A stretch of DNA of 32,000 nucleotides from Candidatus Iainarchaeum sp. (lineage in GTDB: Archaea; Iainarchaeota; Iainarchaeia; Iainarchaeales; VGJJ01): positions 330,001 through 362,000 of the forward strand of contig JAUYHT010000002.1 in NCBI GenBank assembly GCA_030688545.1, in the 5' to 3' direction. The translations under genes were made by a program, and so were the position numbers. The notes below the pieces were generated by a model. That model did not search any database and was not told the origin of the DNA. It worked only from the letters and a program-made list of their open reading frames with translations. Of this stretch, positions 1 through 32,000 are shown piece after piece; within the stretch, counting starts at the first letter, position 1; each line of letters starts with the position of its first letter.

Positions 1-108
1 ATTCTTGCATTCGCGGGAATCCTTTCTGATTCGGAGGGAGAAAAACTCGAACGTGCCATCAAAGAGGGAAGAAAAACCTCTCGCCAGAGGAAAATTGAGG
101 CGATTTGA
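1..108 (+). CDS. VapB-like antitoxin, C-terminal fragment (5' end outside window)
   Basis: Frame 1 is open from the window edge: ILAFAGILSDSEGEKLERAIKEGRKTSRQRKIEAI*. Stop TGA 106-108 overlaps ATG 108-110 of the PIN gene (TGATG). A small charged ORF directly upstream of a VapC is the usual antitoxin position. Confidence 0.45.
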   Translation: MLAFAGILSDSEGEKLERAIKEGRKTSRQRKIEAI

Positions 109-497
109 TGATACTCGACACGAACGTGCTCATTGACCTCCTGAAAGGAAGAAAGGAAGCTATCGCCAAACTTTCAGAACTGGAAGAAAAAGGAGTCGTG
201 TTGTCCACTACTACCATTTCCGTCTTTGAACTATACCGGGGACTCCGAGAAATAAGCAATCATGAAAAAATCACCCAAATATCCAAATTATTGGAATCAC
301 TCGATGTGTACCTTTTCGATAAAGAGTCCGCCCGGGATGGGGGAATGATGCTCGCCAAACTGGAACGCGAAGGAAAAGGAATCGACACTGAGGACACCAT
401 GATTGCAGGCATCGCCAAAACCCACCAAAAAAAAATCCTCACGCGAGATACCAACCATTTCGCACGCATTCCTGACATTGCCATTGAAACATATTAA
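108..497 (+). CDS. vapC: PIN-domain ribonuclease toxin (VapC family)
   Basis: PIN hallmarks are present: N-terminal ILDTNVLID (first acidic residue), central FELY region, C-terminal ILTRDTNHF (last conserved Asp). Size is about 130 aa. Translationally coupled to the upstream small ORF. The track start TTG 105 is an alternative. Confidence 0.85.
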   Translation: MILDTNVLIDLLKGRKEAIAKLSELEEKGVVLSTTTISVFELYRGLREISNHEKITQISKLLESLDVYLFDKESARDGGMMLAKLEREGKGIDTEDTMIAGIAKTHQKKILTRDTNHFARIPDIAIETY

Positions 498-790
498 CCC
501 CCTTTTTTCAGTCCAAAAAAAAAGAGGCCAGCGCAGCAAAAAAGAAAAGATAAAGGGGGCAATCGAATGATTAAATAAAACGGATTTTGAAGAAATAATA
601 CATTTTATGACTAGTATAACCGTCACAAATACACGTTTTATCGACTACTATAATAGTCATAAATAAAGAAATTAAACTGAGAAGGAAGCCTTCGAACGGA
701 TGAAGGAAAAAGGGTTCTGAACCATAAAACAATCGGGTAAATTTTTATAGATCCAAGAAGGATGGTTAATTACTAAAAAATGACTAGACT

Positions 791-1408
791 ATGGGAATTG
801 GTATAGGTCGATTGAAGATGAGTATTCCGAATATCCATTTCCAACGTAGCTGGGTATATGAGCAAAAATGGTGGGAATTCCGGCTAACCAAACCGCCTCG
901 CATAAGCGAGGAAGCGGCCAACCAGTTGTTTAAGCAAATCAAAGAACGAAAACCCCTGTTCGAGCACCTCCTTGGTGAAATTACCCGCACGCTCCAAATT
1001 ACCTGGAAACGGAAAGAAATTGAGGTCACCATGATCGCCTTATTCATTGGATCTTTCTCTAAACCCCTTACCATATCTTTGAGCGACGCCCATGGACACC
1101 CTAATGACATCGAGGACTTAATCGATATAATCATTCATGAACTCATCCACAATGCCCTCAATGAACATCCACAAATAAATGCTGCCCTCACAAAAATCCG
1201 CACAGACTACCCTGACGAACCATTCCTCACCCACATCCATATCCTCGTACATGCCCTACACATGACCTTGTATGAACAGCATCGCGGAATGGATCGGGCT
1301 CAGCGCGATATTGACAAAAGCGCTTTACACCCCTCATATGCCAAAGCGTGGCAAATCGTCACCAAAGAGGGGGCTGAAAATATACTCAACAAATATTTGT
1401 CCGATTAA
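791..1408 (+). CDS. HExxH-motif protein of unknown family (paralog of 9910-10506)
   Basis: 205-aa ORF containing HELIHNAL. It aligns along its length with the 9910-10506 product (W.RKEI, FS.PLTISL, HELIHNAL, AW.IV...G.ENI). ATG 818 is an alternative start. Confidence 0.6.
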   Translation: MGIGIGRLKMSIPNIHFQRSWVYEQKWWEFRLTKPPRISEEAANQLFKQIKERKPLFEHLLGEITRTLQITWKRKEIEVTMIALFIGSFSKPLTISLSDAHGHPNDIEDLIDIIIHELIHNALNEHPQINAALTKIRTDYPDEPFLTHIHILVHALHMTLYEQHRGMDRAQRDIDKSALHPSYAKAWQIVTKEGAENILNKYLSD

Positions 1409-1411
1409 TCT

Positions 1412-2158
1412 TCAATTATTTGATTTCGTTTTTCTGTTTTCGAGTTTCCGGATGACAAAAGTGGTGTCGAAATAACCTTTTCCAATATAGTCGATTTTGT
1501 AGCCAGATTTCTTTATGATATCTACCATTTCCGCTCTTGAAAAAATACCCCTAACTGTCTTTTCGGCGATAATTTTAGACTTCCTGTTTTCGAGGATGAA
1601 ATATACCATCTTCGTATACCACTTTCTATCCTTGGCATGAGCGTGCATAGAACGTGAAATAGAGACGTTTCCGGAAAAATATTCTTTTGTGCCGAAAACA
1701 TCTTCCTTCATTTGATCTGTGAGAACTAAATCGAAAATCAAAATGCCATTTTCAGTCAATAGATTCCGCAAATTCTTCAATGTCCGGATAAATGTTTTAG
1801 AATCCTGGCAATAGGCGAAGGAATTGAAAAAGCTGATGATAATGGGAAATGTGGTCGGAAATGAAATTTCCTGATAGGGCTTCCTCTTCAAATGGGCATG
1901 CTTCAATTTCTTCCGTGCGATCCGCAAGAATGCCGGGCTGATATCCGATCCATATGCATCGTACCCTTCTATCTCAAATATTGCCAATAATTGCCCCGTT
2001 CCGCATGCCACATCCAGTATTTTTTTTGGTAAATTATTTTTCTGGCGATACGAATCAATAAAAGCGAATCCCTTTCGATAAAAGGGTTCACTGGAATACA
2101 TTATATCCCAATAGGGCGCAATTGAATCGTAATAGCTTAAACGCATTTTACCCATCAT
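1412..2158 (-). CDS. Class I SAM-dependent methyltransferase
   Basis: Motif I ILDVACGTGQL is followed by the acidic-loop region AYGSDIS. TATA-like TTTATTGG (reverse complement of 2181-2188) lies about 27 nt upstream of ATG 2158. The upstream 130 codons of the 378-aa track ORF overlap a better-supported + strand gene. Confidence 0.8.
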   Translation of the reverse strand: MMGKMRLSYYDSIAPYWDIMYSSEPFYRKGFAFIDSYRQKNNLPKKILDVACGTGQLLAIFEIEGYDAYGSDISPAFLRIARKKLKHAHLKRKPYQEISFPTTFPIIISFFNSFAYCQDSKTFIRTLKNLRNLLTENGILIFDLVLTDQMKEDVFGTKEYFSGNVSISRSMHAHAKDRKWYTKMVYFILENRKSKIIAEKTVRGIFSRAEMVDIIKKSGYKIDYIGKGYFDTTFVIRKLENRKTKSNN

Positions 2159-2221
2159 TTTCACCAGTAATTTTTCTCGACCAATAAACCACTCTTTATA
2201 ATCAGGTTTTTTACCCAATTG

Positions 2222-2229
2222 TTTATATA
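2222..2229 (+). promoter_or_regulatory. TATA box candidate for leaderless 2252 gene
   Basis: TTTATATA is centred 26-27 nt upstream of ATG 2252. The same spacing recurs at many genes in the window. Confidence 0.45.
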
Positions 2230-2251
2230 TCAGTTGATATACAATTGACTT

Positions 2252-2551
2252 ATGCCTACCCAGATCCCCATAAACAGGACCATCTTCAAGCATCCTATCG
2301 ACCGGTACCCCCGCCTGGACACGGTGTTGATGATTGAGGAGGTGCTTCGAGATGCAGGTGGAGACTTTTCGGTCAGGGAAATCTGGAAGAGATTGCCCAA
2401 GCAGGTGATGTGGCAAACGTATCTGACAGTCCTGGATTACCTGGAATATTCGAACAAAATACTCATTGATCCTCGGGATAACCATCCGATATGGATTTGG
2501 GATCCTGAAGGGGTGGCCGAGGCCAAACGGAAAGGGGTCATTGTTCATTAA
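2252..2551 (+). CDS. Small winged-helix-like protein, function unknown
   Basis: 99-aa ORF with a TATA box at about -27. The segment FSVREIWKRLPKQVMWQTYLTVLDYLEYSNKILID has a winged-helix look. It converges tail to tail with the RelE-like gene. Confidence 0.55.
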   Translation: MPTQIPINRTIFKHPIDRYPRLDTVLMIEEVLRDAGGDFSVREIWKRLPKQVMWQTYLTVLDYLEYSNKILIDPRDNHPIWIWDPEGVAEAKRKGVIVH

Positions 2552-2892
2552 TACCCAAACCGGCGCTCATAGTCCTTATGACTCAACCATTCTAAGATAA
2601 TGGCTAAAACTTCTAAGTCGTTTCCCCTGAGGAAATAGAGTAGCCGCCATCCATTCGGTAAATCGTATTTGAAAAGATTCGTAATTCTGTATTTGACCAC
2701 ATATTCTTTTGGCCACAATTTTTTGGGCACCTTGATCCCACCAATCGGGTTTTCTTTCAAATCGATAAAAGCCTTATCAATATAATCGGCCAAACGACGA
2801 TCTTCGAAGGGCCCTTTTCGCAGCCGATCAAGGTGATATTCCAACTGGCTATCGACCATTACTATTCGATAAATAGGAGGGACCCTAGCCAT
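2548..2892 (-). CDS. RelE/ParE-superfamily-like toxin
   Basis: The C-terminal core LFKYDLPNGWRLLYFLRGNDLEVLAIILEWLSHKDYERRF resembles RelE-fold toxins. Its start overlaps the stop of the upstream wHTH gene by 8 nt. Confidence 0.6.
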   Translation of the reverse strand: MARVPPIYRIVMVDSQLEYHLDRLRKGPFEDRRLADYIDKAFIDLKENPIGGIKVPKKLWPKEYVVKYRITNLFKYDLPNGWRLLYFLRGNDLEVLAIILEWLSHKDYERRFGY

Positions 2893-3322
2893 CTCGATCG
2901 AACCGTTTCTCCAAAGCGATCACGCGGGGCACCACCACTTCGAAAGCGGCCTCATAGTCCCAAATGCTTTGATGGTCATCGGATTCGCAACAAGCCACGA
3001 GGCGGCCGAGCATTTCTTCTTCATCCACGAGGTTAACCCCCTCACGGGTGTATTCCACGAGCTGCAATCCCACCAAATCCTGAAGGATGCCGCGCACGTG
3101 GTATTGGAATAATCCCGTTTGGCGGGCGATTTCCCTCAAGGAAAGGGGGGTGGGGAGGAGTACTTGTAACACGCGGGCGTGCCATTCCATGAAACCAATG
3201 CTCTCAAACCGGGAAACGGCCTTCACTAATGTCAAATCCTTAAGATTCATGCGCGAGGCGGGGTGGGGGTATTTGGAAAAAGGGGATAGGCTCACATCCC
3301 CCGACCCAACCTCCAGCGACAT
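2885..3322 (-). CDS. wHTH DNA-binding protein, putative cognate antitoxin
   Basis: HTH segment LSLREIARQTGLFQYHVRGILQDLVGLQLVEY. Stop TAG 2885-2887 lies inside the toxin 5' end. TATA-like TATATTAC (reverse complement of 3344-3351) is about 27 nt upstream of ATG 3322. The track ORF runs on to 3373 and ATG 3250 is also possible. Confidence 0.6.
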   Translation of the reverse strand: MSLEVGSGDVSLSPFSKYPHPASRMNLKDLTLVKAVSRFESIGFMEWHARVLQVLLPTPLSLREIARQTGLFQYHVRGILQDLVGLQLVEYTREGVNLVDEEEMLGRLVACCESDDHQSIWDYEAAFEVVVPRVIALEKRFDRDG

Positions 3323-3343
3323 ATAGGCTTTCAGAATGGCTAT

Positions 3344-3351
3344 GTAATATA
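3344..3351 (-). promoter_or_regulatory. TATA box candidate for the wHTH/RelE-like operon
   Basis: The reverse complement TATATTAC is centred about 27 nt upstream of ATG 3322. Confidence 0.35.
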
Positions 3352-3620
3352 GGTGCGGTTGAAGGAAAATCAACCGGATGGTTGAGGCCAGGGTTTCACC
3401 GATGGGTTAAAAGCCTGCATTCCTACCAATCCGGGCATGAGACCGGCTGTGATCTCTTTGCGGAAACTTCCTATCAAAAAAGGGGTTCGCTTTTACTTCA
3501 CAATCAAGATCGTTGGTTTTAGCGAGCCATCGAACGAATAATTTTTCGGAGGATGGAAAATGACACATATTTCGTTTATTTAAAAAAAACATATCTGGAC
3601 TACTAAAACTGGCTGAAAAA

Positions 3621-3750
3621 ATGACTTCCTCCCCCACCTAAAGGTGAGAGTATCCAACGATTAGAATCTTGTCACCTGCTCGCGCTGTTGCGCTCGCCAC
3701 TCAAACGAACAGTCGGCCTAAAGACCGAGGTATAAAACCACAAGACGAGG
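3621..3750 (+). repeat. Composite structured element (two hairpin units plus central GCTCGCG..CGCTCGCC box)
   Basis: Unit 1 is ATGACTTCCTCCCC-CACC-TAAA-GGTG-AGAGTATCC (3621-3655). The central box is at 3678-3698. Unit 2 is GGCC-TAAA-GACC-GAGGTATAAAACCACAAGACGAGG (3715-3750). The locus at 12556-12676 has the same architecture. Confidence 0.75.
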
Positions 3751-4313
3751 AATTATTCTGTCTGCCGTTACATTTATTAATAAAAAAAAATTAATGTCAT
3801 TATAATGGACTTTTCAAAAGAGGAATTAAGTAAAATAAAGAAGGATAAAATTTTCATTAAACAAATCAATAATTCTAAATATTGGATAAAACCTCTTTTT
3901 GAGCATAAAACATATCTCTTAGGAAATGTTAAATCGCATAAAAAATATTTTCAAGCACTAAAGAAATATTTAAGAAAACACATTCCTGAAACAAAATTCA
4001 TTAAGTTTGATAAGAGAATAACTTTAATTGTCCAAAAAGATATTACAGGAAAAAAGCTAACAAAATTAAAGGAAATTAAAGAATTAATGAATTTGAAACA
4101 AAATAAGAGTTTCAGGAATGGACTTAAAAAATTGCTTGAAAATAAAAAATGGGTTATTGATTTGTATATCTATAAAGAAAATTTTATTTCTACAAAAAAC
4201 AAAGAATTATTTTATATCGATGGAAGAATGCCAATATTTCCAGAGCCAAAAGAAGATAGATATCAAATAAGTAAAAAAAGGACATTATGGCTTCTAAGGC
4301 AGACAGAATAATT
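3751..4313. mobile_element. 563-bp AT-rich cassette bounded by perfect 16-nt inverted repeats
   Basis: AATTATTCTGTCTGCC (3751-3766) has its exact reverse complement GGCAGACAGAATAATT at 4298-4313. The interior is the lowest-GC part of the window and carries one ORF. No transposase was recognised. Confidence 0.45.
3805..4311 (+). CDS. Lys-rich hypothetical protein inside the IR-bounded cassette
   Basis: 168-aa ORF. TATA-like TTTATTAA (3773-3780) lies about 28 nt upstream of the ATG. The stop codon lies inside the right inverted repeat. No confident family assignment. Confidence 0.5.
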   Translation: MDFSKEELSKIKKDKIFIKQINNSKYWIKPLFEHKTYLLGNVKSHKKYFQALKKYLRKHIPETKFIKFDKRITLIVQKDITGKKLTKLKEIKELMNLKQNKSFRNGLKKLLENKKWVIDLYIYKENFISTKNKELFYIDGRMPIFPEPKEDRYQISKKRTLWLLRQTE

Positions 4314-4360
4314 AGACATAACACCTATTAAGCGTAATAATATTACGAACAAACCCTCAA

Positions 4361-4618
4361 ATGAAACGAGTTACTAAACAAAGTGTTAAGTCAATGTATA
4401 GAAAGAAGCGCATTCTGGAAGAAGTATATACCATTAAGGAAGGAAAAAAGGAATTTTCCTTCTCTTCCAATGATATTTCATATTGGCACTCTCTTGAGGA
4501 TTTGAAGCGATATGCCAGCCCATATTTCAAATTAGTTCGAACATATGGAGATTATACTGGTGCTGAATTTAATTCCAATTTTTCGAGGCGAATGATTACG
4601 GCATGGGAAAAGGCATAG
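4361..4618 (+). pseudogene. Orphan fragment resembling the C-terminus of a class I methyltransferase
   Basis: The 85 aa end in WHSLEDLKRYASPYFKLVRTYGDYTGAEFNSNFSRRMITAWEKA. This matches the usual C-terminal pattern of small SAM methyltransferases, but no Rossmann or SAM-binding part precedes it. The reading frame opens only 8 nt after the cassette's right repeat. Confidence 0.35.
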
Positions 4619-4709
4619 ATAAATCAACCAAGGGGTTGATGATTCTATTTTTCCTATTCTCCAAAAAATTATCTATATCTTTTTATCCACTTAGCCTTGA
4701 TACTAAAAA

Positions 4710-4955
4710 ATGAAATTTTTGTATGCCTATCACGCGGAATCCCAACTCCAAGAACGAAAAATCGATCGTGCGGTTGTGGAAGATGCGATAAAAAATCCAG
4801 ATAGAATCATCCCATCCCGTGATAATACAATTATTGCGCAAAAAGAGGGAGACGGGCGTTTACTACGCGTGGTCTATAAAAAGGAAGAAGATACCCACAT
4901 CATCATCACCGCCTATTACACAAACCCCCATCGTTACACGGAGAAGAAACCATGA
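4710..4955 (+). CDS. DUF4258-family toxin-like protein
   Basis: 81 aa. The N-terminal YAYHAESQLQERKIDRAVVEDAI pattern and the size are typical of DUF4258. It shares a 4-nt ATGA overlap with the downstream DUF2283-like gene. TATA-like TTTTTATC lies at 4680-4687, about 27 nt upstream. Confidence 0.7.
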   Translation: MKFLYAYHAESQLQERKIDRAVVEDAIKNPDRIIPSRDNTIIAQKEGDGRLLRVVYKKEEDTHIIITAYYTNPHRYTEKKP

Positions 4956-5167
4956 AAATCACGTATGATCCCGAAGCCGATGCCATGAGCATCCGATTCC
5001 AAAAAGGAAAATACTACATCAGCAAAGAAACCGCTGAAGGAATCATCATTGATTACACCAAAGAAGGAAAAATCATCGCTATCGAAATATTAAACGTGGC
5101 CAAGCGAATGCCCATCAAAAACATTCAAAACGTATCCGTTGATTTTCTCAAACAAACAGCTTTATGA
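4952..5167 (+). CDS. DUF2283-family antitoxin-like protein
   Basis: 71 aa. MKITYDPEADAMSIRF...IIIDYTKEGKIIAIEILN is the characteristic DUF2283 pattern, and the gene is paired with a DUF4258 gene. Confidence 0.75.
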   Translation: MKITYDPEADAMSIRFQKGKYYISKETAEGIIIDYTKEGKIIAIEILNVAKRMPIKNIQNVSVDFLKQTAL

Positions 5168-5173
5168 TGAAAC

Positions 5174-5182
5174 TTTTTTTTT
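5174..5182 (+). terminator. Oligo-T terminator candidate
   Basis: A run of 9 T starts 7 nt after the stop codon of the DUF2283 gene. Archaeal termination typically uses oligo-T tracts. Confidence 0.45.
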
Positions 5183-5319
5183 AAAAAGTTCGAACCAGCA
5201 AAAATTCGACAAATGATTAAAAATGCATCGAGAATAGACACTGGAATGCCTATCCTCCCTTTGATCATGGCGGGTCGACTGTCCGAACGATGGGAAAGGA
5301 AACGTAAAATCCCCTCTAC

Positions 5320-6528
5320 GTGAACGCCATGCATCCGCCCCTTTCTCGCATCGCCCTGTTCCAGCCCAACCTGTGGAAATTCTACCTGTTCAAATTCTTC
5401 ATGGGATTGCATTTCTTCGGCGCCATCCTCATCCCATTCTTCACCGAATGGGGCGGTCTGAATTTCACGCAGATATTCTTCCTGCAGGCCTGGTTCATGT
5501 TCTGGATATTCGCCCTGGAGGTGCCTACCGGAACACTCGCGGACCGGTTCGGACGGAAAACATCCATCGTGGCAGGAGTATTCATCAATATCATCGCGGT
5601 GCTGCTGTACATCTACCAACCCACCTTCGAGGTATTTTTGGTAGCGGAGTTCATGTGGGCGATGGCCTCTTCTTTGATATCCGGTGCCGACGAAGCCTTG
5701 CTGTATGATACGCTCAAGACTATTGGGAAGGAAAAAACCTCCAAGAAAACGTTTTCACGGGTGGAAAGCATGGGGTTGTTAGGTATAGGGATCGCCAGCC
5801 CGGTGGGCAGCCTATTAGTGGCCCAATTCGGATTCCCATCCGTCTACTACGCCACCGCGGGAGCATTGGGTATCGCGGCCCTGATCGCCCTCACGTATCG
5901 CGAGCCCCCGGCATTCGAAAAGGTCATCCAGAAGGACTACTTCGCCCTCCTGAAGGGTGGATTGAGGTATCTTCGGGATCATCGGATTCTCCGGATCCTG
6001 GCCTGGGACGCCATCTCTATTGGAACAATTGCCTATTTTATGATATGGCTGTTTCAACCACTCCTCCAACAAGTGGGGGTGGGCATCGCCTATTTCGGAT
6101 TCGTGCATGCCGCCTTGATTGGAGTGGAAATCCTGGCGCTCCAGGCCTATCCCCATGTTGATAAGCTGTTGGGAAACAAACGCCAGCTCCTCTTTCTCAC
6201 GAGCATCGCCACGGGAATAGGATTCCTCATCGCGGGAGTGGCCAATGACCCTGTCATCGCCATATTCGCCATCCTCCTGGCCGGTGGAATTGGGTTATCT
6301 CGGAAGCCCATCCTATCCAGCTACATGCAGAAATATATCCCCTCCGACCAACGCGCCACGGTGGGGAGTGCCATCAACATGTTCCGCACCCTCGCCATCA
6401 CCATCGCCAACCTCATCGTGGGGACATTAGCTGACTGGAGCATCAGCAACACCCTCCTCATCCTTGGAGTAACAGCGATAGGGTTGGCTTACGTATCTAA
6501 AGTGGAAGAAGAGCATTTGATCGACTGA
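5320..6528 (+). CDS. Major facilitator superfamily transporter
   Basis: 402 aa and hydrophobic throughout, with about 12 predicted helices. The MFS signature motif A, GTLADRFGRK, follows the second helix. ATG 5329 is an alternative start to GTG 5320. Confidence 0.85.
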   Translation: MNAMHPPLSRIALFQPNLWKFYLFKFFMGLHFFGAILIPFFTEWGGLNFTQIFFLQAWFMFWIFALEVPTGTLADRFGRKTSIVAGVFINIIAVLLYIYQPTFEVFLVAEFMWAMASSLISGADEALLYDTLKTIGKEKTSKKTFSRVESMGLLGIGIASPVGSLLVAQFGFPSVYYATAGALGIAALIALTYREPPAFEKVIQKDYFALLKGGLRYLRDHRILRILAWDAISIGTIAYFMIWLFQPLLQQVGVGIAYFGFVHAALIGVEILALQAYPHVDKLLGNKRQLLFLTSIATGIGFLIAGVANDPVIAIFAILLAGGIGLSRKPILSSYMQKYIPSDQRATVGSAINMFRTLAITIANLIVGTLADWSISNTLLILGVTAIGLAYVSKVEEEHLID

Positions 6529-6537
6529 GGAACCTGT

Positions 6538-7035
6538 ATGCTTAATCCCACCCCAAACCTCAAAATCCTGGTGGATACGGTGAGGGACCCGGCCGATATG
6601 GCTGAACTGACCCATCTGGCTCTCGCCGCCAATATCCACATTTACATATCTGGAAATTCGATACGGCATGATCATCCCAAAGTCCAAAGAAAAATGAATT
6701 CGTGGAACCCTGATTTCCCGGCCTCCACCATAAACGGGCTCATTCAGTATTCTTCTGATTTCTACCAATTAGTCGGACAATTCCATGAGAAAGGATATCG
6801 CATCACGGGAACATCACCTGATGCACCCCAATCCCTTTTTTCGGTCGATCTTTCAAAAGGGAACCAATTAGTGGTATTCGGAACTGAAATGGGAGGATTA
6901 AGCCACGCCAAACGCCAATGGATGGATCGCATGGTCAGTATCCCGATGCACAACCATACGCGATTTTACACAATCCGCACCATCGTCCCAATCATCGCAT
7001 ATGAAGGACTTAGGCAACAGGGTTATTTGAGATGA
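6538..7035 (+). CDS. SPOUT (SpoU/TrmH-like) RNA methyltransferase
   Basis: LVVFGTEMGGLS and VSIPMHNHTRFYTIRTIVPIIAYE resemble TrmH motifs 2 and 3. The gene starts 10 nt after the MFS stop. Its stop TGA 7033-7035 lies inside a repeat-element unit. Confidence 0.65.
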   Translation: MLNPTPNLKILVDTVRDPADMAELTHLALAANIHIYISGNSIRHDHPKVQRKMNSWNPDFPASTINGLIQYSSDFYQLVGQFHEKGYRITGTSPDAPQSLFSVDLSKGNQLVVFGTEMGGLSHAKRQWMDRMVSIPMHNHTRFYTIRTIVPIIAYEGLRQQGYLR

Positions 7036-7081
7036 AATCCTTCCCGGCCTAAAGGCCGAGGTATAAAACCACAAGACGGGG
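7032..7081 (+). repeat. Structured element unit (solo)
   Basis: ATGAAATCCTTCCC-GGCC-TAAA-GGCC-GAGGTATAAAACCACAAGACGGGG. Positions 7045-7081 differ from 3714-3750 at 2 of 37 positions. Further weak hairpins follow at 7111-7129 and 7151-7165. Confidence 0.75.
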
Positions 7082-7234
7082 AGTCGAAAAATCACTATAA
7101 CCATCGCTTTGACATCCTAAAAGGAAGTCAACAGAGCTGTCCATTGACTCCACTTTATAAAGGTGAAAACCTAATGTCAGTCGACACTTCAACACGCGCA
7201 CTGATGAAAGATATTTTAGAATGGGTGATTTTTG

Positions 7235-7684
7235 ATGCGATCAAAGCCCGTAATTAGGACCATTCAAAAGAAGGATATCAATCGCGTTTATTCGATCGGC
7301 AAGCAATTCTTTTTCGGGCCCGACAAATGGGATTGGGGATGGACGATTGAGTATGTCACTTTCCTGTCCGAGTATCACACCGATACCTTTTTCGTCGCTG
7401 AAATGAATGGATCCATTATCGGTTTCATCGTTTCAAAAGCACCTATCAGTTCGGATAAACCCACCGTCGGGTGGTTGGAATCCATGGCAGTCCTTCCTGA
7501 AAACCAGAAAAAGGGGGTTGGAACCGCCCTCATGGACCAAGCTATCAAAGTATTGAAGAAAAAGGGGATGCATTCGGTCCGATTAACCAATTGGCAATCC
7601 AAAAAGCACCTGAACTCCCTGTATGAAAAGTACGGGTTTTCCGCGAAAGACCACTTGATCATGCGCGAAAAGATGCTCGAATGA
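7235..7684 (+). CDS. GNAT-family N-acetyltransferase
   Basis: Acetyl-CoA-binding motif A is present (ENQKKGVGTALMDQAIKVLKKKG). Size is about 150 aa. The track start TTG 7232 is an alternative. Confidence 0.85.
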   Translation: MRSKPVIRTIQKKDINRVYSIGKQFFFGPDKWDWGWTIEYVTFLSEYHTDTFFVAEMNGSIIGFIVSKAPISSDKPTVGWLESMAVLPENQKKGVGTALMDQAIKVLKKKGMHSVRLTNWQSKKHLNSLYEKYGFSAKDHLIMREKMLE

Positions 7685-8006
7685 AATCCTATTCAACATT
7701 AACTAATGAAGGCTACAGCCCCTGGTGTCCTTTAGAATGAAAGAAAGCAAAGATAATGCAAAACAAACGAATGGATCTCACCTACCAACTAAAAGCAGGC
7801 GGAGGGTTCTCCTGAAACCACCATAAAGTTTTTCACTAACGATATCAGCCGATCCATCTTGACTATTAAATTAGAAATTGGGCGCTTTACCAAAAGAACC
7901 TTGTTGTCACTAACAATCTTACCAATTACCACATTAATTTTTTTGTCTACCATAACCTACATGCAATCAATAATAGTATAAGACTTGGCAATATTCTCTC
8001 AAGTAA

Positions 8007-8732
8007 TTATTCCAATATCTTCTTCAATTCCAGAAAATTTCTGATAACGTAATCAGGCTTTGAATCCCATGCAGAAGAAAATTCATTGTTTTTTGGATTA
8101 TACCAACAAGTCTGGAATCCTGCTTTCCGTGCGTTCATATCCCGTGGCGAATCTCCCACCATTAGAATATTTTGAGCTTTTATATGTGGAAATTCTTTCC
8201 GAATATTCTTTAGAAACAATCGAAAAATATGAACCCTGGATTTATCAGCGTTTACCTCACATGAAATGATTATGCGATGATCCGCAATTCCTAACTCATG
8301 TTTCTTAACCCAACGTCGACCCCAATTTACGAGGGAATCAGAAATAACTCCAGTAACAATCTCTTTACGCGCCAAAAAACGCATTAAATTCTTTACCCTA
8401 GGAGAAATCCGTCGAGGACTATGATCATTCTCCCGATGCGAATAGTGTGCATCCCGCATCATAGTGAAAACGGAACGAGAAGGAGGAATACCCAATAACT
8501 CCAGAACCTTCTCATCGTACCAAAAGAATCCTTTCTTGGCCCAAGATTTCTTGTGTTCAGTCCGAACCTTCTCCATCGCCGCATCAAAACGGGGTATTGA
8601 AACATCATAACCCAACGACCGAAGGACACGGACCTTTGCGGACCGCGCCCGGCGCTTGGACGCTTTCGTTTCGTGATACAAGGTTCCGTGAATATCAAAA
8701 GCGATACACTTTATAGGTGGTTTTTCCGCCAT
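8007..8732 (-). CDS. HAD-superfamily hydrolase
   Basis: Motif I is IAFDIHGTLY, with the second Asp replaced by His. Motif IV is MVGDSPRDMNARKAG. TATA-like TTTATTCG (reverse complement of 8754-8761) lies about 26 nt upstream of the ATG. Confidence 0.75.
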   Translation of the reverse strand: MAEKPPIKCIAFDIHGTLYHETKASKRRARSAKVRVLRSLGYDVSIPRFDAAMEKVRTEHKKSWAKKGFFWYDEKVLELLGIPPSRSVFTMMRDAHYSHRENDHSPRRISPRVKNLMRFLARKEIVTGVISDSLVNWGRRWVKKHELGIADHRIIISCEVNADKSRVHIFRLFLKNIRKEFPHIKAQNILMVGDSPRDMNARKAGFQTCWYNPKNNEFSSAWDSKPDYVIRNFLELKKILE

Positions 8733-8760
8733 GAAAACCTATTTACCCGCATTCGAATAA

Positions 8761-8796
8761 ATGACTTCCCCCCTACTAAAAGGCCGAGGAACTCAA
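8761..8796 (+). repeat. Degenerate structured element unit
   Basis: ATGACTTCCCCCCTAC-TAAAA-GGCCGAGGAACTCAAG keeps the 5' box, the loop and the GGCCGAGG half, but the left stem arm is lost. It lies in the divergent HAD/Nudix promoter region. Confidence 0.5.
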
Positions 8797-8847
8797 GTTG
8801 GAAAAATATTCCATATTCTAATAAATCCTCCCTTCGTTTCATGTAGC

Positions 8848-9762
8848 ATGCAATCAGGAACCAAAATCCAAAATAAAAGAAAAAAAGCTGAAAAAAATAT
8901 TCCCACATCGATTGTTCTAGTCTTCGATCCGGATTTTAAACACATTTTAATGGTGAAGCGCGTAAAAAATTACTTTGGATTTGATTGGGGATATATAGCT
9001 GGAAAATCGGATAAGGGAGAAACGGCTCATGAAACGGCATCACGAGAAATGTGGGAAGAAATAGGCATCCGCCAATACCCCCAACATATCCATTCCTTAA
9101 GTGAATATGGAATAAAATCACCACCAGACCCATTTACGATATTTATTACATCCATCCCCAAAGAAATACCTCTAACTATCAAAGTAGATGAAATAAAAGA
9201 AGCCAAATGGTTCCCCATTCATAATCTTCCCGAAAGTCGACCAATGAGTGAGGATGCCGTTATCCAATCCATTATTTCAGTAGTAAAGTCCATCTTATTG
9301 CTACCCTATCGACAAAATGTCCAATTTTGGTGCTACCGCAAAGATGGAAAAATTCTCTTGCTGGATGAAAGCACCACGGATGAGGTATATTGGAAATTCC
9401 CCCAAGGAGGGATTGAATCCAATGAAACCCATGAAAAAGCCATTACACGTGAGTTGGAAGAAGAACTCAATATCAAAACATTTCAGATATTGTCCAAAGC
9501 GAAATACATCAACCGATACAATTGGCCACCTACCCTGCTAGTGAAAGGATTCCGCGGCCAAGAACAACACATTTATCTAGTATATTTACCCCATCCAAAG
9601 GAAGTCAAACCCAATAAAAAAGAAGGAATCAGACAAGCCAAATGGATGACTTTCCACGAAGCAATAAGCCACTTTCTCATTCCCAATCAAAAACTAGCCG
9701 CGGATAGAATATGGAAAGAATTCGAGCCAATCATCAAGAGGGTTGCGAAGCCTTTGCTTTAA
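8848..9762 (+). CDS. Tandem double Nudix hydrolase
   Basis: There are two Nudix boxes: GKSDKGETAHETASREMWEEIGI, and GGIESNETHEKAITRELEEELNI (with the final G replaced by N). TATA-like TAATAAAT (8819-8826) lies about 26 nt upstream of ATG 8848. The track start at 8761 is encoded by the repeat element and was rejected. Confidence 0.75.
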   Translation: MQSGTKIQNKRKKAEKNIPTSIVLVFDPDFKHILMVKRVKNYFGFDWGYIAGKSDKGETAHETASREMWEEIGIRQYPQHIHSLSEYGIKSPPDPFTIFITSIPKEIPLTIKVDEIKEAKWFPIHNLPESRPMSEDAVIQSIISVVKSILLLPYRQNVQFWCYRKDGKILLLDESTTDEVYWKFPQGGIESNETHEKAITRELEEELNIKTFQILSKAKYINRYNWPPTLLVKGFRGQEQHIYLVYLPHPKEVKPNKKEGIRQAKWMTFHEAISHFLIPNQKLAADRIWKEFEPIIKRVAKPLL

Positions 9763-9909
9763 CACAATATTTTTGTCGCCCACTTTAGCTGTGTAGACTA
9801 TAGAATACATCCCTGTTTTATTTTCCTTTATTTCGGAAATAGTACGTATTGGAACATGCAGAATACTGGCTATTCTCTTTTTCACGTTTCTTCTGTTCAT
9901 GTCAATTAG

Positions 9910-10506
9910 TTACATTTCAAGTATATAATTACTTATTATATTTTCGAAGCCTTTTTCCCGCACAATTTTCCACGCTTCCTGAGTACTTTTATGATTTTTC
10001 CTTTTTTCAATTTCGTTTTCACAAAGATACTCTTTGTTTATTTTTCTAAATAATTTATTTTGTATTGCATACACTAGGATATGCGAGTAGCTATCATTTT
10101 CAAGAGTTGGAAAGTCTTTTTTTAACTCTGTTATCCCTTTTCTTACTTTTATTTCTTCCAGTGCATTATGAATAAGCTCATGAGTTATCAGATAAATTAA
10201 ATTTTCATTATCCATTCGTTTCCCGTTTGAAGTGCAAAGTGATATTGTCAAGGGATCTGAAAAAGTAGTATTATGCGCACGGAATGGTAAAACATAAATT
10301 CTAATTTCCTTTCTTCTCCAAATTACTTTAATAAAATCAGATATCATTTTCAAATTATTTTCAAGTTCAGGAATTCTTGTTTTTAATTCGCTAATAGACA
10401 ACTTAAAATCATCATCACTTAATTCCGCAATCGGAATATCATTCATCATCCCCAAAATCTTTTGAGAATAAATTCGACTATTCTTTATCAGTATCTCAGG
10501 ATACAT
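9910..10506 (-). CDS. HExxH-motif protein, AT-rich paralog of 791-1408
   Basis: 198 aa with WRRKEIRIYV, FSDPLTISL, HELIHNAL and EAWKIVREKGFENI matching the 791-1408 product. TATA-like ATATTTAA (reverse complement of 10529-10536) lies about 27 nt upstream of the ATG. Confidence 0.65.
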   Translation of the reverse strand: MYPEILIKNSRIYSQKILGMMNDIPIAELSDDDFKLSISELKTRIPELENNLKMISDFIKVIWRRKEIRIYVLPFRAHNTTFSDPLTISLCTSNGKRMDNENLIYLITHELIHNALEEIKVRKGITELKKDFPTLENDSYSHILVYAIQNKLFRKINKEYLCENEIEKRKNHKSTQEAWKIVREKGFENIISNYILEM

Positions 10507-10642
10507 GATATATCGTAGAAAGTTCTTGTTAAATATCTATGTAGCTTTCTTAACAAGCACATCATTACTCAACTGAAAAAAGGTATTTTGGACCATTATA
10601 AGAATTGCAAAGCGAGGGAAAAAAGCACATCACATATTTGCA

Positions 10643-10650
10643 TTTATATA
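10643..10650 (+). promoter_or_regulatory. TATA box candidate for wHTH paralog P1
   Basis: TTTATATA is centred 27-28 nt upstream of ATG 10674. This supports that ATG as the ancestral start even though its frame closes after 5 codons. Confidence 0.45.
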
Positions 10651-10673
10651 TTCCACCCCTTATTATGTATCAT

Positions 10674-11526
10674 ATGGAGGGATTTTCCTGATACCTGAAA
10701 CAGGTTCATTAGAGCTCTTGACGAGCCAGCCGAAGAATGCCAAGGGAGCGATTATTCAGAAGCTGGCTAAGCAATGGCCATTGACAGCCAAGGAGCTATC
10801 CAATATTCTCCAACGAGAATTTGCCCTACAAGTTACCTATCAGCGGTTCATAAAGCCCTTCAAGAGCTCGAAAGGGATCACGTAGTGGAAAAGAATGAGC
10901 ATGGATACCAATTTCACGAGAATTGGATCCAAAACGTCCTCAAAATATCCAACGCCATCGCCCAAAACTATTCCCGAAATGAGCCCTTGGATTTTGATAA
11001 AGACGTTATCCAGCTCCACTTTACCTCATGGTTGAATGCCGGCCGGTTTGGAAGTTTCACGTTTAAGAATGAATTTCCTAATCCGGAGCATAAACCCATC
11101 CTGTCCTGCTGGATGCATGTATGGCCCGTCAGCACGGTATCCGCGGAAGAAAGCAGGATACTATTAGAGCAATCCAAACGGGAAAAAGGGCTATTCTGCG
11201 TATGCCCTAACAATACGCCTCTCGATCAACTGTTTGCCGACTGGATTGGGAAACTCGGACGGAAGCATATTTTAGGAGTTGATATGAAATTAGACCATGA
11301 CTATGTCATCAAAGGAGATCACATCGCCCAGTTTTATTATCCCAAAAGCTTCTTGGAAAAGGTGGATTTATTCTACCGAGATAACACCGACATCAAAAAT
11401 ATCGATTATCAAAAACTACAAGAACTCGCCACTGAAAAGACAAATATTCATACAATTGTCATTCGAAATAAGGAACTAGCGGAAGCCAAAAGAAATGAAT
11501 TGCTGGAACTGTTTCAAAACCAGTAG
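10674..11526 (+). pseudogene. wHTH paralog P1, reading frame disrupted twice
   Basis: ATG 10674 reads MEGFS*. Family-like sequence then continues in the -1 frame (FLIPETGSLELLTSQPKNAKGAIIQKLAKQWPLTAKELSNILQREFALQVTYQ). At about 10843-10846 it shifts -1 again into the track ORF (AVHKALQELERD...). The family motif YQAVHK is split across the two frames. Confidence 0.6.
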
Positions 11527-11538
11527 AAAGGGTTAGAT

Positions 11539-12375
11539 ATGGAACGATACACCCAACTCCTAAAAAAGCCGCAAACCGCCAAAACCGCCATTATTCAATA
11601 TTTGGCCAGCGACTTTCCACACCCCATTAAAAAAATCCATCATATTTTACAACGGGAATATGGAATGGATATATCCTATCAAGCCGTGCACAAAGCCATA
11701 CAAGAACTAGAAGAAGAATCCATCCTCACTAAAAAAGATGGGCAATGGCAACTCAACCCCACCTGGTTGGATTCCCAGGAACGATTCATCCATCAAACAA
11801 AACAAAAATATCAAGGAAACAAAAACAAATACAACATCAACCTGAACTACGATGGGCCACAGGTATTTGAATTTGATAATTTTACGGACTTTTCAGTGGA
11901 GACGGCAAATCTAGTTGCTAAGCAGGTCTTGTATCAGAATGGAGAAAAAGCATACTACATTCTTGAGTATGGATACTGGCCACTAAAATTCAAATTTGAT
12001 CACTTGCATGTTATATACAATCTCGTAAAAAAGTCCCCTAATTCTATTTACATTATTCGAAAAGTAACTACGTATGGTAAATGGGTACAAAAACAATACT
12101 TGAGAGTTGGAGGAATTGGGATTATTGGATCAAAAATACCTATCGAAGACGACTTCTGGATTCAAGGAGAATGGATGGGACAGGTACATTTCCCTGCCGA
12201 ATCCAAAAAAATTATTGAACAATATTGGAATAAATGGAAAAATCTAGAGGATAGCTTCAAAGAACTCGGACTGAAAAAAGAGCCGAAAATGGTCATACTT
12301 GCTACCGTTACCAAAAACCCATCCATGGCAAGATTTTTGAGTAAGGAGATAGAGAAATACCTAGCAGCTGGGTAG
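11539..12375 (+). CDS. wHTH paralog P2 (N-terminal winged helix plus uncharacterised C-terminal domain)
   Basis: 278 aa. ISYQAVHKAIQELEEESILTKKDGQWQL forms the wHTH recognition and wing region. A WPLKF motif lies in the C-terminal domain. The gene starts 12 nt after P1. Confidence 0.75.
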   Translation: MERYTQLLKKPQTAKTAIIQYLASDFPHPIKKIHHILQREYGMDISYQAVHKAIQELEEESILTKKDGQWQLNPTWLDSQERFIHQTKQKYQGNKNKYNINLNYDGPQVFEFDNFTDFSVETANLVAKQVLYQNGEKAYYILEYGYWPLKFKFDHLHVIYNLVKKSPNSIYIIRKVTTYGKWVQKQYLRVGGIGIIGSKIPIEDDFWIQGEWMGQVHFPAESKKIIEQYWNKWKNLEDSFKELGLKKEPKMVILATVTKNPSMARFLSKEIEKYLAAG

Positions 12376-12379
12376 ACTC

Positions 12380-12559
12380 ATGCAAATTGAAGAAAGCTTG
12401 AACTTACTGAACCAAAAGCCGAGAAATGTAAAGAACGCAATCGTACAGAAATTATCTATGAAATGACCGGTTTCGCTCAAACAGCTCGATCACGCACTGA
12501 AACGAGAATTCGGAATGGACGTAACATATCATGCGGTGCACAAGACGGTTTCGCAATGA
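12380..12559 (+). pseudogene. wHTH paralog P3 remnant (in-frame TGA plus truncation)
   Basis: It reads MQIEESLNLLNQKPRNVKNAIVQKLSMK*PVSLKQLDHALKREFGMDVTYHAVHKTVSQ*. TGA 12464-12466 sits where P1 has Trp (KQWPL). The ORF ends at TGA 12557-12559 inside the repeat element, so the whole C-terminal domain is absent. Confidence 0.6.
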
Positions 12560-12676
12560 CTTCCTCTGCGGCCTGAAGGCCGCGGTATCCATGTAGAGCA
12601 AGAACGACAAACGGCTCGCGTAAACGCTCGCCAAACGTGGGGCGACGAATGTCGCCCTGAAGGGCGAGGTATCAAC
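12556..12676 (+). repeat. Composite structured element (second full-length copy)
   Basis: Unit 1 is ATGACTTCCTCT-GCGGCC-TGAA-GGCCGC-GGTATCC (12556-12590). The central box is GCTCGCGTAAACGCTCGCC (12614-12632). Unit 2 is TCGCCC-TGAA-GGGCGA-GGTATCAAC (12652-12676). The order matches 3621-3750. Confidence 0.75.
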
Positions 12677-12687
12677 TTTTTTCCACA

Positions 12688-12706
12688 GGCTTTTTTCTAA
12701 AAAGCC
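12688..12706. terminator. Hairpin with T/A runs between converging transcription units
   Basis: GGCTTTTT-TCT-AAAAAGCC forms an 8-bp stem, preceded by T6 (12677-12682). It lies between the + strand remnant/element and the 3' end of the - strand gene 12771-13253. Confidence 0.35.
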
Positions 12707-12770
12707 GGAATGACAGAATTTCCCGCCTCGACGAACTAAAAAGAAGTTTGATTTCTCTCAAAAATTGTGA

Positions 12771-13253
12771 TTAAAATTTATCAATTGTTTCTCGGATTTT
12801 TGCCATTTTTGTGTGCGTATCAACTTTGAATCCATCTTCATTTTGTTTTGAAACCTCGATATTTTCTGTTAAAATATCAAGGGTGTTTTGATGGCCTTCC
12901 TTAATTGCTTTTCCCAAATTTTTTTTAAGTGCGATTGCAAATGTATTTGCTTTTTTTTCATCAAGAAAGTGTGCGATAATACTTGTTGGTGCTTGATTCA
13001 TGACTTCCAAAAATCCTTGCTTTGCAAATTGAAATCGATAAAAAAATTTCTCGCCGATAACATCTTGCCCCATATAATAAATTTTCTCTGATAAATCCTT
13101 GCTTAGAAAATCGATAAATTCAAACAAAGCATTCTGTGCCTTTTCCTGCTCACTCATTTGATCCCTGAAATTTAACTTCTCATTAATAGCCACAGAAAAA
13201 TTTAATGACTCAGGTAAATCTACAAGAGAAACCCAAACATGTTTTGTTTCCAT
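12771..13253 (-). CDS. Hypothetical protein
   Basis: 160-aa ORF. TATA-like TTTAAATA (reverse complement of 13275-13282) lies about 26 nt upstream of the ATG. No motif recognised. Confidence 0.55.
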   Translation of the reverse strand: METKHVWVSLVDLPESLNFSVAINEKLNFRDQMSEQEKAQNALFEFIDFLSKDLSEKIYYMGQDVIGEKFFYRFQFAKQGFLEVMNQAPTSIIAHFLDEKKANTFAIALKKNLGKAIKEGHQNTLDILTENIEVSKQNEDGFKVDTHTKMAKIRETIDKF

Positions 13254-13311
13254 AAGGTAAAAAACCCATCTTAATATTTAAACTCAAACCACAGTTATGT
13301 TTAATTATCAA

Positions 13312-14736
13312 CTAATGGTGAATCTGCGGTCGCGTTAATTGATGCAAATAATCATTCCCTTCATGAAACATTATGTCTAATTCTGTTGAATGTTTCATAC
13401 GTTTGATATGATGAGCATGCAAATATTCTTTCAAAACTTCTGATTCGTCTTCTGTGTAAACAACGGTAACAAGACGATGGTTTTTTCCAGCAGACATATT
13501 TAGCTCGTTCACAGCACTGGAATAATTTTCGGATTGTTTGACAGTGAGTAAATAGCAGGAAAATTCAGTCGATAAAAATTCAGAAAAAATATCATTTGTT
13601 TTAAATAAAAGCGGTGAGGATTGAGATTCACTTAAAAAGTCACCCGAAAACTTTTGCAATTGATTTAAGCTTGATAATTCATTGCAACGTTTTCCTACCA
13701 TGGATAAAATTTCTGGGTTTACATTTCCTACCTTTGTTTTCTTATTCATTGGGTCACCAACCCATTTTCCATAACTTTCAAATTTTTCTATTAATAATGG
13801 CATTAATTCTGAATTCTTTCCCGAAGCATCAAATATCGATTTCAATGCATTACAACCAATTGGCCAAGTTAAAGAAGATTCAACAGCAAGGTCGACTGTT
13901 TTTCTAATATCGGCAGAGCTTGCACAAATTGAAGCTGTACGTCCTGTTGTATGCTTCAATACAATTTTATCTGAAAAATGATCAACTTTGTGATCGCCAT
14001 TAATTTCCCACCGGAGTAAATTTTCAACTACCCCATTATCCCCAAAAGCCCAAATTGCAGACGATGAATCTACAAGGTCAAAGTGTATTTTTCCTTTGCT
14101 TTGGTTGTTCGTGTCCCAATTTACAACATGTAAAGCTTCTTTAGGATACCCACATTGAATTAGTGTCTGTATTGTTTTGGAGGCAATTGGAAAATCTGTT
14201 TTTGAAGGTTTAAAAATCCCTGGCAATCCCAATGAAATTAACCATGCAGCAACAAAACTTGTTACTCGGGGGTCATTTCCAGGAGTTACAACATAAACAT
14301 ACCCGGAAATGGGATGCATGTACTTAAACATGGGATGGCCTTCAATCGGATTTCGTCCGATTTTACCGTTATTGATACCAATTCGTTTCCGGATGAGATC
14401 TGGTATGATTTTGAATATTTTCTCAACCTCATTCAACTGATCTTTGACGGCGGTTATTGGCATTCCTGATAATTTAACCCATGATTCAATTTCATCGTCT
14501 GTAAATTTTATTTTTCGACTAGCTTCATACAAAATATTTGAACGCTCCTCAAATGGCATTTGCGCCAAAGTAGCAGTAGACGAGCGTGCTTTTGAAATTG
14601 CAGTTTTGGCATCAAGTACTCCCGCGTTTGGTACCTCGATTACAAAACCAGGATCATAAAAAGATTGGATTGGAAAATAAGCTTTAGTTAGGCTGATGCT
14701 ACTTCCACCAATTAAATTTTCAAATTTTAGACGCAT
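13312..14736 (-). CDS. LuxC-like acyl-CoA/acyl-protein reductase (aldehyde dehydrogenase superfamily)
   Basis: 474 aa. YVVTPGNDPRVTS, IFKPSKTDFP, IWAFGDNGVVENL, PIGCNALKSIF (candidate catalytic Cys) and C-terminal HEGNDYLHQL parallel LuxC segments (AGNVPLSG, IIKTSSTDP, VAWGG, RACFSAQNIY, HDGMRPLQRL). The classical ALDH ELGG Glu appears to be replaced (LKHTTGR). Confidence 0.65.
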   Translation of the reverse strand: MRLKFENLIGGSSISLTKAYFPIQSFYDPGFVIEVPNAGVLDAKTAISKARSSTATLAQMPFEERSNILYEASRKIKFTDDEIESWVKLSGMPITAVKDQLNEVEKIFKIIPDLIRKRIGINNGKIGRNPIEGHPMFKYMHPISGYVYVVTPGNDPRVTSFVAAWLISLGLPGIFKPSKTDFPIASKTIQTLIQCGYPKEALHVVNWDTNNQSKGKIHFDLVDSSSAIWAFGDNGVVENLLRWEINGDHKVDHFSDKIVLKHTTGRTASICASSADIRKTVDLAVESSLTWPIGCNALKSIFDASGKNSELMPLLIEKFESYGKWVGDPMNKKTKVGNVNPEILSMVGKRCNELSSLNQLQKFSGDFLSESQSSPLLFKTNDIFSEFLSTEFSCYLLTVKQSENYSSAVNELNMSAGKNHRLVTVVYTEDESEVLKEYLHAHHIKRMKHSTELDIMFHEGNDYLHQLTRPQIHH

Positions 14737-14760
14737 ATAACCACAATCTCAACTATCTTC

Positions 14761-14768
14761 ATTTAAAA
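14761..14768 (-). promoter_or_regulatory. TATA box candidate for the LuxC-like gene
   Basis: The reverse complement TTTTAAAT is centred about 28 nt upstream of ATG 14736. Confidence 0.4.
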
Positions 14769-14872
14769 GGCCATAAAAAATGGAAGATTGTTTCAAAAAA
14801 TCACTTAAAATATTGGAATACTTTCGTCTTATGACGAAAATAGCGTTGCCAAAATACTCAAAATGAATTTAG

Positions 14873-14880
14873 CTATAAAT
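14873..14880 (+). promoter_or_regulatory. TATA box candidate for the aminotransferase gene
   Basis: CTATAAAT is centred 26-27 nt upstream of ATG 14903. Confidence 0.4.
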
Positions 14881-14902
14881 AAATCACACATAAAAAAATC
14901 AC

Positions 14903-16051
14903 ATGAACCAAGCAATCAAAAGGATGAGTCGCAGTCCAATGATGGATTTTTTTGGAAAAGTTCCCAAAAATTGTATTAATTTATCAGTAGGCGAGCCATT
15001 ATTTGATACTCCTAAAAGAATCACAGATTTTGAAATTGATTCTTTAATCCAAGGAGCAAATAGATATACACCAGTAAAAGGCTTTTTGGAGTTGCGTGAA
15101 AAACTTGCTTCTAAATTAGCAAAAGATAATCATATAATAACCCAACCAAAAGATATTGTTGTAACATGCGGAAGTTCTGAAGCAATTGGACTCACAATAC
15201 AATCAACACTTAATTTAGGTGACAACGCAATAATTATTGATCCACATTTTCCCATCGTAGCTCCGCAAATAGAATTTACCGGGGGCATTGTAAAAAGACT
15301 GTCTTTAATGGAAAAGGATCATTTTCAACCAGACATAGACTTGCTCAATAAAATGATTGACAAAAAGACAAAATTAATTTACATGAACACTCCCCACAAT
15401 CCAACTGGAAGCGTATTTTCAAAAAATAGTATTTTAGAAATAATTGATATTGCCATCAAAAATGATATTTATTTGATTTCAGATGAAGTATATGAAAAAA
15501 TTATATATTCTGATAAACATCACTCGCCTGCAAGTCTTTCTAACTATCCTAAAATAATAACTGTAAATTCTTTTTCTAAATCTTACTCTATGTGCGGCCA
15601 TCGTGTTGGTTATGTGGTTACAAACAGCGACTTGATTGATAACATTGAAAAACTTAAATTTTCGTTGTCAGTGTCAACGCCAAACAGTTCCCAAAAAGCA
15701 GCCATTTGTGCATTAGATTCAGATAAAGAGTCCAACGAAATGGCAAAATTATACAAGAAACGTAGAGATATTATAGCAAATACAATTGGTAAACTTGGGC
15801 TTGACTTTGTCCTTCCAAAAGGGGCGTTCTACTTTTTTATCAATGTTAAAAGATTTGGTGGGGGGCAAAAGGTTTACGAAATGTTGCTAAAAAACAATAT
15901 TGTTGTCTTACCTGGAATTATATTTGGTAAGGCGTACTCAGACTATATTCGAATTAGCTATGTCCTGAATGAAGCAGGTCTAGAAAAAGCTATGCAAAAG
16001 TTTACAGAAATTATTAGCCAATACAACAGCCATTCTGAATTATTTCGTTAG
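14903..16051 (+). CDS. Class I/II PLP-dependent aminotransferase (AspC-like)
   Basis: NLSVGEPLFDTP, NTPHNPTGSVFS and the PLP-lysine motif SFSKSYSMCGHRVGY are all present in a 382-aa ORF. Confidence 0.9.
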   Translation: MNQAIKRMSRSPMMDFFGKVPKNCINLSVGEPLFDTPKRITDFEIDSLIQGANRYTPVKGFLELREKLASKLAKDNHIITQPKDIVVTCGSSEAIGLTIQSTLNLGDNAIIIDPHFPIVAPQIEFTGGIVKRLSLMEKDHFQPDIDLLNKMIDKKTKLIYMNTPHNPTGSVFSKNSILEIIDIAIKNDIYLISDEVYEKIIYSDKHHSPASLSNYPKIITVNSFSKSYSMCGHRVGYVVTNSDLIDNIEKLKFSLSVSTPNSSQKAAICALDSDKESNEMAKLYKKRRDIIANTIGKLGLDFVLPKGAFYFFINVKRFGGGQKVYEMLLKNNIVVLPGIIFGKAYSDYIRISYVLNEAGLEKAMQKFTEIISQYNSHSELFR

Positions 16052-17183
16052 GAACATCGATTCGGTCGATATCTGTTATAATGGGGCTTTTTCTTCCGCA
16101 AGAACATTCCATATCACCTAAAAATTTTACGGAATCTCCAGGGGCGTAACGAATATATCTTGTCCCTTCTCTTGCAAGTGTTGTGTAAATCAGAATTCCC
16201 CTTTCATTTTTCTTTACTGGAACCATTGTCCCGCTTTCATACTTTACTATCTCAACAAAATGAGGGCCGTAGTTTAAATGCATGTTATTGTATTTACAAA
16301 ACCTGGAATCTCCCCCAATAGTACTAGATGCTTGTGGTATTGCCTCGCTGGAGCCCAACGTTGTTGCCAATTTCTTATTATACGCTTCAGACCAATTAAT
16401 TACTTCATCGATTAATTTATACCCTGTGATAAAGTAAGTATTCACAGTACTCTCTAAAATATCTTGCCCCTCATCTACCAATGCAACAAAATCCACACCA
16501 CCGCCTTTCTTTGTATTATCTCCATCAGGAGACAATGGACCTTGTACAGTCGCCAACACATTTACAGAATAATCCCTTATTGTATTAATTATATCCGAAG
16601 CGGTGTCAGTTGTCCGCCTTGGAATAAACTGCATTTGCAAAATTGTTGACGCCTCCTTAATTATTTCACCACCTTTGTGTGTTGGATTGTAGGTTGAAAG
16701 GATCGTATCCCCTTTTTTCATGCCCATGGCAGAGAAACAACGAGCTAAACCATACGATTCTACTTTTCTATCATTTTGAGTAATAAAGGTTGGAGTTGCA
16801 ACACCCTTCGTCCCTCCACTTTTGTAAATAAATGAATGTGGTAACCCATGTGGTGCCATGGATAATGGATTTTTGGCAACTTTATTGCGAAATCCGATAG
16901 TGTCAACGGAAGTATCTTTTACCAGTATTGGCAAACGATAAAAGTCATCGATAGAATTCAACTTCAAATTGGGAGAATATCCACCATAAATTTCTGGCAT
17001 TAATTCTCTTGCTTCATTTACCGTGGTTATTAATAGGCTAAAAAATAAATTAGCCGCTTTTTTTGTTGATAGTTTATCCCACTCTGGAAGAAACCATGCG
17101 CTTATTGGAATACTATTGGCAGAGGTTATTCGCCCTGATTCAACCTCGGAGACGATTTCCTTAAAGGAGTTTAACCCAGACAT
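16014..17183 (-). CDS. LuxE/PaaK-like acyl-adenylate-forming enzyme (acyl-protein synthetase-like)
   Basis: A P-loop-like AMP motif YKSGGTKGVATP and RYAPGDSVKF...CSCGRKSPIITDIDRID resemble the PaaK / coenzyme F390 synthetase / LuxE group. The protein stops soon after the hinge, so it has no ANL C-terminal domain, and ends in NGCCIG. GTG 17192 is an alternative start. The 3' end overlaps the aminotransferase 3' end by 38 nt. Confidence 0.75.
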   Translation of the reverse strand: MSGLNSFKEIVSEVESGRITSANSIPISAWFLPEWDKLSTKKAANLFFSLLITTVNEARELMPEIYGGYSPNLKLNSIDDFYRLPILVKDTSVDTIGFRNKVAKNPLSMAPHGLPHSFIYKSGGTKGVATPTFITQNDRKVESYGLARCFSAMGMKKGDTILSTYNPTHKGGEIIKEASTILQMQFIPRRTTDTASDIINTIRDYSVNVLATVQGPLSPDGDNTKKGGGVDFVALVDEGQDILESTVNTYFITGYKLIDEVINWSEAYNKKLATTLGSSEAIPQASSTIGGDSRFCKYNNMHLNYGPHFVEIVKYESGTMVPVKKNERGILIYTTLAREGTRYIRYAPGDSVKFLGDMECSCGRKSPIITDIDRIDVPNEIIQNGCCIG

Positions 17184-17191
17184 TATTACCA

Positions 17192-18523
17192 CTACTTAGA
17201 AATCTCATGAAGCATTTTTGAATATAGCACAAAGATGTCGGCATTTAAGTGATGAAAGCCAGTACCCCCACCTGGTTTTGATCCTATTTCACCAAAAGAA
17301 GAAAAGCCAATAATTGGCGCCCTGAATTTCTTTTTTAAAGATTTAAGATCTTCTACCACATTTTCCTTCAAGACAACCCGACAGGATGCACATAAAATTG
17401 CCAAACAAAATGCCGCGGGACCTGTTTCAGAAGTATATTCCATTATATCTTTTGCAACTTCTGCAGGAGCTGAAACTACGTTTTTAGGATCTGCATCCAT
17501 TATGTACACGGGCCACCCTTCGATGAAGGGCGCTGTAAATGCCATAAAGTCCCCATTTGGTACTCCTCCTGCACGGATTACATAGTTACCATAAAGATCT
17601 GGAACACCTAATGGTTTAAGCTGTGTTAATTCTAAATAGTTTTTAACAAACTTTTCCTTTGAAATGCCGAGCTGTTCTGCATACCAATCAACGGGTTTTT
17701 TTCCTGAAATACTGGTGACAACATAACCACCTTTATCAACTCCAGAAATATAACCAAATTTATTTAGCCGTTTAGCACCATGCGCCATGGACAAACCATA
17801 CAAATGACTACATACGTTAACCGTTATTATTAAGCCATCCTTTAGTACTTTTCCAGAGTGAAGAGAATAGATATCATAAGGCTTGCCAGTAAAAAGCTTC
17901 TCAAGTTCTACACCAAAACTTCCACCGTAAATGGGTACATCGAGGCCGACTTCATCTGAAATTCCATTAATAATTTTCATTTCTTCCCCCATTTGTGGCA
18001 GCTTCATTCCACGAGAGAACGCAAAGACAAAAAATGAAGGAATTTTAACCATCCATTTTACATGAGCATTCTTCATTCGAGTAAATTGTAGATATGGATC
18101 TACAAACTTGTCTATGGAAAGTTTTTCCAACGCTTTTGAAACTGCTTCACGGGCTGCTTCACGGGGACTTTTCGAAACATTATCAATCGATGCAACTCCA
18201 ACATGAAGATAATCACTTTGAATTGAGGCGACAACAATTCCTTTCCTAAACATTTTTTCTTCAAAATAAACAGCGTCTGCACTTCCTCCAACAAACTCTG
18301 TACCACCTAAAACCGACATAAGACCTTCGTTAAGTTTATTTGGATCGTAATCTCCTGCAAAGAATACATATGTTATTGTTGGCGCTTTCCCTTTTAGTGG
18401 TGCTATAGCAGACATAGCAGCTTCTTTGGCGGCTTTTACTGGATCACTAGAGATGCTATAACCTGTTCCAACAGTTAACGCACTTTCTTTTTCCTTCATA
18501 ATATTTTTGCCAGCTGTTCGCAT
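17192..18523 (-). CDS. FIST-domain sensory protein (FIST_N plus FIST_C)
   Basis: The N-terminus (SDPVKAAKEAAMSAIAPLKGKAPTITYVFFAGDYD...LGGTEFVGGSADA) and C-terminus (PIIGFSSFGEIGSKPGGGTGFHHLNADIFVLY) fit the FIST_N and FIST_C patterns. ATG 18523 lies 4 nt after the V4R stop. The track start at 18592 overlaps the V4R gene. Confidence 0.75.
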   Translation of the reverse strand: MRTAGKNIMKEKESALTVGTGYSISSDPVKAAKEAAMSAIAPLKGKAPTITYVFFAGDYDPNKLNEGLMSVLGGTEFVGGSADAVYFEEKMFRKGIVVASIQSDYLHVGVASIDNVSKSPREAAREAVSKALEKLSIDKFVDPYLQFTRMKNAHVKWMVKIPSFFVFAFSRGMKLPQMGEEMKIINGISDEVGLDVPIYGGSFGVELEKLFTGKPYDIYSLHSGKVLKDGLIITVNVCSHLYGLSMAHGAKRLNKFGYISGVDKGGYVVTSISGKKPVDWYAEQLGISKEKFVKNYLELTQLKPLGVPDLYGNYVIRAGGVPNGDFMAFTAPFIEGWPVYIMDADPKNVVSAPAEVAKDIMEYTSETGPAAFCLAILCASCRVVLKENVVEDLKSLKKKFRAPIIGFSSFGEIGSKPGGGTGFHHLNADIFVLYSKMLHEISK

Positions 18524-18527
18524 TTTT

Positions 18528-19127
18528 TCACCACCAGAAATGTCCACGTTGATTAGGCTGACTAACCGCGAGCTGGTATTTAAACAAGTCACTATTCTTA
18601 TCGAAAGTCTCCCTTTTTTTAATCAAAAATGAACACTCTTTATCTCCCGAAGCTAAACATTGGTGTTCCAAGGCTTCAATATTTGGTTCATTGAATAGTA
18701 AAGAAAATGCCCCAGCCAGCATGCCCCTCGCGACGTGATCGACCGGGTGTTTTGTCTTTCCGTAATTTGAGGCGACAGCCGAACCATCCAAACTAACAAT
18801 AGCTTGCATTTTTGCAAAATCGATTGAATCAATATTGTATATTCCATCTCCATGAGAATTCAGTAAATTAAATATCAGGCCCATATATTCTGTTCGATTC
18901 ATTGAAACTCCCGCCTTTAATGTATTTGAGAAATTTTTAAATCCTACATCTTTACTTACATTGTAAATTTGTTGTGGAAGCTGATTATCTACCTGCTGTT
19001 GTAAGTTAGATATCAAACTGGAAGGCATCATTACAAATCGATCATTAAAAAATGATATATTTCCCTTTTCAAGTTTCAATTGTTTGACAAGCATCATTTT
19101 AGAAATAAAGTCGTATGTCATAACCAT
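18528..19127 (-). CDS. V4R-domain small-molecule-binding protein
   Basis: The C-terminal HQCLASGDKECSFLIKK matches the V4R Cys-x-Gly-x-Cys-x-Phe signature. Size is about 200 aa. The ATG overlaps the KaiC-like stop (TGATG). Confidence 0.7.
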   Translation of the reverse strand: MVMTYDFISKMMLVKQLKLEKGNISFFNDRFVMMPSSLISNLQQQVDNQLPQQIYNVSKDVGFKNFSNTLKAGVSMNRTEYMGLIFNLLNSHGDGIYNIDSIDFAKMQAIVSLDGSAVASNYGKTKHPVDHVARGMLAGAFSLLFNEPNIEALEHQCLASGDKECSFLIKKRETFDKNSDLFKYQLAVSQPNQRGHFWW

Positions 19128-19885
19128 CAAAGCTTGTTAACTAAGTCGGTGCTTTCTTGCAACTCAATTCCCTTACTAGTTATAATATAGTCAAGTGTGT
19201 GAAAGCCATGATCAGTGTACCTCATTTTCCTTACCTTTAATGTCCGAAATTTTGTTCCTTCCAGAAAATGCAGTGTCACCACACCATCAACTATAAATTC
19301 ACTCACTCCATCAGTGGAAAAACCTACATCTCCTTCATGTAATTCGGAAGTGAATATTACAGTTGTTCCAAATTCTTTGAACTTGTTTAGTACATTATAA
19401 AGAATAATTTTGGTTACAATTTGTTCAGTACGTTGTATAGGAGATACAGTGTCTACAATGTTTATCATTGAAAATGCTTTATCCTTTTGTAATTCACCTA
19501 GCATCAACGAATCTGTAAGAGTAGTCATTGAGTCAATGACAATTCTTTTAGGTTGAAATGTTTTAACTAATTCTTCAATTTTTGTCAGAAAGTGATCTTC
19601 TTCCAAGACTTTAAAGAAGATAATTCTGAGTAAATTCCGATTTTCTAGATCTACCAGATTCCATCCAAATTGAGACGCTGATTTCTGCAATTCTTCTTCG
19701 GACTGCTCAGTCGAGATATATAATCCTTTTTCCCCATATAGGGTGGCCCCATTAACAAGATACTGTAAGGAGATAGTAGATTTCCCAGTCCCAGCCCCCC
19801 CAGAAAGTAGTACGAGGTTCCCTTCGGGAAATCCCCCATTGAGGGCTTTGTCCAACCCCTGGATGCCAGTCTTGCTGCGTTGCAT
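19127..19885 (-). CDS. Single-domain KaiC-like (RecA-superfamily) ATPase
   Basis: GIQGLDKALNGGFPEGNLVLLSGGAGTGKST (Walker A) and RIVIDSMTTL (Walker B) are present. At 252 aa it has the typical archaeal KaiC-like layout. Confidence 0.9.
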   Translation of the reverse strand: MQRSKTGIQGLDKALNGGFPEGNLVLLSGGAGTGKSTISLQYLVNGATLYGEKGLYISTEQSEEELQKSASQFGWNLVDLENRNLLRIIFFKVLEEDHFLTKIEELVKTFQPKRIVIDSMTTLTDSLMLGELQKDKAFSMINIVDTVSPIQRTEQIVTKIILYNVLNKFKEFGTTVIFTSELHEGDVGFSTDGVSEFIVDGVVTLHFLEGTKFRTLKVRKMRYTDHGFHTLDYIITSKGIELQESTDLVNKL

Positions 19886-19906
19886 GGGCTAGGTATATTT
19901 TAGCGG

Positions 19907-19914
19907 TATAAAAA
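19907..19914. promoter_or_regulatory. Shared TATA-like box in the divergent KaiC / wHTH-P4 region
   Basis: TATAAAAA / TTTTTATA is centred about 26 nt upstream of the KaiC ATG (19885) on the - strand. It lies about 55 nt upstream of the P4 ATG on the + strand. Confidence 0.35.
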
Positions 19915-19965
19915 GGGATTGCCCGGATAGCTAAACGTGGATTTAAAACCTCTTAAAAGTTGGTT

Positions 19966-20829
19966 ATGTTTATGGATACATCGGGTGGGATACCTTTTGG
20001 AGGTAGCGGGCAGCGCGTTCGCGACCAGGTTTTAGTAATCTTAAGTGAGGAATTTCCTCTGACGGTAAAAGAATTGTTTAATCGCATATCGCGCCAAGGA
20101 CATGAAATTACATATCAGGCTGTTCACAAAGTTGTCAATCAACTGATGGATGAAGGAATAACGGAGAAAAAAGGAAAAGGTGTTCAATTAAGTCAAAGTT
20201 GGATTCACAAGGTAAAAGAATATGCGTTTAATGTCGATACTATATATACCAAAGGAAAACAATACAAACTACCCCGCTTCTTCGAGAAACCATACACGAT
20301 TGTGTTCGACGACTTTTCAACGTATGTTGTTTGGATCGCAGAAAATCTTCGCGACGGAAAATTCTCACAGGGAAAGACGGGCATAGTATATGGAATGTTT
20401 TATCACGCCCCATGGCCTTTGCGCTTTAATTTTTCTGATTTTGAATTGTTAAGGCAAATGGCCACCAAATGCCATGCAATTGGAATTTCGGCATGTGATA
20501 TGCCTTTTGATCGGTGGGTTGCTACTCACTTTAAGCTTGGTGGAGTAAAACAATTCAAAACAGGAATGAAAACCAAAATAAAAGAAGATTATTACGTGAC
20601 TGAGGATGTTGTGGTTCGTGTGAAGTTTTCTCCTGAAACGATTGCATTTCTCGACAAGATCTATTCTAAAATTCATGATTTAAAGGATCTTTTTCACTTT
20701 TACCTAGTTGAATTAGAACGAAAAGCCCCAATTCATATTGAATTAACAGCTGAGCGAAATCCCATGTTGGCAAAAATGATTGAAAACCAAATCAAACAAT
20801 ACCTAAACGAAACGGAGAAAGGAAAATGA
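19966..20829 (+). CDS. wHTH paralog P4
   Basis: ITYQAVHKVVNQLMDEGITEKKGKGVQL wHTH motif and APWPLRF in the C-terminal domain. The track start TTG 19960 and ATG 19972 are alternatives. Confidence 0.75.
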   Translation: MFMDTSGGIPFGGSGQRVRDQVLVILSEEFPLTVKELFNRISRQGHEITYQAVHKVVNQLMDEGITEKKGKGVQLSQSWIHKVKEYAFNVDTIYTKGKQYKLPRFFEKPYTIVFDDFSTYVVWIAENLRDGKFSQGKTGIVYGMFYHAPWPLRFNFSDFELLRQMATKCHAIGISACDMPFDRWVATHFKLGGVKQFKTGMKTKIKEDYYVTEDVVVRVKFSPETIAFLDKIYSKIHDLKDLFHFYLVELERKAPIHIELTAERNPMLAKMIENQIKQYLNETEKGK

Positions 20830-21686
20830 GCACGCAAAAATTAACTTCGATTCCCTTTATCGGTGGCCAAGGTTCTACGCGCGATGAAATCTTAGCCATT
20901 TTGAGCGAAGAGTTTCCCTTTTCCGCCAAGGAAATTTATGCCCGTGTCAAACGACAGGGAAGAAATGTTTCCTATCAAGCGGTTCATAAAACGCTCCAAT
21001 CCTTGATCGAACAGCGTGTGCTGGAAAAACAAAATTCCACATATCTCATCCAGAAAGAATGGATTACCAACATCCGGGATCATTTGACTATATTGGAACA
21101 TCAATATCAGGAAAAACCTTCGGCCAAAAAAGTGTTAGAGGAAGCCAAAAAAACCACCGTCAAACTTCACTTTTCGAGTTTAACGACAATGAGTGTTTTT
21201 ACTGCCGAATTGTTGGGTTTGTATCGTGAACAAACTAAAAGACCAGTTCCCCATTTCGCATTTTTGCGTCATGCATGGTGGCCATTGAAATTCGAACCAT
21301 CCCAATATTTTTTATTCAAGCGAATGGACGATAATAATCCTAATAATCGAGTCGTCGTCATCAAAAACGATCCCTTCGATAAGTGGATCGTTCGATACTA
21401 CATGCTTGTGAATAGTTCGAATAGGTTGCGATTCGAAGAAAAAGCAAAATGGGAGGAAGACTTGATTGTAAAAGGGGACTTGGTTTTGCAAACACGATAT
21501 TCCAAAGAAACGTTAAAACGCATGGATGACATCTACCAAAAAATATCCGGACTGACTGAATTATTCGACACATATTTTGTGAACATAGGAAAAGACGAAG
21601 GATTTGATATAGACATTACCATATCACACAATCCGACTATGGCAAAACTCATTACGGAGAAAATTAAAGGCTATTTTGGCGAATAA
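20826..21686 (+). CDS. wHTH paralog P5
   Basis: VSYQAVHKTLQSLIEQRVLEKQNSTYLI wHTH motif and AWWPLKF in the C-terminal domain. It shares an ATGA overlap with P4. Confidence 0.75.
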   Translation: MSTQKLTSIPFIGGQGSTRDEILAILSEEFPFSAKEIYARVKRQGRNVSYQAVHKTLQSLIEQRVLEKQNSTYLIQKEWITNIRDHLTILEHQYQEKPSAKKVLEEAKKTTVKLHFSSLTTMSVFTAELLGLYREQTKRPVPHFAFLRHAWWPLKFEPSQYFLFKRMDDNNPNNRVVVIKNDPFDKWIVRYYMLVNSSNRLRFEEKAKWEEDLIVKGDLVLQTRYSKETLKRMDDIYQKISGLTELFDTYFVNIGKDEGFDIDITISHNPTMAKLITEKIKGYFGE

Positions 21687-21741
21687 ATAGCTTATTACAT
21701 CCCCGGCCCAAAAAGCCTTGGCATTAGATTGTGAATCTGGT

Positions 21742-21806
21742 ATGACCCCTTCCCCGGTCTAAAAGCTGAGGTATAAAACCCAAGACTGCAGCGCTAACGC
21801 GCTGCC
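21742..21806 (+). repeat. Degenerate structured element unit plus 7-bp GC hairpin
   Basis: ATGACCCCTTCCCCGGTCTAAAAGCTGAGGTATAAAACCCAAGAC has an eroded stem. It is followed by a perfect hairpin GCAGCGC-TAAC-GCGCTGC (21788-21805). The locus lies between converging genes. Confidence 0.55.
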
Positions 21807-21818
21807 ATTAAATTCGGC

Positions 21819-24800
21819 TCAGTTCAGCCCAATATTTTGATCAAGGGTATAGTAGGGGGAGTAATAGCCACTCCCCAGGGGATCGATGGCGCGGCAGCGC
21901 AGGCCAACGTTGGGTTGGGTGCCAAGGCCTGAAATGTCCCATGCGAAAGAGAGGCTGGCGTCGTGCACCCCTATTTCCTGCCAATTGGAGGGGTTGGTGT
22001 TGGTTTGGGGCGTGCCGAAGGCGAGGGCCGTATCATAGGCATGACCGGGAGCGTTCCCCGTGTAGATGTTGTCCGACTCAGAAGCATTCCCGCCGTGATT
22101 CCCCACGGAGAGATAGGGGTACCAGTGATTGGCGCCTTCCCATCCGTTCACCTTTACGAAAGCAGAAGCGTTGGCGTCCATGATGAAGGCCCCCATCCAC
22201 CCGGTGCGGGAAATCAACACTTCCGTGCGATCCCCAACCATCACTTGGGGATTGGAATTGCTGGTGTTCTGCGTCCCATTGGATTGGTCCACTTCAACAC
22301 GGGCATACAGGTATCCATTGGGACACGCGTTGTCCACATTCATCCCGAAATATTCGTCTAAATAGGTCGGAGCCGTATGGTCGGTGTCGCGCGTGAGGGC
22401 TATTTCGGTATTCATGCACGCCGAAGTGGGTCGGGGTTGCGCGCGGAGGTAGAAACTGCTCCCCTGCTGGACCCAATCCTTCGTGATTTGATCCTCGGAA
22501 GAAGAGCCTCCCGTGCGCTGCAAGATACCCCCGCTTTCCTGCCAGGAACCTGAGCGGATGGTCCAACCATCCAGGCTGCCGTTCTCAAAATCATCCACCA
22601 GGTGTTGGGCTCCAGTGAGGAAGAAATCAGAGGGAGTGGTCTTCCCTACATACGTCGCGGAGGGGTTCCCCCAGTACATGTCGATGGTGTTCGCTCCGGC
22701 ATGGGCGTCCAATTCGATCCAGAAGGAGGCGAATGCCCCGGGGCCGTGGAGCATGAGATAATGTTTGAGAAGAACCCCCTCATGGACAAAACGGATGTCC
22801 TGGAAATCCTCCTGGACATTGTCCCAGAAAGCGGGATCTGGGAGGATGGTCTGATTGAGGTCAATGGAAGTGCGGAAGCCCGTTTGGGGCCCGGACATGG
22901 TTAAGGAGATGGGAACACGGTGGCTCCAATTGGAATCCCACCAGTTCCCTCCCCCAGTCTCGAGGGAAGCCTCCAAATGATACCTCAGGGCATCATTTTC
23001 TGGGTCCATGGACCCCGAGCAGGCCAAATCAAGGGTATTCACATAGGTCCCAGCGCAGGGAAGGTCGTCACAGGTAATACTAATGGGGGCGGAGGGAGGC
23101 AGATTAGGCAAAACGGCGAGCCAGGCCATGGCCTGCTGAACCAAATCCCGTTTTTGGGCAGGGTCCTGCACCATGCCCAGGGCGAAACCAAAGAATAGCC
23201 TCCTTGAGAAATTCTCTAAGGCCGTAATAGCGGCATTCCCATCCACCCAAGTGGCGGCCGTGAAAGCCTCCGGGAAAGGGAGTACGGCATCCGGGTATCC
23301 GCTATTATCCCCATTTAGATCCAATGGCGCGAGCGTGGGAAAGACTGAAGTGGATTGAGGGGTAATCGCGGCGGCGCCGATAGGGAGGAGGATATCCTTC
23401 ACGTGCCTCACCCCCACATAGTCATGGAGAAACGCGTCATTGTGGTCGAAGGCGATGTCATTCCCTTCGAAGAGGATATTTCCCGTGTAAAGTTCGATGG
23501 CGGCCACGTCATTGGCGTCGACGCTCTGGCTCCAGTAATTCCCCGCCGACCATACGATTAGAGGAAATTGATTCAGGAAGGAAGGGGAAGGGTTCCCTTG
23601 CGTCGATTCGTCCCAGCGGGTGACGCAATATCCGGTTTCCTTCAATTCTTTCTCCCATAGGAAAGCAGTGGAGGCATTCTCATCCACGAATGGGGAGGCA
23701 TCGTCGTCGTTCACGAGCAACACATTCTCCTCTGTGCAGAAGAATAACCGATCATCATACGTGTTGTCCGTCTCATCCGCCTCCGTCACCAGATTAGCGG
23801 GATCAACCACGATCGACACATCATAATTTCCTTTTGGGAGCAAGCGAATATGCGACACCGAAGCGACGGTGCCGGGTTCAATGTTCGTAATTGTATGAGT
23901 GGCGGTAATGCCATTGATGGAGAAGCGCACCTTGAGGCTGGGGATGAGAGTACCCCCGAAATTGGCGACGAATGCTTTAACCTTGAGGGAGCCATTGGCA
24001 TCATTATAGGTCCCCTCCACCCATACGGGAATAGCATTGGGCAACACAGGCGCCACGAAGATGGGGGTTTCCTTCCAATTGTTTAATGAATTAGGTTCGA
24101 TAATCCCAAAATCCCGGTTGGCATGGATGGTGAGGGTATGCGTACCGGCCGGAAGGAAAATGGCGGGAGTTAATCGTTTGGATTGGTTGACATCCAGCGT
24201 GCCAGTATCAGTATGGATGGGTTGCCCGTCCAAGAGCAGGTCAATGGTTACATTTGGAGCGGGTTGATGGCCCTTGTTCCGCACGATATAGGGGAGGGGG
24301 TTGATCCCTTCGATTAGGTATTGGGAAAAGAGTGTCAGATGTGGGGGATCGACATTGATTAAATCAATGGCCTCCTGCGGATGGAAGAATGTCTGAACGC
24401 TCGGAATGACTATGTCGGGACCTGACGTGGTGAACATCCAGGAGAAGATGTTCTGGAGGAGGGTTTGGTGGTGAATAAAGGGTAAATGAGTAGCTGGAGA
24501 AAATCCAAGGAATAAACCCTTGGAATCATTATCCTGAAACGCCACGATCCCACTCTCACTATTTTCCCAATTGGCCAAGGCCACGCCGCCATTGATGGGG
24601 GTGACGGCATCTGGAAATATAGTTTGATTTAAATCCATAGGAATAGGGGATGGGATGTTCTGGAGGATGTAATGTCCCAATGCGATGTTCAGGGCGACTG
24701 GATTGTTTGGATTTAATGATATTTCTTCCAAAAAAGTGGCGTGAGCGCGATTGACCATGAGTTCGTCCGAATTGTGGCGGTATCCTATTTCATCCCCGGC

Positions 24801-27392
24801 TAAGACCAAATTTCCCGGGTAATCGAGCAATATGGAAACCGCATGCTCGTTAATGGCGTCGGAAAAAGAGGATTTAGCATCCCAATACACGAGAGGAAAC
24901 TGATCCACAAATGATTGGGAGAGGGGGTGCCGGGTATCTTCCCAGTAGCCGATGCAGTAGGCATTTTCCAGAAACGTGAATGCCGATCTATCCGCCGCCA
25001 CAATGAGCGCTTTTGGCAAGGAACAATCCACCACCTCAAAAGAAAAAGGGCCGATCATGTCGCAATTTGAGGGAGTGGCGCTATCGCAATACGCGATGGA
25101 ATAGGAATGGGATCCCCATTCAGAAGGAGGGAGATACGCCTCAAAGGTATGGTTGGTATCCATTTGGTTCAATCGGATCATATTAACGTCGAAACTGGTC
25201 TGGGGACCAACTACGTGGACAACAGCCGTCACATCGGAGATATCCCCCACCTGGAGTTTCAATGAAACCGGTTGAACGATTGATGTGGAAGGAGAGGAAA
25301 GGGAATGCCCATGTAATACGGGCGGATCAGCATCCAGAACCTCCACATTCTGATCCACCTCCAATGCGGTGTCATCAAAGATGGCGACCAGCTTGATTGT
25401 TTTGGTCCCTGGTGAAGCGGAGGGATTCCAATTCACGGGGATGGAAATAGTAGAACCCGTGGGAACAAGTAGGGGCGAGCTGAAATAGATGCGTTCAAAA
25501 AAATCTTCCTTCCATTCCTGCAACTCGACTAAGACGTGAGTGTCGTATAACCCCGTGTTCTCGAAATCGAGGGATGCTTGAATGGGTTGCCCCCAATTGA
25601 CTTGGGAGGGGAGCGTAAAACCTTGGATGGCCCCCGTGGTGGAAGGGGCGCGGGTGATAAACGTTTTAGAAAGAGAAATAGGCGTGCCAGATAGATCGAT
25701 GATATCCATTTCCACCACATAATGTCCTTGCTGGGTCGTGTCGGAAAAAACGCCGGTCCACACGAGCCCATTGCGGGAGAGAGGAATGGTCTGCTCATCC
25801 TGATTGGGGAGGATGACGGTGGCTTCTAACGAATGAATGTCATCTGCGACGGAAGTGAATGTGATGGATTGGGATGCGCCGGTGGTAATAATATTCGATG
25901 CCACGGCCACTTGGTATTTGAGCAATGTCAATACTGAAGAAGGAAGGAGTTGGGAGGCATCCAATAGCCCGGAACCATAACGGACATCCTTCCCGGGATC
26001 GCCTCCATCTATTGCGCTATTTTCGAGGACCGATTTCACTTCAGCAGGGGTCAGGGAAGGGTTGGACTGGAGGAGAAGGGCCACAATTCCTGATACATGG
26101 GGGGCGGCCATGGATGTACCGGAAAGGGAAATCAATCCCCCAAAAGAACTGGAGGAAGAAATATCGACCCCGGGTGCCACGAGATCGGGCTTAATCTCAT
26201 TTCCTATGATAGCCCCGGAGGAGAAGCAGGCCCACTGCGATTGACTATCCACGGCCCCCACGGTAATCGCATGGGGCGCGTCCCCGGGTGATGTTACGCC
26301 GATGAACCCCTGACATTCGGCGCTCGGGCAACCGGAACCGCAATTCCCGGCTGAGACGACGACCATAACCCCTAAGTCGATCGCCTCCTGGATTTTAACC
26401 AACAAAGGGGAATTGGGACTGGTGTAGGGTCCTCCAAAACTCAGATTGAGGATGTCGGCGCCATCAAGGGTTGTGGGATTACTATCCGGGTCCAGAGCGA
26501 ACTCAATCCCGGCGAGAATATCGGACTCATACCCGATGCCTGTATCTCCCAACACCTTCACGTCCCAAAGAAAGGCATCCGGTGCCACGCCATCATAGGT
26601 GTTTAATCCATTCCGTTTCCCCGCGATAATGCCGGCGACATGAGTCCCGTGGCCGGCGGCGTCGCCATTGGGATCATTGGTTAGATTGATCGTGCGGACC
26701 ACTTTGTTCACTAACATGGGGTGCTGGCCGGCGATTCCAGTATCTAAAACAGCGACCTCAATTCCTAACCCGGTGTATCCTTCGGCCCACATGACGGGGG
26801 CATTGATCTGGTCCACGCTCGAATCCAGATTCACTTTGAAAAGACGATCCGGCCAGATTGAAACCACCTCCGGAGAATGGGCCAATTCAAGAATACGGTC
26901 GCCCGACAAGGTGGCCGTGATTATTTTTGCCCTGGGGTGTGTCTTCTCGACCACGCCTCCCAATAAACCTATTTGGGTTTCGACGGATGATACGGAGGAT
27001 GGAAGGGTGATGATGTTCACCCTCATCTGAACGCCTGGATCACGCTGGATGGATTGGAGAAGGGAATCCTTCAATTTTTCATCGCTGGGAAAAAAAAGGA
27101 AGCTATCGTCATCTATAACCGAGTGCACTTCTCCCGAAGGAAGGGGAAAAAACAGATCCGTCGTGGTTATGGCGAGGGAACGGATTCCTCCTTGGATGAA
27201 AGAAAAGGCTTCTTCCATTACATTCTCCATGGGCAGGAACCGGTTGATATCCTGGATCCTGCTATCCAGAAGTTCCTGGATGTCCGGTCGGAACGCTTCA
27301 GGGGATCGCGCGGTTTGCCCATGGACGCTAAGCGAGAACGCCAATAGAATCAGGAAAAAAATAGCAATTGGGCTCCATCGCATAGAGGACAT
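21819..27392 (-). CDS. Giant secreted subtilisin-like (S8) serine protease with Ig-like repeats and a DUF2341/LamG-like tail
   Basis: There is a signal peptide (MSSMRWSPIAIFFLILLAFSLSVHG) and an I9-like propeptide. The catalytic triad is D in VAVLDTGI (26742-26744), H in HGTHVAG (26649-26651) and S in GTSMAAPHVSG (26112-26114). The C-terminal NWWDSNWSHRVPISLT resembles a DUF2341 start and is followed by a concanavalin/LamG-like region. Confidence 0.9.
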   Translation of the reverse strand: MSSMRWSPIAIFFLILLAFSLSVHGQTARSPEAFRPDIQELLDSRIQDINRFLPMENVMEEAFSFIQGGIRSLAITTTDLFFPLPSGEVHSVIDDDSFLFFPSDEKLKDSLLQSIQRDPGVQMRVNIITLPSSVSSVETQIGLLGGVVEKTHPRAKIITATLSGDRILELAHSPEVVSIWPDRLFKVNLDSSVDQINAPVMWAEGYTGLGIEVAVLDTGIAGQHPMLVNKVVRTINLTNDPNGDAAGHGTHVAGIIAGKRNGLNTYDGVAPDAFLWDVKVLGDTGIGYESDILAGIEFALDPDSNPTTLDGADILNLSFGGPYTSPNSPLLVKIQEAIDLGVMVVVSAGNCGSGCPSAECQGFIGVTSPGDAPHAITVGAVDSQSQWACFSSGAIIGNEIKPDLVAPGVDISSSSSFGGLISLSGTSMAAPHVSGIVALLLQSNPSLTPAEVKSVLENSAIDGGDPGKDVRYGSGLLDASQLLPSSVLTLLKYQVAVASNIITTGASQSITFTSVADDIHSLEATVILPNQDEQTIPLSRNGLVWTGVFSDTTQQGHYVVEMDIIDLSGTPISLSKTFITRAPSTTGAIQGFTLPSQVNWGQPIQASLDFENTGLYDTHVLVELQEWKEDFFERIYFSSPLLVPTGSTISIPVNWNPSASPGTKTIKLVAIFDDTALEVDQNVEVLDADPPVLHGHSLSSPSTSIVQPVSLKLQVGDISDVTAVVHVVGPQTSFDVNMIRLNQMDTNHTFEAYLPPSEWGSHSYSIAYCDSATPSNCDMIGPFSFEVVDCSLPKALIVAADRSAFTFLENAYCIGYWEDTRHPLSQSFVDQFPLVYWDAKSSFSDAINEHAVSILLDYPGNLVLAGDEIGYRHNSDELMVNRAHATFLEEISLNPNNPVALNIALGHYILQNIPSPIPMDLNQTIFPDAVTPINGGVALANWENSESGIVAFQDNDSKGLFLGFSPATHLPFIHHQTLLQNIFSWMFTTSGPDIVIPSVQTFFHPQEAIDLINVDPPHLTLFSQYLIEGINPLPYIVRNKGHQPAPNVTIDLLLDGQPIHTDTGTLDVNQSKRLTPAIFLPAGTHTLTIHANRDFGIIEPNSLNNWKETPIFVAPVLPNAIPVWVEGTYNDANGSLKVKAFVANFGGTLIPSLKVRFSINGITATHTITNIEPGTVASVSHIRLLPKGNYDVSIVVDPANLVTEADETDNTYDDRLFFCTEENVLLVNDDDASPFVDENASTAFLWEKELKETGYCVTRWDESTQGNPSPSFLNQFPLIVWSAGNYWSQSVDANDVAAIELYTGNILFEGNDIAFDHNDAFLHDYVGVRHVKDILLPIGAAAITPQSTSVFPTLAPLDLNGDNSGYPDAVLPFPEAFTAATWVDGNAAITALENFSRRLFFGFALGMVQDPAQKRDLVQQAMAWLAVLPNLPPSAPISITCDDLPCAGTYVNTLDLACSGSMDPENDALRYHLEASLETGGGNWWDSNWSHRVPISLTMSGPQTGFRTSIDLNQTILPDPAFWDNVQEDFQDIRFVHEGVLLKHYLMLHGPGAFASFWIELDAHAGANTIDMYWGNPSATYVGKTTPSDFFLTGAQHLVDDFENGSLDGWTIRSGSWQESGGILQRTGGSSSEDQITKDWVQQGSSFYLRAQPRPTSACMNTEIALTRDTDHTAPTYLDEYFGMNVDNACPNGYLYARVEVDQSNGTQNTSNSNPQVMVGDRTEVLISRTGWMGAFIMDANASAFVKVNGWEGANHWYPYLSVGNHGGNASESDNIYTGNAPGHAYDTALAFGTPQTNTNPSNWQEIGVHDASLSFAWDISGLGTQPNVGLRCRAIDPLGSGYYSPYYTLDQNIGLN

Positions 27393-27431
27393 GCATGCGG
27401 GGGTTAGGCTTAAATATCTAGGGAAAATTTT

Positions 27432-28025
27432 TCAGCCGAAGGGCTTTAATACCACGAATAAAAGGACAAATGCAAATTCAATGATTATCGCGGCCAACAA
27501 CAAGATCAAAAGACTCAAAATGAGATCAATGACGATGAAGGCGATTACATTGCCTCGTGACATTTCCTGCAGGGAACGAAACGCACGAAAAGAGATATAG
27601 ATTCCATAAAGCCAGAACAATGACCCTATCACCGGAATCCAGCTTAATGAAAAAAGGACAATATAGGGATAAAAGAGCGCTTTTACGGTGTTTTCCCACC
27701 CATGTTTGGCTCCCAATTTCACCGCAATAAAATGAGAAAAAGGAATGAGAATGAGACTGGCTACAAAGTGAAAAACTAACGACAGCACCATAAACACTAC
27801 GTCAAACCACGCTGAATCACGCGGAGCAAACGAAAAACCAAAAGGATTGGAATAATCGTATCCCAAAAAAATAAAAATACCATAAAAAACAAGATATACT
27901 ATTGCTGATACAGCTGCCCAAATCACCGCGCGATTGGGATTCTTATCCTGCTTAACATAATCGAAAAACTTGGACGGAGAGAAAAACAACCGTTTCAATT
28001 CACCAAAAATGGATGCGCTTTTCAT
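27432..28025 (-). CDS. Yip1-like polytopic membrane protein
   Basis: 197 aa. The N-terminal FFSPSKFFDYV region is followed by about 5 hydrophobic helices. It shares an ATGA overlap with the upstream gene. Confidence 0.6.
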   Translation of the reverse strand: MKSASIFGELKRLFFSPSKFFDYVKQDKNPNRAVIWAAVSAIVYLVFYGIFIFLGYDYSNPFGFSFAPRDSAWFDVVFMVLSLVFHFVASLILIPFSHFIAVKLGAKHGWENTVKALFYPYIVLFSLSWIPVIGSLFWLYGIYISFRAFRSLQEMSRGNVIAFIVIDLILSLLILLLAAIIIEFAFVLLFVVLKPFG

Positions 28026-28768
28026 AATAATCCTTGCTCCTTGAAAAACTTTGAAAAATAATTAGAAACAGGTTGACTAGTATCCGGAAGTTTTTCTCCA
28101 AAAATCGCTCCGATAGGGGCAGGTCCGTTGATAATCATCACAAAATCATCAAACTCTTTAATTTTCCATGCCGGAATATTGTCGGTAGAAAATAAATTGC
28201 CTTTATCAAACATTGATTTTCTTAAAACAAAACTCCAAAATGGGAACGATAGAATTGTTGCATCACTAACCGTAACCACATTTTCTTTTTTCATTTTGGG
28301 AGAGTCCCAAAAATTACTGAAATCCCAAGAGGAACCACCCGCCGCAATAAATAAATTATCGCCAAAAGAAACTGCAATATCTTTTACAATATTGAGTAAA
28401 TTCTTCCAGTTATTTAAGACTGTCTCATTATCGGTAGTGTTTTCATGAAAGAAAAAATGGATATTTGATAAATCTAATTGGACTAGATTAAAGTGAACGT
28501 TTTCACCTCGTAAATTTCGAGATAAAACAATATCAACATCAAAGACCACATCATCTAATTTAATGGTAATACTTCCACCCTTTATTTTATCAAATAAATT
28601 CAATATTTTTTCCTCATTCTTTGATACTTGTTCAAAGTCATTCATTGGTCCCAATTTGTATTTAGCATTGCGTCCAGAAAGGACGCCCAGAATAAGTGGA
28701 AGGGCGTCTAAAGCGTTAAATTCTATTACAGGATAAAACTTGTAATAAAATTGTTTATTCTCACTCAT
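28022..28768 (-). CDS. Hypothetical cytoplasmic protein (immunity-protein candidate by position)
   Basis: 248-aa ORF with no signal peptide or TM segment. It starts 9 nt after the stop of the giant protein and shares its low-GC 3' block. Confidence 0.55.
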   Translation of the reverse strand: MSENKQFYYKFYPVIEFNALDALPLILGVLSGRNAKYKLGPMNDFEQVSKNEEKILNLFDKIKGGSITIKLDDVVFDVDIVLSRNLRGENVHFNLVQLDLSNIHFFFHENTTDNETVLNNWKNLLNIVKDIAVSFGDNLFIAAGGSSWDFSNFWDSPKMKKENVVTVSDATILSFPFWSFVLRKSMFDKGNLFSTDNIPAWKIKEFDDFVMIINGPAPIGAIFGEKLPDTSQPVSNYFSKFFKEQGLL

Positions 28769-28776
28769 ATCAAAAC

Positions 28777-31700
28777 CTATCCATACCCTACAATTGTTAT
28801 CATATTAATATTTATCCCTGGTGCTGCTTTCACTATTTCAGCCATAATATCATTTTTTACTTCGTTATTAATTGGCTTGGTAAAGCGTATGTTAATTTTG
28901 GCTGAAGGTGCGTGCGTTGACCAGTCATTCACTTTTTTTCCTATATCCTCTATTTTTTCAATATAATTTGCGTAAGTTGTTGTCAACATGTTTGTAGTCT
29001 TCACCTCTACAAGATCACCATTCAATAACTTCCATTCCACTGGACTTACTGCACCTGGAGGTCGATATTGAAATTCAGCTAATTGCGAAACAAACTCCGG
29101 TTTTGCTCCTACTTCGATTTCCCCAAGAATTCCTTTGATATTGCCGAAATTTCCTCCTTTTACATCGTGTGCTAATTTCTTTTCTACTTTTGCCAACTCG
29201 ATTCCTGGCAATCCCCCTTGTTTTATTTTCCCAAGGCCATTAAACGTATCTTCCATATATTCTTTGGTAATTGTAAAATCTCCATCGGTTCGATTAATCA
29301 AGCTTTTTAGTGCGTTTTCTCCTCCTGGGCCGTGTTTCTGAACAACTCTTTCTGCGGATAAAATTCCTTCATCCGTGAGATTGGCAATCTTGACTCCAAC
29401 AGCGGGACCCCGTTTTATTGTTTGGGCGCTGGCATCCACGATCTCACCGCGAATCAGTTTTCCATTGGAAAGCTGGTATTCGATGAAATCCACCCCTTTT
29501 TGCAATACTTTGCTTCCCTCGGCCAATCGATCCAAAATCTTGAAATCGGGGACTTTGTTCAGCAGGAATAGGCCGGCATGCCCGATCAACCCTACTGGAA
29601 TGAGCGGGCTCGCAACATCTCCAGCCAGGAAAATGCTTTCAGCCCAGCATTTTCCGTTATTTATTTCATCGCCCCATTTGGTCAACCCGTTTTCGCACGT
29701 CCGGATGTCTTGACAGGTGGGGGTAACGAAATCGGCCATGCACTGCCCTAATTCATTGAGGGTGTAATCATAATCGAGGATGCATGTGCACAAATCCTGC
29801 GTGCTCCATGCCACCGAAATGGCATCGATGGCGGCCAATGCGAAAGGGGCCACTATGACTACCGCGGCCGGGATGAATAAGACATTTCCCGTGTAGGCTT
29901 GCCCTCCAAATCCAGGATCAGATGGTTTCAGGATGGATAGCGTCAAGACGACTTCCGATTGATTGACATCGGCAAGTGAATAGATTTGGTAGGCCCCTGT
30001 TCCGACTTCATTAGTGATTTTGTAGATGGCCCGCACCTCTCGGGATCCAAAATCCAGGTCCTTGATATAGAGCTGTCCAAACCCATTGGTATACCCTATT
30101 TCGTCCCCGTCTATTTCGACTACGACATTGGCGACCGGGTACCCATTTACGTTTTCGGCGCGTATGAGCAAATCCCCTTTCTCTTGAACCGGACAATTAT
30201 CCAGATCAAAGTATCCATAGGCGTGATTTCCGCCCAGAAAAATAGGTTTGGTGGTGGGGGAGGACCCATCCGGGCAGGCGGCGGTTAACGTATAAGAACC
30301 ATGTTTCTTGTTGATATCATGCTTTCCTTTCCCATCGGTCTTGCCGGATAGACTATTGTTTAGATAAATAGGGGCATTCCGAATGGGGGAATTGGAGTCC
30401 ATCACAATCGCGTGGATTGTGCCTGTCCCAACGAGGTTGCATTGGGGGGCGCCTTCCGAGCAACCCGCTTCGCAATATTGGATGCTACAGGTACAGCCAT
30501 TTTCAGGGTCGAAGGAACAACTGTTCAAGCGGTAATCGCCGAGGTAACAGGAGTTGTTGTAGAGGCTGCAGTCGTTCACCAATTCCATTTCCCCTAGATC
30601 CAGTTCGCCATAGAACAAGAAACACGCATTGTTCTGCGTGTCCGTGAGGGAGATGCGGGCATCGTTGAGAGTGACATTTAAACGGTAGCGATCGGAGGGG
30701 GATTGTAGCAGGAAATCGCCGAAGGAATTGGAAGTGGTATTAGTGATGAGGGTATTGTCGGTGCAGGCCCCCAAATCAAAAGGGAGGCCTGGAGATGGAT
30801 TTCCTTGAGGGGTAATGGCTTTCCCTTGCACGACCGTGGTTTCGTGGAACTGCCAGATATTTCCTCCCAAAAAACCCGTCCCGAAGGGAGAGCAATCATT
30901 GGGGCCGGTGTCAAACAGCATCTCGCCCCAGGGTACCACCAGCTTCATTTTGTAATTGCTGGCACCGGCGGCGAATACGAATTTTCCATCCGCATCGGTT
31001 ACGGCTGAGGTGACGAGTGAATCAGAACAGGTGGTGAGATTGATGGTGTAATTGGACAAGGGATTGGATAATTCATCTATCAGAAAGGCCTCATAGATGA
31101 AACCGTCCTGGCAAATATTTCCTTGGCACGCGTTGTAGAGACAATTGCTGTTTTGGGTACAGCTGCCCCCTGGATTGGTTTTACATGCTGATGGAATGCT
31201 TCCCCCGGGGGTGGAAATGTATTGCTCGTCGGCCAGGATGCTGCAAGATGTTCCAGATTGGCAGGATATGGGACCGTTCACGGTTTTGATGTCCGAATAG
31301 TTGGGACCAAAAGCCCCCAAAACCCAATACTCGCGCTCCGGTTGGGTCTGGGATTCACAATAATTGAATTTGGGGTTGACCACCCAGTAATCATCCCTTG
31401 GTTCATTGGGGGGACTATTAAGGATGGTGTGTTCAGCCCGTAAACCATCCGAATTATCGCAATCGTAATAGGCCTTCACGCGTGCCTCCCGATGGGATGG
31501 GAAGGCCGTATCGACCACGCATCCGGCGCCCGTGCAGATCTGATCGGGGACATCGACGCCGGTTAAGCATCCAAAATAATCATCCAGGATGCATGAATAC
31601 TTTTTTCCGGCGGACACTGAATTGGGGATACTGAATGAGTTGCAGGAGGTGGAAGCGCATCCCGATCCGCCGCAACCGAGCGGGTCATAATAGCAGGCAT

Positions 31701-32000
31701 CAAACACCCCGTCGTTGTTGTAGTCATAGCAGAGCATATCGGTGGATTCGCGCAAATTATAGGTAACGGGCCGGACTTTCGTGGAGGTGAAGGCAACTTG
31801 ATCCAAGTTCGTGCTTGTACCATTACTGGTAGCGGCGTCCCAGGTATCATAATTTAGAATGAAAGGGGAGTAGGAGGCGGGGGCCATACAGTGAGATTGG
31901 GTGGGGGTATCGTAGACGCAATAGCGGGATTGACACTGGGAATCCAGCGCACACAAACTTCCATTGGGAAGGCCGGTGGAACATTGATTGTTGATGCAGG
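28777..32000 (-). CDS. Giant Cys-rich surface protein, 5' end outside window
   Basis: The frame stays open to the window edge (...CINNQCSTGLPNGSLCALDSQCQSRYC...). It has Cys-rich modules and several carboxypeptidase-regulatory-like beta-sandwich repeats (for example DADGKFVF). Hydrophobic segments lie at about 29815-29895 and 29560-29640, followed by a C-terminal soluble region of about 300 aa. Confidence 0.8.
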   Translation of the reverse strand, partial: CINNQCSTGLPNGSLCALDSQCQSRYCVYDTPTQSHCMAPASYSPFILNYDTWDAATSNGTSTNLDQVAFTSTKVRPVTYNLRESTDMLCYDYNNDGVFDACYYDPLGCGGSGCASTSCNSFSIPNSVSAGKKYSCILDDYFGCLTGVDVPDQICTGAGCVVDTAFPSHREARVKAYYDCDNSDGLRAEHTILNSPPNEPRDDYWVVNPKFNYCESQTQPEREYWVLGAFGPNYSDIKTVNGPISCQSGTSCSILADEQYISTPGGSIPSACKTNPGGSCTQNSNCLYNACQGNICQDGFIYEAFLIDELSNPLSNYTINLTTCSDSLVTSAVTDADGKFVFAAGASNYKMKLVVPWGEMLFDTGPNDCSPFGTGFLGGNIWQFHETTVVQGKAITPQGNPSPGLPFDLGACTDNTLITNTTSNSFGDFLLQSPSDRYRLNVTLNDARISLTDTQNNACFLFYGELDLGEMELVNDCSLYNNSCYLGDYRLNSCSFDPENGCTCSIQYCEAGCSEGAPQCNLVGTGTIHAIVMDSNSPIRNAPIYLNNSLSGKTDGKGKHDINKKHGSYTLTAACPDGSSPTTKPIFLGGNHAYGYFDLDNCPVQEKGDLLIRAENVNGYPVANVVVEIDGDEIGYTNGFGQLYIKDLDFGSREVRAIYKITNEVGTGAYQIYSLADVNQSEVVLTLSILKPSDPGFGGQAYTGNVLFIPAAVVIVAPFALAAIDAISVAWSTQDLCTCILDYDYTLNELGQCMADFVTPTCQDIRTCENGLTKWGDEINNGKCWAESIFLAGDVASPLIPVGLIGHAGLFLLNKVPDFKILDRLAEGSKVLQKGVDFIEYQLSNGKLIRGEIVDASAQTIKRGPAVGVKIANLTDEGILSAERVVQKHGPGGENALKSLINRTDGDFTITKEYMEDTFNGLGKIKQGGLPGIELAKVEKKLAHDVKGGNFGNIKGILGEIEVGAKPEFVSQLAEFQYRPPGAVSPVEWKLLNGDLVEVKTTNMLTTTYANYIEKIEDIGKKVNDWSTHAPSAKINIRFTKPINNEVKNDIMAEIVKAAPGININMITIVGYG

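Follow-up and report, generated by a model that had tools for sequence, protein, structure and literature searches.

Probable tnpA-less, PATE-like derivatives of IS200/IS605 transposons in a DPANN-type archaeon

A 32,000-nucleotide stretch of a Candidatus Iainarchaeum sp. contig (hereafter the window) was found to carry a dispersed family of short hairpin-bearing elements, which are very probably non-autonomous, tnpA-less IS200/IS605 derivatives of the PATE (palindrome-associated transposable element) type, presumably mobilised in trans. We draw this conclusion because the same two types of hairpin unit flank tnpA in related metagenome-assembled genomes (MAGs). The original prediction of IS200/IS605-derived, PATE-like miniature elements is therefore supported, as the ends of the window elements match those of tnpA-bearing ones. 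Elements of this PATE/MITE-like type are well known and ordinary, and the current understanding of the IS200/IS605 family is unchanged; what the window adds is a record that small-genome DPANN archaea harbour an IS200-type element together with miniature derivatives of it.

We counted six solid hairpin units at four loci and one eroded relic, making five intergenic loci in the window (E1 to E5; Table 1), with all units on the + strand in a single orientation. Seven units at five loci had been proposed; their coordinates and strand were all confirmed in the sequence and the five loci stand, but the unit at 8761 is a relic, not a solid copy. A covariance model made from non-window copies alone (R2), applied to both window strands with its filters disabled, returned the six solid units as its best six matches, at 7034, 12642, 12558, 3703 and 3623 (the last two in E1), and 21744, all on the + strand, with scores between 40.4 and 17.9 bits (E 2e-9 to 4.5e-3). 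The seventh-ranked match reached 11.6 bits (E 0.26). Both 8761 and 21742 had been described as eroded copies, which holds for the former, as its 5′ stem arm is lost and neither R2 nor another covariance model, R1, matched it in the window, whereas the latter is degenerate but was still found by R2 at 17.9 bits. A repeat finder grouped parts of the same loci into two families, D2 (3714-3751, 7045-7082, and 21755-21792) and D3 (3620-3656, 7031-7067, and 12555-12591). The 95% identity of the first two D2 members agrees with the reported 2 differences in 37 positions between 3714-3750 and 7045-7081.

Table 1. Elements of the family in the window and their parts.
Feature	Position	Strand	Description
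E1, composite, tnpA-less	3620..3753 (134 nt)	-	+ strand reading: starts AATGACTTCC, ends GACGAGGAAT
E1 RE-type hairpin, unit U1	3631..3650	-	arms CCCCCACC / GGTGAGAG, loop TAAA
E1 internal box	3678..3698	-	GCTCGCGC-TGTT-GCGCTCGCC
E1 LE-type hairpin, unit U2	3713..3728	-	TCGGCC-TAAA-GACCGA, one mismatch, then GGTATAAAACCACAAGACGAGGAAT
E2, terminal-only	7031..7089 (~59 nt)	-	one hairpin: arms 7042-7049 / 7054-7061, loop 7050-7053
E3, eroded relic	8760..8796 (about)	-	AAATGACTTCCCCCCTAC-TAAA-AGGCCGAGGAAC; 5′ stem arm missing
E4, composite, tnpA-less	12555..12711 (157 nt)	-	PATE family conserved in several archaeal MAGs
E4 RE-type hairpin, unit U4	12566..12585	-	CTGCGGCC-TGAA-GGCCGCGG, flanks AATGACTTCCT and TATCCA; R2 37.4 bits
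E4 internal box (same box as E1)	12613..12632	-	GGCTCGCG-TAAA-CGCTCGCC
E4 LE-type hairpin region	12640..12667	-	unit U5 TCGCCC-TGAA-GGGCGA at 12652-12667; R2 38.8 bits
E4 terminal hairpin	12688..12711	-	GGCTTTTT-TCT-AAAAAGCC, then terminal GGAAT; flank goes on GACAG
E5, terminal-only	21742..21809 (~68 nt)	-	degenerate fused hairpin arms 21752-21759 / 21764-21771, then GGTATAAAACCCAAGAC
E5 terminal hairpin	21788..21805	-	GCAGCGC-TAAC-GCGCTGC

The composites E1 and E4 retain both ends of the parent element around a short non-coding core. Their common order, a hairpin, GTATCCA, a GCTCGCG-N4-6-CGCTCGCC box, and a second hairpin, was noted in the original prediction and recurs in copies from other genomes, and both composites carry subterminal hairpins on the same strand without terminal inverted repeats, also as predicted. 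Their loci had been placed correctly, but their true extents are larger (3620-3753 and 12555-12711). In E1, the 5′-most 40 nt match the tnpA-distal end of the insertion sequence at locus L010 with 80% identity, and the 3′-most 39 nt match its tnpA-proximal end with 92% identity. The internal box of E1, read on the minus strand, has two GCGAGC arms that pair around a tandem G.A/A.G mismatch; in E4 and in the related loci L025, L039, L068, and L037, the arms of this box are invariant and the loops variable. E4 is 81.5 to 82.8% identical to four copies of 155 to 156 nt within one MAG, and these are 93.6 to 100% identical to one another with unrelated flanks. Its unit U5 overlaps an alternative hairpin, GGGCGAC-GAAT-GTCGCCC (12640-12657), one arm being common to both, and a counterpart of its second LE hairpin is present at the LE of the related loci L028, L074, and L075. 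The U1 stem is partly eroded, pairing at 6 of 8 positions, and mismatches also occur in the stems of U2 and U7, so some copies may be dead.

On the other hand, the units at 7032 and 21742, which had been taken for independent single units, are instead fusions of the two ends. The E2 hairpin joins the 5′ flank of an RE-type unit with the 3′ tail of an LE-type unit, and a deletion between two similar hairpins may have fused both ends into one in E2 and E5. Both reach further than first described (7031-7089 and 21742-21809). E2, whose 3′ boundary is approximate (7084 or 7089), shares 37 nt at 92% identity with the L010 end and gave the best model match in the window (40.4 bits). E5 shares 52 nt at 88% identity with the L028 end, and its second hairpin shows a G/C swap on both arms relative to that of L028 (GCAGCCC/GGGCTGC). 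E3, which reads AAATGACTTCC and then AAAGGCCGAGG, is a decayed relic; it is intergenic, because the adjoining Nudix gene call starts at 8848 (L001 12311).

Evidence on origin came from full-length relatives, and a search for full-length IS200/IS605 copies with matching ends, suggested with the original prediction, succeeded at four loci (L010, L028, L074, and L075). In related archaeal MAGs, both unit types flank a gene for an IS200-type Y1 transposase of 139 to 160 aa (tnpA) and lie on the strand opposite it. The unit AATGACTTCCTCC-8 bp stem-T(A/G)AA-stem-GGTATCC directly follows the tnpA stop, and the unit CGGCC-TAAA-GGCCG-AGGTATAAAACC(A)CAAGAC...GAAT stands about 75 to 95 nt before the tnpA start. 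In the + orientation of the window, L010 and L028 thus read AATGACTTCCTCC-stem-TAAA-stem-GGTATCC, antisense tnpA, and ACTATCGGCC-TAAA-GGCCGAGGTATAAAACC(A)CAAGAC...GAAT, so that the conventional order of LE, tnpA, and RE is that of the window's minus strand. Their open reading frames match Y1_Tnp (PF01797) at 6e-29, and a protein search with the L010 TnpA gave 170 matches named IS200/IS605 transposase from Diapherotrites, Woesearchaeota, and Pacearchaeota. L074 and L075, which were taken as tnpA loci by protein similarity alone, also carry one hairpin just after the tnpA stop and another 75 to 95 nt before its start, again opposite tnpA. Window elements are 80 to 92% identical to these IS ends over 37 to 52 nt. 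In the archaeal full-length relatives, tnpA is the sole transposon gene, with no tnpB; only look-alikes in Streptomyces adjoin tnpB, on its 5′ side.

The window elements themselves, at 59 to 157 nt, are too short for a transposase gene. A tblastn search with four TnpA queries and one TnpB query found neither gene, intact or decayed, in the window and about 48 kb of two flanking Logan contigs (best E 0.7), and the Pfam lists of the window's Logan contigs contained neither gene. The sample from which the window comes yielded no tnpA; both look-ups pointed to different samples.

A pattern scan of GTDB genomes yielded 69 loci, 63 of which were in DPANN or CPR-labelled MAGs. Among these 63, 41 ended within 200 nt inside an element, as is expected where a repeat breaks an assembly, and the Logan contigs of the window's sample break inside E4, at 12644-12673. 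All copies examined started with AATGA and ended in AAT, followed by GA, TA, or CA; on the top strand, a TNATT pentamer always preceded the LE and the RE always terminated in TCATT. The termini of E1 and E4, AATGACTTCC... and ...(C/G)GAAT, are not inverted copies of each other, and the hairpin spacing is long at the LE and short at the RE, matching the family rule (PMC3119063). No empty site was found when 28 window proteins were compared with the 69 loci by tblastn, none of which was syntenic. The sole close homologue contig of the SpoU gene that flanks E2 stops before the element, and the next homologue is 46% identical. We also observed that a 10-mer, CACAAGACGG, precedes E4 (12541-12550) and recurs within the LE tails of both E1 and E2. 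It was considered as a target or a trace of tandem insertion and rejected, as it is part of the codons for VHKT in a decayed wHTH paralogue; its recurrence is taken to be probably coincidental.

The 8-bp stem covaries strongly across 35 to 38 copies. In non-window copies, 89.6% of the stem cells were paired and 6 of the 8 pairs showed changes on both sides, and the covariation score was 0.445 compared with 0.143 for shuffles, none of 500 of which reached 0.445, and at most 0.13 for slid partners, although most comparison copies came through a window-derived pattern that fixed several stem positions but not their complementarity. The result was similar with the window copies included, and stems ranged from GC-rich to AT-rich (e.g., CCAAAACT/AGTTTGG). 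The claim that stem sequence changes between copies while pairing is kept therefore stands. In the other helices of E4, five sequences showed invariant pairs alone.

These data bear directly on the idea that what is conserved is a short peptide or leader ORF (RP(K/E)GRGI or a six-codon MTSSxx), with the hairpin incidental. Its appeal is that the stem differences among units U2 to U5 are all synonymous in the frame CGG CCT AAA GGC CGA GGT ATA, and that four units do read, as originally reported, from ATG through five codons to a stop within the loop. However, the frame fails with more copies, in which it gives W-P-K-G-Q, H-P-K-G-W, or P-P-K-G-E at the stem while pairing is kept; AT-rich stems exist, stops close the frame within 12 codons in E4, and full-length elements place the hairpin outside tnpA and on the other strand. 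The six-codon frames result from a constant spacing of 15 nt that separates the terminal ATGA from the T(A/G)AA loop. Both peptides are by-products of fixed spacing; we give the peptide idea practically no credence, and selection on structure, as first proposed, is upheld. Host regulation, in which the hairpins would mainly serve as transcript 3′-end or stability elements or as promoter donors, is improbable too, if less extremely so. It is true that + strand reading frames end next to E2 and E4, that E4 and E5 are each bordered by convergent genes, that the sites of E1 and E3 are divergent promoter regions, and that the LE tail contains TATAAAA/TTTTATA, but the positions are heterogeneous, an intergenic location is expected of tolerated insertions, and the sequences are IS ends. 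Scarcely more credible than the peptide is the notion that the units are REP/BIME-like repeats kept by a domesticated single-copy RAYT, and not ordinary IS derivatives. They are short, GC-rich, extragenic palindromes akin to IS200/IS605 hairpins, a relationship described for REPs (PMC3333891), and in relatives they accompany a Y1 transposase; yet the tnpA copies are themselves multi-copy and break assemblies, tnpA is flanked by two different, directly oriented ends as in a normal IS, and the window copies share one orientation, without inverted REP pairs or BIMEs. Two further candidates were dropped. A UGA recoding, read-through, or SECIS-like hairpin had come to mind because two upstream frames terminate at the TGA of the unit and the SpoU stop is followed by an open frame of 73 codons. 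It was rejected because the unit is also present outside coding contexts and at IS ends, long ORFs are normal under translation table 11, and the SpoU homologue with 46% identity terminates no more than a residue or two from the same position. Attachment sites made of tRNA fragments were discarded, as ARAGORN found no tRNA genes in the window.

A less remote proposal, which we still regard as unlikely, is that the E1 and E4 composites are genes for a minus-strand small RNA of the HgcC/PATE-derived kind with a cellular or transposon-regulating role, such as titration of TnpA; it is compatible with a transposon origin. Both composites matched RF00062 (HgcC) across the whole model on the minus strand (E1, 18.9 bits, 3608-3695; E4, 18.8 bits, 12543-12659), and the related copy in L026 scored 25.8 bits (E 2e-4); the alignment covers the hairpin at the 5′ end, the UUYA-looped 8-bp stem, and a GAGGA(A/G)GUCA tail. 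The internal GCGAGC/GCGAGC box keeps its arms and varies its loops in six copies, the minus strand has a TTTATA-like sequence on the 5′ side of the left hairpin, and a PATE-derived RNA, whose overexpression reportedly improves Halobacterium growth, is reported to have the motif in common with HgcC (PMC4615843). However, the HgcC scores (18.8 to 25.8 bits) are far under the gathering score of 50, and at gathering scores Rfam gave nothing but tRNAs in the window and seven related loci. Moreover, covariation is confined to the helix that the transposase would require in DNA form, the remaining predicted helices show no variation (double changes in 2 of 33 pairs, both within the RE hairpin), and folding z-scores of whole elements are modest (-1.1 to -2.0). 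If E1 and E4 were transcribed from the minus strand as HgcC-like RNAs acting on the Y1 transposase or the host, which is doubtful, the RNA would consist of a 5′ hairpin, a conserved GCGAGC/GCGAGC tandem-G.A helix, and the RE tetraloop, and HgcC, an orphan family whose function is still listed as unknown (PMC4615843 and PMC5732400), would be one branch of pan-archaeal PATE transcripts reaching into DPANN. A suspected resemblance of ACAAGACGG to the guanidine-III riboswitch found no model support.

For the preferred reading, as transposon derivatives, a mechanism can be proposed by analogy with IS608 and ISDra2. The active top strand would be the minus strand of the window, and its single-stranded DNA would fold into 8-bp or 6-bp stems with TT(T/C)A loops, to which a dimeric Y1/HUH transposase, presumably supplied by a full-length copy elsewhere in the genome, may bind. 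The left cut is predicted after the T-N-A-T-T target, about 25 nt before the left hairpin, and the right cut after ...GTCATT, about 12 nt past the right hairpin; if the elements are mobile at present, a single-stranded circle would be released and re-inserted 3′ of another TNATT site at a replication fork. An invariant ATACC directly 5′ of each hairpin foot may correspond to the guide sequences, which stand 5′ of the hairpin foot in IS608 (PMC3201880). The predicted E4 empty site reads, on the + strand, ...GGTTTCGC followed directly by AATGACAGAATTTCC.

Several practical points follow. Repeats of this family break metagenome assemblies of DPANN archaea. They yield spurious mini-ORFs and false gene starts, such as the ATG at 8761 of the "Nudix" ORF, and they can truncate or cap neighbour genes: the SpoU/TrmH gene (6538-7035) takes its TGA stop from the ATGA of E2. 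That all copies point the same way yields a testable prediction on the direction of replication through the region.

The novelty originally hoped for is largely removed, as the motif has been published: an 8-bp stem with a UUCA or UUUA loop is the RE-like motif of IS1341 sotRNAs and HgcC (Gomes-Filho et al. 2015, PMC4615843), also found in PATE-derived RNAs, and the minus strand of the window elements has the same stem and loop followed by GAGGA(A/G)GUCA. The elements add to the connection already published among PATEs, the RE-like tetraloop, and the HgcC family, but the central part of HgcC (RF00062) has no match here, and in contrast to IS1341 sotRNAs, the relatives accompany tnpA and not tnpB; TnpB omega-RNAs or sotRNAs overlap or follow the tnpB 3′ end, and the window holds no tnpB. 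The REP/BIME-RAYT systems and REPINs of bacteria (PMC3333891 and PMC2817692) are likewise short extragenic palindromes, akin to IS200/IS605 hairpins and reliant on a Y1 transposase, but REPs form inverted pairs with a single-copy RAYT, whereas here the orientation is direct, the two ends are unlike, and the transposase element is repeated.

As in the IS200 group (IS200, IS608, and ISDra2; PMC5027513 and PMC3201880), full-length relatives encode a Y1/HUH TnpA, subterminal hairpins stand at both ends on one strand, a conserved motif of 4 to 5 nt marks the left flank and right terminus, and a conserved sequence lies 5′ of each hairpin foot. The single orientation of the window copies also fits that group's bias toward the lagging-strand template. 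The differences are that the window copies have no tnpA, that the 8-bp stem is near-perfect with a 4-nt loop, and that the putative target and terminal motifs are TNATT and GTCATT instead of the paradigmatic TTAC and TCAA. The host, an uncultured DPANN-type archaeon of about 40% GC, sets the elements apart from haloarchaeal PATEs (Dyall-Smith et al. 2011, PMC3119063), most of which relate to tnpB elements (IS1341-type), whereas the parent here has tnpA alone (IS200 group); strain-specific insertion is known only for the haloarchaeal ones. In other respects the elements resemble PATEs closely, having near-terminal palindromes on one strand without terminal inverted repeats, no room for a transposase, ends common to IS200/IS605-type transposons, a spacer that is longer on the 5′ (LE) side than on the 3′ side, and "homogeneous" families above 90% identity. 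Terminal-only versions of about 52 bp, which arise by repeat-mediated deletion from one palindrome to the other, are also described for PATEs (PMC3119063), and E2 (59 nt) and E5 (68 nt) match these.

The hairpin-bearing elements of the window are PATE-type derivatives of an IS200-group element in a DPANN-type archaeon. All the units of the original prediction lie on the + strand of a mosaic of archaeal-looking genes (~40% GC) with no tRNA genes and no Rfam match at gathering score, and all element copies are intergenic. We searched the window, unfiltered and on both strands, with a covariance model (R2) trained on 35 copies from other genomes only. Its top six matches were exactly six units, all on the + strand (40.4 to 17.9 bits), the seventh-best reaching 11.6 bits. 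The unit at 8761 had no R2 match and is a mere relic, so that, of the predicted dispersed family of seven units, six at four loci are confirmed as solid. A repeat finder reported two families, D2 (3714-3751, 7045-7082 [95%], and 21755-21792) and D3 (3620-3656, 7031-7067, and 12555-12591).

Window elements, neighboring winged-helix genes, and hairpins at two control loci from other genomes
Feature	Position	Strand	Description	Identity to full-length IS end
E1	3620-3753 (134 nt)		Both ends and short core	5′ 40 nt, 80% (L010); 3′ 39 nt, 92% (L010)
E2	7031-7089		Single hairpin; 5′ flank of first unit type, 3′ tail of second	37 nt, 92% (L010)
E3	about 8760-8796		Decayed	
E4	12555-12711 (157 nt)		Both ends and short core	
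E5	21742-21809		Single hairpin; 5′ flank of first unit type, 3′ tail of second	52 nt, 88% (L028)
Tandem winged-helix paralogues	10774-11526, 11539-12375		Directly upstream of the fragment below	
Winged-helix paralogue fragment	12362-12558		Decayed, N-terminal (…KREFGMDVTYHAVHKTVSQ-stop), with internal stop	
Second tandem winged-helix pair	19960-20829, 20826-21686			
Hairpin directly after tnpA stop codon	L074 2803-2838 (42 bits); L075 846-881	Opposite tnpA	Detected by R1	
Hairpin 75-95 nt before tnpA start codon	L074 2272-2291; L075 309-344	Opposite tnpA	Detected by R1	

A scan for the pattern CGSCCTRAAGGSCGMGGTATMMA, covering one genome from each GTDB species, returned 69 loci, 63 of them in MAGs labelled Woesearchaeota, Nanoarchaeota, Iainarchaeum, "archaeon," or CPR bacteria, with a few chance or distant matches in Actinobacteria, Bradyrhizobium, and Treponema. 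Many MAGs held 5 to 10 copies, and in 41 of the 63 loci the fetched DNA stops ≤200 nt downstream of the hairpin. Downstream of the hairpin in most Woesearchaeota and Nanoarchaeota copies is a conserved sequence coding, on the opposite strand, for a protein of 136 to 147 aa, an IS200-type Y1 transposase (Pfam PF01797, E 5e-27 to 1e-33). The complete structure was present at two loci, L010 (a MAG labelled Thaumarchaeota) and L028 (Candidatus Iainarchaeum). In the orientation of the original prediction, these read AATGACTTCCTCC-(8-bp stem)-TAAA-(stem)-GGTATCC, the unit type of U1 and U4, followed by antisense tnpA, a GC-rich hairpin, and ACTAT-CGGCC-TAAA-GGCCG-AGGTATAAAACC(A)CAAGAC...(C/G)GAAT, the type of U2, U3, and U7, including the "CACAAGACG" tail noted in the original prediction. 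The match between E5 and L028 runs through the second hairpin, with a G/C swap on both arms setting E5 apart. As a control independent of the DNA pattern, a protein search with the L010 TnpA gave 170 matches, named IS200/IS605 transposase, in Diapherotrites, Woesearchaeota, and Pacearchaeota; at the two loci fetched, L074 and L075, another covariance model of the unit (R1) detected the hairpin at both expected places. Full-length IS200/IS605 copies whose ends match the units were thus found at four loci, and the proposal of IS200/IS605-derived, PATE-like miniature elements is essentially right, both unit types flanking tnpA in L010 and L028.

MAGs labelled Patescibacteria, Magasanikbacteria, and "bacterium" (L032, L045, L041/L044/L051/L067) hold the Woesearchaeota-type tnpA element as well, which could reflect cross-domain transfer between episymbionts or mis-binning. 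Four loci of Streptomyces and Micromonospora (L027 2954-2976, L040, L066, and L070) have a near-identical hairpin and flanks, TTTCCTCCC-CGGCC-TGAA-GGCCG-AGGTATCCA, the upstream flank being kept in all four, so this end type appears to be shared across domains. The L027 hairpin lies ~120 nt upstream of a tnpB (OrfB_IS605) gene, on the strand opposite to it.

Sequence searches and Pfam lists revealed neither tnpA nor tnpB, in intact or decayed form, in the window and flanking contigs (~48 kb in total), and the five window loci are therefore transposase-less derivatives. The single hairpin of E2 and E5 is the product expected from deletion between two similar hairpins. The E4 family is kept across genomes, with four copies in one MAG that are 93.6 to 100% identical to one another in unrelated flanks and 81.5 to 82.8% identical to E4. 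The core of E1 and E4 contains a GCTCGCG-N4-6-CGCTCGCC box. On the minus strand, this internal box (3678-3698 and 12613-12632; also L025, L037, L039, and L068) has two GCGAGC arms, invariant in all six copies, that pair around a tandem G.A/A.G mismatch, and a variable 4-nt loop (UUUA, AGCG, AGCA, AGUG, AAUA, or AACA); in the full-length ISs L010 and L028 the box is missing, its position being taken by a perfect GC hairpin. A sequence just upstream of E5, CCCCGGCCCAAAAAGCCTTGGCATTAG (21700-21725), is weakly similar to the terminal sequence CCGGCC...AAAAAGGCCGAAT that E4-family copies have, and could represent another decayed end.

The stem differences among U2 to U5 are compensatory and also synonymous in the frame R-P-(K/E)-G-R-G-I, which made a peptide reading worth testing. 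It fails with more copies: the frame becomes W-P-K-G-Q in L010, H-P-K-G-W in L028, and P-P-K-G-E in U1, AT-rich stems occur (e.g., CCAAAACT/AGTTTGG in L031), and all the while pairing is kept. In the 35 non-window copies, 89.6% of the cells of the 8-bp stem are paired and six of its eight pairs show both-sided changes; the covariation score is 0.445, compared with 0.143 for shuffles (none of 500 as high) and ≤0.13 for partners slid by 1 to 3 columns, and adding the window copies gave the same result. Most copies were collected by a pattern that restricts one stem pair to G or C without demanding complementarity; all family members are complementary at that pair, and most of the stem variety comes from pattern-independent copies. 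These results bear out selection on structure rather than on a peptide, as predicted. The six-codon ORFs also pointed out are a by-product: their ATG belongs to the conserved terminal AATGA, and the loop TAA/TGA is fixed 15 nt downstream of it.

Read by IS convention, with the left end ahead of tnpA and the right end behind it, the elements occupy the minus strand of the window. The right end reads GGATACC-stem-TT(T/C)A-stem-GAGGAAGTCATT, its terminus lying about 12 nt from the hairpin foot, and the left end begins with ATTC, about 25 nt ahead of its hairpin, in a spacer that holds an extra small hairpin in L028, L074, L075, E4, and E5. All copies examined have a right end terminating in TCATT and a left end that follows TCATT, TAATT, or TGATT, once ACATT. 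Such a TNATT-like pentamer would fit the rule that IS200/IS605 left ends insert 3′ of a tetra- or pentanucleotide specific to the element (PMC5027513), and an invariant ATACC (GGTAT on the + strand) occupies the place of the guide sequences, which lie 5′ of each hairpin foot and read the cleavage sites (PMC3201880). From these matches we infer that TnpA supplied in trans would mobilise the elements by single-strand "peel-and-paste." The single orientation of all window copies over 18 kb fits the family's preference for the lagging-strand template (PMC5027513), with four or five loci not being significant alone.

At the E4 left end, three consecutive arms GGGCGAC/GTCGCCC/GGGCGAG (12640-12667) permit two mutually exclusive hairpins, an arrangement that E4-family copies share. 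A 10-mer of the left-end tail, CACAAGACGG (3739-3748 and 7070-7079), recurs at 12541-12550, 5 nt before E4 and within VHKT codons of the wHTH pseudogene, probably by coincidence, an element preference for such a sequence being possible.

The TGA inside the ATGA of E2 is the stop codon of a SpoU/TrmH gene, and a 46%-identical homologue ends ≤1 to 2 residues from the same position. The SpoU frame stays open for 73 codons past this TGA (7036-7256), through E2 to the start of a GNAT gene; recoding at the stop was considered and rejected. The TGA inside the ATGA of E4 closes the decayed third tandem wHTH paralogue fragment, which has an earlier internal stop, and E3, through its ATG, adds a spurious 5′ extension to a Nudix ORF, the gene being called from 8848. 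The winged-helix paralogue family had no Pfam match beyond weak wHTH matches. Elsewhere in the window, two paralogous proteins of ~200 aa (791-1408, +; 9910-10506, −) have a common HELIHN (HExxH-like) motif and no Pfam family recorded in the contig annotations. Two giant genes (21819-27392 and 28777-31956; 47 to 57% GC, versus 33 to 44% in the rest) encode a 1,857-aa S8 peptidase with CARDB and part of a 1,870-aa protein in a Logan contig. A minus-strand cluster (17192-19885) encodes a KaiC-like ATPase, a V4R-domain protein, and a FIST-domain protein, a second V4R gene lying past the window end in contig L002.

The window proteins are encoded on two Logan contigs of run SRR13727534 that overlap solely at 12644-12673, inside U5; a repeated U5 sequence in the sample would be expected to break an assembly there. 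An NCBI MAG labelled "archaeon" has a fragment of the SpoU/TrmH protein at 99% identity.

Compared in permissive mode with Rfam HgcC (RF00062), E1 and E4 matched the whole model on the minus strand with 18.9 and 18.8 bits, and the L026 copy scored 25.8 bits (E 2e-4); the gathering score, 50, is far higher than any of these. The aligned parts are the 5′ hairpin and the 8-bp stem with a UUYA loop and GAGGA(A/G)GUCA tail; at the E4 left end, the model aligns to the upstream alternative of the two hairpins. Except for the transposase hairpin, the helices predicted in E4 never vary and are thus uninformative. The window hairpin is exactly the RE-like tetraloop of Gomes-Filho et al., an 8-bp stem with a UUCA loop or its UUUA variant, found in IS1341 sotRNAs, HgcC, and a PATE-derived Halobacterium RNA (PMC4615843); the motif is therefore already known. 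PATEs lack terminal inverted repeats, have near-terminal palindromes common to IS605-type transposons, and form homogeneous families with ~52-bp "terminal-only" versions from repeat-mediated deletion (PMC3119063), and the window elements fit this description in their ends, palindromes, homogeneous families, and terminal-only versions.

What the first reader, a model, noticed from the sequence alone, without database searches (positions are those of the whole stretch)
13312..17183. LuxE-like synthetase, LuxC-like reductase and aminotransferase: a candidate carboxylate to aldehyde to amine route
The 392-aa adenylating enzyme lacks the ANL C-terminal domain and ends in NGCCIG. In luminous-bacterial LuxE the acylated Cys has been reported close to the C-terminus.

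The 474-aa ALDH-superfamily protein shares LuxC-type segments (K-x-S-x-TD, AWGG-like, a Cys loop, H-D/E-G near the C-terminus). It lacks the classical ALDH general-base Glu context.

A LuxE/LuxC-type pair reduces an activated acid to an aldehyde. The class I aminotransferase inserted convergently between them could then aminate that aldehyde. The substrate is unknown, and the FIST/V4R sensors in the same block may sense it.

The two converging genes overlap by 38 nt at their 3' ends (16014-16051).
Basis: inference. Interest (0 to 1): 0.68.

Follow-up and report, generated by a model that had tools for sequence, protein, structure and literature searches.

The report
LuxCE-like acid-to-aldehyde enzyme pair, DPANN
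This archaeal locus most likely encodes an uncharacterised two-protein machine that uses ATP and NAD(P)H to turn a carboxylic acid into an aldehyde without coenzyme A, like the LuxE/LuxC pair of luminous bacteria, and it is always encoded next to FIST, V4R and KaiC-like proteins.

Summary
The 392-aa protein is a PaaK-fold adenylating enzyme with no ANL C-domain. It ends in a flexible tail whose Gly-Cys (G388-C389) is invariant in 65 of 65 relatives. The 474-aa protein has a full ALDH fold, with the catalytic Cys and oxyanion Asn, but His replaces the general-base Glu. No partner reductase in 22 loci has Glu there.

The two genes sit together in every locus with enough DNA, and they co-vary (r = 0.89). 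This supports a LuxE/LuxC-type, CoA-independent reduction of acid to aldehyde.

Neither protein is a formal Lux family member. No synthetase relative matches Pfam LuxE (0 of 31). The window reductase scores below the LuxC cut-off.

The aminotransferase step is weakly supported. The gene is present only in this sublineage. It is an ordinary Asp/aromatic class I transaminase, whereas the documented aldehyde-aminating precedent uses a class III enzyme.

In archaea the conserved module is p160, FIST, synthetase, reductase, V4R and a KaiC-like ATPase. The single invariant Cys of the FIST protein aligns with FBXO22 Cys326, which binds aldehydes, so FIST may receive the product. This is a new variant of a known kind. 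The substrate is unknown.

The parts
16014..17192 (-). Acyl-protein-synthetase-like adenylating enzyme (392 aa). It has a PaaK-fold N-domain only, a P-loop YKSGGTKG (123-130), K229 (codon 16506-16508), R377 (16062-16064), a putative Cys/His metal site (C299, H305, C363, C365), and a flexible C-terminal tail 386-392 with invariant G388-C389 (C389 codon 16026-16028).
13312..14736 (-). ALDH-superfamily thioester-reductase candidate (474 aa). It has catalytic C295 (codon 13852-13854), oxyanion N154, H262 in place of the general-base Glu (codon 13951-13953), K179 where NAD-specific ALDHs have Glu195, E391, and the C-terminal motif HEGNDY.
14903..16051 (+). Class I (Asp/aromatic-type) PLP aminotransferase, inserted convergently between the two enzymes. 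It is a lineage-specific accessory gene, shared only with L024.
17192..18592 (-). FIST_N + FIST_C protein. The likely true start is the ATG at 18523, giving 443 aa. It is translationally coupled to the synthetase. It has a single invariant Cys (C401 in the 466-aa ORF numbering, C378 from M24) and an invariant Glu (E435/E412), which align with FBXO22 C326 and E362.
18528..19130 (-). Small V4R-domain protein, a conserved cluster member. V4R domains are thought to bind hydrophobic ligands.
19127..19885 (-). Single-domain KaiC-like (RecA-superfamily) ATPase. It is the first gene of the minus-strand operon here and a conserved cluster member.
12771..13253 (-). p160, a conserved protein of about 150 aa with unknown fold. 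It lies downstream of the reductase, or upstream of FIST in other loci.
16014..16051 (.). The 38-nt convergent overlap of the synthetase and aminotransferase 3' ends. It includes the codons of the invariant GCCIG tail.

Best explanation
The 392-aa and 474-aa proteins form a two-component, CoA-independent carboxylic-acid reductase that works like LuxE/LuxC. The steps below are inferred unless marked as shown. (1) The PaaK-fold synthetase adenylates a carboxylic acid, probably a small hydrophobic or aromatic one. K229 on a mobile loop and R377 would stand in for the catalytic Lys/Arg that full-length ANL enzymes take partly from their C-domain. (2) The acyl group moves to Cys389 on the enzyme's own flexible C-terminal tail, which replaces CoA or phosphopantetheine. 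(3) The tail delivers the acyl group to Cys295 of the ALDH-fold partner. (4) NAD(P)H reduces that thioester to the free aldehyde. The partner cannot hydrolyse the thioester because the general-base Glu is replaced by His. What is shown here: the architecture, the residue conservation, the predicted flexibility of the tail, strict gene pairing and co-variation. In DPANN archaea the pair is embedded in a conserved module with a FIST protein, a V4R protein, a KaiC-like ATPase and p160, which most likely sense or handle the substrate or product. In this sublineage an Asp/aromatic aminotransferase is an add-on. It more plausibly connects the pathway to an amino acid/2-oxo acid pool than aminates the aldehyde.
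For: Synthetase. It is about 390 aa in 84 homologues, and all of them end about 15 residues after the hinge Arg with no ANL C-domain. The AlphaFold model has pLDDT 88.3, and the tail 386-392 is below 50, meaning flexible. Its fold matches the PaaK family, including C-domain-less EhpF. Across 65 sequences, G388-C389 is 65 of 65, R377 63, K229 59 (plus 3 Arg) and D353 65. This parallels LuxE Lys238/Arg355/Cys364 and its tail TRxxKGCxLS (PMC9157457). Reductase. The model has pLDDT 92.2 and an ALDH fold with TM about 0.8. C295 is invariant. N154 and E391 are retained. His262 aligns with the general-base Glu. That position is never Glu in 22 partner reductases; it is His, Tyr or Phe. LuxC Pfam hits occur in 18 of 23 relatives, best 1.7e-11. 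Pairing. The two genes occur together in 19 of 19 informative loci in the survey, and also in L024, L025 and L026, across DPANN phyla, Elusimicrobia, Parachlamydiales and unbinned metagenome contigs. Tail type co-varies with reductase active-site type, and the distance matrices correlate at r = 0.894. Precedents: LuxCE; adjacent ehpF/ehpG, AMP-binding plus ALDH; ALDH-like thioester reductase TabE.
Against: There is no biochemical evidence and the substrate is unknown. The synthetase does not match Pfam LuxE. The window reductase is below the LuxC gathering score, resembles ordinary ALDHs more in fold and profile, and keeps the oxyanion Asn that LuxC lacks. TabE shows that presence or absence of the Glu does not strictly dictate direction, since TabE keeps Glu yet reduces thioesters. 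The co-variation is confounded by shared phylogeny.
Confidence: 0.6

Rival explanations
1. Full three-step route: the acid is reduced to an aldehyde by the pair, and the embedded class I aminotransferase converts that aldehyde to an amine.
For: The aminotransferase sits between the two genes and has been retained in the same place in L024 at 62% identity, the same divergence as the rest of the cluster. PLP enzymes recur near the cassette elsewhere: a class I/II aminotransferase in L005 and L015, SHMT in L005 and L006, a class III aminotransferase in L008 and L026. Acid/thioester to aldehyde to amine logic is documented (TabE/TabA).
Against: An aminotransferase homologue is near the cassette in only about 4 of 21 loci, in different positions and from different subfamilies (21-31% identity outside L024). 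The window enzyme is a typical Asp/aromatic alpha-amino-acid transaminase (1dju, 1gd9, Thermus AspAT). The documented aldehyde-aminating precedent uses a class III omega-transaminase. It is transcribed from the opposite strand.
Confidence: 0.1
2. [quoted passage not shown] The tail Cys would be structural or redox-related.
For: The closest solved and named relatives are phenylacetate-CoA ligases. LuxC itself also accepts acyl-CoA. Non-hydrolysing ALDHs without the Glu include CoA-acylating enzymes (established knowledge).
Against: In ANL enzymes the C-domain is what binds phosphopantetheine and performs the thioester half-reaction (my recollection of the EhpF structure paper, which I did not re-read; established ANL mechanism), and here it is absent in every member. 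A Gly-Cys that is invariant in 65 of 65 sequences, on a disordered tail a fixed distance after the hinge Arg, is hard to explain as structural.
Confidence: 0.1
3. Reverse flow: the ALDH-like protein oxidises an aldehyde to an enzyme thioester, passes it to the synthetase tail, and the synthetase runs backwards (acyl-S-enzyme + AMP + PPi gives acid + ATP). That would be CoA-free substrate-level phosphorylation in energy-poor DPANN cells.
For: The same residues suit either direction: a non-hydrolysing ALDH with an acyl-transfer partner. My recollection is that AMP-forming acyl-CoA synthetases can run in reverse in some anaerobes. I did not check this.
Against: All characterised precedents for this architecture run in the reductive direction (LuxCE; TabE; I recall the same being proposed for EhpF/G but did not re-read that paper). 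K179 at the ALDH Glu195 position suggests NADP(H), which is typical of reductive use (inference). The cassette also sits in apparently biosynthetic contexts (L026, O-methyltransferase fusions).
Confidence: 0.07
4. The synthetase is an ester- or amide-forming ligase like NatL2, ClxA or AjiA1. It would transfer the adenylate directly to a small-molecule or protein nucleophile, possibly on FIST or p160, and the ALDH-like protein would act on a different substrate.
For: Several top structural neighbours are CoA-independent PaaK-family ligases of benzoxazole pathways.
Against: Those enzymes keep the C-domain (about 400-436 aa) and lack the GC tail. Strict adjacency and co-variation with a Cys-containing, non-hydrolysing ALDH points to a thioester hand-over.
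Confidence: 0.08

Closest known systems
LuxE/LuxC fatty-acid reductase of luminous bacteria (PMC9157457)
   Same: The synthetase is an ANL enzyme without the C-terminal subdomain. It has a short, flexible C-terminal tail with a conserved Gly-Cys after a conserved Arg. An internal Lys plus the hinge Arg are candidates for adenylation. The partner is an ALDH-superfamily protein with a catalytic Cys and no hydrolytic Glu. The genes are paired. The chemistry is acid + ATP + NAD(P)H giving an aldehyde without CoA.
   Different: The synthetase does not match the LuxE Pfam model (0 of 31) and is closer to PaaK. The reductase matches generic Aldedh better than LuxC, has the ordinary ALDH three-domain fold, and retains the oxyanion Asn that LuxC lacks. 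The hosts are DPANN archaea and assorted uncultured bacteria. There is no luciferase or LuxD. The substrate is unlikely to be myristate. The pair is associated with FIST, V4R and KaiC-like genes.
EhpF/EhpG of D-alanylgriseoluteic acid (phenazine) biosynthesis
   Same: An AMP-binding enzyme of about 350 aa that lacks the C-domain is encoded next to an aldehyde dehydrogenase family protein. EhpF is a structural neighbour. From my memory of the EhpF structure paper, the pair was proposed to reduce a carboxylate to an aldehyde.
   Different: The sequence relationship is distant (E about 0.01 to the family profile). I did not check whether EhpF has a GC tail or whether EhpG lacks the Glu. It sits in a bacterial secondary-metabolite cluster.
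PaaK-family aryl-acid adenylating enzymes (BT_0428, PaaK1/2, ClxA, NatL2, AjiA1)
   Same: These are the best fold and profile matches to the N-domain. They share the CxCGR motif and Cys/His motifs.
   Different: They have the C-terminal domain with the catalytic Lys, and they use CoA or form esters or amides. They have no GC tail and no obligatory ALDH partner.
TabE/TabA (tambjamine BE-18591) and carboxylic acid reductases paired with omega-transaminases
   Same: An ALDH-like enzyme reduces a thioester to an aldehyde, and a transaminase then makes an amine.
   Different: The acyl carrier is an ACP, not a synthetase tail. TabE keeps the Glu. The transaminase is class III, not class I.
FIST domain of human FBXO22
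   Same: The FIST_C Cys and Glu of the cluster FIST protein align with FBXO22 Cys326 and Glu362. Cys326 forms a reversible hemithioacetal with aldehydes.
   Different: The alignment is weak (E = 0.9). The dyad is generic to bacterial FIST_C domains. FBXO22 is an F-box E3 ligase subunit, and no natural aldehyde ligand is known for it.

Membership tests
LuxE acyl-protein synthetase (Pfam PF04443) | Sequence match to the LuxE family model at or above its gathering score | tested here: not met
   No hit for the window protein even at E <= 10. 0 of 31 family members hit at E <= 1. Only 2 of 10 wider-clade proteins give sub-threshold 15-bit hits.
LuxE acyl-protein synthetase (Pfam PF04443) | ANL N-domain without the C-terminal subdomain | tested here: met
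   All homologues end about 15 residues after the hinge Arg. The model and Foldseek alignments cover only PaaK N-domains.
LuxE acyl-protein synthetase (Pfam PF04443) | Conserved Cys on a short flexible C-terminal tail (LuxE Cys364 in TRxxKGCxLS) | tested here: met
   G388-C389 is invariant in 65 of 65 sequences. Tail pLDDT is below 50. The LuxE motif is from PMC9157457.
LuxE acyl-protein synthetase (Pfam PF04443) | Internal Lys plus hinge Arg replacing the PaaK Lys422/Arg326 pair | tested here: inconclusive
   K229 (59 of 65, plus 3 Arg) and R377 (63 of 65) are conserved. Their position at the active site could not be measured because no model coordinates were available.
LuxE acyl-protein synthetase (Pfam PF04443) | ATP-dependent self-acylation and acyl transfer to the reductase | not testable with these tools
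   This needs biochemistry.
LuxC acyl-CoA/acyl-protein reductase (Pfam PF05893) | Sequence match to the LuxC model at or above its gathering score | tested here: not met
   The window protein scores 13.2 bits against a cut-off of 21 (E = 0.041). The family as a whole is borderline: 18 of 23 relatives hit at E <= 1, best 1.7e-11, but Aldedh scores higher in all of them.
LuxC acyl-CoA/acyl-protein reductase (Pfam PF05893) | Catalytic Cys present and ALDH general-base Glu absent | tested here: met
   C295 is invariant. H262 aligns with the Glu of AEMGGK in 3rjl. The position is never Glu in 22 partner reductases.
LuxC acyl-CoA/acyl-protein reductase (Pfam PF05893) | Loss of the ALDH oxyanion Asn as well (reported for LuxC) | tested here: not met
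   N154 in TPGNDP aligns with the Asn of PWNF/PFNY and is nearly invariant. The LuxC statement is from PMC9157457.
LuxC acyl-CoA/acyl-protein reductase (Pfam PF05893) | Structure closest to LuxC | tested here: not met
   The top 50 Foldseek PDB matches are ordinary ALDHs (TM about 0.8), and LuxC is not among them.
Aldehyde dehydrogenase superfamily (Pfam PF00171) | Family model match and three-domain ALDH fold | tested here: met
   60.6 bits against a cut-off of 23. Foldseek E about 1e-28, TM 0.76-0.85.
Aldehyde dehydrogenase superfamily (Pfam PF00171) | Hydrolytic general-base Glu (Glu268 in ALDH2 numbering) of aldehyde-oxidising members | tested here: not met
   His262 occupies that position.
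Phenylacetate-CoA ligase PaaK (TIGR02155 / NF041878) | Equivalog score, and a C-terminal domain carrying the catalytic Lys | tested here: not met
   26.7 bits against 646 and 44.5 against 700. Matches cover only the end of the N-domain. The C-domain is absent.
Class I/II aminotransferase (Pfam PF00155) | Family model match, with closest relatives being alpha-amino-acid transaminases | tested here: met
   219 bits. The best PDB matches are aromatic AT and AspAT at about 1e-68. It is below the archaeal AspAT equivalog cut-off (302 against 550).
FIST sensor domain (PF08495 + PF10442) | FIST_N and FIST_C model matches, and the conserved FIST_C Cys...GE motif | tested here: met
   57.4 and 56.3 bits. 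The Cys is present in 19 of 19 cluster FISTs and 65 of 69 generic FISTs.
Known anti-phage defence systems (PADLOC) | Any component model match | tested here: not met
   There was only a marginal KaiC/mad8 hit at E = 4e-4, and nothing for the other seven proteins.

The most novel reading that the evidence does not exclude
The module is an aldehyde-based sensing or hand-over circuit. The synthetase-reductase pair converts a carboxylate into a reactive aldehyde. The translationally coupled FIST protein captures it as a hemithioacetal on its single invariant Cys (C401, homologous to FBXO22 Cys326, with E435 homologous to Glu362). The V4R protein and the KaiC-like ATPase then transduce or gate the signal. 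If this is right, the conserved Cys-Glu dyad of FIST_C domains in general would be an aldehyde/electrophile receptor. That would give FIST its long-missing ligand chemistry and would explain why human FBXO22 can be drugged with aldehydes.
Probability: 0.15. Interest if true: 0.85.

Novelty: new variant of a known kind. Interest (0 to 1): 0.57.

Why it matters
If the mechanism holds, there is a broad, unnamed clade of 'GC-tail' acyl-protein synthetases paired with non-hydrolysing ALDH-fold reductases. At least 46 clusters at 50% identity are among the top 150 hits. That would make LuxCE-type, CoA- and phosphopantetheine-free carboxylate reduction a widespread strategy and not a bioluminescence speciality. 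Such pairs could be useful as simple two-protein biocatalysts for making aldehydes. The cluster is also one of the few conserved multi-gene modules in genome-reduced DPANN archaea. It links an enzyme pair to FIST, V4R and KaiC-like proteins whose ligands and outputs are unknown, so it offers a concrete, testable entry point into FIST function and KaiC-like signalling in archaea.

Tried and rejected
- **Assembly-truncated PaaK:** rejected. 84 homologues have the same length and tail.
- **Formal LuxE membership:** rejected.
- **LuxC as nearest structure or sequence in the PDB:** not found in three searches. I could not obtain LuxC or LuxE sequences for a direct profile-profile comparison.
- **p160 as a split-off ANL C-domain:** there is no Pfam match, including no AMP-binding_C, and p160 is absent from bacterial loci that keep the pair. 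I consider this unlikely.
- **Defence system:** there are no PADLOC matches.
- **Riboswitch or other structured RNA as a ligand clue:** there are no Rfam hits and no tRNAs.
- **Literature on a FIST/V4R/KaiC/ALDH cluster in DPANN:** nothing found.
- **FIST Cys as cluster-specific:** rejected. It is generic to FIST_C.
- **Technical failures:** the first related-loci run with the divergent alignment failed and was repeated with a narrower one. Model coordinates are not exposed to scripts, so distances from K229, R377 and C389 to the P-loop could not be measured.

Full report
**1. What is in the window**

On the minus strand there is a tightly packed run:

| Coordinates | Strand | Product |
|---|---|---|
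| 19127-19885 | - | KaiC-like ATPase |
| 18528-19130 | - | V4R protein |
| 17192-18592 | - | FIST_N+FIST_C protein (probable true start ATG 18523) |
| 16014-17192 | - | 392-aa adenylating enzyme |
| 14903-16051 | + | class I aminotransferase (convergent) |
| 13312-14736 | - | 474-aa ALDH-like protein |
| 12771-13253 | - | 160-aa protein, here called p160 |

Pfam confirms KaiC, V4R, FIST_N/FIST_C, Aminotran_1_2 and Aldedh. The 392-aa protein and p160 have no Pfam match.

The synthetase ends in QNGCCIG*. Its 3' end overlaps the aminotransferase 3' end by exactly 38 nt, and that overlap contains the codons of the tail. The block is AT-rich (GC 0.33-0.39). Its closest homologues come from DPANN archaea.

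**2. The 392-aa protein**

It belongs to a family of 84 detectable homologues of about 385-425 aa. They are mostly from Micrarchaeota, Iainarchaeota/Diapherotrites, Woesearchaeota, Aenigmatarchaeota and Norongarragalinales, with a few bacterial MAGs (Parachlamydiales, Elusimicrobia).

All members stop about 15 residues after the ANL hinge Arg, so none has the ANL C-terminal domain. All end in a Gly-Cys tail: GCCIG, GCCVG, GCAAG, GCRYC and similar.

The AlphaFold model is confident (pLDDT 88.3, pTM 0.89), except for a loop at 226-228 and the tail 386-392, which have pLDDT below 50.

The profile search and Foldseek both place it in the PaaK family. Matches include BT_0428 (8.9e-18 and 1.8e-18), ClxA, PaaK1/2, HCL, NatL2, AjiA1, and the C-domain-less EhpF.

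It is not a Pfam LuxE member. There is no hit at E <= 10 for the window protein, and 0 of 31 relatives hit.

An exhaustive profile search of 1.84 billion representatives gave 40 clusters at E <= 1e-30 and 352 at E <= 1e-10. Among the top 150, 46 complete proteins plus 9 fragments end in '...CxCGR...R-x(9-12)-GC-x(0-6)', while 67 are full-length PaaK-sized proteins without that tail.

Conservation across 65 tail-bearing sequences:

| Residue(s) | Conserved in (of 65) |
|---|---|
| G388-C389 | 65 |
| D353 | 65 |
| R377 | 63 |
| K229 | 59 (plus 3 Arg) |
| C299 / H305 / C363 / C365 | 61-64 |

The LuxCE cryo-EM paper (PMC9157457) describes the same logic for LuxE: no C-subdomain; a flexible C-terminal motif of about 20 aa, TRxxKGCxLS, carrying the acylated Cys364; and a Lys238/Arg355 pair replacing PaaK1 Lys422/Arg326. 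The architecture is therefore LuxE-like, while the sequence family is a separate, unnamed PaaK-derived clade. The best NCBIfam match is the DVU_1553 family, far below its cut-off.

**3. The 474-aa protein**

It matches Pfam Aldedh (60.6 bits). LuxC is only sub-threshold (13.2 bits against a cut-off of 21). Among 23 relatives, all hit Aldedh and 18 also hit LuxC, with a best E-value of 1.7e-11.

The model (pLDDT 92.2) superposes on ordinary three-domain ALDHs at TM about 0.8, but with only 15-18% identity. LuxC is not in the top 50.

A full-length profile alignment to P5CDH (3rjl) fixes the register:
- N154 aligns with the oxyanion Asn.
- K176 aligns with Lys192, and K179 sits where NAD-specific ALDHs have Glu195.
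- H262 aligns with the general-base Glu ('KivlrHasGr' against 'KQVIAEMGGK').
- C295 aligns with the catalytic Cys.
- E391 aligns with Glu399.

In all 22 partner reductases examined, the Cys is invariant and the general-base position is never Glu. It is His, Tyr or Phe.

The enzyme can therefore form a thio(hemi)acetal or thioester on Cys and bind NAD(P)(H), but it lacks the residue that hydrolyses the thioester. That fits a thioester-to-aldehyde reductase or acyl-transferring enzyme, not an aldehyde-to-acid dehydrogenase. One caveat: TabE retains the Glu yet reduces thioesters, so this residue is suggestive, not decisive.

**4. Gene neighbourhoods**

I examined 26 loci, about 23 of them non-redundant.

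The synthetase and the ALDH-like gene occur together in every locus with enough DNA: 19 of 19 in the survey, plus L024, L025 and L026. They are normally adjacent on the same strand with overlapping or near-abutting ends. The exceptions are:
- a gene of about 325 aa of unknown function between them in L003, L009, L012, L014 and L017;
- an inverted reductase in L016;
- the convergent aminotransferase in the window and L024.

Even distant tail-bearing synthetases are followed by an Aldedh/LuxC gene (P0159 and P0191, E about 1e-24 to 1e-47 to the profile).

Tail type and reductase active-site type co-vary. GCC[IV]G, GCAAG or GCMCSIG tails go with His262 and HEGNDY. GCRxx and other tails go with Tyr/Phe262 and pHQ. 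The pairwise distance matrices correlate at r = 0.894 over 231 pairs. Shared phylogeny contributes to this correlation.

In archaea a FIST gene lies immediately upstream of the synthetase in 17 of 17 loci. V4R, KaiC-like and p160 homologues are present in about 15-16 loci (p160 homology). In Elusimicrobia the FIST gene follows the reductase (L022).

**5. The aminotransferase**

A homologue lies within 9 kb of the cassette only in the window, L024, L015 and L005. Only the L024 copy is orthologous (62% identity, same position). The others are 21-31% identical and sit elsewhere.

The window enzyme is closest to P. horikoshii aromatic aminotransferase/AspAT and Thermus AspAT (E about 1e-62 to 1e-69). 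These are enzymes of alpha-amino acids and 2-oxo acids. The documented acid/thioester to aldehyde to amine pathway uses a class III omega-transaminase (TabA).

The proposed amination step is therefore weakly supported. Two points remain in its favour: the gene has been retained between the two enzymes across about 35-40% sequence divergence, and assorted PLP enzymes recur near the cassette in bacteria (L005, L006, L026) and in L008. This leaves a link to amino-acid-derived substrates open.

There are also weak hints that at least part of the wider clade handles small aromatic acids:
- two tail-bearing synthetases are fused to small-molecule O-methyltransferase domains;
- several PaaK-family fold neighbours were solved with aryl-acid ligands bound (phenylacetyl adenylate, 3-amino-4-hydroxybenzoate, salicylate);
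- V4R domains are thought to bind hydrophobic ligands.

**6. FIST**

The cluster FIST proteins have exactly one invariant Cys (C401 in ORF numbering) and an invariant Glu in 'GEIG'.

A profile of 19 cluster FISTs reaches only FBXO22 in the PDB (E = 0.9). The local alignment puts C401 on FBXO22 Cys326 and the Glu on Glu362. Cys326 forms a reversible hemithioacetal with alkyl and aryl aldehydes, and Glu362 is proposed to keep it reactive (PMC13316043).

The dyad is generic in bacterial FIST_C domains (65 of 69 and 63 of 69). It is therefore not special to this locus. What the locus provides is a natural context in which a FIST protein is translationally coupled to a probable aldehyde-producing enzyme pair. 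This is the basis of the 'novel case', and it is speculative.

**7. Conclusion**

The best-supported reading is a LuxCE-type, CoA-independent carboxylate reductase made of a PaaK-derived 'GC-tail' acyl-protein synthetase and a non-hydrolysing ALDH-fold reductase. In DPANN archaea it is embedded in a conserved module of p160, FIST, V4R and a KaiC-like ATPase. My confidence is about 0.6.

It works like LuxE/LuxC and probably like EhpF/EhpG, but it fails the formal sequence-membership tests for both Lux families. I class it as a new variant of a known kind.

The substrate, the direction of the reaction, and the roles of FIST, V4R, KaiC-like and p160 remain untested.

No defence-system match, structured RNA or tRNA was found in the window. 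I found no publication describing this cluster.

Noticed in passing
window 10774-11526(+), 11539-12375(+), 19960-20829(+), 20826-21686(+); L003 2-6047 (7 copies); L001, L011, L014: Arrays of paralogous proteins of about 250-290 aa flank the cluster on both sides here and in several related loci. They have an N-terminal winged-helix (weak FUR/HTH_12 hit) and an uncharacterised C-terminal domain. They may be the transcriptional output of the module, or an unrelated expanded DPANN regulator family.
   Followed up: partly
window 12771-13253(-): p160 is a conserved protein of about 150 aa with no Pfam match. It always accompanies the archaeal cluster, either downstream of the reductase or upstream of FIST, and is absent from the bacterial loci. 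Its fold and role are unknown.
   Followed up: partly
window 17192-18592(-), residues C401 and E435; alignment A5: The FIST_C Cys...GE dyad aligns with FBXO22 Cys326/Glu362, the aldehyde-reactive site. It is conserved in 65 of 69 and 63 of 69 generic bacterial FIST proteins, which suggests a family-wide Cys-based ligand chemistry.
   Followed up: partly
window 16014-16051: The 38-nt convergent overlap with the aminotransferase gene encodes the invariant GCCIG tail of the synthetase, so both genes constrain this stretch.
   Followed up: yes
window 18523-18592: The mechanical FIST ORF (GTG 18592) overlaps the V4R gene by 65 nt. Homologue lengths (431-456 aa) and the alignment favour the ATG at 18523, which gives 443 aa and places the start at the V4R stop codon (18528-18530).
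   Followed up: partly
window 21819-27392(-): A 1857-aa secreted-looking protein with S8 subtilase, CARDB and DUF2341 domains lies in a region of GC 0.49-0.57, against 0.33-0.39 for the neighbouring cluster. This sharp compositional shift could indicate horizontal acquisition.
   Followed up: no
window 28777-31956(-): A 1059-aa protein with CarboxypepD_reg-like/Ig-like repeats, also in GC-richer DNA (0.47-0.51). It is probably a surface protein.
   Followed up: no
window 8761-9762(+): A 333-aa protein with two NUDIX domains in tandem, next to a HAD hydrolase (8007-8732).
   Followed up: no
P0178 (722 aa), P0196 (697 aa): Natural fusions of a small-molecule O-methyltransferase (Methyltransf_2 plus its dimerisation domain) to a GC-tail synthetase. 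This hints at aromatic or phenolic acid substrates in part of the wider clade.
   Followed up: partly
L003 9194-10171; also L009, L012, L014, L017; L008 6424-8004, L011, L013: Sporadic extra genes sit inside the cassette. One is a 325-aa protein with no Pfam match, between the synthetase and the reductase. The other is a 526-aa protein with an N-terminal Rossmann fold (precomputed Pfam hit PF27054, Beta_methylindole_red_C), between FIST and the synthetase.
   Followed up: no
L026 1-13182: A distant GC-tail synthetase/ALDH pair sits in what looks like a biosynthetic cluster: ApbA-like reductase, KAS-III, radical SAM/SPASM, class I/II, III and V aminotransferases, and PALP.
   Followed up: no

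What the first reader, a model, noticed from the sequence alone, without database searches (positions are those of the whole stretch)
16014..19885. Translationally coupled four-gene operon: KaiC-like ATPase, V4R, FIST, LuxE-like acyl-adenylating enzyme
All four genes lie on the - strand and their junctions are minimal:
- KaiC-like / V4R: stop and start overlap (TGATG)
- V4R / FIST: 4-nt gap
- FIST / ligase: 8-nt gap, or a 1-nt overlap if GTG 17192 is the start

V4R and FIST are both predicted small-ligand-binding modules. Comparative genomics has proposed that archaeal single-domain KaiC-like ATPases act as signalling hubs.

Here two sensor modules and the ATPase are fused at operon level to an enzyme rather than to a transcription factor or chemotaxis output. 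That suggests post-translational, ligand-gated control of a carboxylate-activating enzyme. I do not recognise this combination as a described system.
Basis: partly seen in the sequence, partly recalled or inferred. Interest (0 to 1): 0.72.

Follow-up and report, generated by a model that had tools for sequence, protein, structure and literature searches.

The report
Archaeal sensor-linked LuxCE-like acid reductase module
The four genes are real and stay together across many tiny DPANN archaea, but they are only part of a larger conserved gene set built around a two-protein enzyme that probably turns a carboxylic acid into an aldehyde the way the bacterial light-organ enzymes LuxE/LuxC do, and this enzyme pair is surrounded by sensor-type proteins, a KaiC-like ATPase and DNA-binding proteins in a combination I found described in no paper I could search.

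Summary
Four minus-strand ORFs (KaiC-like, V4R, FIST, ligase) have the stated junctions: TGATG, a 4-nt gap and an 8-nt gap.

The finding is incomplete, though. The conserved unit has six proteins plus wHTH regulators and spans about 10.6-21.7 kb.
- The ligase is a PaaK-clade adenylating enzyme. It lacks the whole ANL C-terminal subdomain and ends in a disordered tail with an invariant Gly-Cys, which is the LuxE architecture.
- In all 25 informative loci (archaeal and bacterial) it sits next to an ALDH-fold protein. That protein keeps the catalytic Cys and Asn but has no general-base Glu, as in LuxC.
- In 17 well-covered archaeal loci, FIST, V4R and a new 160-aa protein (P160) are each present 17/17 and KaiC 16/17, with shuffled gene order.
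- Eight bacterial loci carry only ligase+ALDH.
- Two to seven wHTH paralogs, or a 94-aa wHTH, flank the module.

Most likely this is a LuxE/LuxC-type thioester-relay carboxylate reductase under a dedicated KaiC/V4R/FIST/wHTH control layer. The enzymology is well supported by inference. The role of the accessory proteins and the substrate are unknown. I found no description in the literature I could search.

The parts
19127..19885 (-). Single-domain KaiC-like (RecA-superfamily) ATPase. It is predicted to be active: Walker A GGAGTGKS, Walker B IVIDS, an acidic catalytic residue in STE, and the R214/K220/R222 cluster.
   Evidence: Pfam PF06745 3e-55. Invariant motifs in alignment A6. A family member lies within 8 kb in 16/17 well-covered archaeal loci. 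Close orthologs (42-54%) occur in L001, L007, L010 and L039.
18528..19127 (-). Stand-alone V4R domain protein, a small-ligand or metal-binding fold. The start ATG overlaps the KaiC stop (TGATG).
   Evidence: Pfam PF02830 1e-9. Invariant C157 and C165 in A8. The profile hits the V4R structures MJ1460 (2osd, 3e-9) and the MopR phenol sensor. Present in 17/17 loci and usually adjacent to KaiC.
17192..18523 (-). FIST_N + FIST_C protein, a distant full-length NosP relative. It is the most conserved protein of the module (40-61% identity, 55 invariant columns) and is almost always directly upstream of the ligase.
   Evidence: Pfam FIST 2e-15 and FIST_C 5e-15. NCBIfam NosP 1e-7, below cut-off. Alignment A5. 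17/17 loci. 16/17 FIST-anchored metagenome loci have the ligase next.
16014..17183 (-). PaaK-clade adenylate-forming enzyme consisting of the N-terminal ANL domain only. It ends in a disordered tail ...NGCCIG* with invariant G385-C386. Predicted to be a LuxE-type acyl-protein synthetase.
   Evidence: - No Pfam hit.
- PaaK by NCBIfam and PDB.
- The profile covers PaaK residues 6-326 of 436 only.
- AF2 pLDDT 88.5, with tail 383-389 below 50.
- Foldseek PaaK-family hits at TM about 0.7.
- Tail conservation.
- ANL motifs SGGTKG, GSSEA, Y..GD and the R374 hinge are invariant.
14903..16051 (+). Class I/II PLP aminotransferase, convergent with the ligase (38-nt overlap) and divergent from the ALDH-like gene. 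It is a facultative companion of the enzyme pair.
   Evidence: Pfam PF00155 1e-64. Closest to the archaeal Asp aminotransferase model, below cut-off. Aminotransferases recur near ligase+ALDH in L004, L011, L019, L024, L029, L034 and L041.
13312..14736 (-). Divergent ALDH-fold protein with invariant catalytic Cys295 and oxyanion Asn154. It has His/Arg where ALDHs have the general-base Glu. Predicted to be a LuxC-type acyl-thioester reductase and the obligate partner of the ligase.
   Evidence: Pfam Aldedh 1.4e-16; LuxC only 0.04. Alignment A2. PDB profile gives generic ALDHs at 2e-29. Adjacent to the ligase in 17/17 archaeal and 8/8 bacterial loci.
12771..13253 (-). P160, a conserved 145-165-aa protein of an unannotated family (invariant D12, G62, D64, P89, H95, E133). 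Alpha/beta sandwich fold with no confident structural match.
   Evidence: No Pfam or NCBIfam hit. 60 homologs, all 'hypothetical'. AF2 pLDDT 86. Best Foldseek hit is AdoMetDC at E 5.6e-3, TM 0.38-0.47. 17/17 loci.
19960..20829 (+). wHTH paralog 1: an N-terminal winged helix (W-P-L-[TS]-x-K...[ST]-Y-Q-A-[VI]-H-K) plus a C-terminal domain of about 200 aa of unknown fold. It is divergent from the KaiC operon across 74 bp.
   Evidence: Weak FUR/Penicillinase_R wHTH hits. Family alignment A7. HMM 1e-103. No PDB relative.
20826..21686 (+). wHTH paralog 2; its start overlaps the stop of paralog 1 by 4 nt.
   Evidence: Pfam FUR 1.7e-5 and HTH_12. HMM 3e-99.
10577..11526 (+). wHTH paralog 3, split over two reading frames (N-terminal wHTH in the frame of 10577-10882, the rest in 10771-11526). 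This is either a frameshifted pseudogene or an assembly error.
   Evidence: HMM hits 1e-9 and 1.4e-37 in two frames. Translations.
11539..12375 (+). wHTH paralog 4, convergent with P160.
   Evidence: HMM 5e-68. DNA repeat D1.
19886..19959 (.). Shared divergent control region. A TATA-like TTTTTATA (minus strand; plus-strand coordinates 19907-19914) lies 22-29 nt upstream of the KaiC ATG, which would give a leaderless or near-leaderless operon mRNA.
   Evidence: Direct reading. Bacterial promoter and terminator scans were at chance level.

Best explanation
The locus (about 10.6-21.7 kb) encodes a two-protein carboxylic-acid reductase that works like LuxE/LuxC, embedded in an archaea-specific control module.

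Enzymatic core (strong inference):
1. The ligase adenylates a carboxylate with ATP.
2. It has no ANL C-terminal subdomain and no CoA step. The acyl group is instead captured as a thioester on Cys386 of its own flexible C-terminal tail.
3. The tail swings into the ALDH-fold partner and passes the acyl group to Cys295.
4. NAD(P)H reduces the thioester to a free aldehyde.
5. Where present, the neighbouring PLP aminotransferase (or SHMT-like enzymes in bacteria) uses that aldehyde or processes the amino/keto acid skeleton.

Accessory layer (inference only):
- It is present only in archaea.
- V4R and FIST bind a small ligand (substrate, product, or a redox or metal signal).
- Together with P160 they set the state of the KaiC-like ATPase.
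- KaiC in turn controls the activity or assembly of the FIST-ligase-ALDH complex and/or the wHTH paralogs.
- The wHTH paralogs regulate the divergent promoters.

The substrate is unknown.
For: Ligase architecture:
- It aligns to PaaK only over residues 6-326 of 436.
- The AF2 model is a single confident domain with a disordered last 7 residues.
- Foldseek gives PaaK-clade hits at TM about 0.7.
- G385-C386 is invariant down to 34% identity.
- 40 of 57 short (340-430 aa) representatives end in G-C, against 3 of 61 long ones.
- LuxE is described as lacking the C-terminal subdomain, with a ~20-aa tail (TRxxKGCxLS) whose Cys364 is acylated and delivers the acyl group to LuxC Cys296 (PMC9157457).

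Partner:
- The ALDH-fold gene is adjacent in 25/25 informative loci.
- Cys295 and Asn154 are invariant and there is no general-base Glu.
- Rosetta stones: a natural LuxC-ligase fusion (P0269, LuxC 9e-80), a second LuxC-ligase fragment (P0287), a ligase with a PP-binding carrier domain where the tail would be (P0225), and an Fe-ADH-ligase fusion (P0313).
- Precedent for an ALDH-like thioester reductase followed by a transaminase: the tambjamine Tab pathway.

Accessory module:
- FIST, V4R and P160 are each present in 17/17 loci and KaiC in 16/17, with variable order and orientation. All four are 0/8 in bacterial loci.
- The KaiC catalytic motifs are intact and the V4R Cys pair is intact.
- wHTH paralogs are divergently adjacent here and expanded to 3-7 copies in L007, L010 and L039.
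Against: - No biochemical data exist for any member.
- The ligase does not match the LuxE HMM, and the ALDH-like protein does not reach the LuxC threshold. The LuxCE analogy is therefore architectural, not orthology.
- The LuxC-ligase fusion P0269 retains a canonical C-terminal subdomain, so it shows coupling of the two enzyme types but not the tail mechanism.
- FIST is the most conserved protein of the module, more so than the enzymes. That is unusual for a sensor and fits a structural or catalytic subunit equally well.
- P160 has no recognisable fold relative.
- The direction of the reaction (reductive or oxidative) is not established.
- The class-I aminotransferase type normally acts on 2-oxo acids, not on aldehydes.
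Confidence: 0.55

Rival explanations
1. All six proteins form one biosynthetic or metabolic machine. In this view FIST, P160 and V4R are not sensors. They are substrate-binding, carrier or catalytic subunits: for example, V4R could be a hydrophobic-ligand holder or an ATC-hydrolase-like enzyme, and FIST/P160 could prepare or present the substrate. KaiC would be an assembly or remodelling ATPase. The wHTH proteins alone would do the regulation.
For: - FIST is more conserved than the enzymes, with 55 invariant columns including His, Cys, Asp and Lys residues.
- FIST is nearly always translationally adjacent to the ligase.
- P160 has invariant Asp, His and Glu residues.
- Lineage-specific enzymes or membrane proteins are inserted inside the module: X515 with an SDR Rossmann fold and the X314 membrane protein.
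- V4R relatives have been suggested to be enzymatic (PMC5847659).
Against: - Bacterial ligase+ALDH pairs work without any of the accessory proteins (0/8), so they are not needed for the core chemistry.
- V4R, FIST and KaiC families are known mainly from signalling contexts (MopR, NosP, and the KaiC hub proposal).
- No catalytic fold was recognised in P160.
Confidence: 0.22
2. The pair runs in the opposite direction as an energy-conserving module. The ALDH-fold protein oxidises an aldehyde to a Cys295 thioester; with no Glu there is no hydrolysis. The acyl group passes to the ligase tail Cys, then to AMP, and pyrophosphorolysis yields ATP. This would be substrate-level phosphorylation, useful for fermentative DPANN cells. 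The aminotransferase would supply the aldehyde or keto precursor.
For: - The absence of the hydrolytic Glu is also what an acyl-transferring, non-hydrolysing ALDH needs.
- The module is retained in very reduced genomes of several DPANN phyla.
- AMP-forming ligase reactions are chemically reversible (general knowledge, not tested here).
Against: - The only characterised system of this architecture, LuxCE, runs reductively and consumes ATP and NADPH.
- No PPi-generating or aldehyde-generating enzymes are conserved in the neighbourhood.
- The energetics are marginal.
Confidence: 0.08
3. In it, a self-contained four-gene operon uses KaiC, V4R and FIST to gate, post-translationally, a conventional carboxylate-activating (CoA-type) ligase, with no transcription-factor output.
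For: Tight coupling of the four genes in this window. Conserved co-localisation of the four families.
Against: - The exact four-gene order is specific to this window. Elsewhere the stable unit is P160/FIST-ligase-ALDH with V4R-KaiC alongside.
- The ligase lacks the subdomain needed for CoA thioesterification.
- ALDH and P160 are as conserved as the quartet.
- wHTH proteins are adjacent.
Confidence: 0.1
4. The adjacency of sensor-type genes and enzyme genes is fortuitous, or simply inherited synteny without functional linkage.
For: KaiC-like and V4R genes are multi-copy in archaeal genomes. Several loci carry 2-3 KaiC genes.
Against: 16-17 of 17 loci across at least six phylum-level lineages retain all the families while gene order and strand vary. 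That pattern is the signature of selection for linkage. Bacterial loci that lack one accessory gene lack them all.
Confidence: 0.03

Closest known systems
LuxE/LuxC fatty-acid reductase of bacterial bioluminescence (PMC9157457)
   Same: - An adenylating enzyme without the ANL C-terminal subdomain.
- A short flexible C-terminal tail with a conserved Gly-Cys.
- An adjacent ALDH-fold partner of about 475-490 aa with a single essential Cys and reverse (reductive) chemistry.
- No CoA requirement.
   Different: - The ligase is a PaaK-clade protein and is not detected by the LuxE HMM. LuxE is also not found by the family profile.
- The partner scores 13 bits against the LuxC cut-off of 21.
- The Cys is 4 residues from the end, against 10 in LuxE.
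- There is no LuxD, luciferase or lux context.
- The hosts are archaea, and the pair carries FIST, P160, V4R, KaiC and wHTH companions.
PaaK / coenzyme F390 synthetase family (COG1541) CoA ligases
   Same: Best sequence and fold match for the N-domain. It shares the P-loop, the Y..GD motif, the hinge Arg and a Cys/His cluster (C296, H302, C360, C362).
   Different: The about 110-residue C-terminal subdomain (A10 Lys, CoA site) is absent. All NCBIfam scores are far below cut-off (44.5 against 700). It has a terminal Gly-Cys instead.
KaiC-like ATPase 'signal-transduction hubs' of archaea (Makarova, Galperin and Koonin 2017; cited in PMC5847659; paper not held, content recalled from memory)
   Same: A single-domain KaiC-like ATPase with intact motifs, encoded next to putative sensor domains and HTH proteins.
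   Different: Here the hub is consistently linked to a defined enzyme pair and to FIST, V4R and P160. I could not check whether that paper lists this neighbourhood. Full-text searches for the combination found nothing.
ALDH-like acyl-thioester reductase plus transaminase route to amines (tambjamine TabE/TabA; bioRxiv 10.1101/2025.08.11.669332)
   Same: An ALDH-annotated enzyme reduces a protein-bound thioester to an aldehyde, which a PLP enzyme then converts.
   Different: That system uses an ACP carrier and a class-III omega-transaminase. Here the carrier is the ligase's own tail Cys and the aminotransferase is class I/II and only facultatively linked.
NosP (FIST) and MopR/PoxR/MsvR (V4R) sensors
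   Same: Same domain families. Full-length similarity of the FIST protein to NosP. The V4R Cys pair is shared with MopR-type sensors.
   Different: These are stand-alone proteins without kinase, sigma-54 activator or DNA-binding output domains. The NosP score is 31 against a cut-off of 450. Ligand unknown.

Membership tests
LuxE acyl-protein synthetase (PF04443) | ANL N-terminal domain without the C-terminal subdomain | tested here: met
   The profile covers PaaK 6-326 of 436. The AF2 model is single-domain. Family members are uniformly about 390-425 aa.
LuxE acyl-protein synthetase (PF04443) | Short flexible C-terminal tail with a conserved (Gly-)Cys that is acylated | tested here: inconclusive
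   The tail and the invariant G385-C386 are present, and the tail is disordered in the model. Acylation itself is not testable with these tools.
LuxE acyl-protein synthetase (PF04443) | Sequence match to the LuxE family model | tested here: not met
   No Pfam hit even at E<=10. LuxE was not found by the family profile in the PDB at E<=10.
LuxE acyl-protein synthetase (PF04443) | Encoded with, and acting on, a LuxC-type ALDH-fold reductase | tested here: met
   An ALDH-fold gene is adjacent in 25/25 loci. LuxC-ligase fusions exist among relatives. Physical transfer was not tested.
PaaK / phenylacetate-CoA ligase (TIGR02155, NF041878) | Score above the curated cut-off | tested here: not met
   44.5 bits against 700, and 26.7 against 646.
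PaaK / phenylacetate-CoA ligase (TIGR02155, NF041878) | C-terminal subdomain (AMP-binding_C_2) for adenylation Lys and CoA thioesterification | tested here: not met
   Absent.
PaaK / phenylacetate-CoA ligase (TIGR02155, NF041878) | PaaK-type N-domain fold and ANL core motifs | tested here: met
   Foldseek 1e-18, TM 0.68-0.71. Invariant SGGTKG, GSSEA, Y..GD and R hinge.
LuxC acyl-CoA reductase (PF05893) | Match to the LuxC model above gathering score | tested here: not met
   13.2 bits against 21.
LuxC acyl-CoA reductase (PF05893) | ALDH fold with a nucleophilic Cys, acting reductively (no hydrolytic Glu) | tested here: inconclusive
   Pfam Aldedh 60.6 bits against 23. Invariant C295 and N154, with H/R at the Glu position. 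The direction of the reaction is not testable here.
KaiC family ATPase (PF06745) | Pfam match, Walker A/B, catalytic acidic residue, Arg/Lys cluster | tested here: met
   187 bits against 26.6. Motifs invariant.
Circadian KaiC (TIGR02655) | Two tandem KaiC domains with KaiA/KaiB partners | tested here: not met
   Single 252-aa domain; 89 bits against 546. No KaiA or KaiB in the window.
V4R domain (PF02830) | Pfam match and the conserved Cys pair | tested here: met
   38.5 bits against 31. C157 and C165 invariant. The profile hits 2osd and MopR.
FIST (PF08495 + PF10442) | Both FIST_N and FIST_C domains | tested here: met
   57.4 against 23.2 and 56.3 against 28.5 bits.
NosP NO sensor (NF041558) | Equivalog score; haem binding; kinase partner | tested here: not met
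   31 bits against 450. No histidine kinase in any locus. Haem binding is not testable.

The most novel reading that the evidence does not exclude
A conserved machine, widespread in DPANN archaea, has six proteins: P160, FIST, a Cys-tail ligase, an ALDH-like reductase, V4R and KaiC. It also has its own expanding family of wHTH regulators. In it a KaiC-like ATPase and two ligand-binding proteins would directly gate a thioester-relay enzyme. This would be the first case of an archaeal KaiC 'hub' with an enzymatic output. The enzyme pair would be an independently evolved PaaK-derived counterpart of LuxE/LuxC. It might even run in reverse, making ATP from aldehyde oxidation.
Probability: 0.3. Interest if true: 0.8.

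Novelty: new variant of a known kind. Interest (0 to 1): 0.68.

Why it matters
- DPANN archaea have very small genomes, yet at least six of their lineages plus Altiarchaeales keep this six-gene module. That suggests it does something important for these largely uncultured symbionts.
- It offers a concrete, testable example for the still untested idea that KaiC-like ATPases are archaeal signalling hubs. Defined partners (V4R, FIST, P160, wHTH) and a measurable enzymatic read-out are all in hand.
- It shows that the unusual LuxE solution, replacing the ANL C-terminal domain and CoA with a cysteine on a swinging tail, occurs in a separate PaaK-derived lineage and in many other short ligases. This widens the class of CoA-independent carboxylate reductases, which are of biocatalytic interest.
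- It defines two new protein families (P160 and the wHTH paralogs) by genomic context.

Tried and rejected
- Pfam on the ligase gave nothing, even at E<=10. The LuxE label therefore cannot be a family assignment.
- LuxE was not retrieved by the ligase profile or by the fold search top 50.
- LuxC was not among the top PDB hits for the ALDH profile.
- The P160 fold search gave only weak AdoMetDC-like or Roadblock-like hits (TM<0.5). I do not rely on them. P160's C-terminus is not conserved, so I rejected a LysW- or ubiquitin-like carrier role.
- For the X314 membrane protein I suspected a UbiA-type prenyltransferase from a DxxDxxxD motif. There is no Pfam or PDB support, so I dropped the idea.
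- The wHTH C-terminal domain has no PDB or Pfam relative.
- FIST has no solved relative by sequence.
- Bacterial promoter and terminator scans are uninformative for an archaeon and were at chance level.
- Rfam and tRNA scans of the window were empty.
- No shared operator-like repeat was found between the control regions; the repeats found are coding-sequence paralogy of the wHTH genes.
- The key KaiC-hub paper (mBio 2017) is not held. I could not check whether it lists this neighbourhood.
- The substrate could not be inferred. Neighbouring genes in the window (NUDIX, HAD, GNAT, SpoU, MFS) are not pathway-specific.

Full report
**Observation**

The four ORFs exist on the minus strand exactly as described. 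I read the junctions directly from the sequence:
- KaiC-like gene: 19885..19127. It ends in TGA, whose A is the first base of the V4R ATG (TGATG).
- V4R: 19127..18528.
- FIST: starts 4 nt further on at ATG 18523 and runs to 17192. A GGTGGTG Shine-Dalgarno-like run precedes it.
- Ligase: starts 8 nt further on at ATG 17183 and runs to 16014. Alternatively, GTG 17192 overlaps the TAG by one base.

Homolog alignments support the ATG starts.

Pfam confirms three of the four assignments above gathering thresholds: KaiC at 3e-55, V4R at 1e-9, and FIST_N and FIST_C at about 1e-15 each. The fourth protein has no Pfam hit, even at E<=10. A 100%-identical GenBank protein identifies the source as a Candidatus Diapherotrites (DPANN) MAG contig of 418 kb.

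**The ligase**

NCBIfam and PDB sequence searches place it as a remote relative of PaaK, F390 synthetase and related adenylate-forming enzymes. All scores are far below family cut-offs.

The alignments stop at about residue 300-326 of PaaK's 400-436 residues. The family profile covers PaaK 6-326 of 436. The ANL C-terminal subdomain is therefore missing.

This is a family trait and not a truncation:
- 120 homologs are uniformly about 385-425 aa.
- Every full-length one ends in a conserved tail, R-[IV]-D-x-P-E-[DE]...G-C-[CA]-[IA]-G* or a variant.
- G385 and C386 are invariant in a 43-sequence alignment reaching down to 34% identity. So are the ANL core motifs: P-loop SGGTKG, GSSEA, Y..GD and the hinge R374.

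AlphaFold gives one confident compact domain (pLDDT 88.5, pTM 0.90). Only the last seven residues, which carry the Gly-Cys, are disordered. Foldseek returns PaaK-clade enzymes (BT_0428, ClxA, HCL, PaaK1) at TM about 0.7 over the N-domain. It also returns EhpF, which from memory is another ANL enzyme without the C-terminal domain.

An exhaustive HMM search of 1.84 billion representatives finds only 38 with E<=1e-30, so the family is small. Among the top 150 hits, 40 of the 57 short proteins (340-430 aa) end with G-C in the last eight residues. Only 3 of the 61 longer, canonical-length proteins do.

[quoted passage not shown] That motif is TRxxKGCxLS. Its Cys364 takes the acyl group from acyl-AMP and carries it more than 30 A to Cys296 of LuxC (PMC9157457).

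By sequence, however, it is a PaaK-derived lineage and not a LuxE family member.

**The missed partner**

Gene neighbourhoods of homologs show an ALDH-family gene immediately after the ligase every time. I also scanned species-representative genomes with the ligase and metagenome contigs with FIST, then mapped genes by tblastn and HMMs.

In this window the ALDH-like gene is at 13312-14736 (-). It is separated from the ligase only by a convergent class-I/II aminotransferase (14903-16051, +), whose 3' end overlaps the ligase's by 38 nt.

Properties of the ALDH family:
- It keeps the nucleophile Cys295 (WPIGCNS.K) and the oxyanion Asn154 (TPGNDPR).
- It has H/R where ALDHs have the hydrolytic general-base Glu (ELGGK becomes LRH.SGR).

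That is what a thioester reductase or acyl-transferring enzyme needs, and not what an aldehyde oxidase needs. It is a divergent ALDH (Pfam 1.4e-16; PDB profile 2e-29 to generic ALDHs). It does not reach the LuxC threshold. LuxC itself is under 18% identical to ALDHs, is about 55 kDa, and has one essential Cys.

Fusion proteins support the coupling:
- P0269 is a bona fide LuxC domain (9e-80) fused to a ligase of this type. It retains a canonical C-terminal subdomain.
- P0287 is a second LuxC-ligase fragment.
- P0225 has a phosphopantetheine carrier domain where the Cys tail would be.
- P0313 is fused to an Fe-alcohol dehydrogenase.

**The conserved module**

After removing duplicates, 17 archaeal loci (including the window) have at least 4.5 kb on both sides of the ligase. 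HMM detection gives these counts:

| Family | Archaeal loci (n=17) | Bacterial loci (n=8) |
|---|---|---|
| Ligase | 17 | 8 |
| ALDH-like | 17 | 8 |
| FIST | 17 | 0 |
| V4R | 17 | 0 |
| P160 | 17 | 0 |
| KaiC | 16 | 0 |
| long wHTH | 7 | 0 |

The archaeal loci come from Micrarchaeota, Iainarchaeota/Diapherotrites, Norongarragalinales, Woesearchaeota, Nanoarchaeia, Aenigmatarchaeota and Altiarchaeales. The bacterial loci come from Chloroflexia, Anaerolineae, Ignavibacteriales, Nitrospirae and Parachlamydiales.

Anchoring on FIST instead of the ligase, 16 of 17 informative metagenome loci have the ligase directly downstream.

Gene order and strand vary:
- P160 lies either before FIST or after ALDH.
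- V4R usually abuts KaiC, often convergently.
- The KaiC-V4R-FIST-ligase order seen here is particular to this window.

Conserved linkage with shuffled order argues for function and not for frozen synteny.

Notes on the individual accessory proteins:
- P160 (12771-13253, -) belongs to an unannotated family of about 60 "hypothetical" proteins. Its model is confident (pLDDT 86) but has no significant structural neighbour.
- KaiC keeps Walker A/B, the catalytic acidic residue and the Arg/Lys cluster.
- V4R keeps its Cys pair and matches MJ1460 and MopR.
- FIST is the most conserved member, with 55 invariant columns, and has no solved relative by sequence.

**Transcription factors are present**

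Divergent from the KaiC operon across 74 bp are two paralogous genes of about 285 aa (19960-20829 and 20826-21686). Each has an N-terminal winged helix (weak FUR, Penicillinase_R and HTH_12 hits) and a C-terminal domain of unknown type.

A family HMM finds two more paralogs beyond P160: 11539-12375, and 10577/10774-11526. The latter is split over two frames. There is also a decayed fragment at about 12400-12560. Paralogs of this family therefore bracket the module.

The same family occurs as 3, 4 and 7 tandem copies next to the module in L010, L007 and L039. Loci that lack it often have a 94-aa stand-alone wHTH (X94) directly upstream of FIST.

A TATA-like TTTTTATA lies 22-29 nt upstream of the KaiC ATG, which is compatible with a leaderless operon transcript.

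**Mechanism**

Shown: the anatomy, motif conservation, linkage statistics and fusion proteins.

Inferred for the enzyme core:
1. The carboxylate is adenylated.
2. The acyl group is captured on the ligase's own Cys386.
3. It is relayed to Cys295 of the ALDH-fold partner.
4. NAD(P)H-dependent reduction releases an aldehyde, as in LuxE/LuxC.
5. PLP enzymes act downstream in some lineages. Aminotransferases recur in 8 loci, and SHMT-type genes occur in bacterial loci. The tambjamine TabE/TabA route is a precedent for thioester to aldehyde to amine.

Inferred for the accessory layer, with much less support: V4R and FIST sense a ligand and act through the KaiC ATPase on the enzyme complex and/or on the wHTH regulators.

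Alternatives I cannot exclude:
- The accessory proteins are integral subunits of a biosynthetic machine. FIST's extreme conservation and the lineage-specific inserts X314 (membrane protein) and X515 (SDR-like) fit this.
- The pair runs oxidatively to conserve energy as ATP.

The substrate is unknown.

**Comparison and novelty**

- The enzyme pair works like LuxCE but fails the sequence-membership tests for LuxE and LuxC.
- The ligase fails PaaK membership on the C-terminal domain and on the score cut-offs.
- KaiC, V4R and FIST are ordinary members of their domain families.
- The combination was not found in 8 million full texts: the searches KaiC+V4R+FIST, FIST domain+KaiC, FIST+V4R, FIST domain+archaea+ALDH and PaaK+DPANN all returned nothing relevant.
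- The original KaiC-hub paper could not be read, so prior listing of this neighbourhood there cannot be excluded.

I rate the finding a new variant of known kinds. It combines a PaaK-derived, LuxE-type carboxylate reductase with a KaiC-centred accessory set. It is interesting mainly because the conservation across DPANN lineages is so strong and because it gives the KaiC-hub hypothesis a tractable system with an enzymatic read-out.

Noticed in passing
window 12376-12770: This 'intergenic' stretch holds a decayed fifth wHTH N-terminal fragment with in-frame stops (about 12400-12560). A GC-rich structured element follows at 12555-12720: two copies of TGAAGGSCGMGGTA 84 nt apart, each after a GC hairpin. 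RNA fold is -60.3 kcal/mol, z = -3.4. No Rfam or tRNA match.
   Followed up: partly
window 10577-11526: wHTH paralog 3 is split between two reading frames, overlapping at 10771-10882. It is a frameshifted pseudogene, an assembly error, or possibly a programmed frameshift.
   Followed up: partly
L039 3541-9421; L007 14279-16849; L010 7151-7999 and 15003-16749: The wHTH family is expanded in tandem right next to the module: 7 copies in L039, 4 in L007 and 3 in L010. Rapid paralog expansion of a regulator family with an uncharacterised C-terminal domain of about 200 aa.
   Followed up: partly
L003 4813-5097; L014 8360-8653; L031-L038; L016 8154-8378: X94 is a 94-97-aa stand-alone wHTH-like protein, 63-93% identical between loci. 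It lies directly upstream of FIST in loci that lack the long wHTH paralogs. Absent from the window.
   Followed up: partly
L005 11149-12093; also L008, L010, L011, L013, L039, L040: X314 is a polytopic membrane protein with an invariant G-D-I-R-D-T-x-F-D (DxxDxxxD) motif, inserted between ligase and ALDH in seven loci. No Pfam or PDB relative was found. A UbiA-like function was suspected but is unsupported.
   Followed up: partly
L003 6424-8004; L007 8454-10001; L035 2147-3703: X515 is a 515-526-aa protein with an N-terminal SDR-type Rossmann motif, inserted between FIST and the ligase in three loci.
   Followed up: no
window 21819-27392 (-): A 1857-aa protein with subtilisin (S8) catalytic motifs: DTG, HGTH and GTSMAAP. 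Its GC content (49-57%) is far above the 33-40% of the surrounding genes, so it may have been acquired horizontally. The next large gene (28777-31956) is also GC-rich.
   Followed up: no
window 16014-16051: The convergent ligase and aminotransferase genes overlap by 38 nt at their 3' ends. The ligase end is certainly real because the family tail is conserved up to the stop.
   Followed up: partly
proteins P0200-P0212, P0241 (representative search): A separate group of relatives about 450-470 aa long ends in ...G-S-C-A-x-D-A-L-S-L. This is a different conserved Cys-containing C-terminal motif and may be another thiol-tail variant of PaaK-like ligases.
   Followed up: no
L004 / L029 / L028 (bacterial loci): Bacterial ligase+ALDH pairs recur with FKBP, a class-I aminotransferase and SHMT (or an SHMT-GCV_T fusion). 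In Parachlamydiales they also occur with a methyltransferase, an ATP-grasp and a metallo-beta-lactamase-fold gene. This looks like a small-molecule biosynthetic cluster.
   Followed up: no
L046 7559-8860: This is the only FIST-subfamily locus with room downstream that lacks the ligase (45% identity to the window FIST).
   Followed up: no

Follow-up and report, generated by a model that had tools for sequence, protein, structure and literature searches.

A nuclease-like C-terminal tip and its linked partner gene probably form an exchangeable cassette on a giant surface protein of a DPANN archaeon

The window analyzed in this work, i.e., the whole stretch of 32,000 nucleotides, carries a giant gene for a Cys-rich protein with a low-GC end, followed almost immediately by a small gene for a 248-aa protein. 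This raises the question whether the tip of the giant protein and the next gene belong together as a two-part cassette that was recombined onto a surface protein in the manner of bacterial polymorphic toxin/immunity systems. From the evidence below we regard such a cassette as the probable explanation. Coordinates of the features are collected in Table 1.

Table 1. Features of the giant Cys-rich gene and its neighbors in the window
Feature	Position	Strand	Remarks
Giant secreted S8 peptidase, 1857 aa	21819..27392	(-)	Peptidase_S8 + CARDB; 52.9% GC
Yip1-domain multi-pass membrane protein	27432..28025	(-)	Pfam PF04893 E 2.2e-11
Partner gene, 248 aa, candidate immunity protein	28022..28768	(-)	32% GC; family downstream of REase-like tips
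Candidate exchangeable tip, residues ~1665-1870 + stop codon	28777..29397	(-)	38% GC, GC3 0.29, no cysteine
PD-(D/E)xK-like core, residues ~1748-1867	28789..29148	(-)	AF2 model, conserved motif
Putative catalytic residue K1797	28999-29001	(-)	conserved column
Putative catalytic residue E1795	29005-29007	(-)	conserved column
Putative catalytic residue E1785	29035-29037	(-)	conserved column
Putative catalytic residue E1757	29119-29121	(-)	conserved column
Proposed chimeric junction	29355..29436	(-)	GC3 change point and nearest-relative cross-over, L032 to L003
Motif GPAVGVKIANLTDEG	29365-29409	(-)	overlaps junction; common to DPANN relatives
Linker, residues 1611-1664	29398..29559	(-)	GC3 still high; 45-47% identity to related locus L032
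Hydrophobic helix 2, residues 1585-1610	29560..29637	(-)	polar signature E.A.L.GD.ASP.IP.G..GH conserved
Acidic loop with conserved cysteines, residues 1529-1584	29638..29805	(-)	two family alignments
Hydrophobic helix 1, VLFIPAAVVIVAPFALAAIDAISVAW, residues 1503-1528	29806..29883	(-)	KD19 2.69
GC-rich body of the giant Cys-rich surface-protein gene	29425..32000	(-)	51% GC, GC3 ~0.56-0.59
CarboxypepD_reg-like repeat, second copy	30277-30405	(-)	giant-gene body
CarboxypepD_reg-like repeat, giant-gene body	30952..31080	(-)	Pfam PF13620 E 9.6e-12, PF13715 E 3.2e-6

The giant ORF extends past the window edge; the complete gene was taken from a Logan contig that matches the window without any difference along 13,979 nt, and the full protein has 1870 aa. 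Its N-terminus features a signal-like hydrophobic segment (KD19 2.51), and Cys makes up 6.2% of residues 661–1500. In the 1059-aa part encoded in the window, Pfam returned only CarboxypepD_reg-like and weak Ig-like matches, and the precomputed families of the 1870-aa product comprised only InhA-like_MAM and CarboxypepD_reg, both faint. As in polymorphic toxins, a large multidomain protein with repeats or adhesion domains thus precedes the tip, its export being predicted from hydropathy only. Directly before the tip lies a module of helix, loop, helix and linker with the acidic Cys loop as its core. Of the six Cys that this loop has in the present protein, four are invariant in a 14-sequence family alignment, and in the helix 2 signature E, D, P, P and G are invariant in the family alignment. 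The pre-tip module occurs in Micrarchaeota, ANME-1, ANME-2, Methanobacteriota and Halobacteriota MAGs. Downstream, the partner ATG is found 8 nt past the giant-ORF stop codon (TAGGTTTTGATATG; originally counted as a 9-nt gap), and the start of the Yip1 gene overlaps the partner stop by 4 nt (ATGA). By eye, the partner protein contains neither a signal peptide nor a transmembrane helix. The Yip1 gene is a conserved neighbor in some related loci (L005, L006/L007), and the S8 peptidase gene is a conserved downstream neighbor in DPANN loci.

The GC break placed by the original prediction inside the ORF at about 29300–29400 is real, and all six of its hand counts of 60-nt lines were exact (30, 28, 38, 47, 55 and 55%). 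In a sliding window, GC falls from ~50% to 31–39% across 27400–29300. The shift sits in synonymous positions of the 1870-codon ORF, where GC3 drops from 0.564 to 0.293 at a maximum-likelihood change point that follows codon 1655 (support interval codons 1651–1678, i.e., window 29355–29436; 2dlnL 57.2, compared to at most 15.3 when the codon order was permuted 300 times; p = 1e-13 by chi-square). The low-GC end comprises ~215 codons instead of the ~175 proposed. Both following genes had been described as similarly low in GC, which holds for the partner gene (32% GC) but not for the Yip1 gene, which is intermediate (39.7% GC, GC3 0.43). Neither is the tip compositionally foreign, as had been suggested: its GC is 38.3% vs 39.4% for window positions 1–21800, and the GC-rich outliers are the bodies of the two giant genes with 51–53% GC. 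As the low-GC dip of tip and partner is repeated in all related DPANN loci examined, it is not evidence of recent import.

The nearest relative of the giant protein switches exactly at the GC3 break. Its body is closest to the loci L005 (58%) and L032 (53%), whose tips are only 24% identical to the window tip; this in turn is closest to L003 (41%) and L002 (35%). Identity to L032 amounts to 52–53% upstream of the junction and to 24% in the tip, identity to L003 to 29% just upstream and to 41% in the tip. In 40-residue windows at the junction, L032 drops from 45–65% to 12–27% and L003 rises from 15–30% to 45%, with the cross-over at residues ~1660–1690. Among homologs, the N-terminal body and the C-terminal tip are decoupled, in line with the earlier proposal, and the C-terminal domain varies independently of the upstream region, as in polymorphic toxins. 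Furthermore, the tip/partner phylogeny is incongruent with that of the body and with that of the adjacent module, and the position of the GC3 drop within the giant gene differs among related loci. Metagenome contigs yielded no close relative for a strain-level comparison. The relatives compared are only 24–58% identical; hence, the exchanges are old.

Tip and partner stay together across these exchanges. All REase-like tips, which come from at least 21 distinct loci (Diapherotrites-type contigs, Micrarchaeota, ANME-1, ANME-2 and Methanobacteriota), have a member of the partner family directly behind them (21/21), whereas none of the alternative tips does (0/6; Fisher test on a tally of 20/20 vs 0/6, p = 4e-6). 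A tip-specific, co-varying downstream gene of this kind is known from polymorphic toxin systems. Among 1976 ORFs, an iterated partner HMM retrieved only ORFs directly downstream of REase-like tips, and did so for every such tip. The predicted co-variation of tip and 248-aa gene across genomes is borne out by a Mantel r of 0.92 and a partial r of 0.82 controlling for the adjacent module (p = 2e-4); accordingly, L005 and L032 have a common second tip type (46% identity) with a matching partner type (40%). Most tips after the pre-tip module belong to one homologous superfamily. Alternative tips, borne by proteins with the same Cys-loop module and each followed by a different small gene, form one other class only (motif GWxHI..H). 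Related loci also hold displaced or multiplied pieces, i.e., a second partner copy with a complete displaced tip domain fused to it (L006/L007), two partner copies (L024), a 684-aa protein with two partner domains (L008/L020) and tip fragments (L012). In the tandem arrays of L010, L022, L023 and L031, REase tip and partner precede a second gene with the Cys-loop module, whose tip is an alternative one; after this gene, L010 and L023 have a small ORF. In the 32,000-nt window no displaced tip/partner cassette was found; these were seen in related loci only. The 248-aa protein, regarded as an orphan in the original prediction, is a member of a fast-evolving family strictly linked to the REase-like tip type (phmmer E 2e-20 to L003_247). 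Of the proposed toxin-tip replacement with a cognate gene, decoupling, co-variation, alternative tips and displaced copies in relatives stand, whereas foreign composition and orphan status have to be given up.

In the tip, a helical subdomain of ~85 residues is followed by a PD-(D/E)xK-like core, and the AlphaFold model (AF2, 14-sequence alignment) reached a pLDDT of 93.4 and a pTM of 0.90. The predicted core has the secondary-structure order H-E-E-E-H-E-H-E, which contains alpha-beta-beta-beta-alpha-beta (tip elements H105–118, E127–132, E141–145, E150–154, H163–183 and E189–193). Over 30 homologous domains, G1753 is conserved in 30/30, E in 29/30, D/E in 30/30, E/D in 28/30 and K in 29/30, and the E...D/E...(D/E)xK residues are placed on helix 1, strand 2 and strand 3 as in the PD-(D/E)xK superfamily. 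The model thus suggests that the tip core resembles restriction-endonuclease-like (PD-(D/E)xK) nucleases; a low-confidence guess in this direction is now backed by the motif in 30 homologous domains and by the pLDDT-93 model. The tip matched nothing in Pfam, NCBIfam, PADLOC or PDB, where profile searches gave nothing relevant, and none of the Tox-REase families of Pfam reached E <= 1 with the window tip or with 18 co-scanned homologs. REase-fold nucleases dominate the top Foldseek ranks of the tip, none of them significant: Card1, EcoO109I, Cdn1 and Nt.BspD6I are among the top ranks in PDB (E 0.065–0.46, TM about 0.3), and the best match in the viral library BFVD has an E of 0.011, also non-significant. 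The partner protein likewise had no match in Pfam, NCBIfam or PADLOC. With no Pfam or NCBIfam match, the tip family and the strictly linked partner family appear to be new. There is also a methodological side to this: both proteins looked like orphans in word-indexed searches, and relatives were revealed only by exhaustive HMMER for the tip and by comparing ORFs in syntenic position for the partner.

Rhs proteins undergo C-terminal displacement, with cores decoupled from tips (Jackson et al. 2009, PMC2935791). As in Rhs, a large conserved core here carries a variable C-terminal tip with separate evolution, the tip and a small gene behind it move together, former tips lie displaced downstream (in related loci only), core and tip contrast in composition, and a conserved motif lies at the junction. 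In contrast to Rhs and CdiA, neither YD/RHS or FHA repeats nor a PxxxxDPxGL or VENN junction motif was found (Pfam for the 1059-aa part, precomputed families for 1870 aa). Also unlike Rhs, the body is built from domains that are Cys-rich or CarboxypepD_reg-like, the tip comes after a module of two helices and six cysteines, and the host is an archaeon. Toxins with a REase fold occur commonly among polymorphic toxin systems (Zhang et al. 2012, PMC3482391). With these and with CdiA-CT/CdiI the locus shares a large protein with predicted export, a nuclease-type tip as C-terminal module, a cognate gene directly behind it, tip/partner co-variation and, in relatives only, tandem and displaced cassettes. 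However, known trafficking, pre-toxin, toxin and immunity families were all undetected, and tip diversity is low, with one REase-like superfamily and one alternative class compared to the many unrelated folds of classical systems. Among the families Tox-REase-1 to -10, Tox-REase-7 is described by the motif GxxxE, IxD, ExK, Q (PMC3482391); in the same order, the tip family has G-x3-E on helix 1, an acidic strand 2, ExK on strand 3 and a frequent downstream Q. It differs from Tox-REase in its HMM scores and in the extra ~85-residue helical subdomain N-terminal to the core, and the partner is unrelated to any immunity family listed for these systems (PMC3482391). Polymorphic toxin systems have also been predicted for archaea (Makarova et al. 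2019, cited in PMC6393860 and PMC8416519), and PD-DExK domains are noted as toxins in such loci (PMC6393860). VARTIG, which occurs in Thermococcales only, is Ig-domain based and has no identified toxin (PMC8416519). Like VARTIG and the predicted archaeal systems, our locus combines a large surface protein, a recombination-shaped hypervariable C-terminus and variable downstream genes; unlike VARTIG, it is neither restricted to Thermococcales nor based on Ig domains. These comparisons point to a coherent system of six-cysteine pre-tip module, PD-(D/E)xK-like tip and linked partner that matches no known families.

Could the break have arisen without any exchange of a cassette? The window stems from a metagenome-assembled genome, where composition shifts can mark mis-joins, but we consider an assembly chimera extremely improbable given the unbroken reading frame across the junction, the identical Logan contig, and more than 20 independent contigs that repeat this architecture and synteny. 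Codon usage or mutation bias specific to classes of genes or domains, in a compositionally mosaic genome, would fit the patchwork seen in the window, where the GC3 of 22 other genes spans 0.21–0.70 (median 0.38), and would fit the recurrent low GC of tip and partner. Orthologs, moreover, keep their composition class between loci, with polyprenyl synthase, methyltransferase and S8 peptidase mostly high. Nevertheless, we judge this very unlikely: the switch of nearest relative coincides with the break, tip and partner have a phylogeny of their own, and the varying position of the GC3 drop is expected of different junctions.

Alternatively, the surface protein could be anchored in the membrane with the tip as its cytoplasmic tail, and the 248-aa protein could be a cytoplasmic regulator or adaptor of this tail, which we regard as possible, if doubtful. 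Such a tail might serve outside-in signaling, anchoring or as an effector released on an extracellular cue, with no exported toxin, and diversification would then mean an arms race or specificity pairing rather than toxin and immunity. Helix 1 is strongly hydrophobic in this protein and, with a crude Hessa-type dG of 0.3 here and 3–10 in many homologs, a marginal candidate for a membrane span; across the family, helix 2 does not qualify as a canonical transmembrane helix (dG 4.4–11.8). With helix 1 as sole span, the tip would reside in the producer cytoplasm, a poor fit to a delivered toxin. Consistent with a cytoplasmic tail, the 264 residues after helix 2 are free of cysteine, as opposed to the Cys-rich extracellular body, and their immediate flank is slightly basic; however, translocated toxins typically lack cysteines as well. 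The loop between the helices is acidic (net charge -2 to -7) and Cys-rich, unlike a cytoplasmic loop, and charge distribution and Cys distribution point opposite ways with regard to tip export. A single homologous tip/partner pair kept across phyla is expected of a functional complex, and the tip–partner fusion ORF in L006/L007 would also agree with a tail and its adaptor. Against this stand the alternative tips with their own downstream genes and, in relatives, displaced fragments, additional copies of the partner and tandem arrays, all hallmarks of toxin/immunity cassettes; a signaling domain was sought in Pfam scans and none was detected. Rather improbable in our view is that helix 1 is the sole membrane span, that the partner holds the tip inactive in the producer cytoplasm and that the extracellular body senses a virus, host cell or competitor, whose binding would unleash the nuclease inside. 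This would amount to a receptor-coupled self-destruct or signaling device with interchangeable effector/inhibitor cassettes; to our knowledge, no such outside-in receptor-coupled nuclease device has been described in archaea.

For the exchangeable toxin/immunity-like cassette we propose the following scenario. In a DPANN archaeon, the giant gene would encode a Cys-rich surface protein with repeats that is exported via Sec and ends in the conserved pre-tip module of hydrophobic helix, Cys loop, hydrophobic helix and linker. A recombination directly behind the shared motif GPxVG..L..LT.EG may have joined a ~205-residue cassette of helical subdomain and PD-(D/E)xK-type nuclease-like core to this protein, and the tightly coupled 248-aa gene would have come along. 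In analogy to Rhs, CdiA and other polymorphic toxin systems, the tip might act as a contact-delivered or released nuclease toxin, and the cytoplasmic partner could be the cognate immunity protein that binds and neutralizes it in the producer. From this analogy we infer nuclease activity, toxicity, neutralization by the partner and tip export or release.

The system is common to DPANN archaea, ANME-1, ANME-2 and Methanobacteriota, all of them organisms of tight consortia or living on hosts. Of the polymorphic toxin systems predicted in archaea, none had been experimentally characterized as of 2021 (PMC8416519). Tip (about 205 aa) and partner (248 aa) represent a small domain pair suited to study in a heterologous host. 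If the tip is a delivered nuclease, it would offer a concrete handle on archaeal cell–cell antagonism or host exploitation.

GC content falls from ~50% to 31–39% between 27400 and 29300 in sliding windows, and the break that the original prediction had placed inside the giant gene was borne out, with six of six hand-counted 60-nt values exact and the location as stated. The giant ORF extends past the window edge; the full 1870-aa gene lies on Logan contig L001, which is identical to the window across 13,979 nt. Along its 1870 codons, a maximum-likelihood change point separates a GC3 of 0.564 before codon 1655 from 0.293 after it, with support over codons 1651–1678 and a 2ΔlnL of 57, whereas permutations (n = 300) reached at most 15. 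The shift is synonymous.

The tip, residues ~1665–1870, had been regarded as compositionally foreign, a claim that did not hold, with 38.3% GC in the tip versus 39.4% in window positions 1–21800. We hence reject the tip as foreign DNA in a GC-rich genome, as the remainder of the window is equally AT-rich. The GC-rich outliers are the upstream body of the giant gene (51.0%) and the S8 peptidase gene (52.9%). Median GC3 for 22 genes of the window is 0.38, and ordinary genes (aminotransferase, aldehyde dehydrogenase, NUDIX, HAD, FIST, KaiC-like) have 0.27–0.39. In five syntenic loci of related DPANN genomes (L001, L002, L003, L005, L006), plus the L032 fragment, GC3 of the tip and of the partner, the 248-aa gene directly downstream, is likewise low (0.26–0.40). 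In the same DPANN loci GC3 is higher, at 0.39–0.71, for the body, the genes of S8 peptidase and methyltransferase and most of those of polyprenyl synthase, and the position of the drop within the giant gene differs between loci. The same C-terminus with uniform composition, named beforehand as the contrary pattern, was not encountered; the low GC itself, however, recurs across loci, and the dip is thus a conserved property of the cassette and not a sign of recent import.

More generally, the genome is a patchwork of two codon-composition classes, with gene GC3 spanning 0.21–0.70 in the window and L001–L006, and orthologues in related genomes largely keep their class. Polyprenyl synthase, methyltransferase, S8 peptidase, MFS transporter and GNAT genes are mostly of the high-GC3 class; aminotransferase, Aldedh, FIST, KaiC-like, tip and partner genes belong to the low class. 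The two classes may stem from expression level, from biased gene conversion or from old transfers.

A word-indexed search returned no tip homologue, and that for protein alignment A1 gave none among the matches listed. Exhaustive HMMER with the last 381 residues of the giant protein matched 17 proteins, mostly giants. Most share a C-terminal layout (alignments A1, A2) in which two hydrophobic helices flank an acidic loop and lead into a linker and a C-terminal domain. Four cysteines of the loop are invariant, and most members, the window protein among them, have six; the second helix bears the signature E.A.L.GD.ASP.IP.G..GH (A2). The C-terminal domain carries KG..xE.E followed by (I)D(I)LL.NGD..E.K (A1, A2), conserved among 30 domains as G (30/30), E (29/30), D/E (30/30), E/D-x-K (28/30) and K (29/30). 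AlphaFold2 modelled residues 1644–1870 (227 residues) from a 14-sequence alignment with a pLDDT of 93.4 and a pTM of 0.90, confidence being high from residue ~1665 to the C-terminus; the single sequence gave a pLDDT of only 40.8. In the model, a helical subdomain precedes an alpha-beta-beta-beta-alpha-beta-alpha-beta core, and the conserved residues map to its helix 1 and its strands 2 and 3. The predicted core thus has the PD-(D/E)xK arrangement, and motif and model agree with the resemblance at first suggested with low confidence. Support for the fold from independent searches is weak. Foldseek top ranks in the PDB were rich in REase-fold nucleases (Card1, EcoO109I, Cdn1, Nt.BspD6I) and those in a viral library held endonuclease I, PDDEXK, RecB and Mrr entries, none at E < 1e-3 in either. 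Single and profile sequence searches of the PDB gave chance matches only, e.g., thymidylate kinase and adenylosuccinate lyase. The motif order resembles that of Tox-REase-7, “GxxxE, IxD, ExK, Q” (PMC3482391), although the Tox-REase-7 HMM did not match the tip.

The partner matched only itself in the word-indexed database and had been called an orphan. With phmmer and an iterated HMM we found a family, and we reject the orphan status, since relatives sit downstream of related tips. In all related giants located on contigs, a 210–330-aa ORF has its start at most a few bases from the stop codon of the giant gene. Pairwise, phmmer linked the window partner to L003_247 (E 2e-20) and also L006_288 and L006_260. 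The converged iterated HMM retrieved 29 of 1976 ORFs, exactly those directly after REase-like tips and nothing else, including counterparts in L002, L005, L008 and L024 missed by pairwise methods. BLASTP against the positional L002 counterpart was not significant (E 0.09), and this homology is visible with profiles only. Outside Diapherotrites-type loci, partners are ~80 aa longer (323–337 aa), with a conserved C-terminal extension (L009, L010, L012, L015, L017, L019, L022, L023, L030, L031). Word-indexed searches found no homologues of tip or partner, yet the families span several phyla; the former surfaced through exhaustive HMMER, the latter through comparison of ORFs in syntenic position. 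“Orphan” calls of indexed search are unreliable for such fast-evolving AT-rich genes.

Replacement of the C-terminal tip had been proposed originally, and in homologue alignments the nearest relative indeed switches at the GC3 break. The body is nearest to L005 (58%) and L032 (53%), and L032 retains 45–65% identity throughout the pre-tip Cys-loop module and linker. From residue ~1680 identity to both drops to 24%, and at the same point that to L003 climbs from 15–30% to 45%. This cross-over lies inside the change-point interval, just after GPxVG..L..LT.EG, a motif common to DPANN members. A second tip type is common to L005 and L032 (46% identity), whose partners are likewise of a matching type (40%); tips and partners of this kind are nearly unrecognisable against those of the window. 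Co-variation of tip and downstream gene across genomes, as foreseen originally, was strong (r = 0.92 between distances, 16 loci); the partial correlation was 0.82 for tip and partner with the adjacent module controlled, versus 0.45 for module and partner. No close relatives were found among the metagenome contigs searched, and the window showed no tRNA gene or Rfam element as a candidate integration-site mark.

Scans detected the Cys-loop module in Micrarchaeota, in ANME-1 (four copies within one MAG), in ANME-2 (Ca. Methanogaster) and in one MAG each of Methanobacteriota and Halobacteriota; the viral contigs searched gave none. A partner family member follows the REase-like tip in at least 21 of 21 loci versus 0 of 6 for alternative tips (Fisher test on 20/20 versus 0/6, p = 4e-6). 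The alternative C-terminus, with the motif GWxHI..H, occurs in L010b, L016, L018, L023b, L025, L026 and P0017 and precedes unrelated small ORFs, two of which are alike. Module proteins of L010, L016, L018, P0017 and P0012 share a long linker (..HYVSWWDELSQPALDGWNKALKN..) and differ at their extreme C-termini (GWxHI..H-type motif), and each is followed by a distinct ORF of 162–207 aa without a Pfam match. Pfam, NCBIfam and PADLOC gave no match for tip, partner, alternative tips or the ORFs after them.

Several loci have array features that are typical of polymorphic toxin loci. In L010, L022, L023 and L031, REase tip and partner form a tandem array with a second module gene that follows them and has an alternative tip, in L010 and L023 with a small ORF behind it. 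L006 and L007 contain a complete displaced tip domain in in-frame fusion with a second partner copy, which looks like a displaced cassette. Partners are duplicated in L024 and form two tandem domains of a 684-aa protein in L008/L020 (Micrarchaeota); tip fragments occur in L012 and at the end of a 296-aa ORF in L008. Four independent contigs of ANME/Methanobacteriota type encode the REase-like tip domain in a frame of its own that overlaps the upstream gene part, which could reflect recurrent frameshift, pseudogenes or split genes.

Features of the window and of related loci, in positions of the respective sequence
Feature	Sequence	Position	Strand	Remark
ParE-toxin-like ORF	window	2548-2892	-	PF05016, E 1e-4
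Upstream GC-rich ORF	window	2885-3373	-	162 aa, no Pfam match
GC trough	window	3600-4500		27-28% GC
AT-rich ORF	window	3805-4311	+	168 aa, no Pfam match
S8 peptidase gene	window	21819-27392	-	CARDB, faint DUF2341 match
GC3 change-point interval	window	29355-29436		
Hydrophobic helix 2	window	29560-29637	-	
Fused tip+partner ORF	L006	9042-10148		stop-to-stop, 369 codons, 3' of main pair
Fused tip+partner ORF	L007	7824-8930		stop-to-stop, 369 codons, 3' of main pair
Out-of-frame REase-like tip	L019	1-836		
Out-of-frame REase-like tip	L022	213-602		
Out-of-frame REase-like tip	L030	2-993		
Out-of-frame REase-like tip	L031	404-814		
Tandem partner protein	L008	12527-14578		
Module protein	L010	4826-6541		
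Module protein	L016	8267-11218		
Module protein	L018	9245-11242		

Among the other window genes, the giant S8 peptidase gene is a conserved 3' neighbour of the cassette in DPANN loci (L002, L005, L006), and we may speculate that its product processes the surface protein. The ParE-toxin-like ORF overlaps its upstream ORF by 8 nt, and from sequence the two may form a type II toxin–antitoxin pair. The GC trough holds an extremely AT-rich ORF (23.7% GC, GC3 0.21).

Helix 1 is strongly hydrophobic in the window protein and weaker in many homologues. Helix 2 as a transmembrane helix was rejected, being not canonical by family-wide scoring; alignment A2 shows E, D, S, P, P and G..GH to be invariant in it, and such polar and helix-breaking residues suggest a functional site, e.g., for processing or membrane insertion, and not a plain anchor. 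The loop between the helices is acidic and Cys-rich and hence suggested to lie outside the cell. Cysteine is missing from the tip, and the flank on the N-terminal side of the tip is slightly basic.

From our analyses, the locus probably encodes a polymorphic-toxin-like system of toxin and immunity protein. An adhesin-like exported protein would present or release the predicted nuclease tip, the cytoplasmic partner would guard the producer, and recombination at the conserved junction would add new tip–partner cassettes, as described for Rhs (PMC2935791) and polymorphic toxins generally (PMC3482391). If helix 1 were the sole span, the tip would be cytoplasmic, and tip and partner would then be a receptor-coupled effector/inhibitor pair and not a delivered toxin, a reading that we consider less likely. 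For the GC break, an assembly artefact, in a gene that Logan contig L001 holds in full, and codon-usage heterogeneity alone, at a site where the nearest relative also changes, are both unlikely.

The kind of toxin/immunity system that we favour is known already, and archaeal cases, among them PD-DExK toxins (PMC6393860), were predicted before. Pre-tip module, tip family and partner family are all without a Pfam or NCBIfam model, and the range of the system covers DPANN and methane-cycling archaea.
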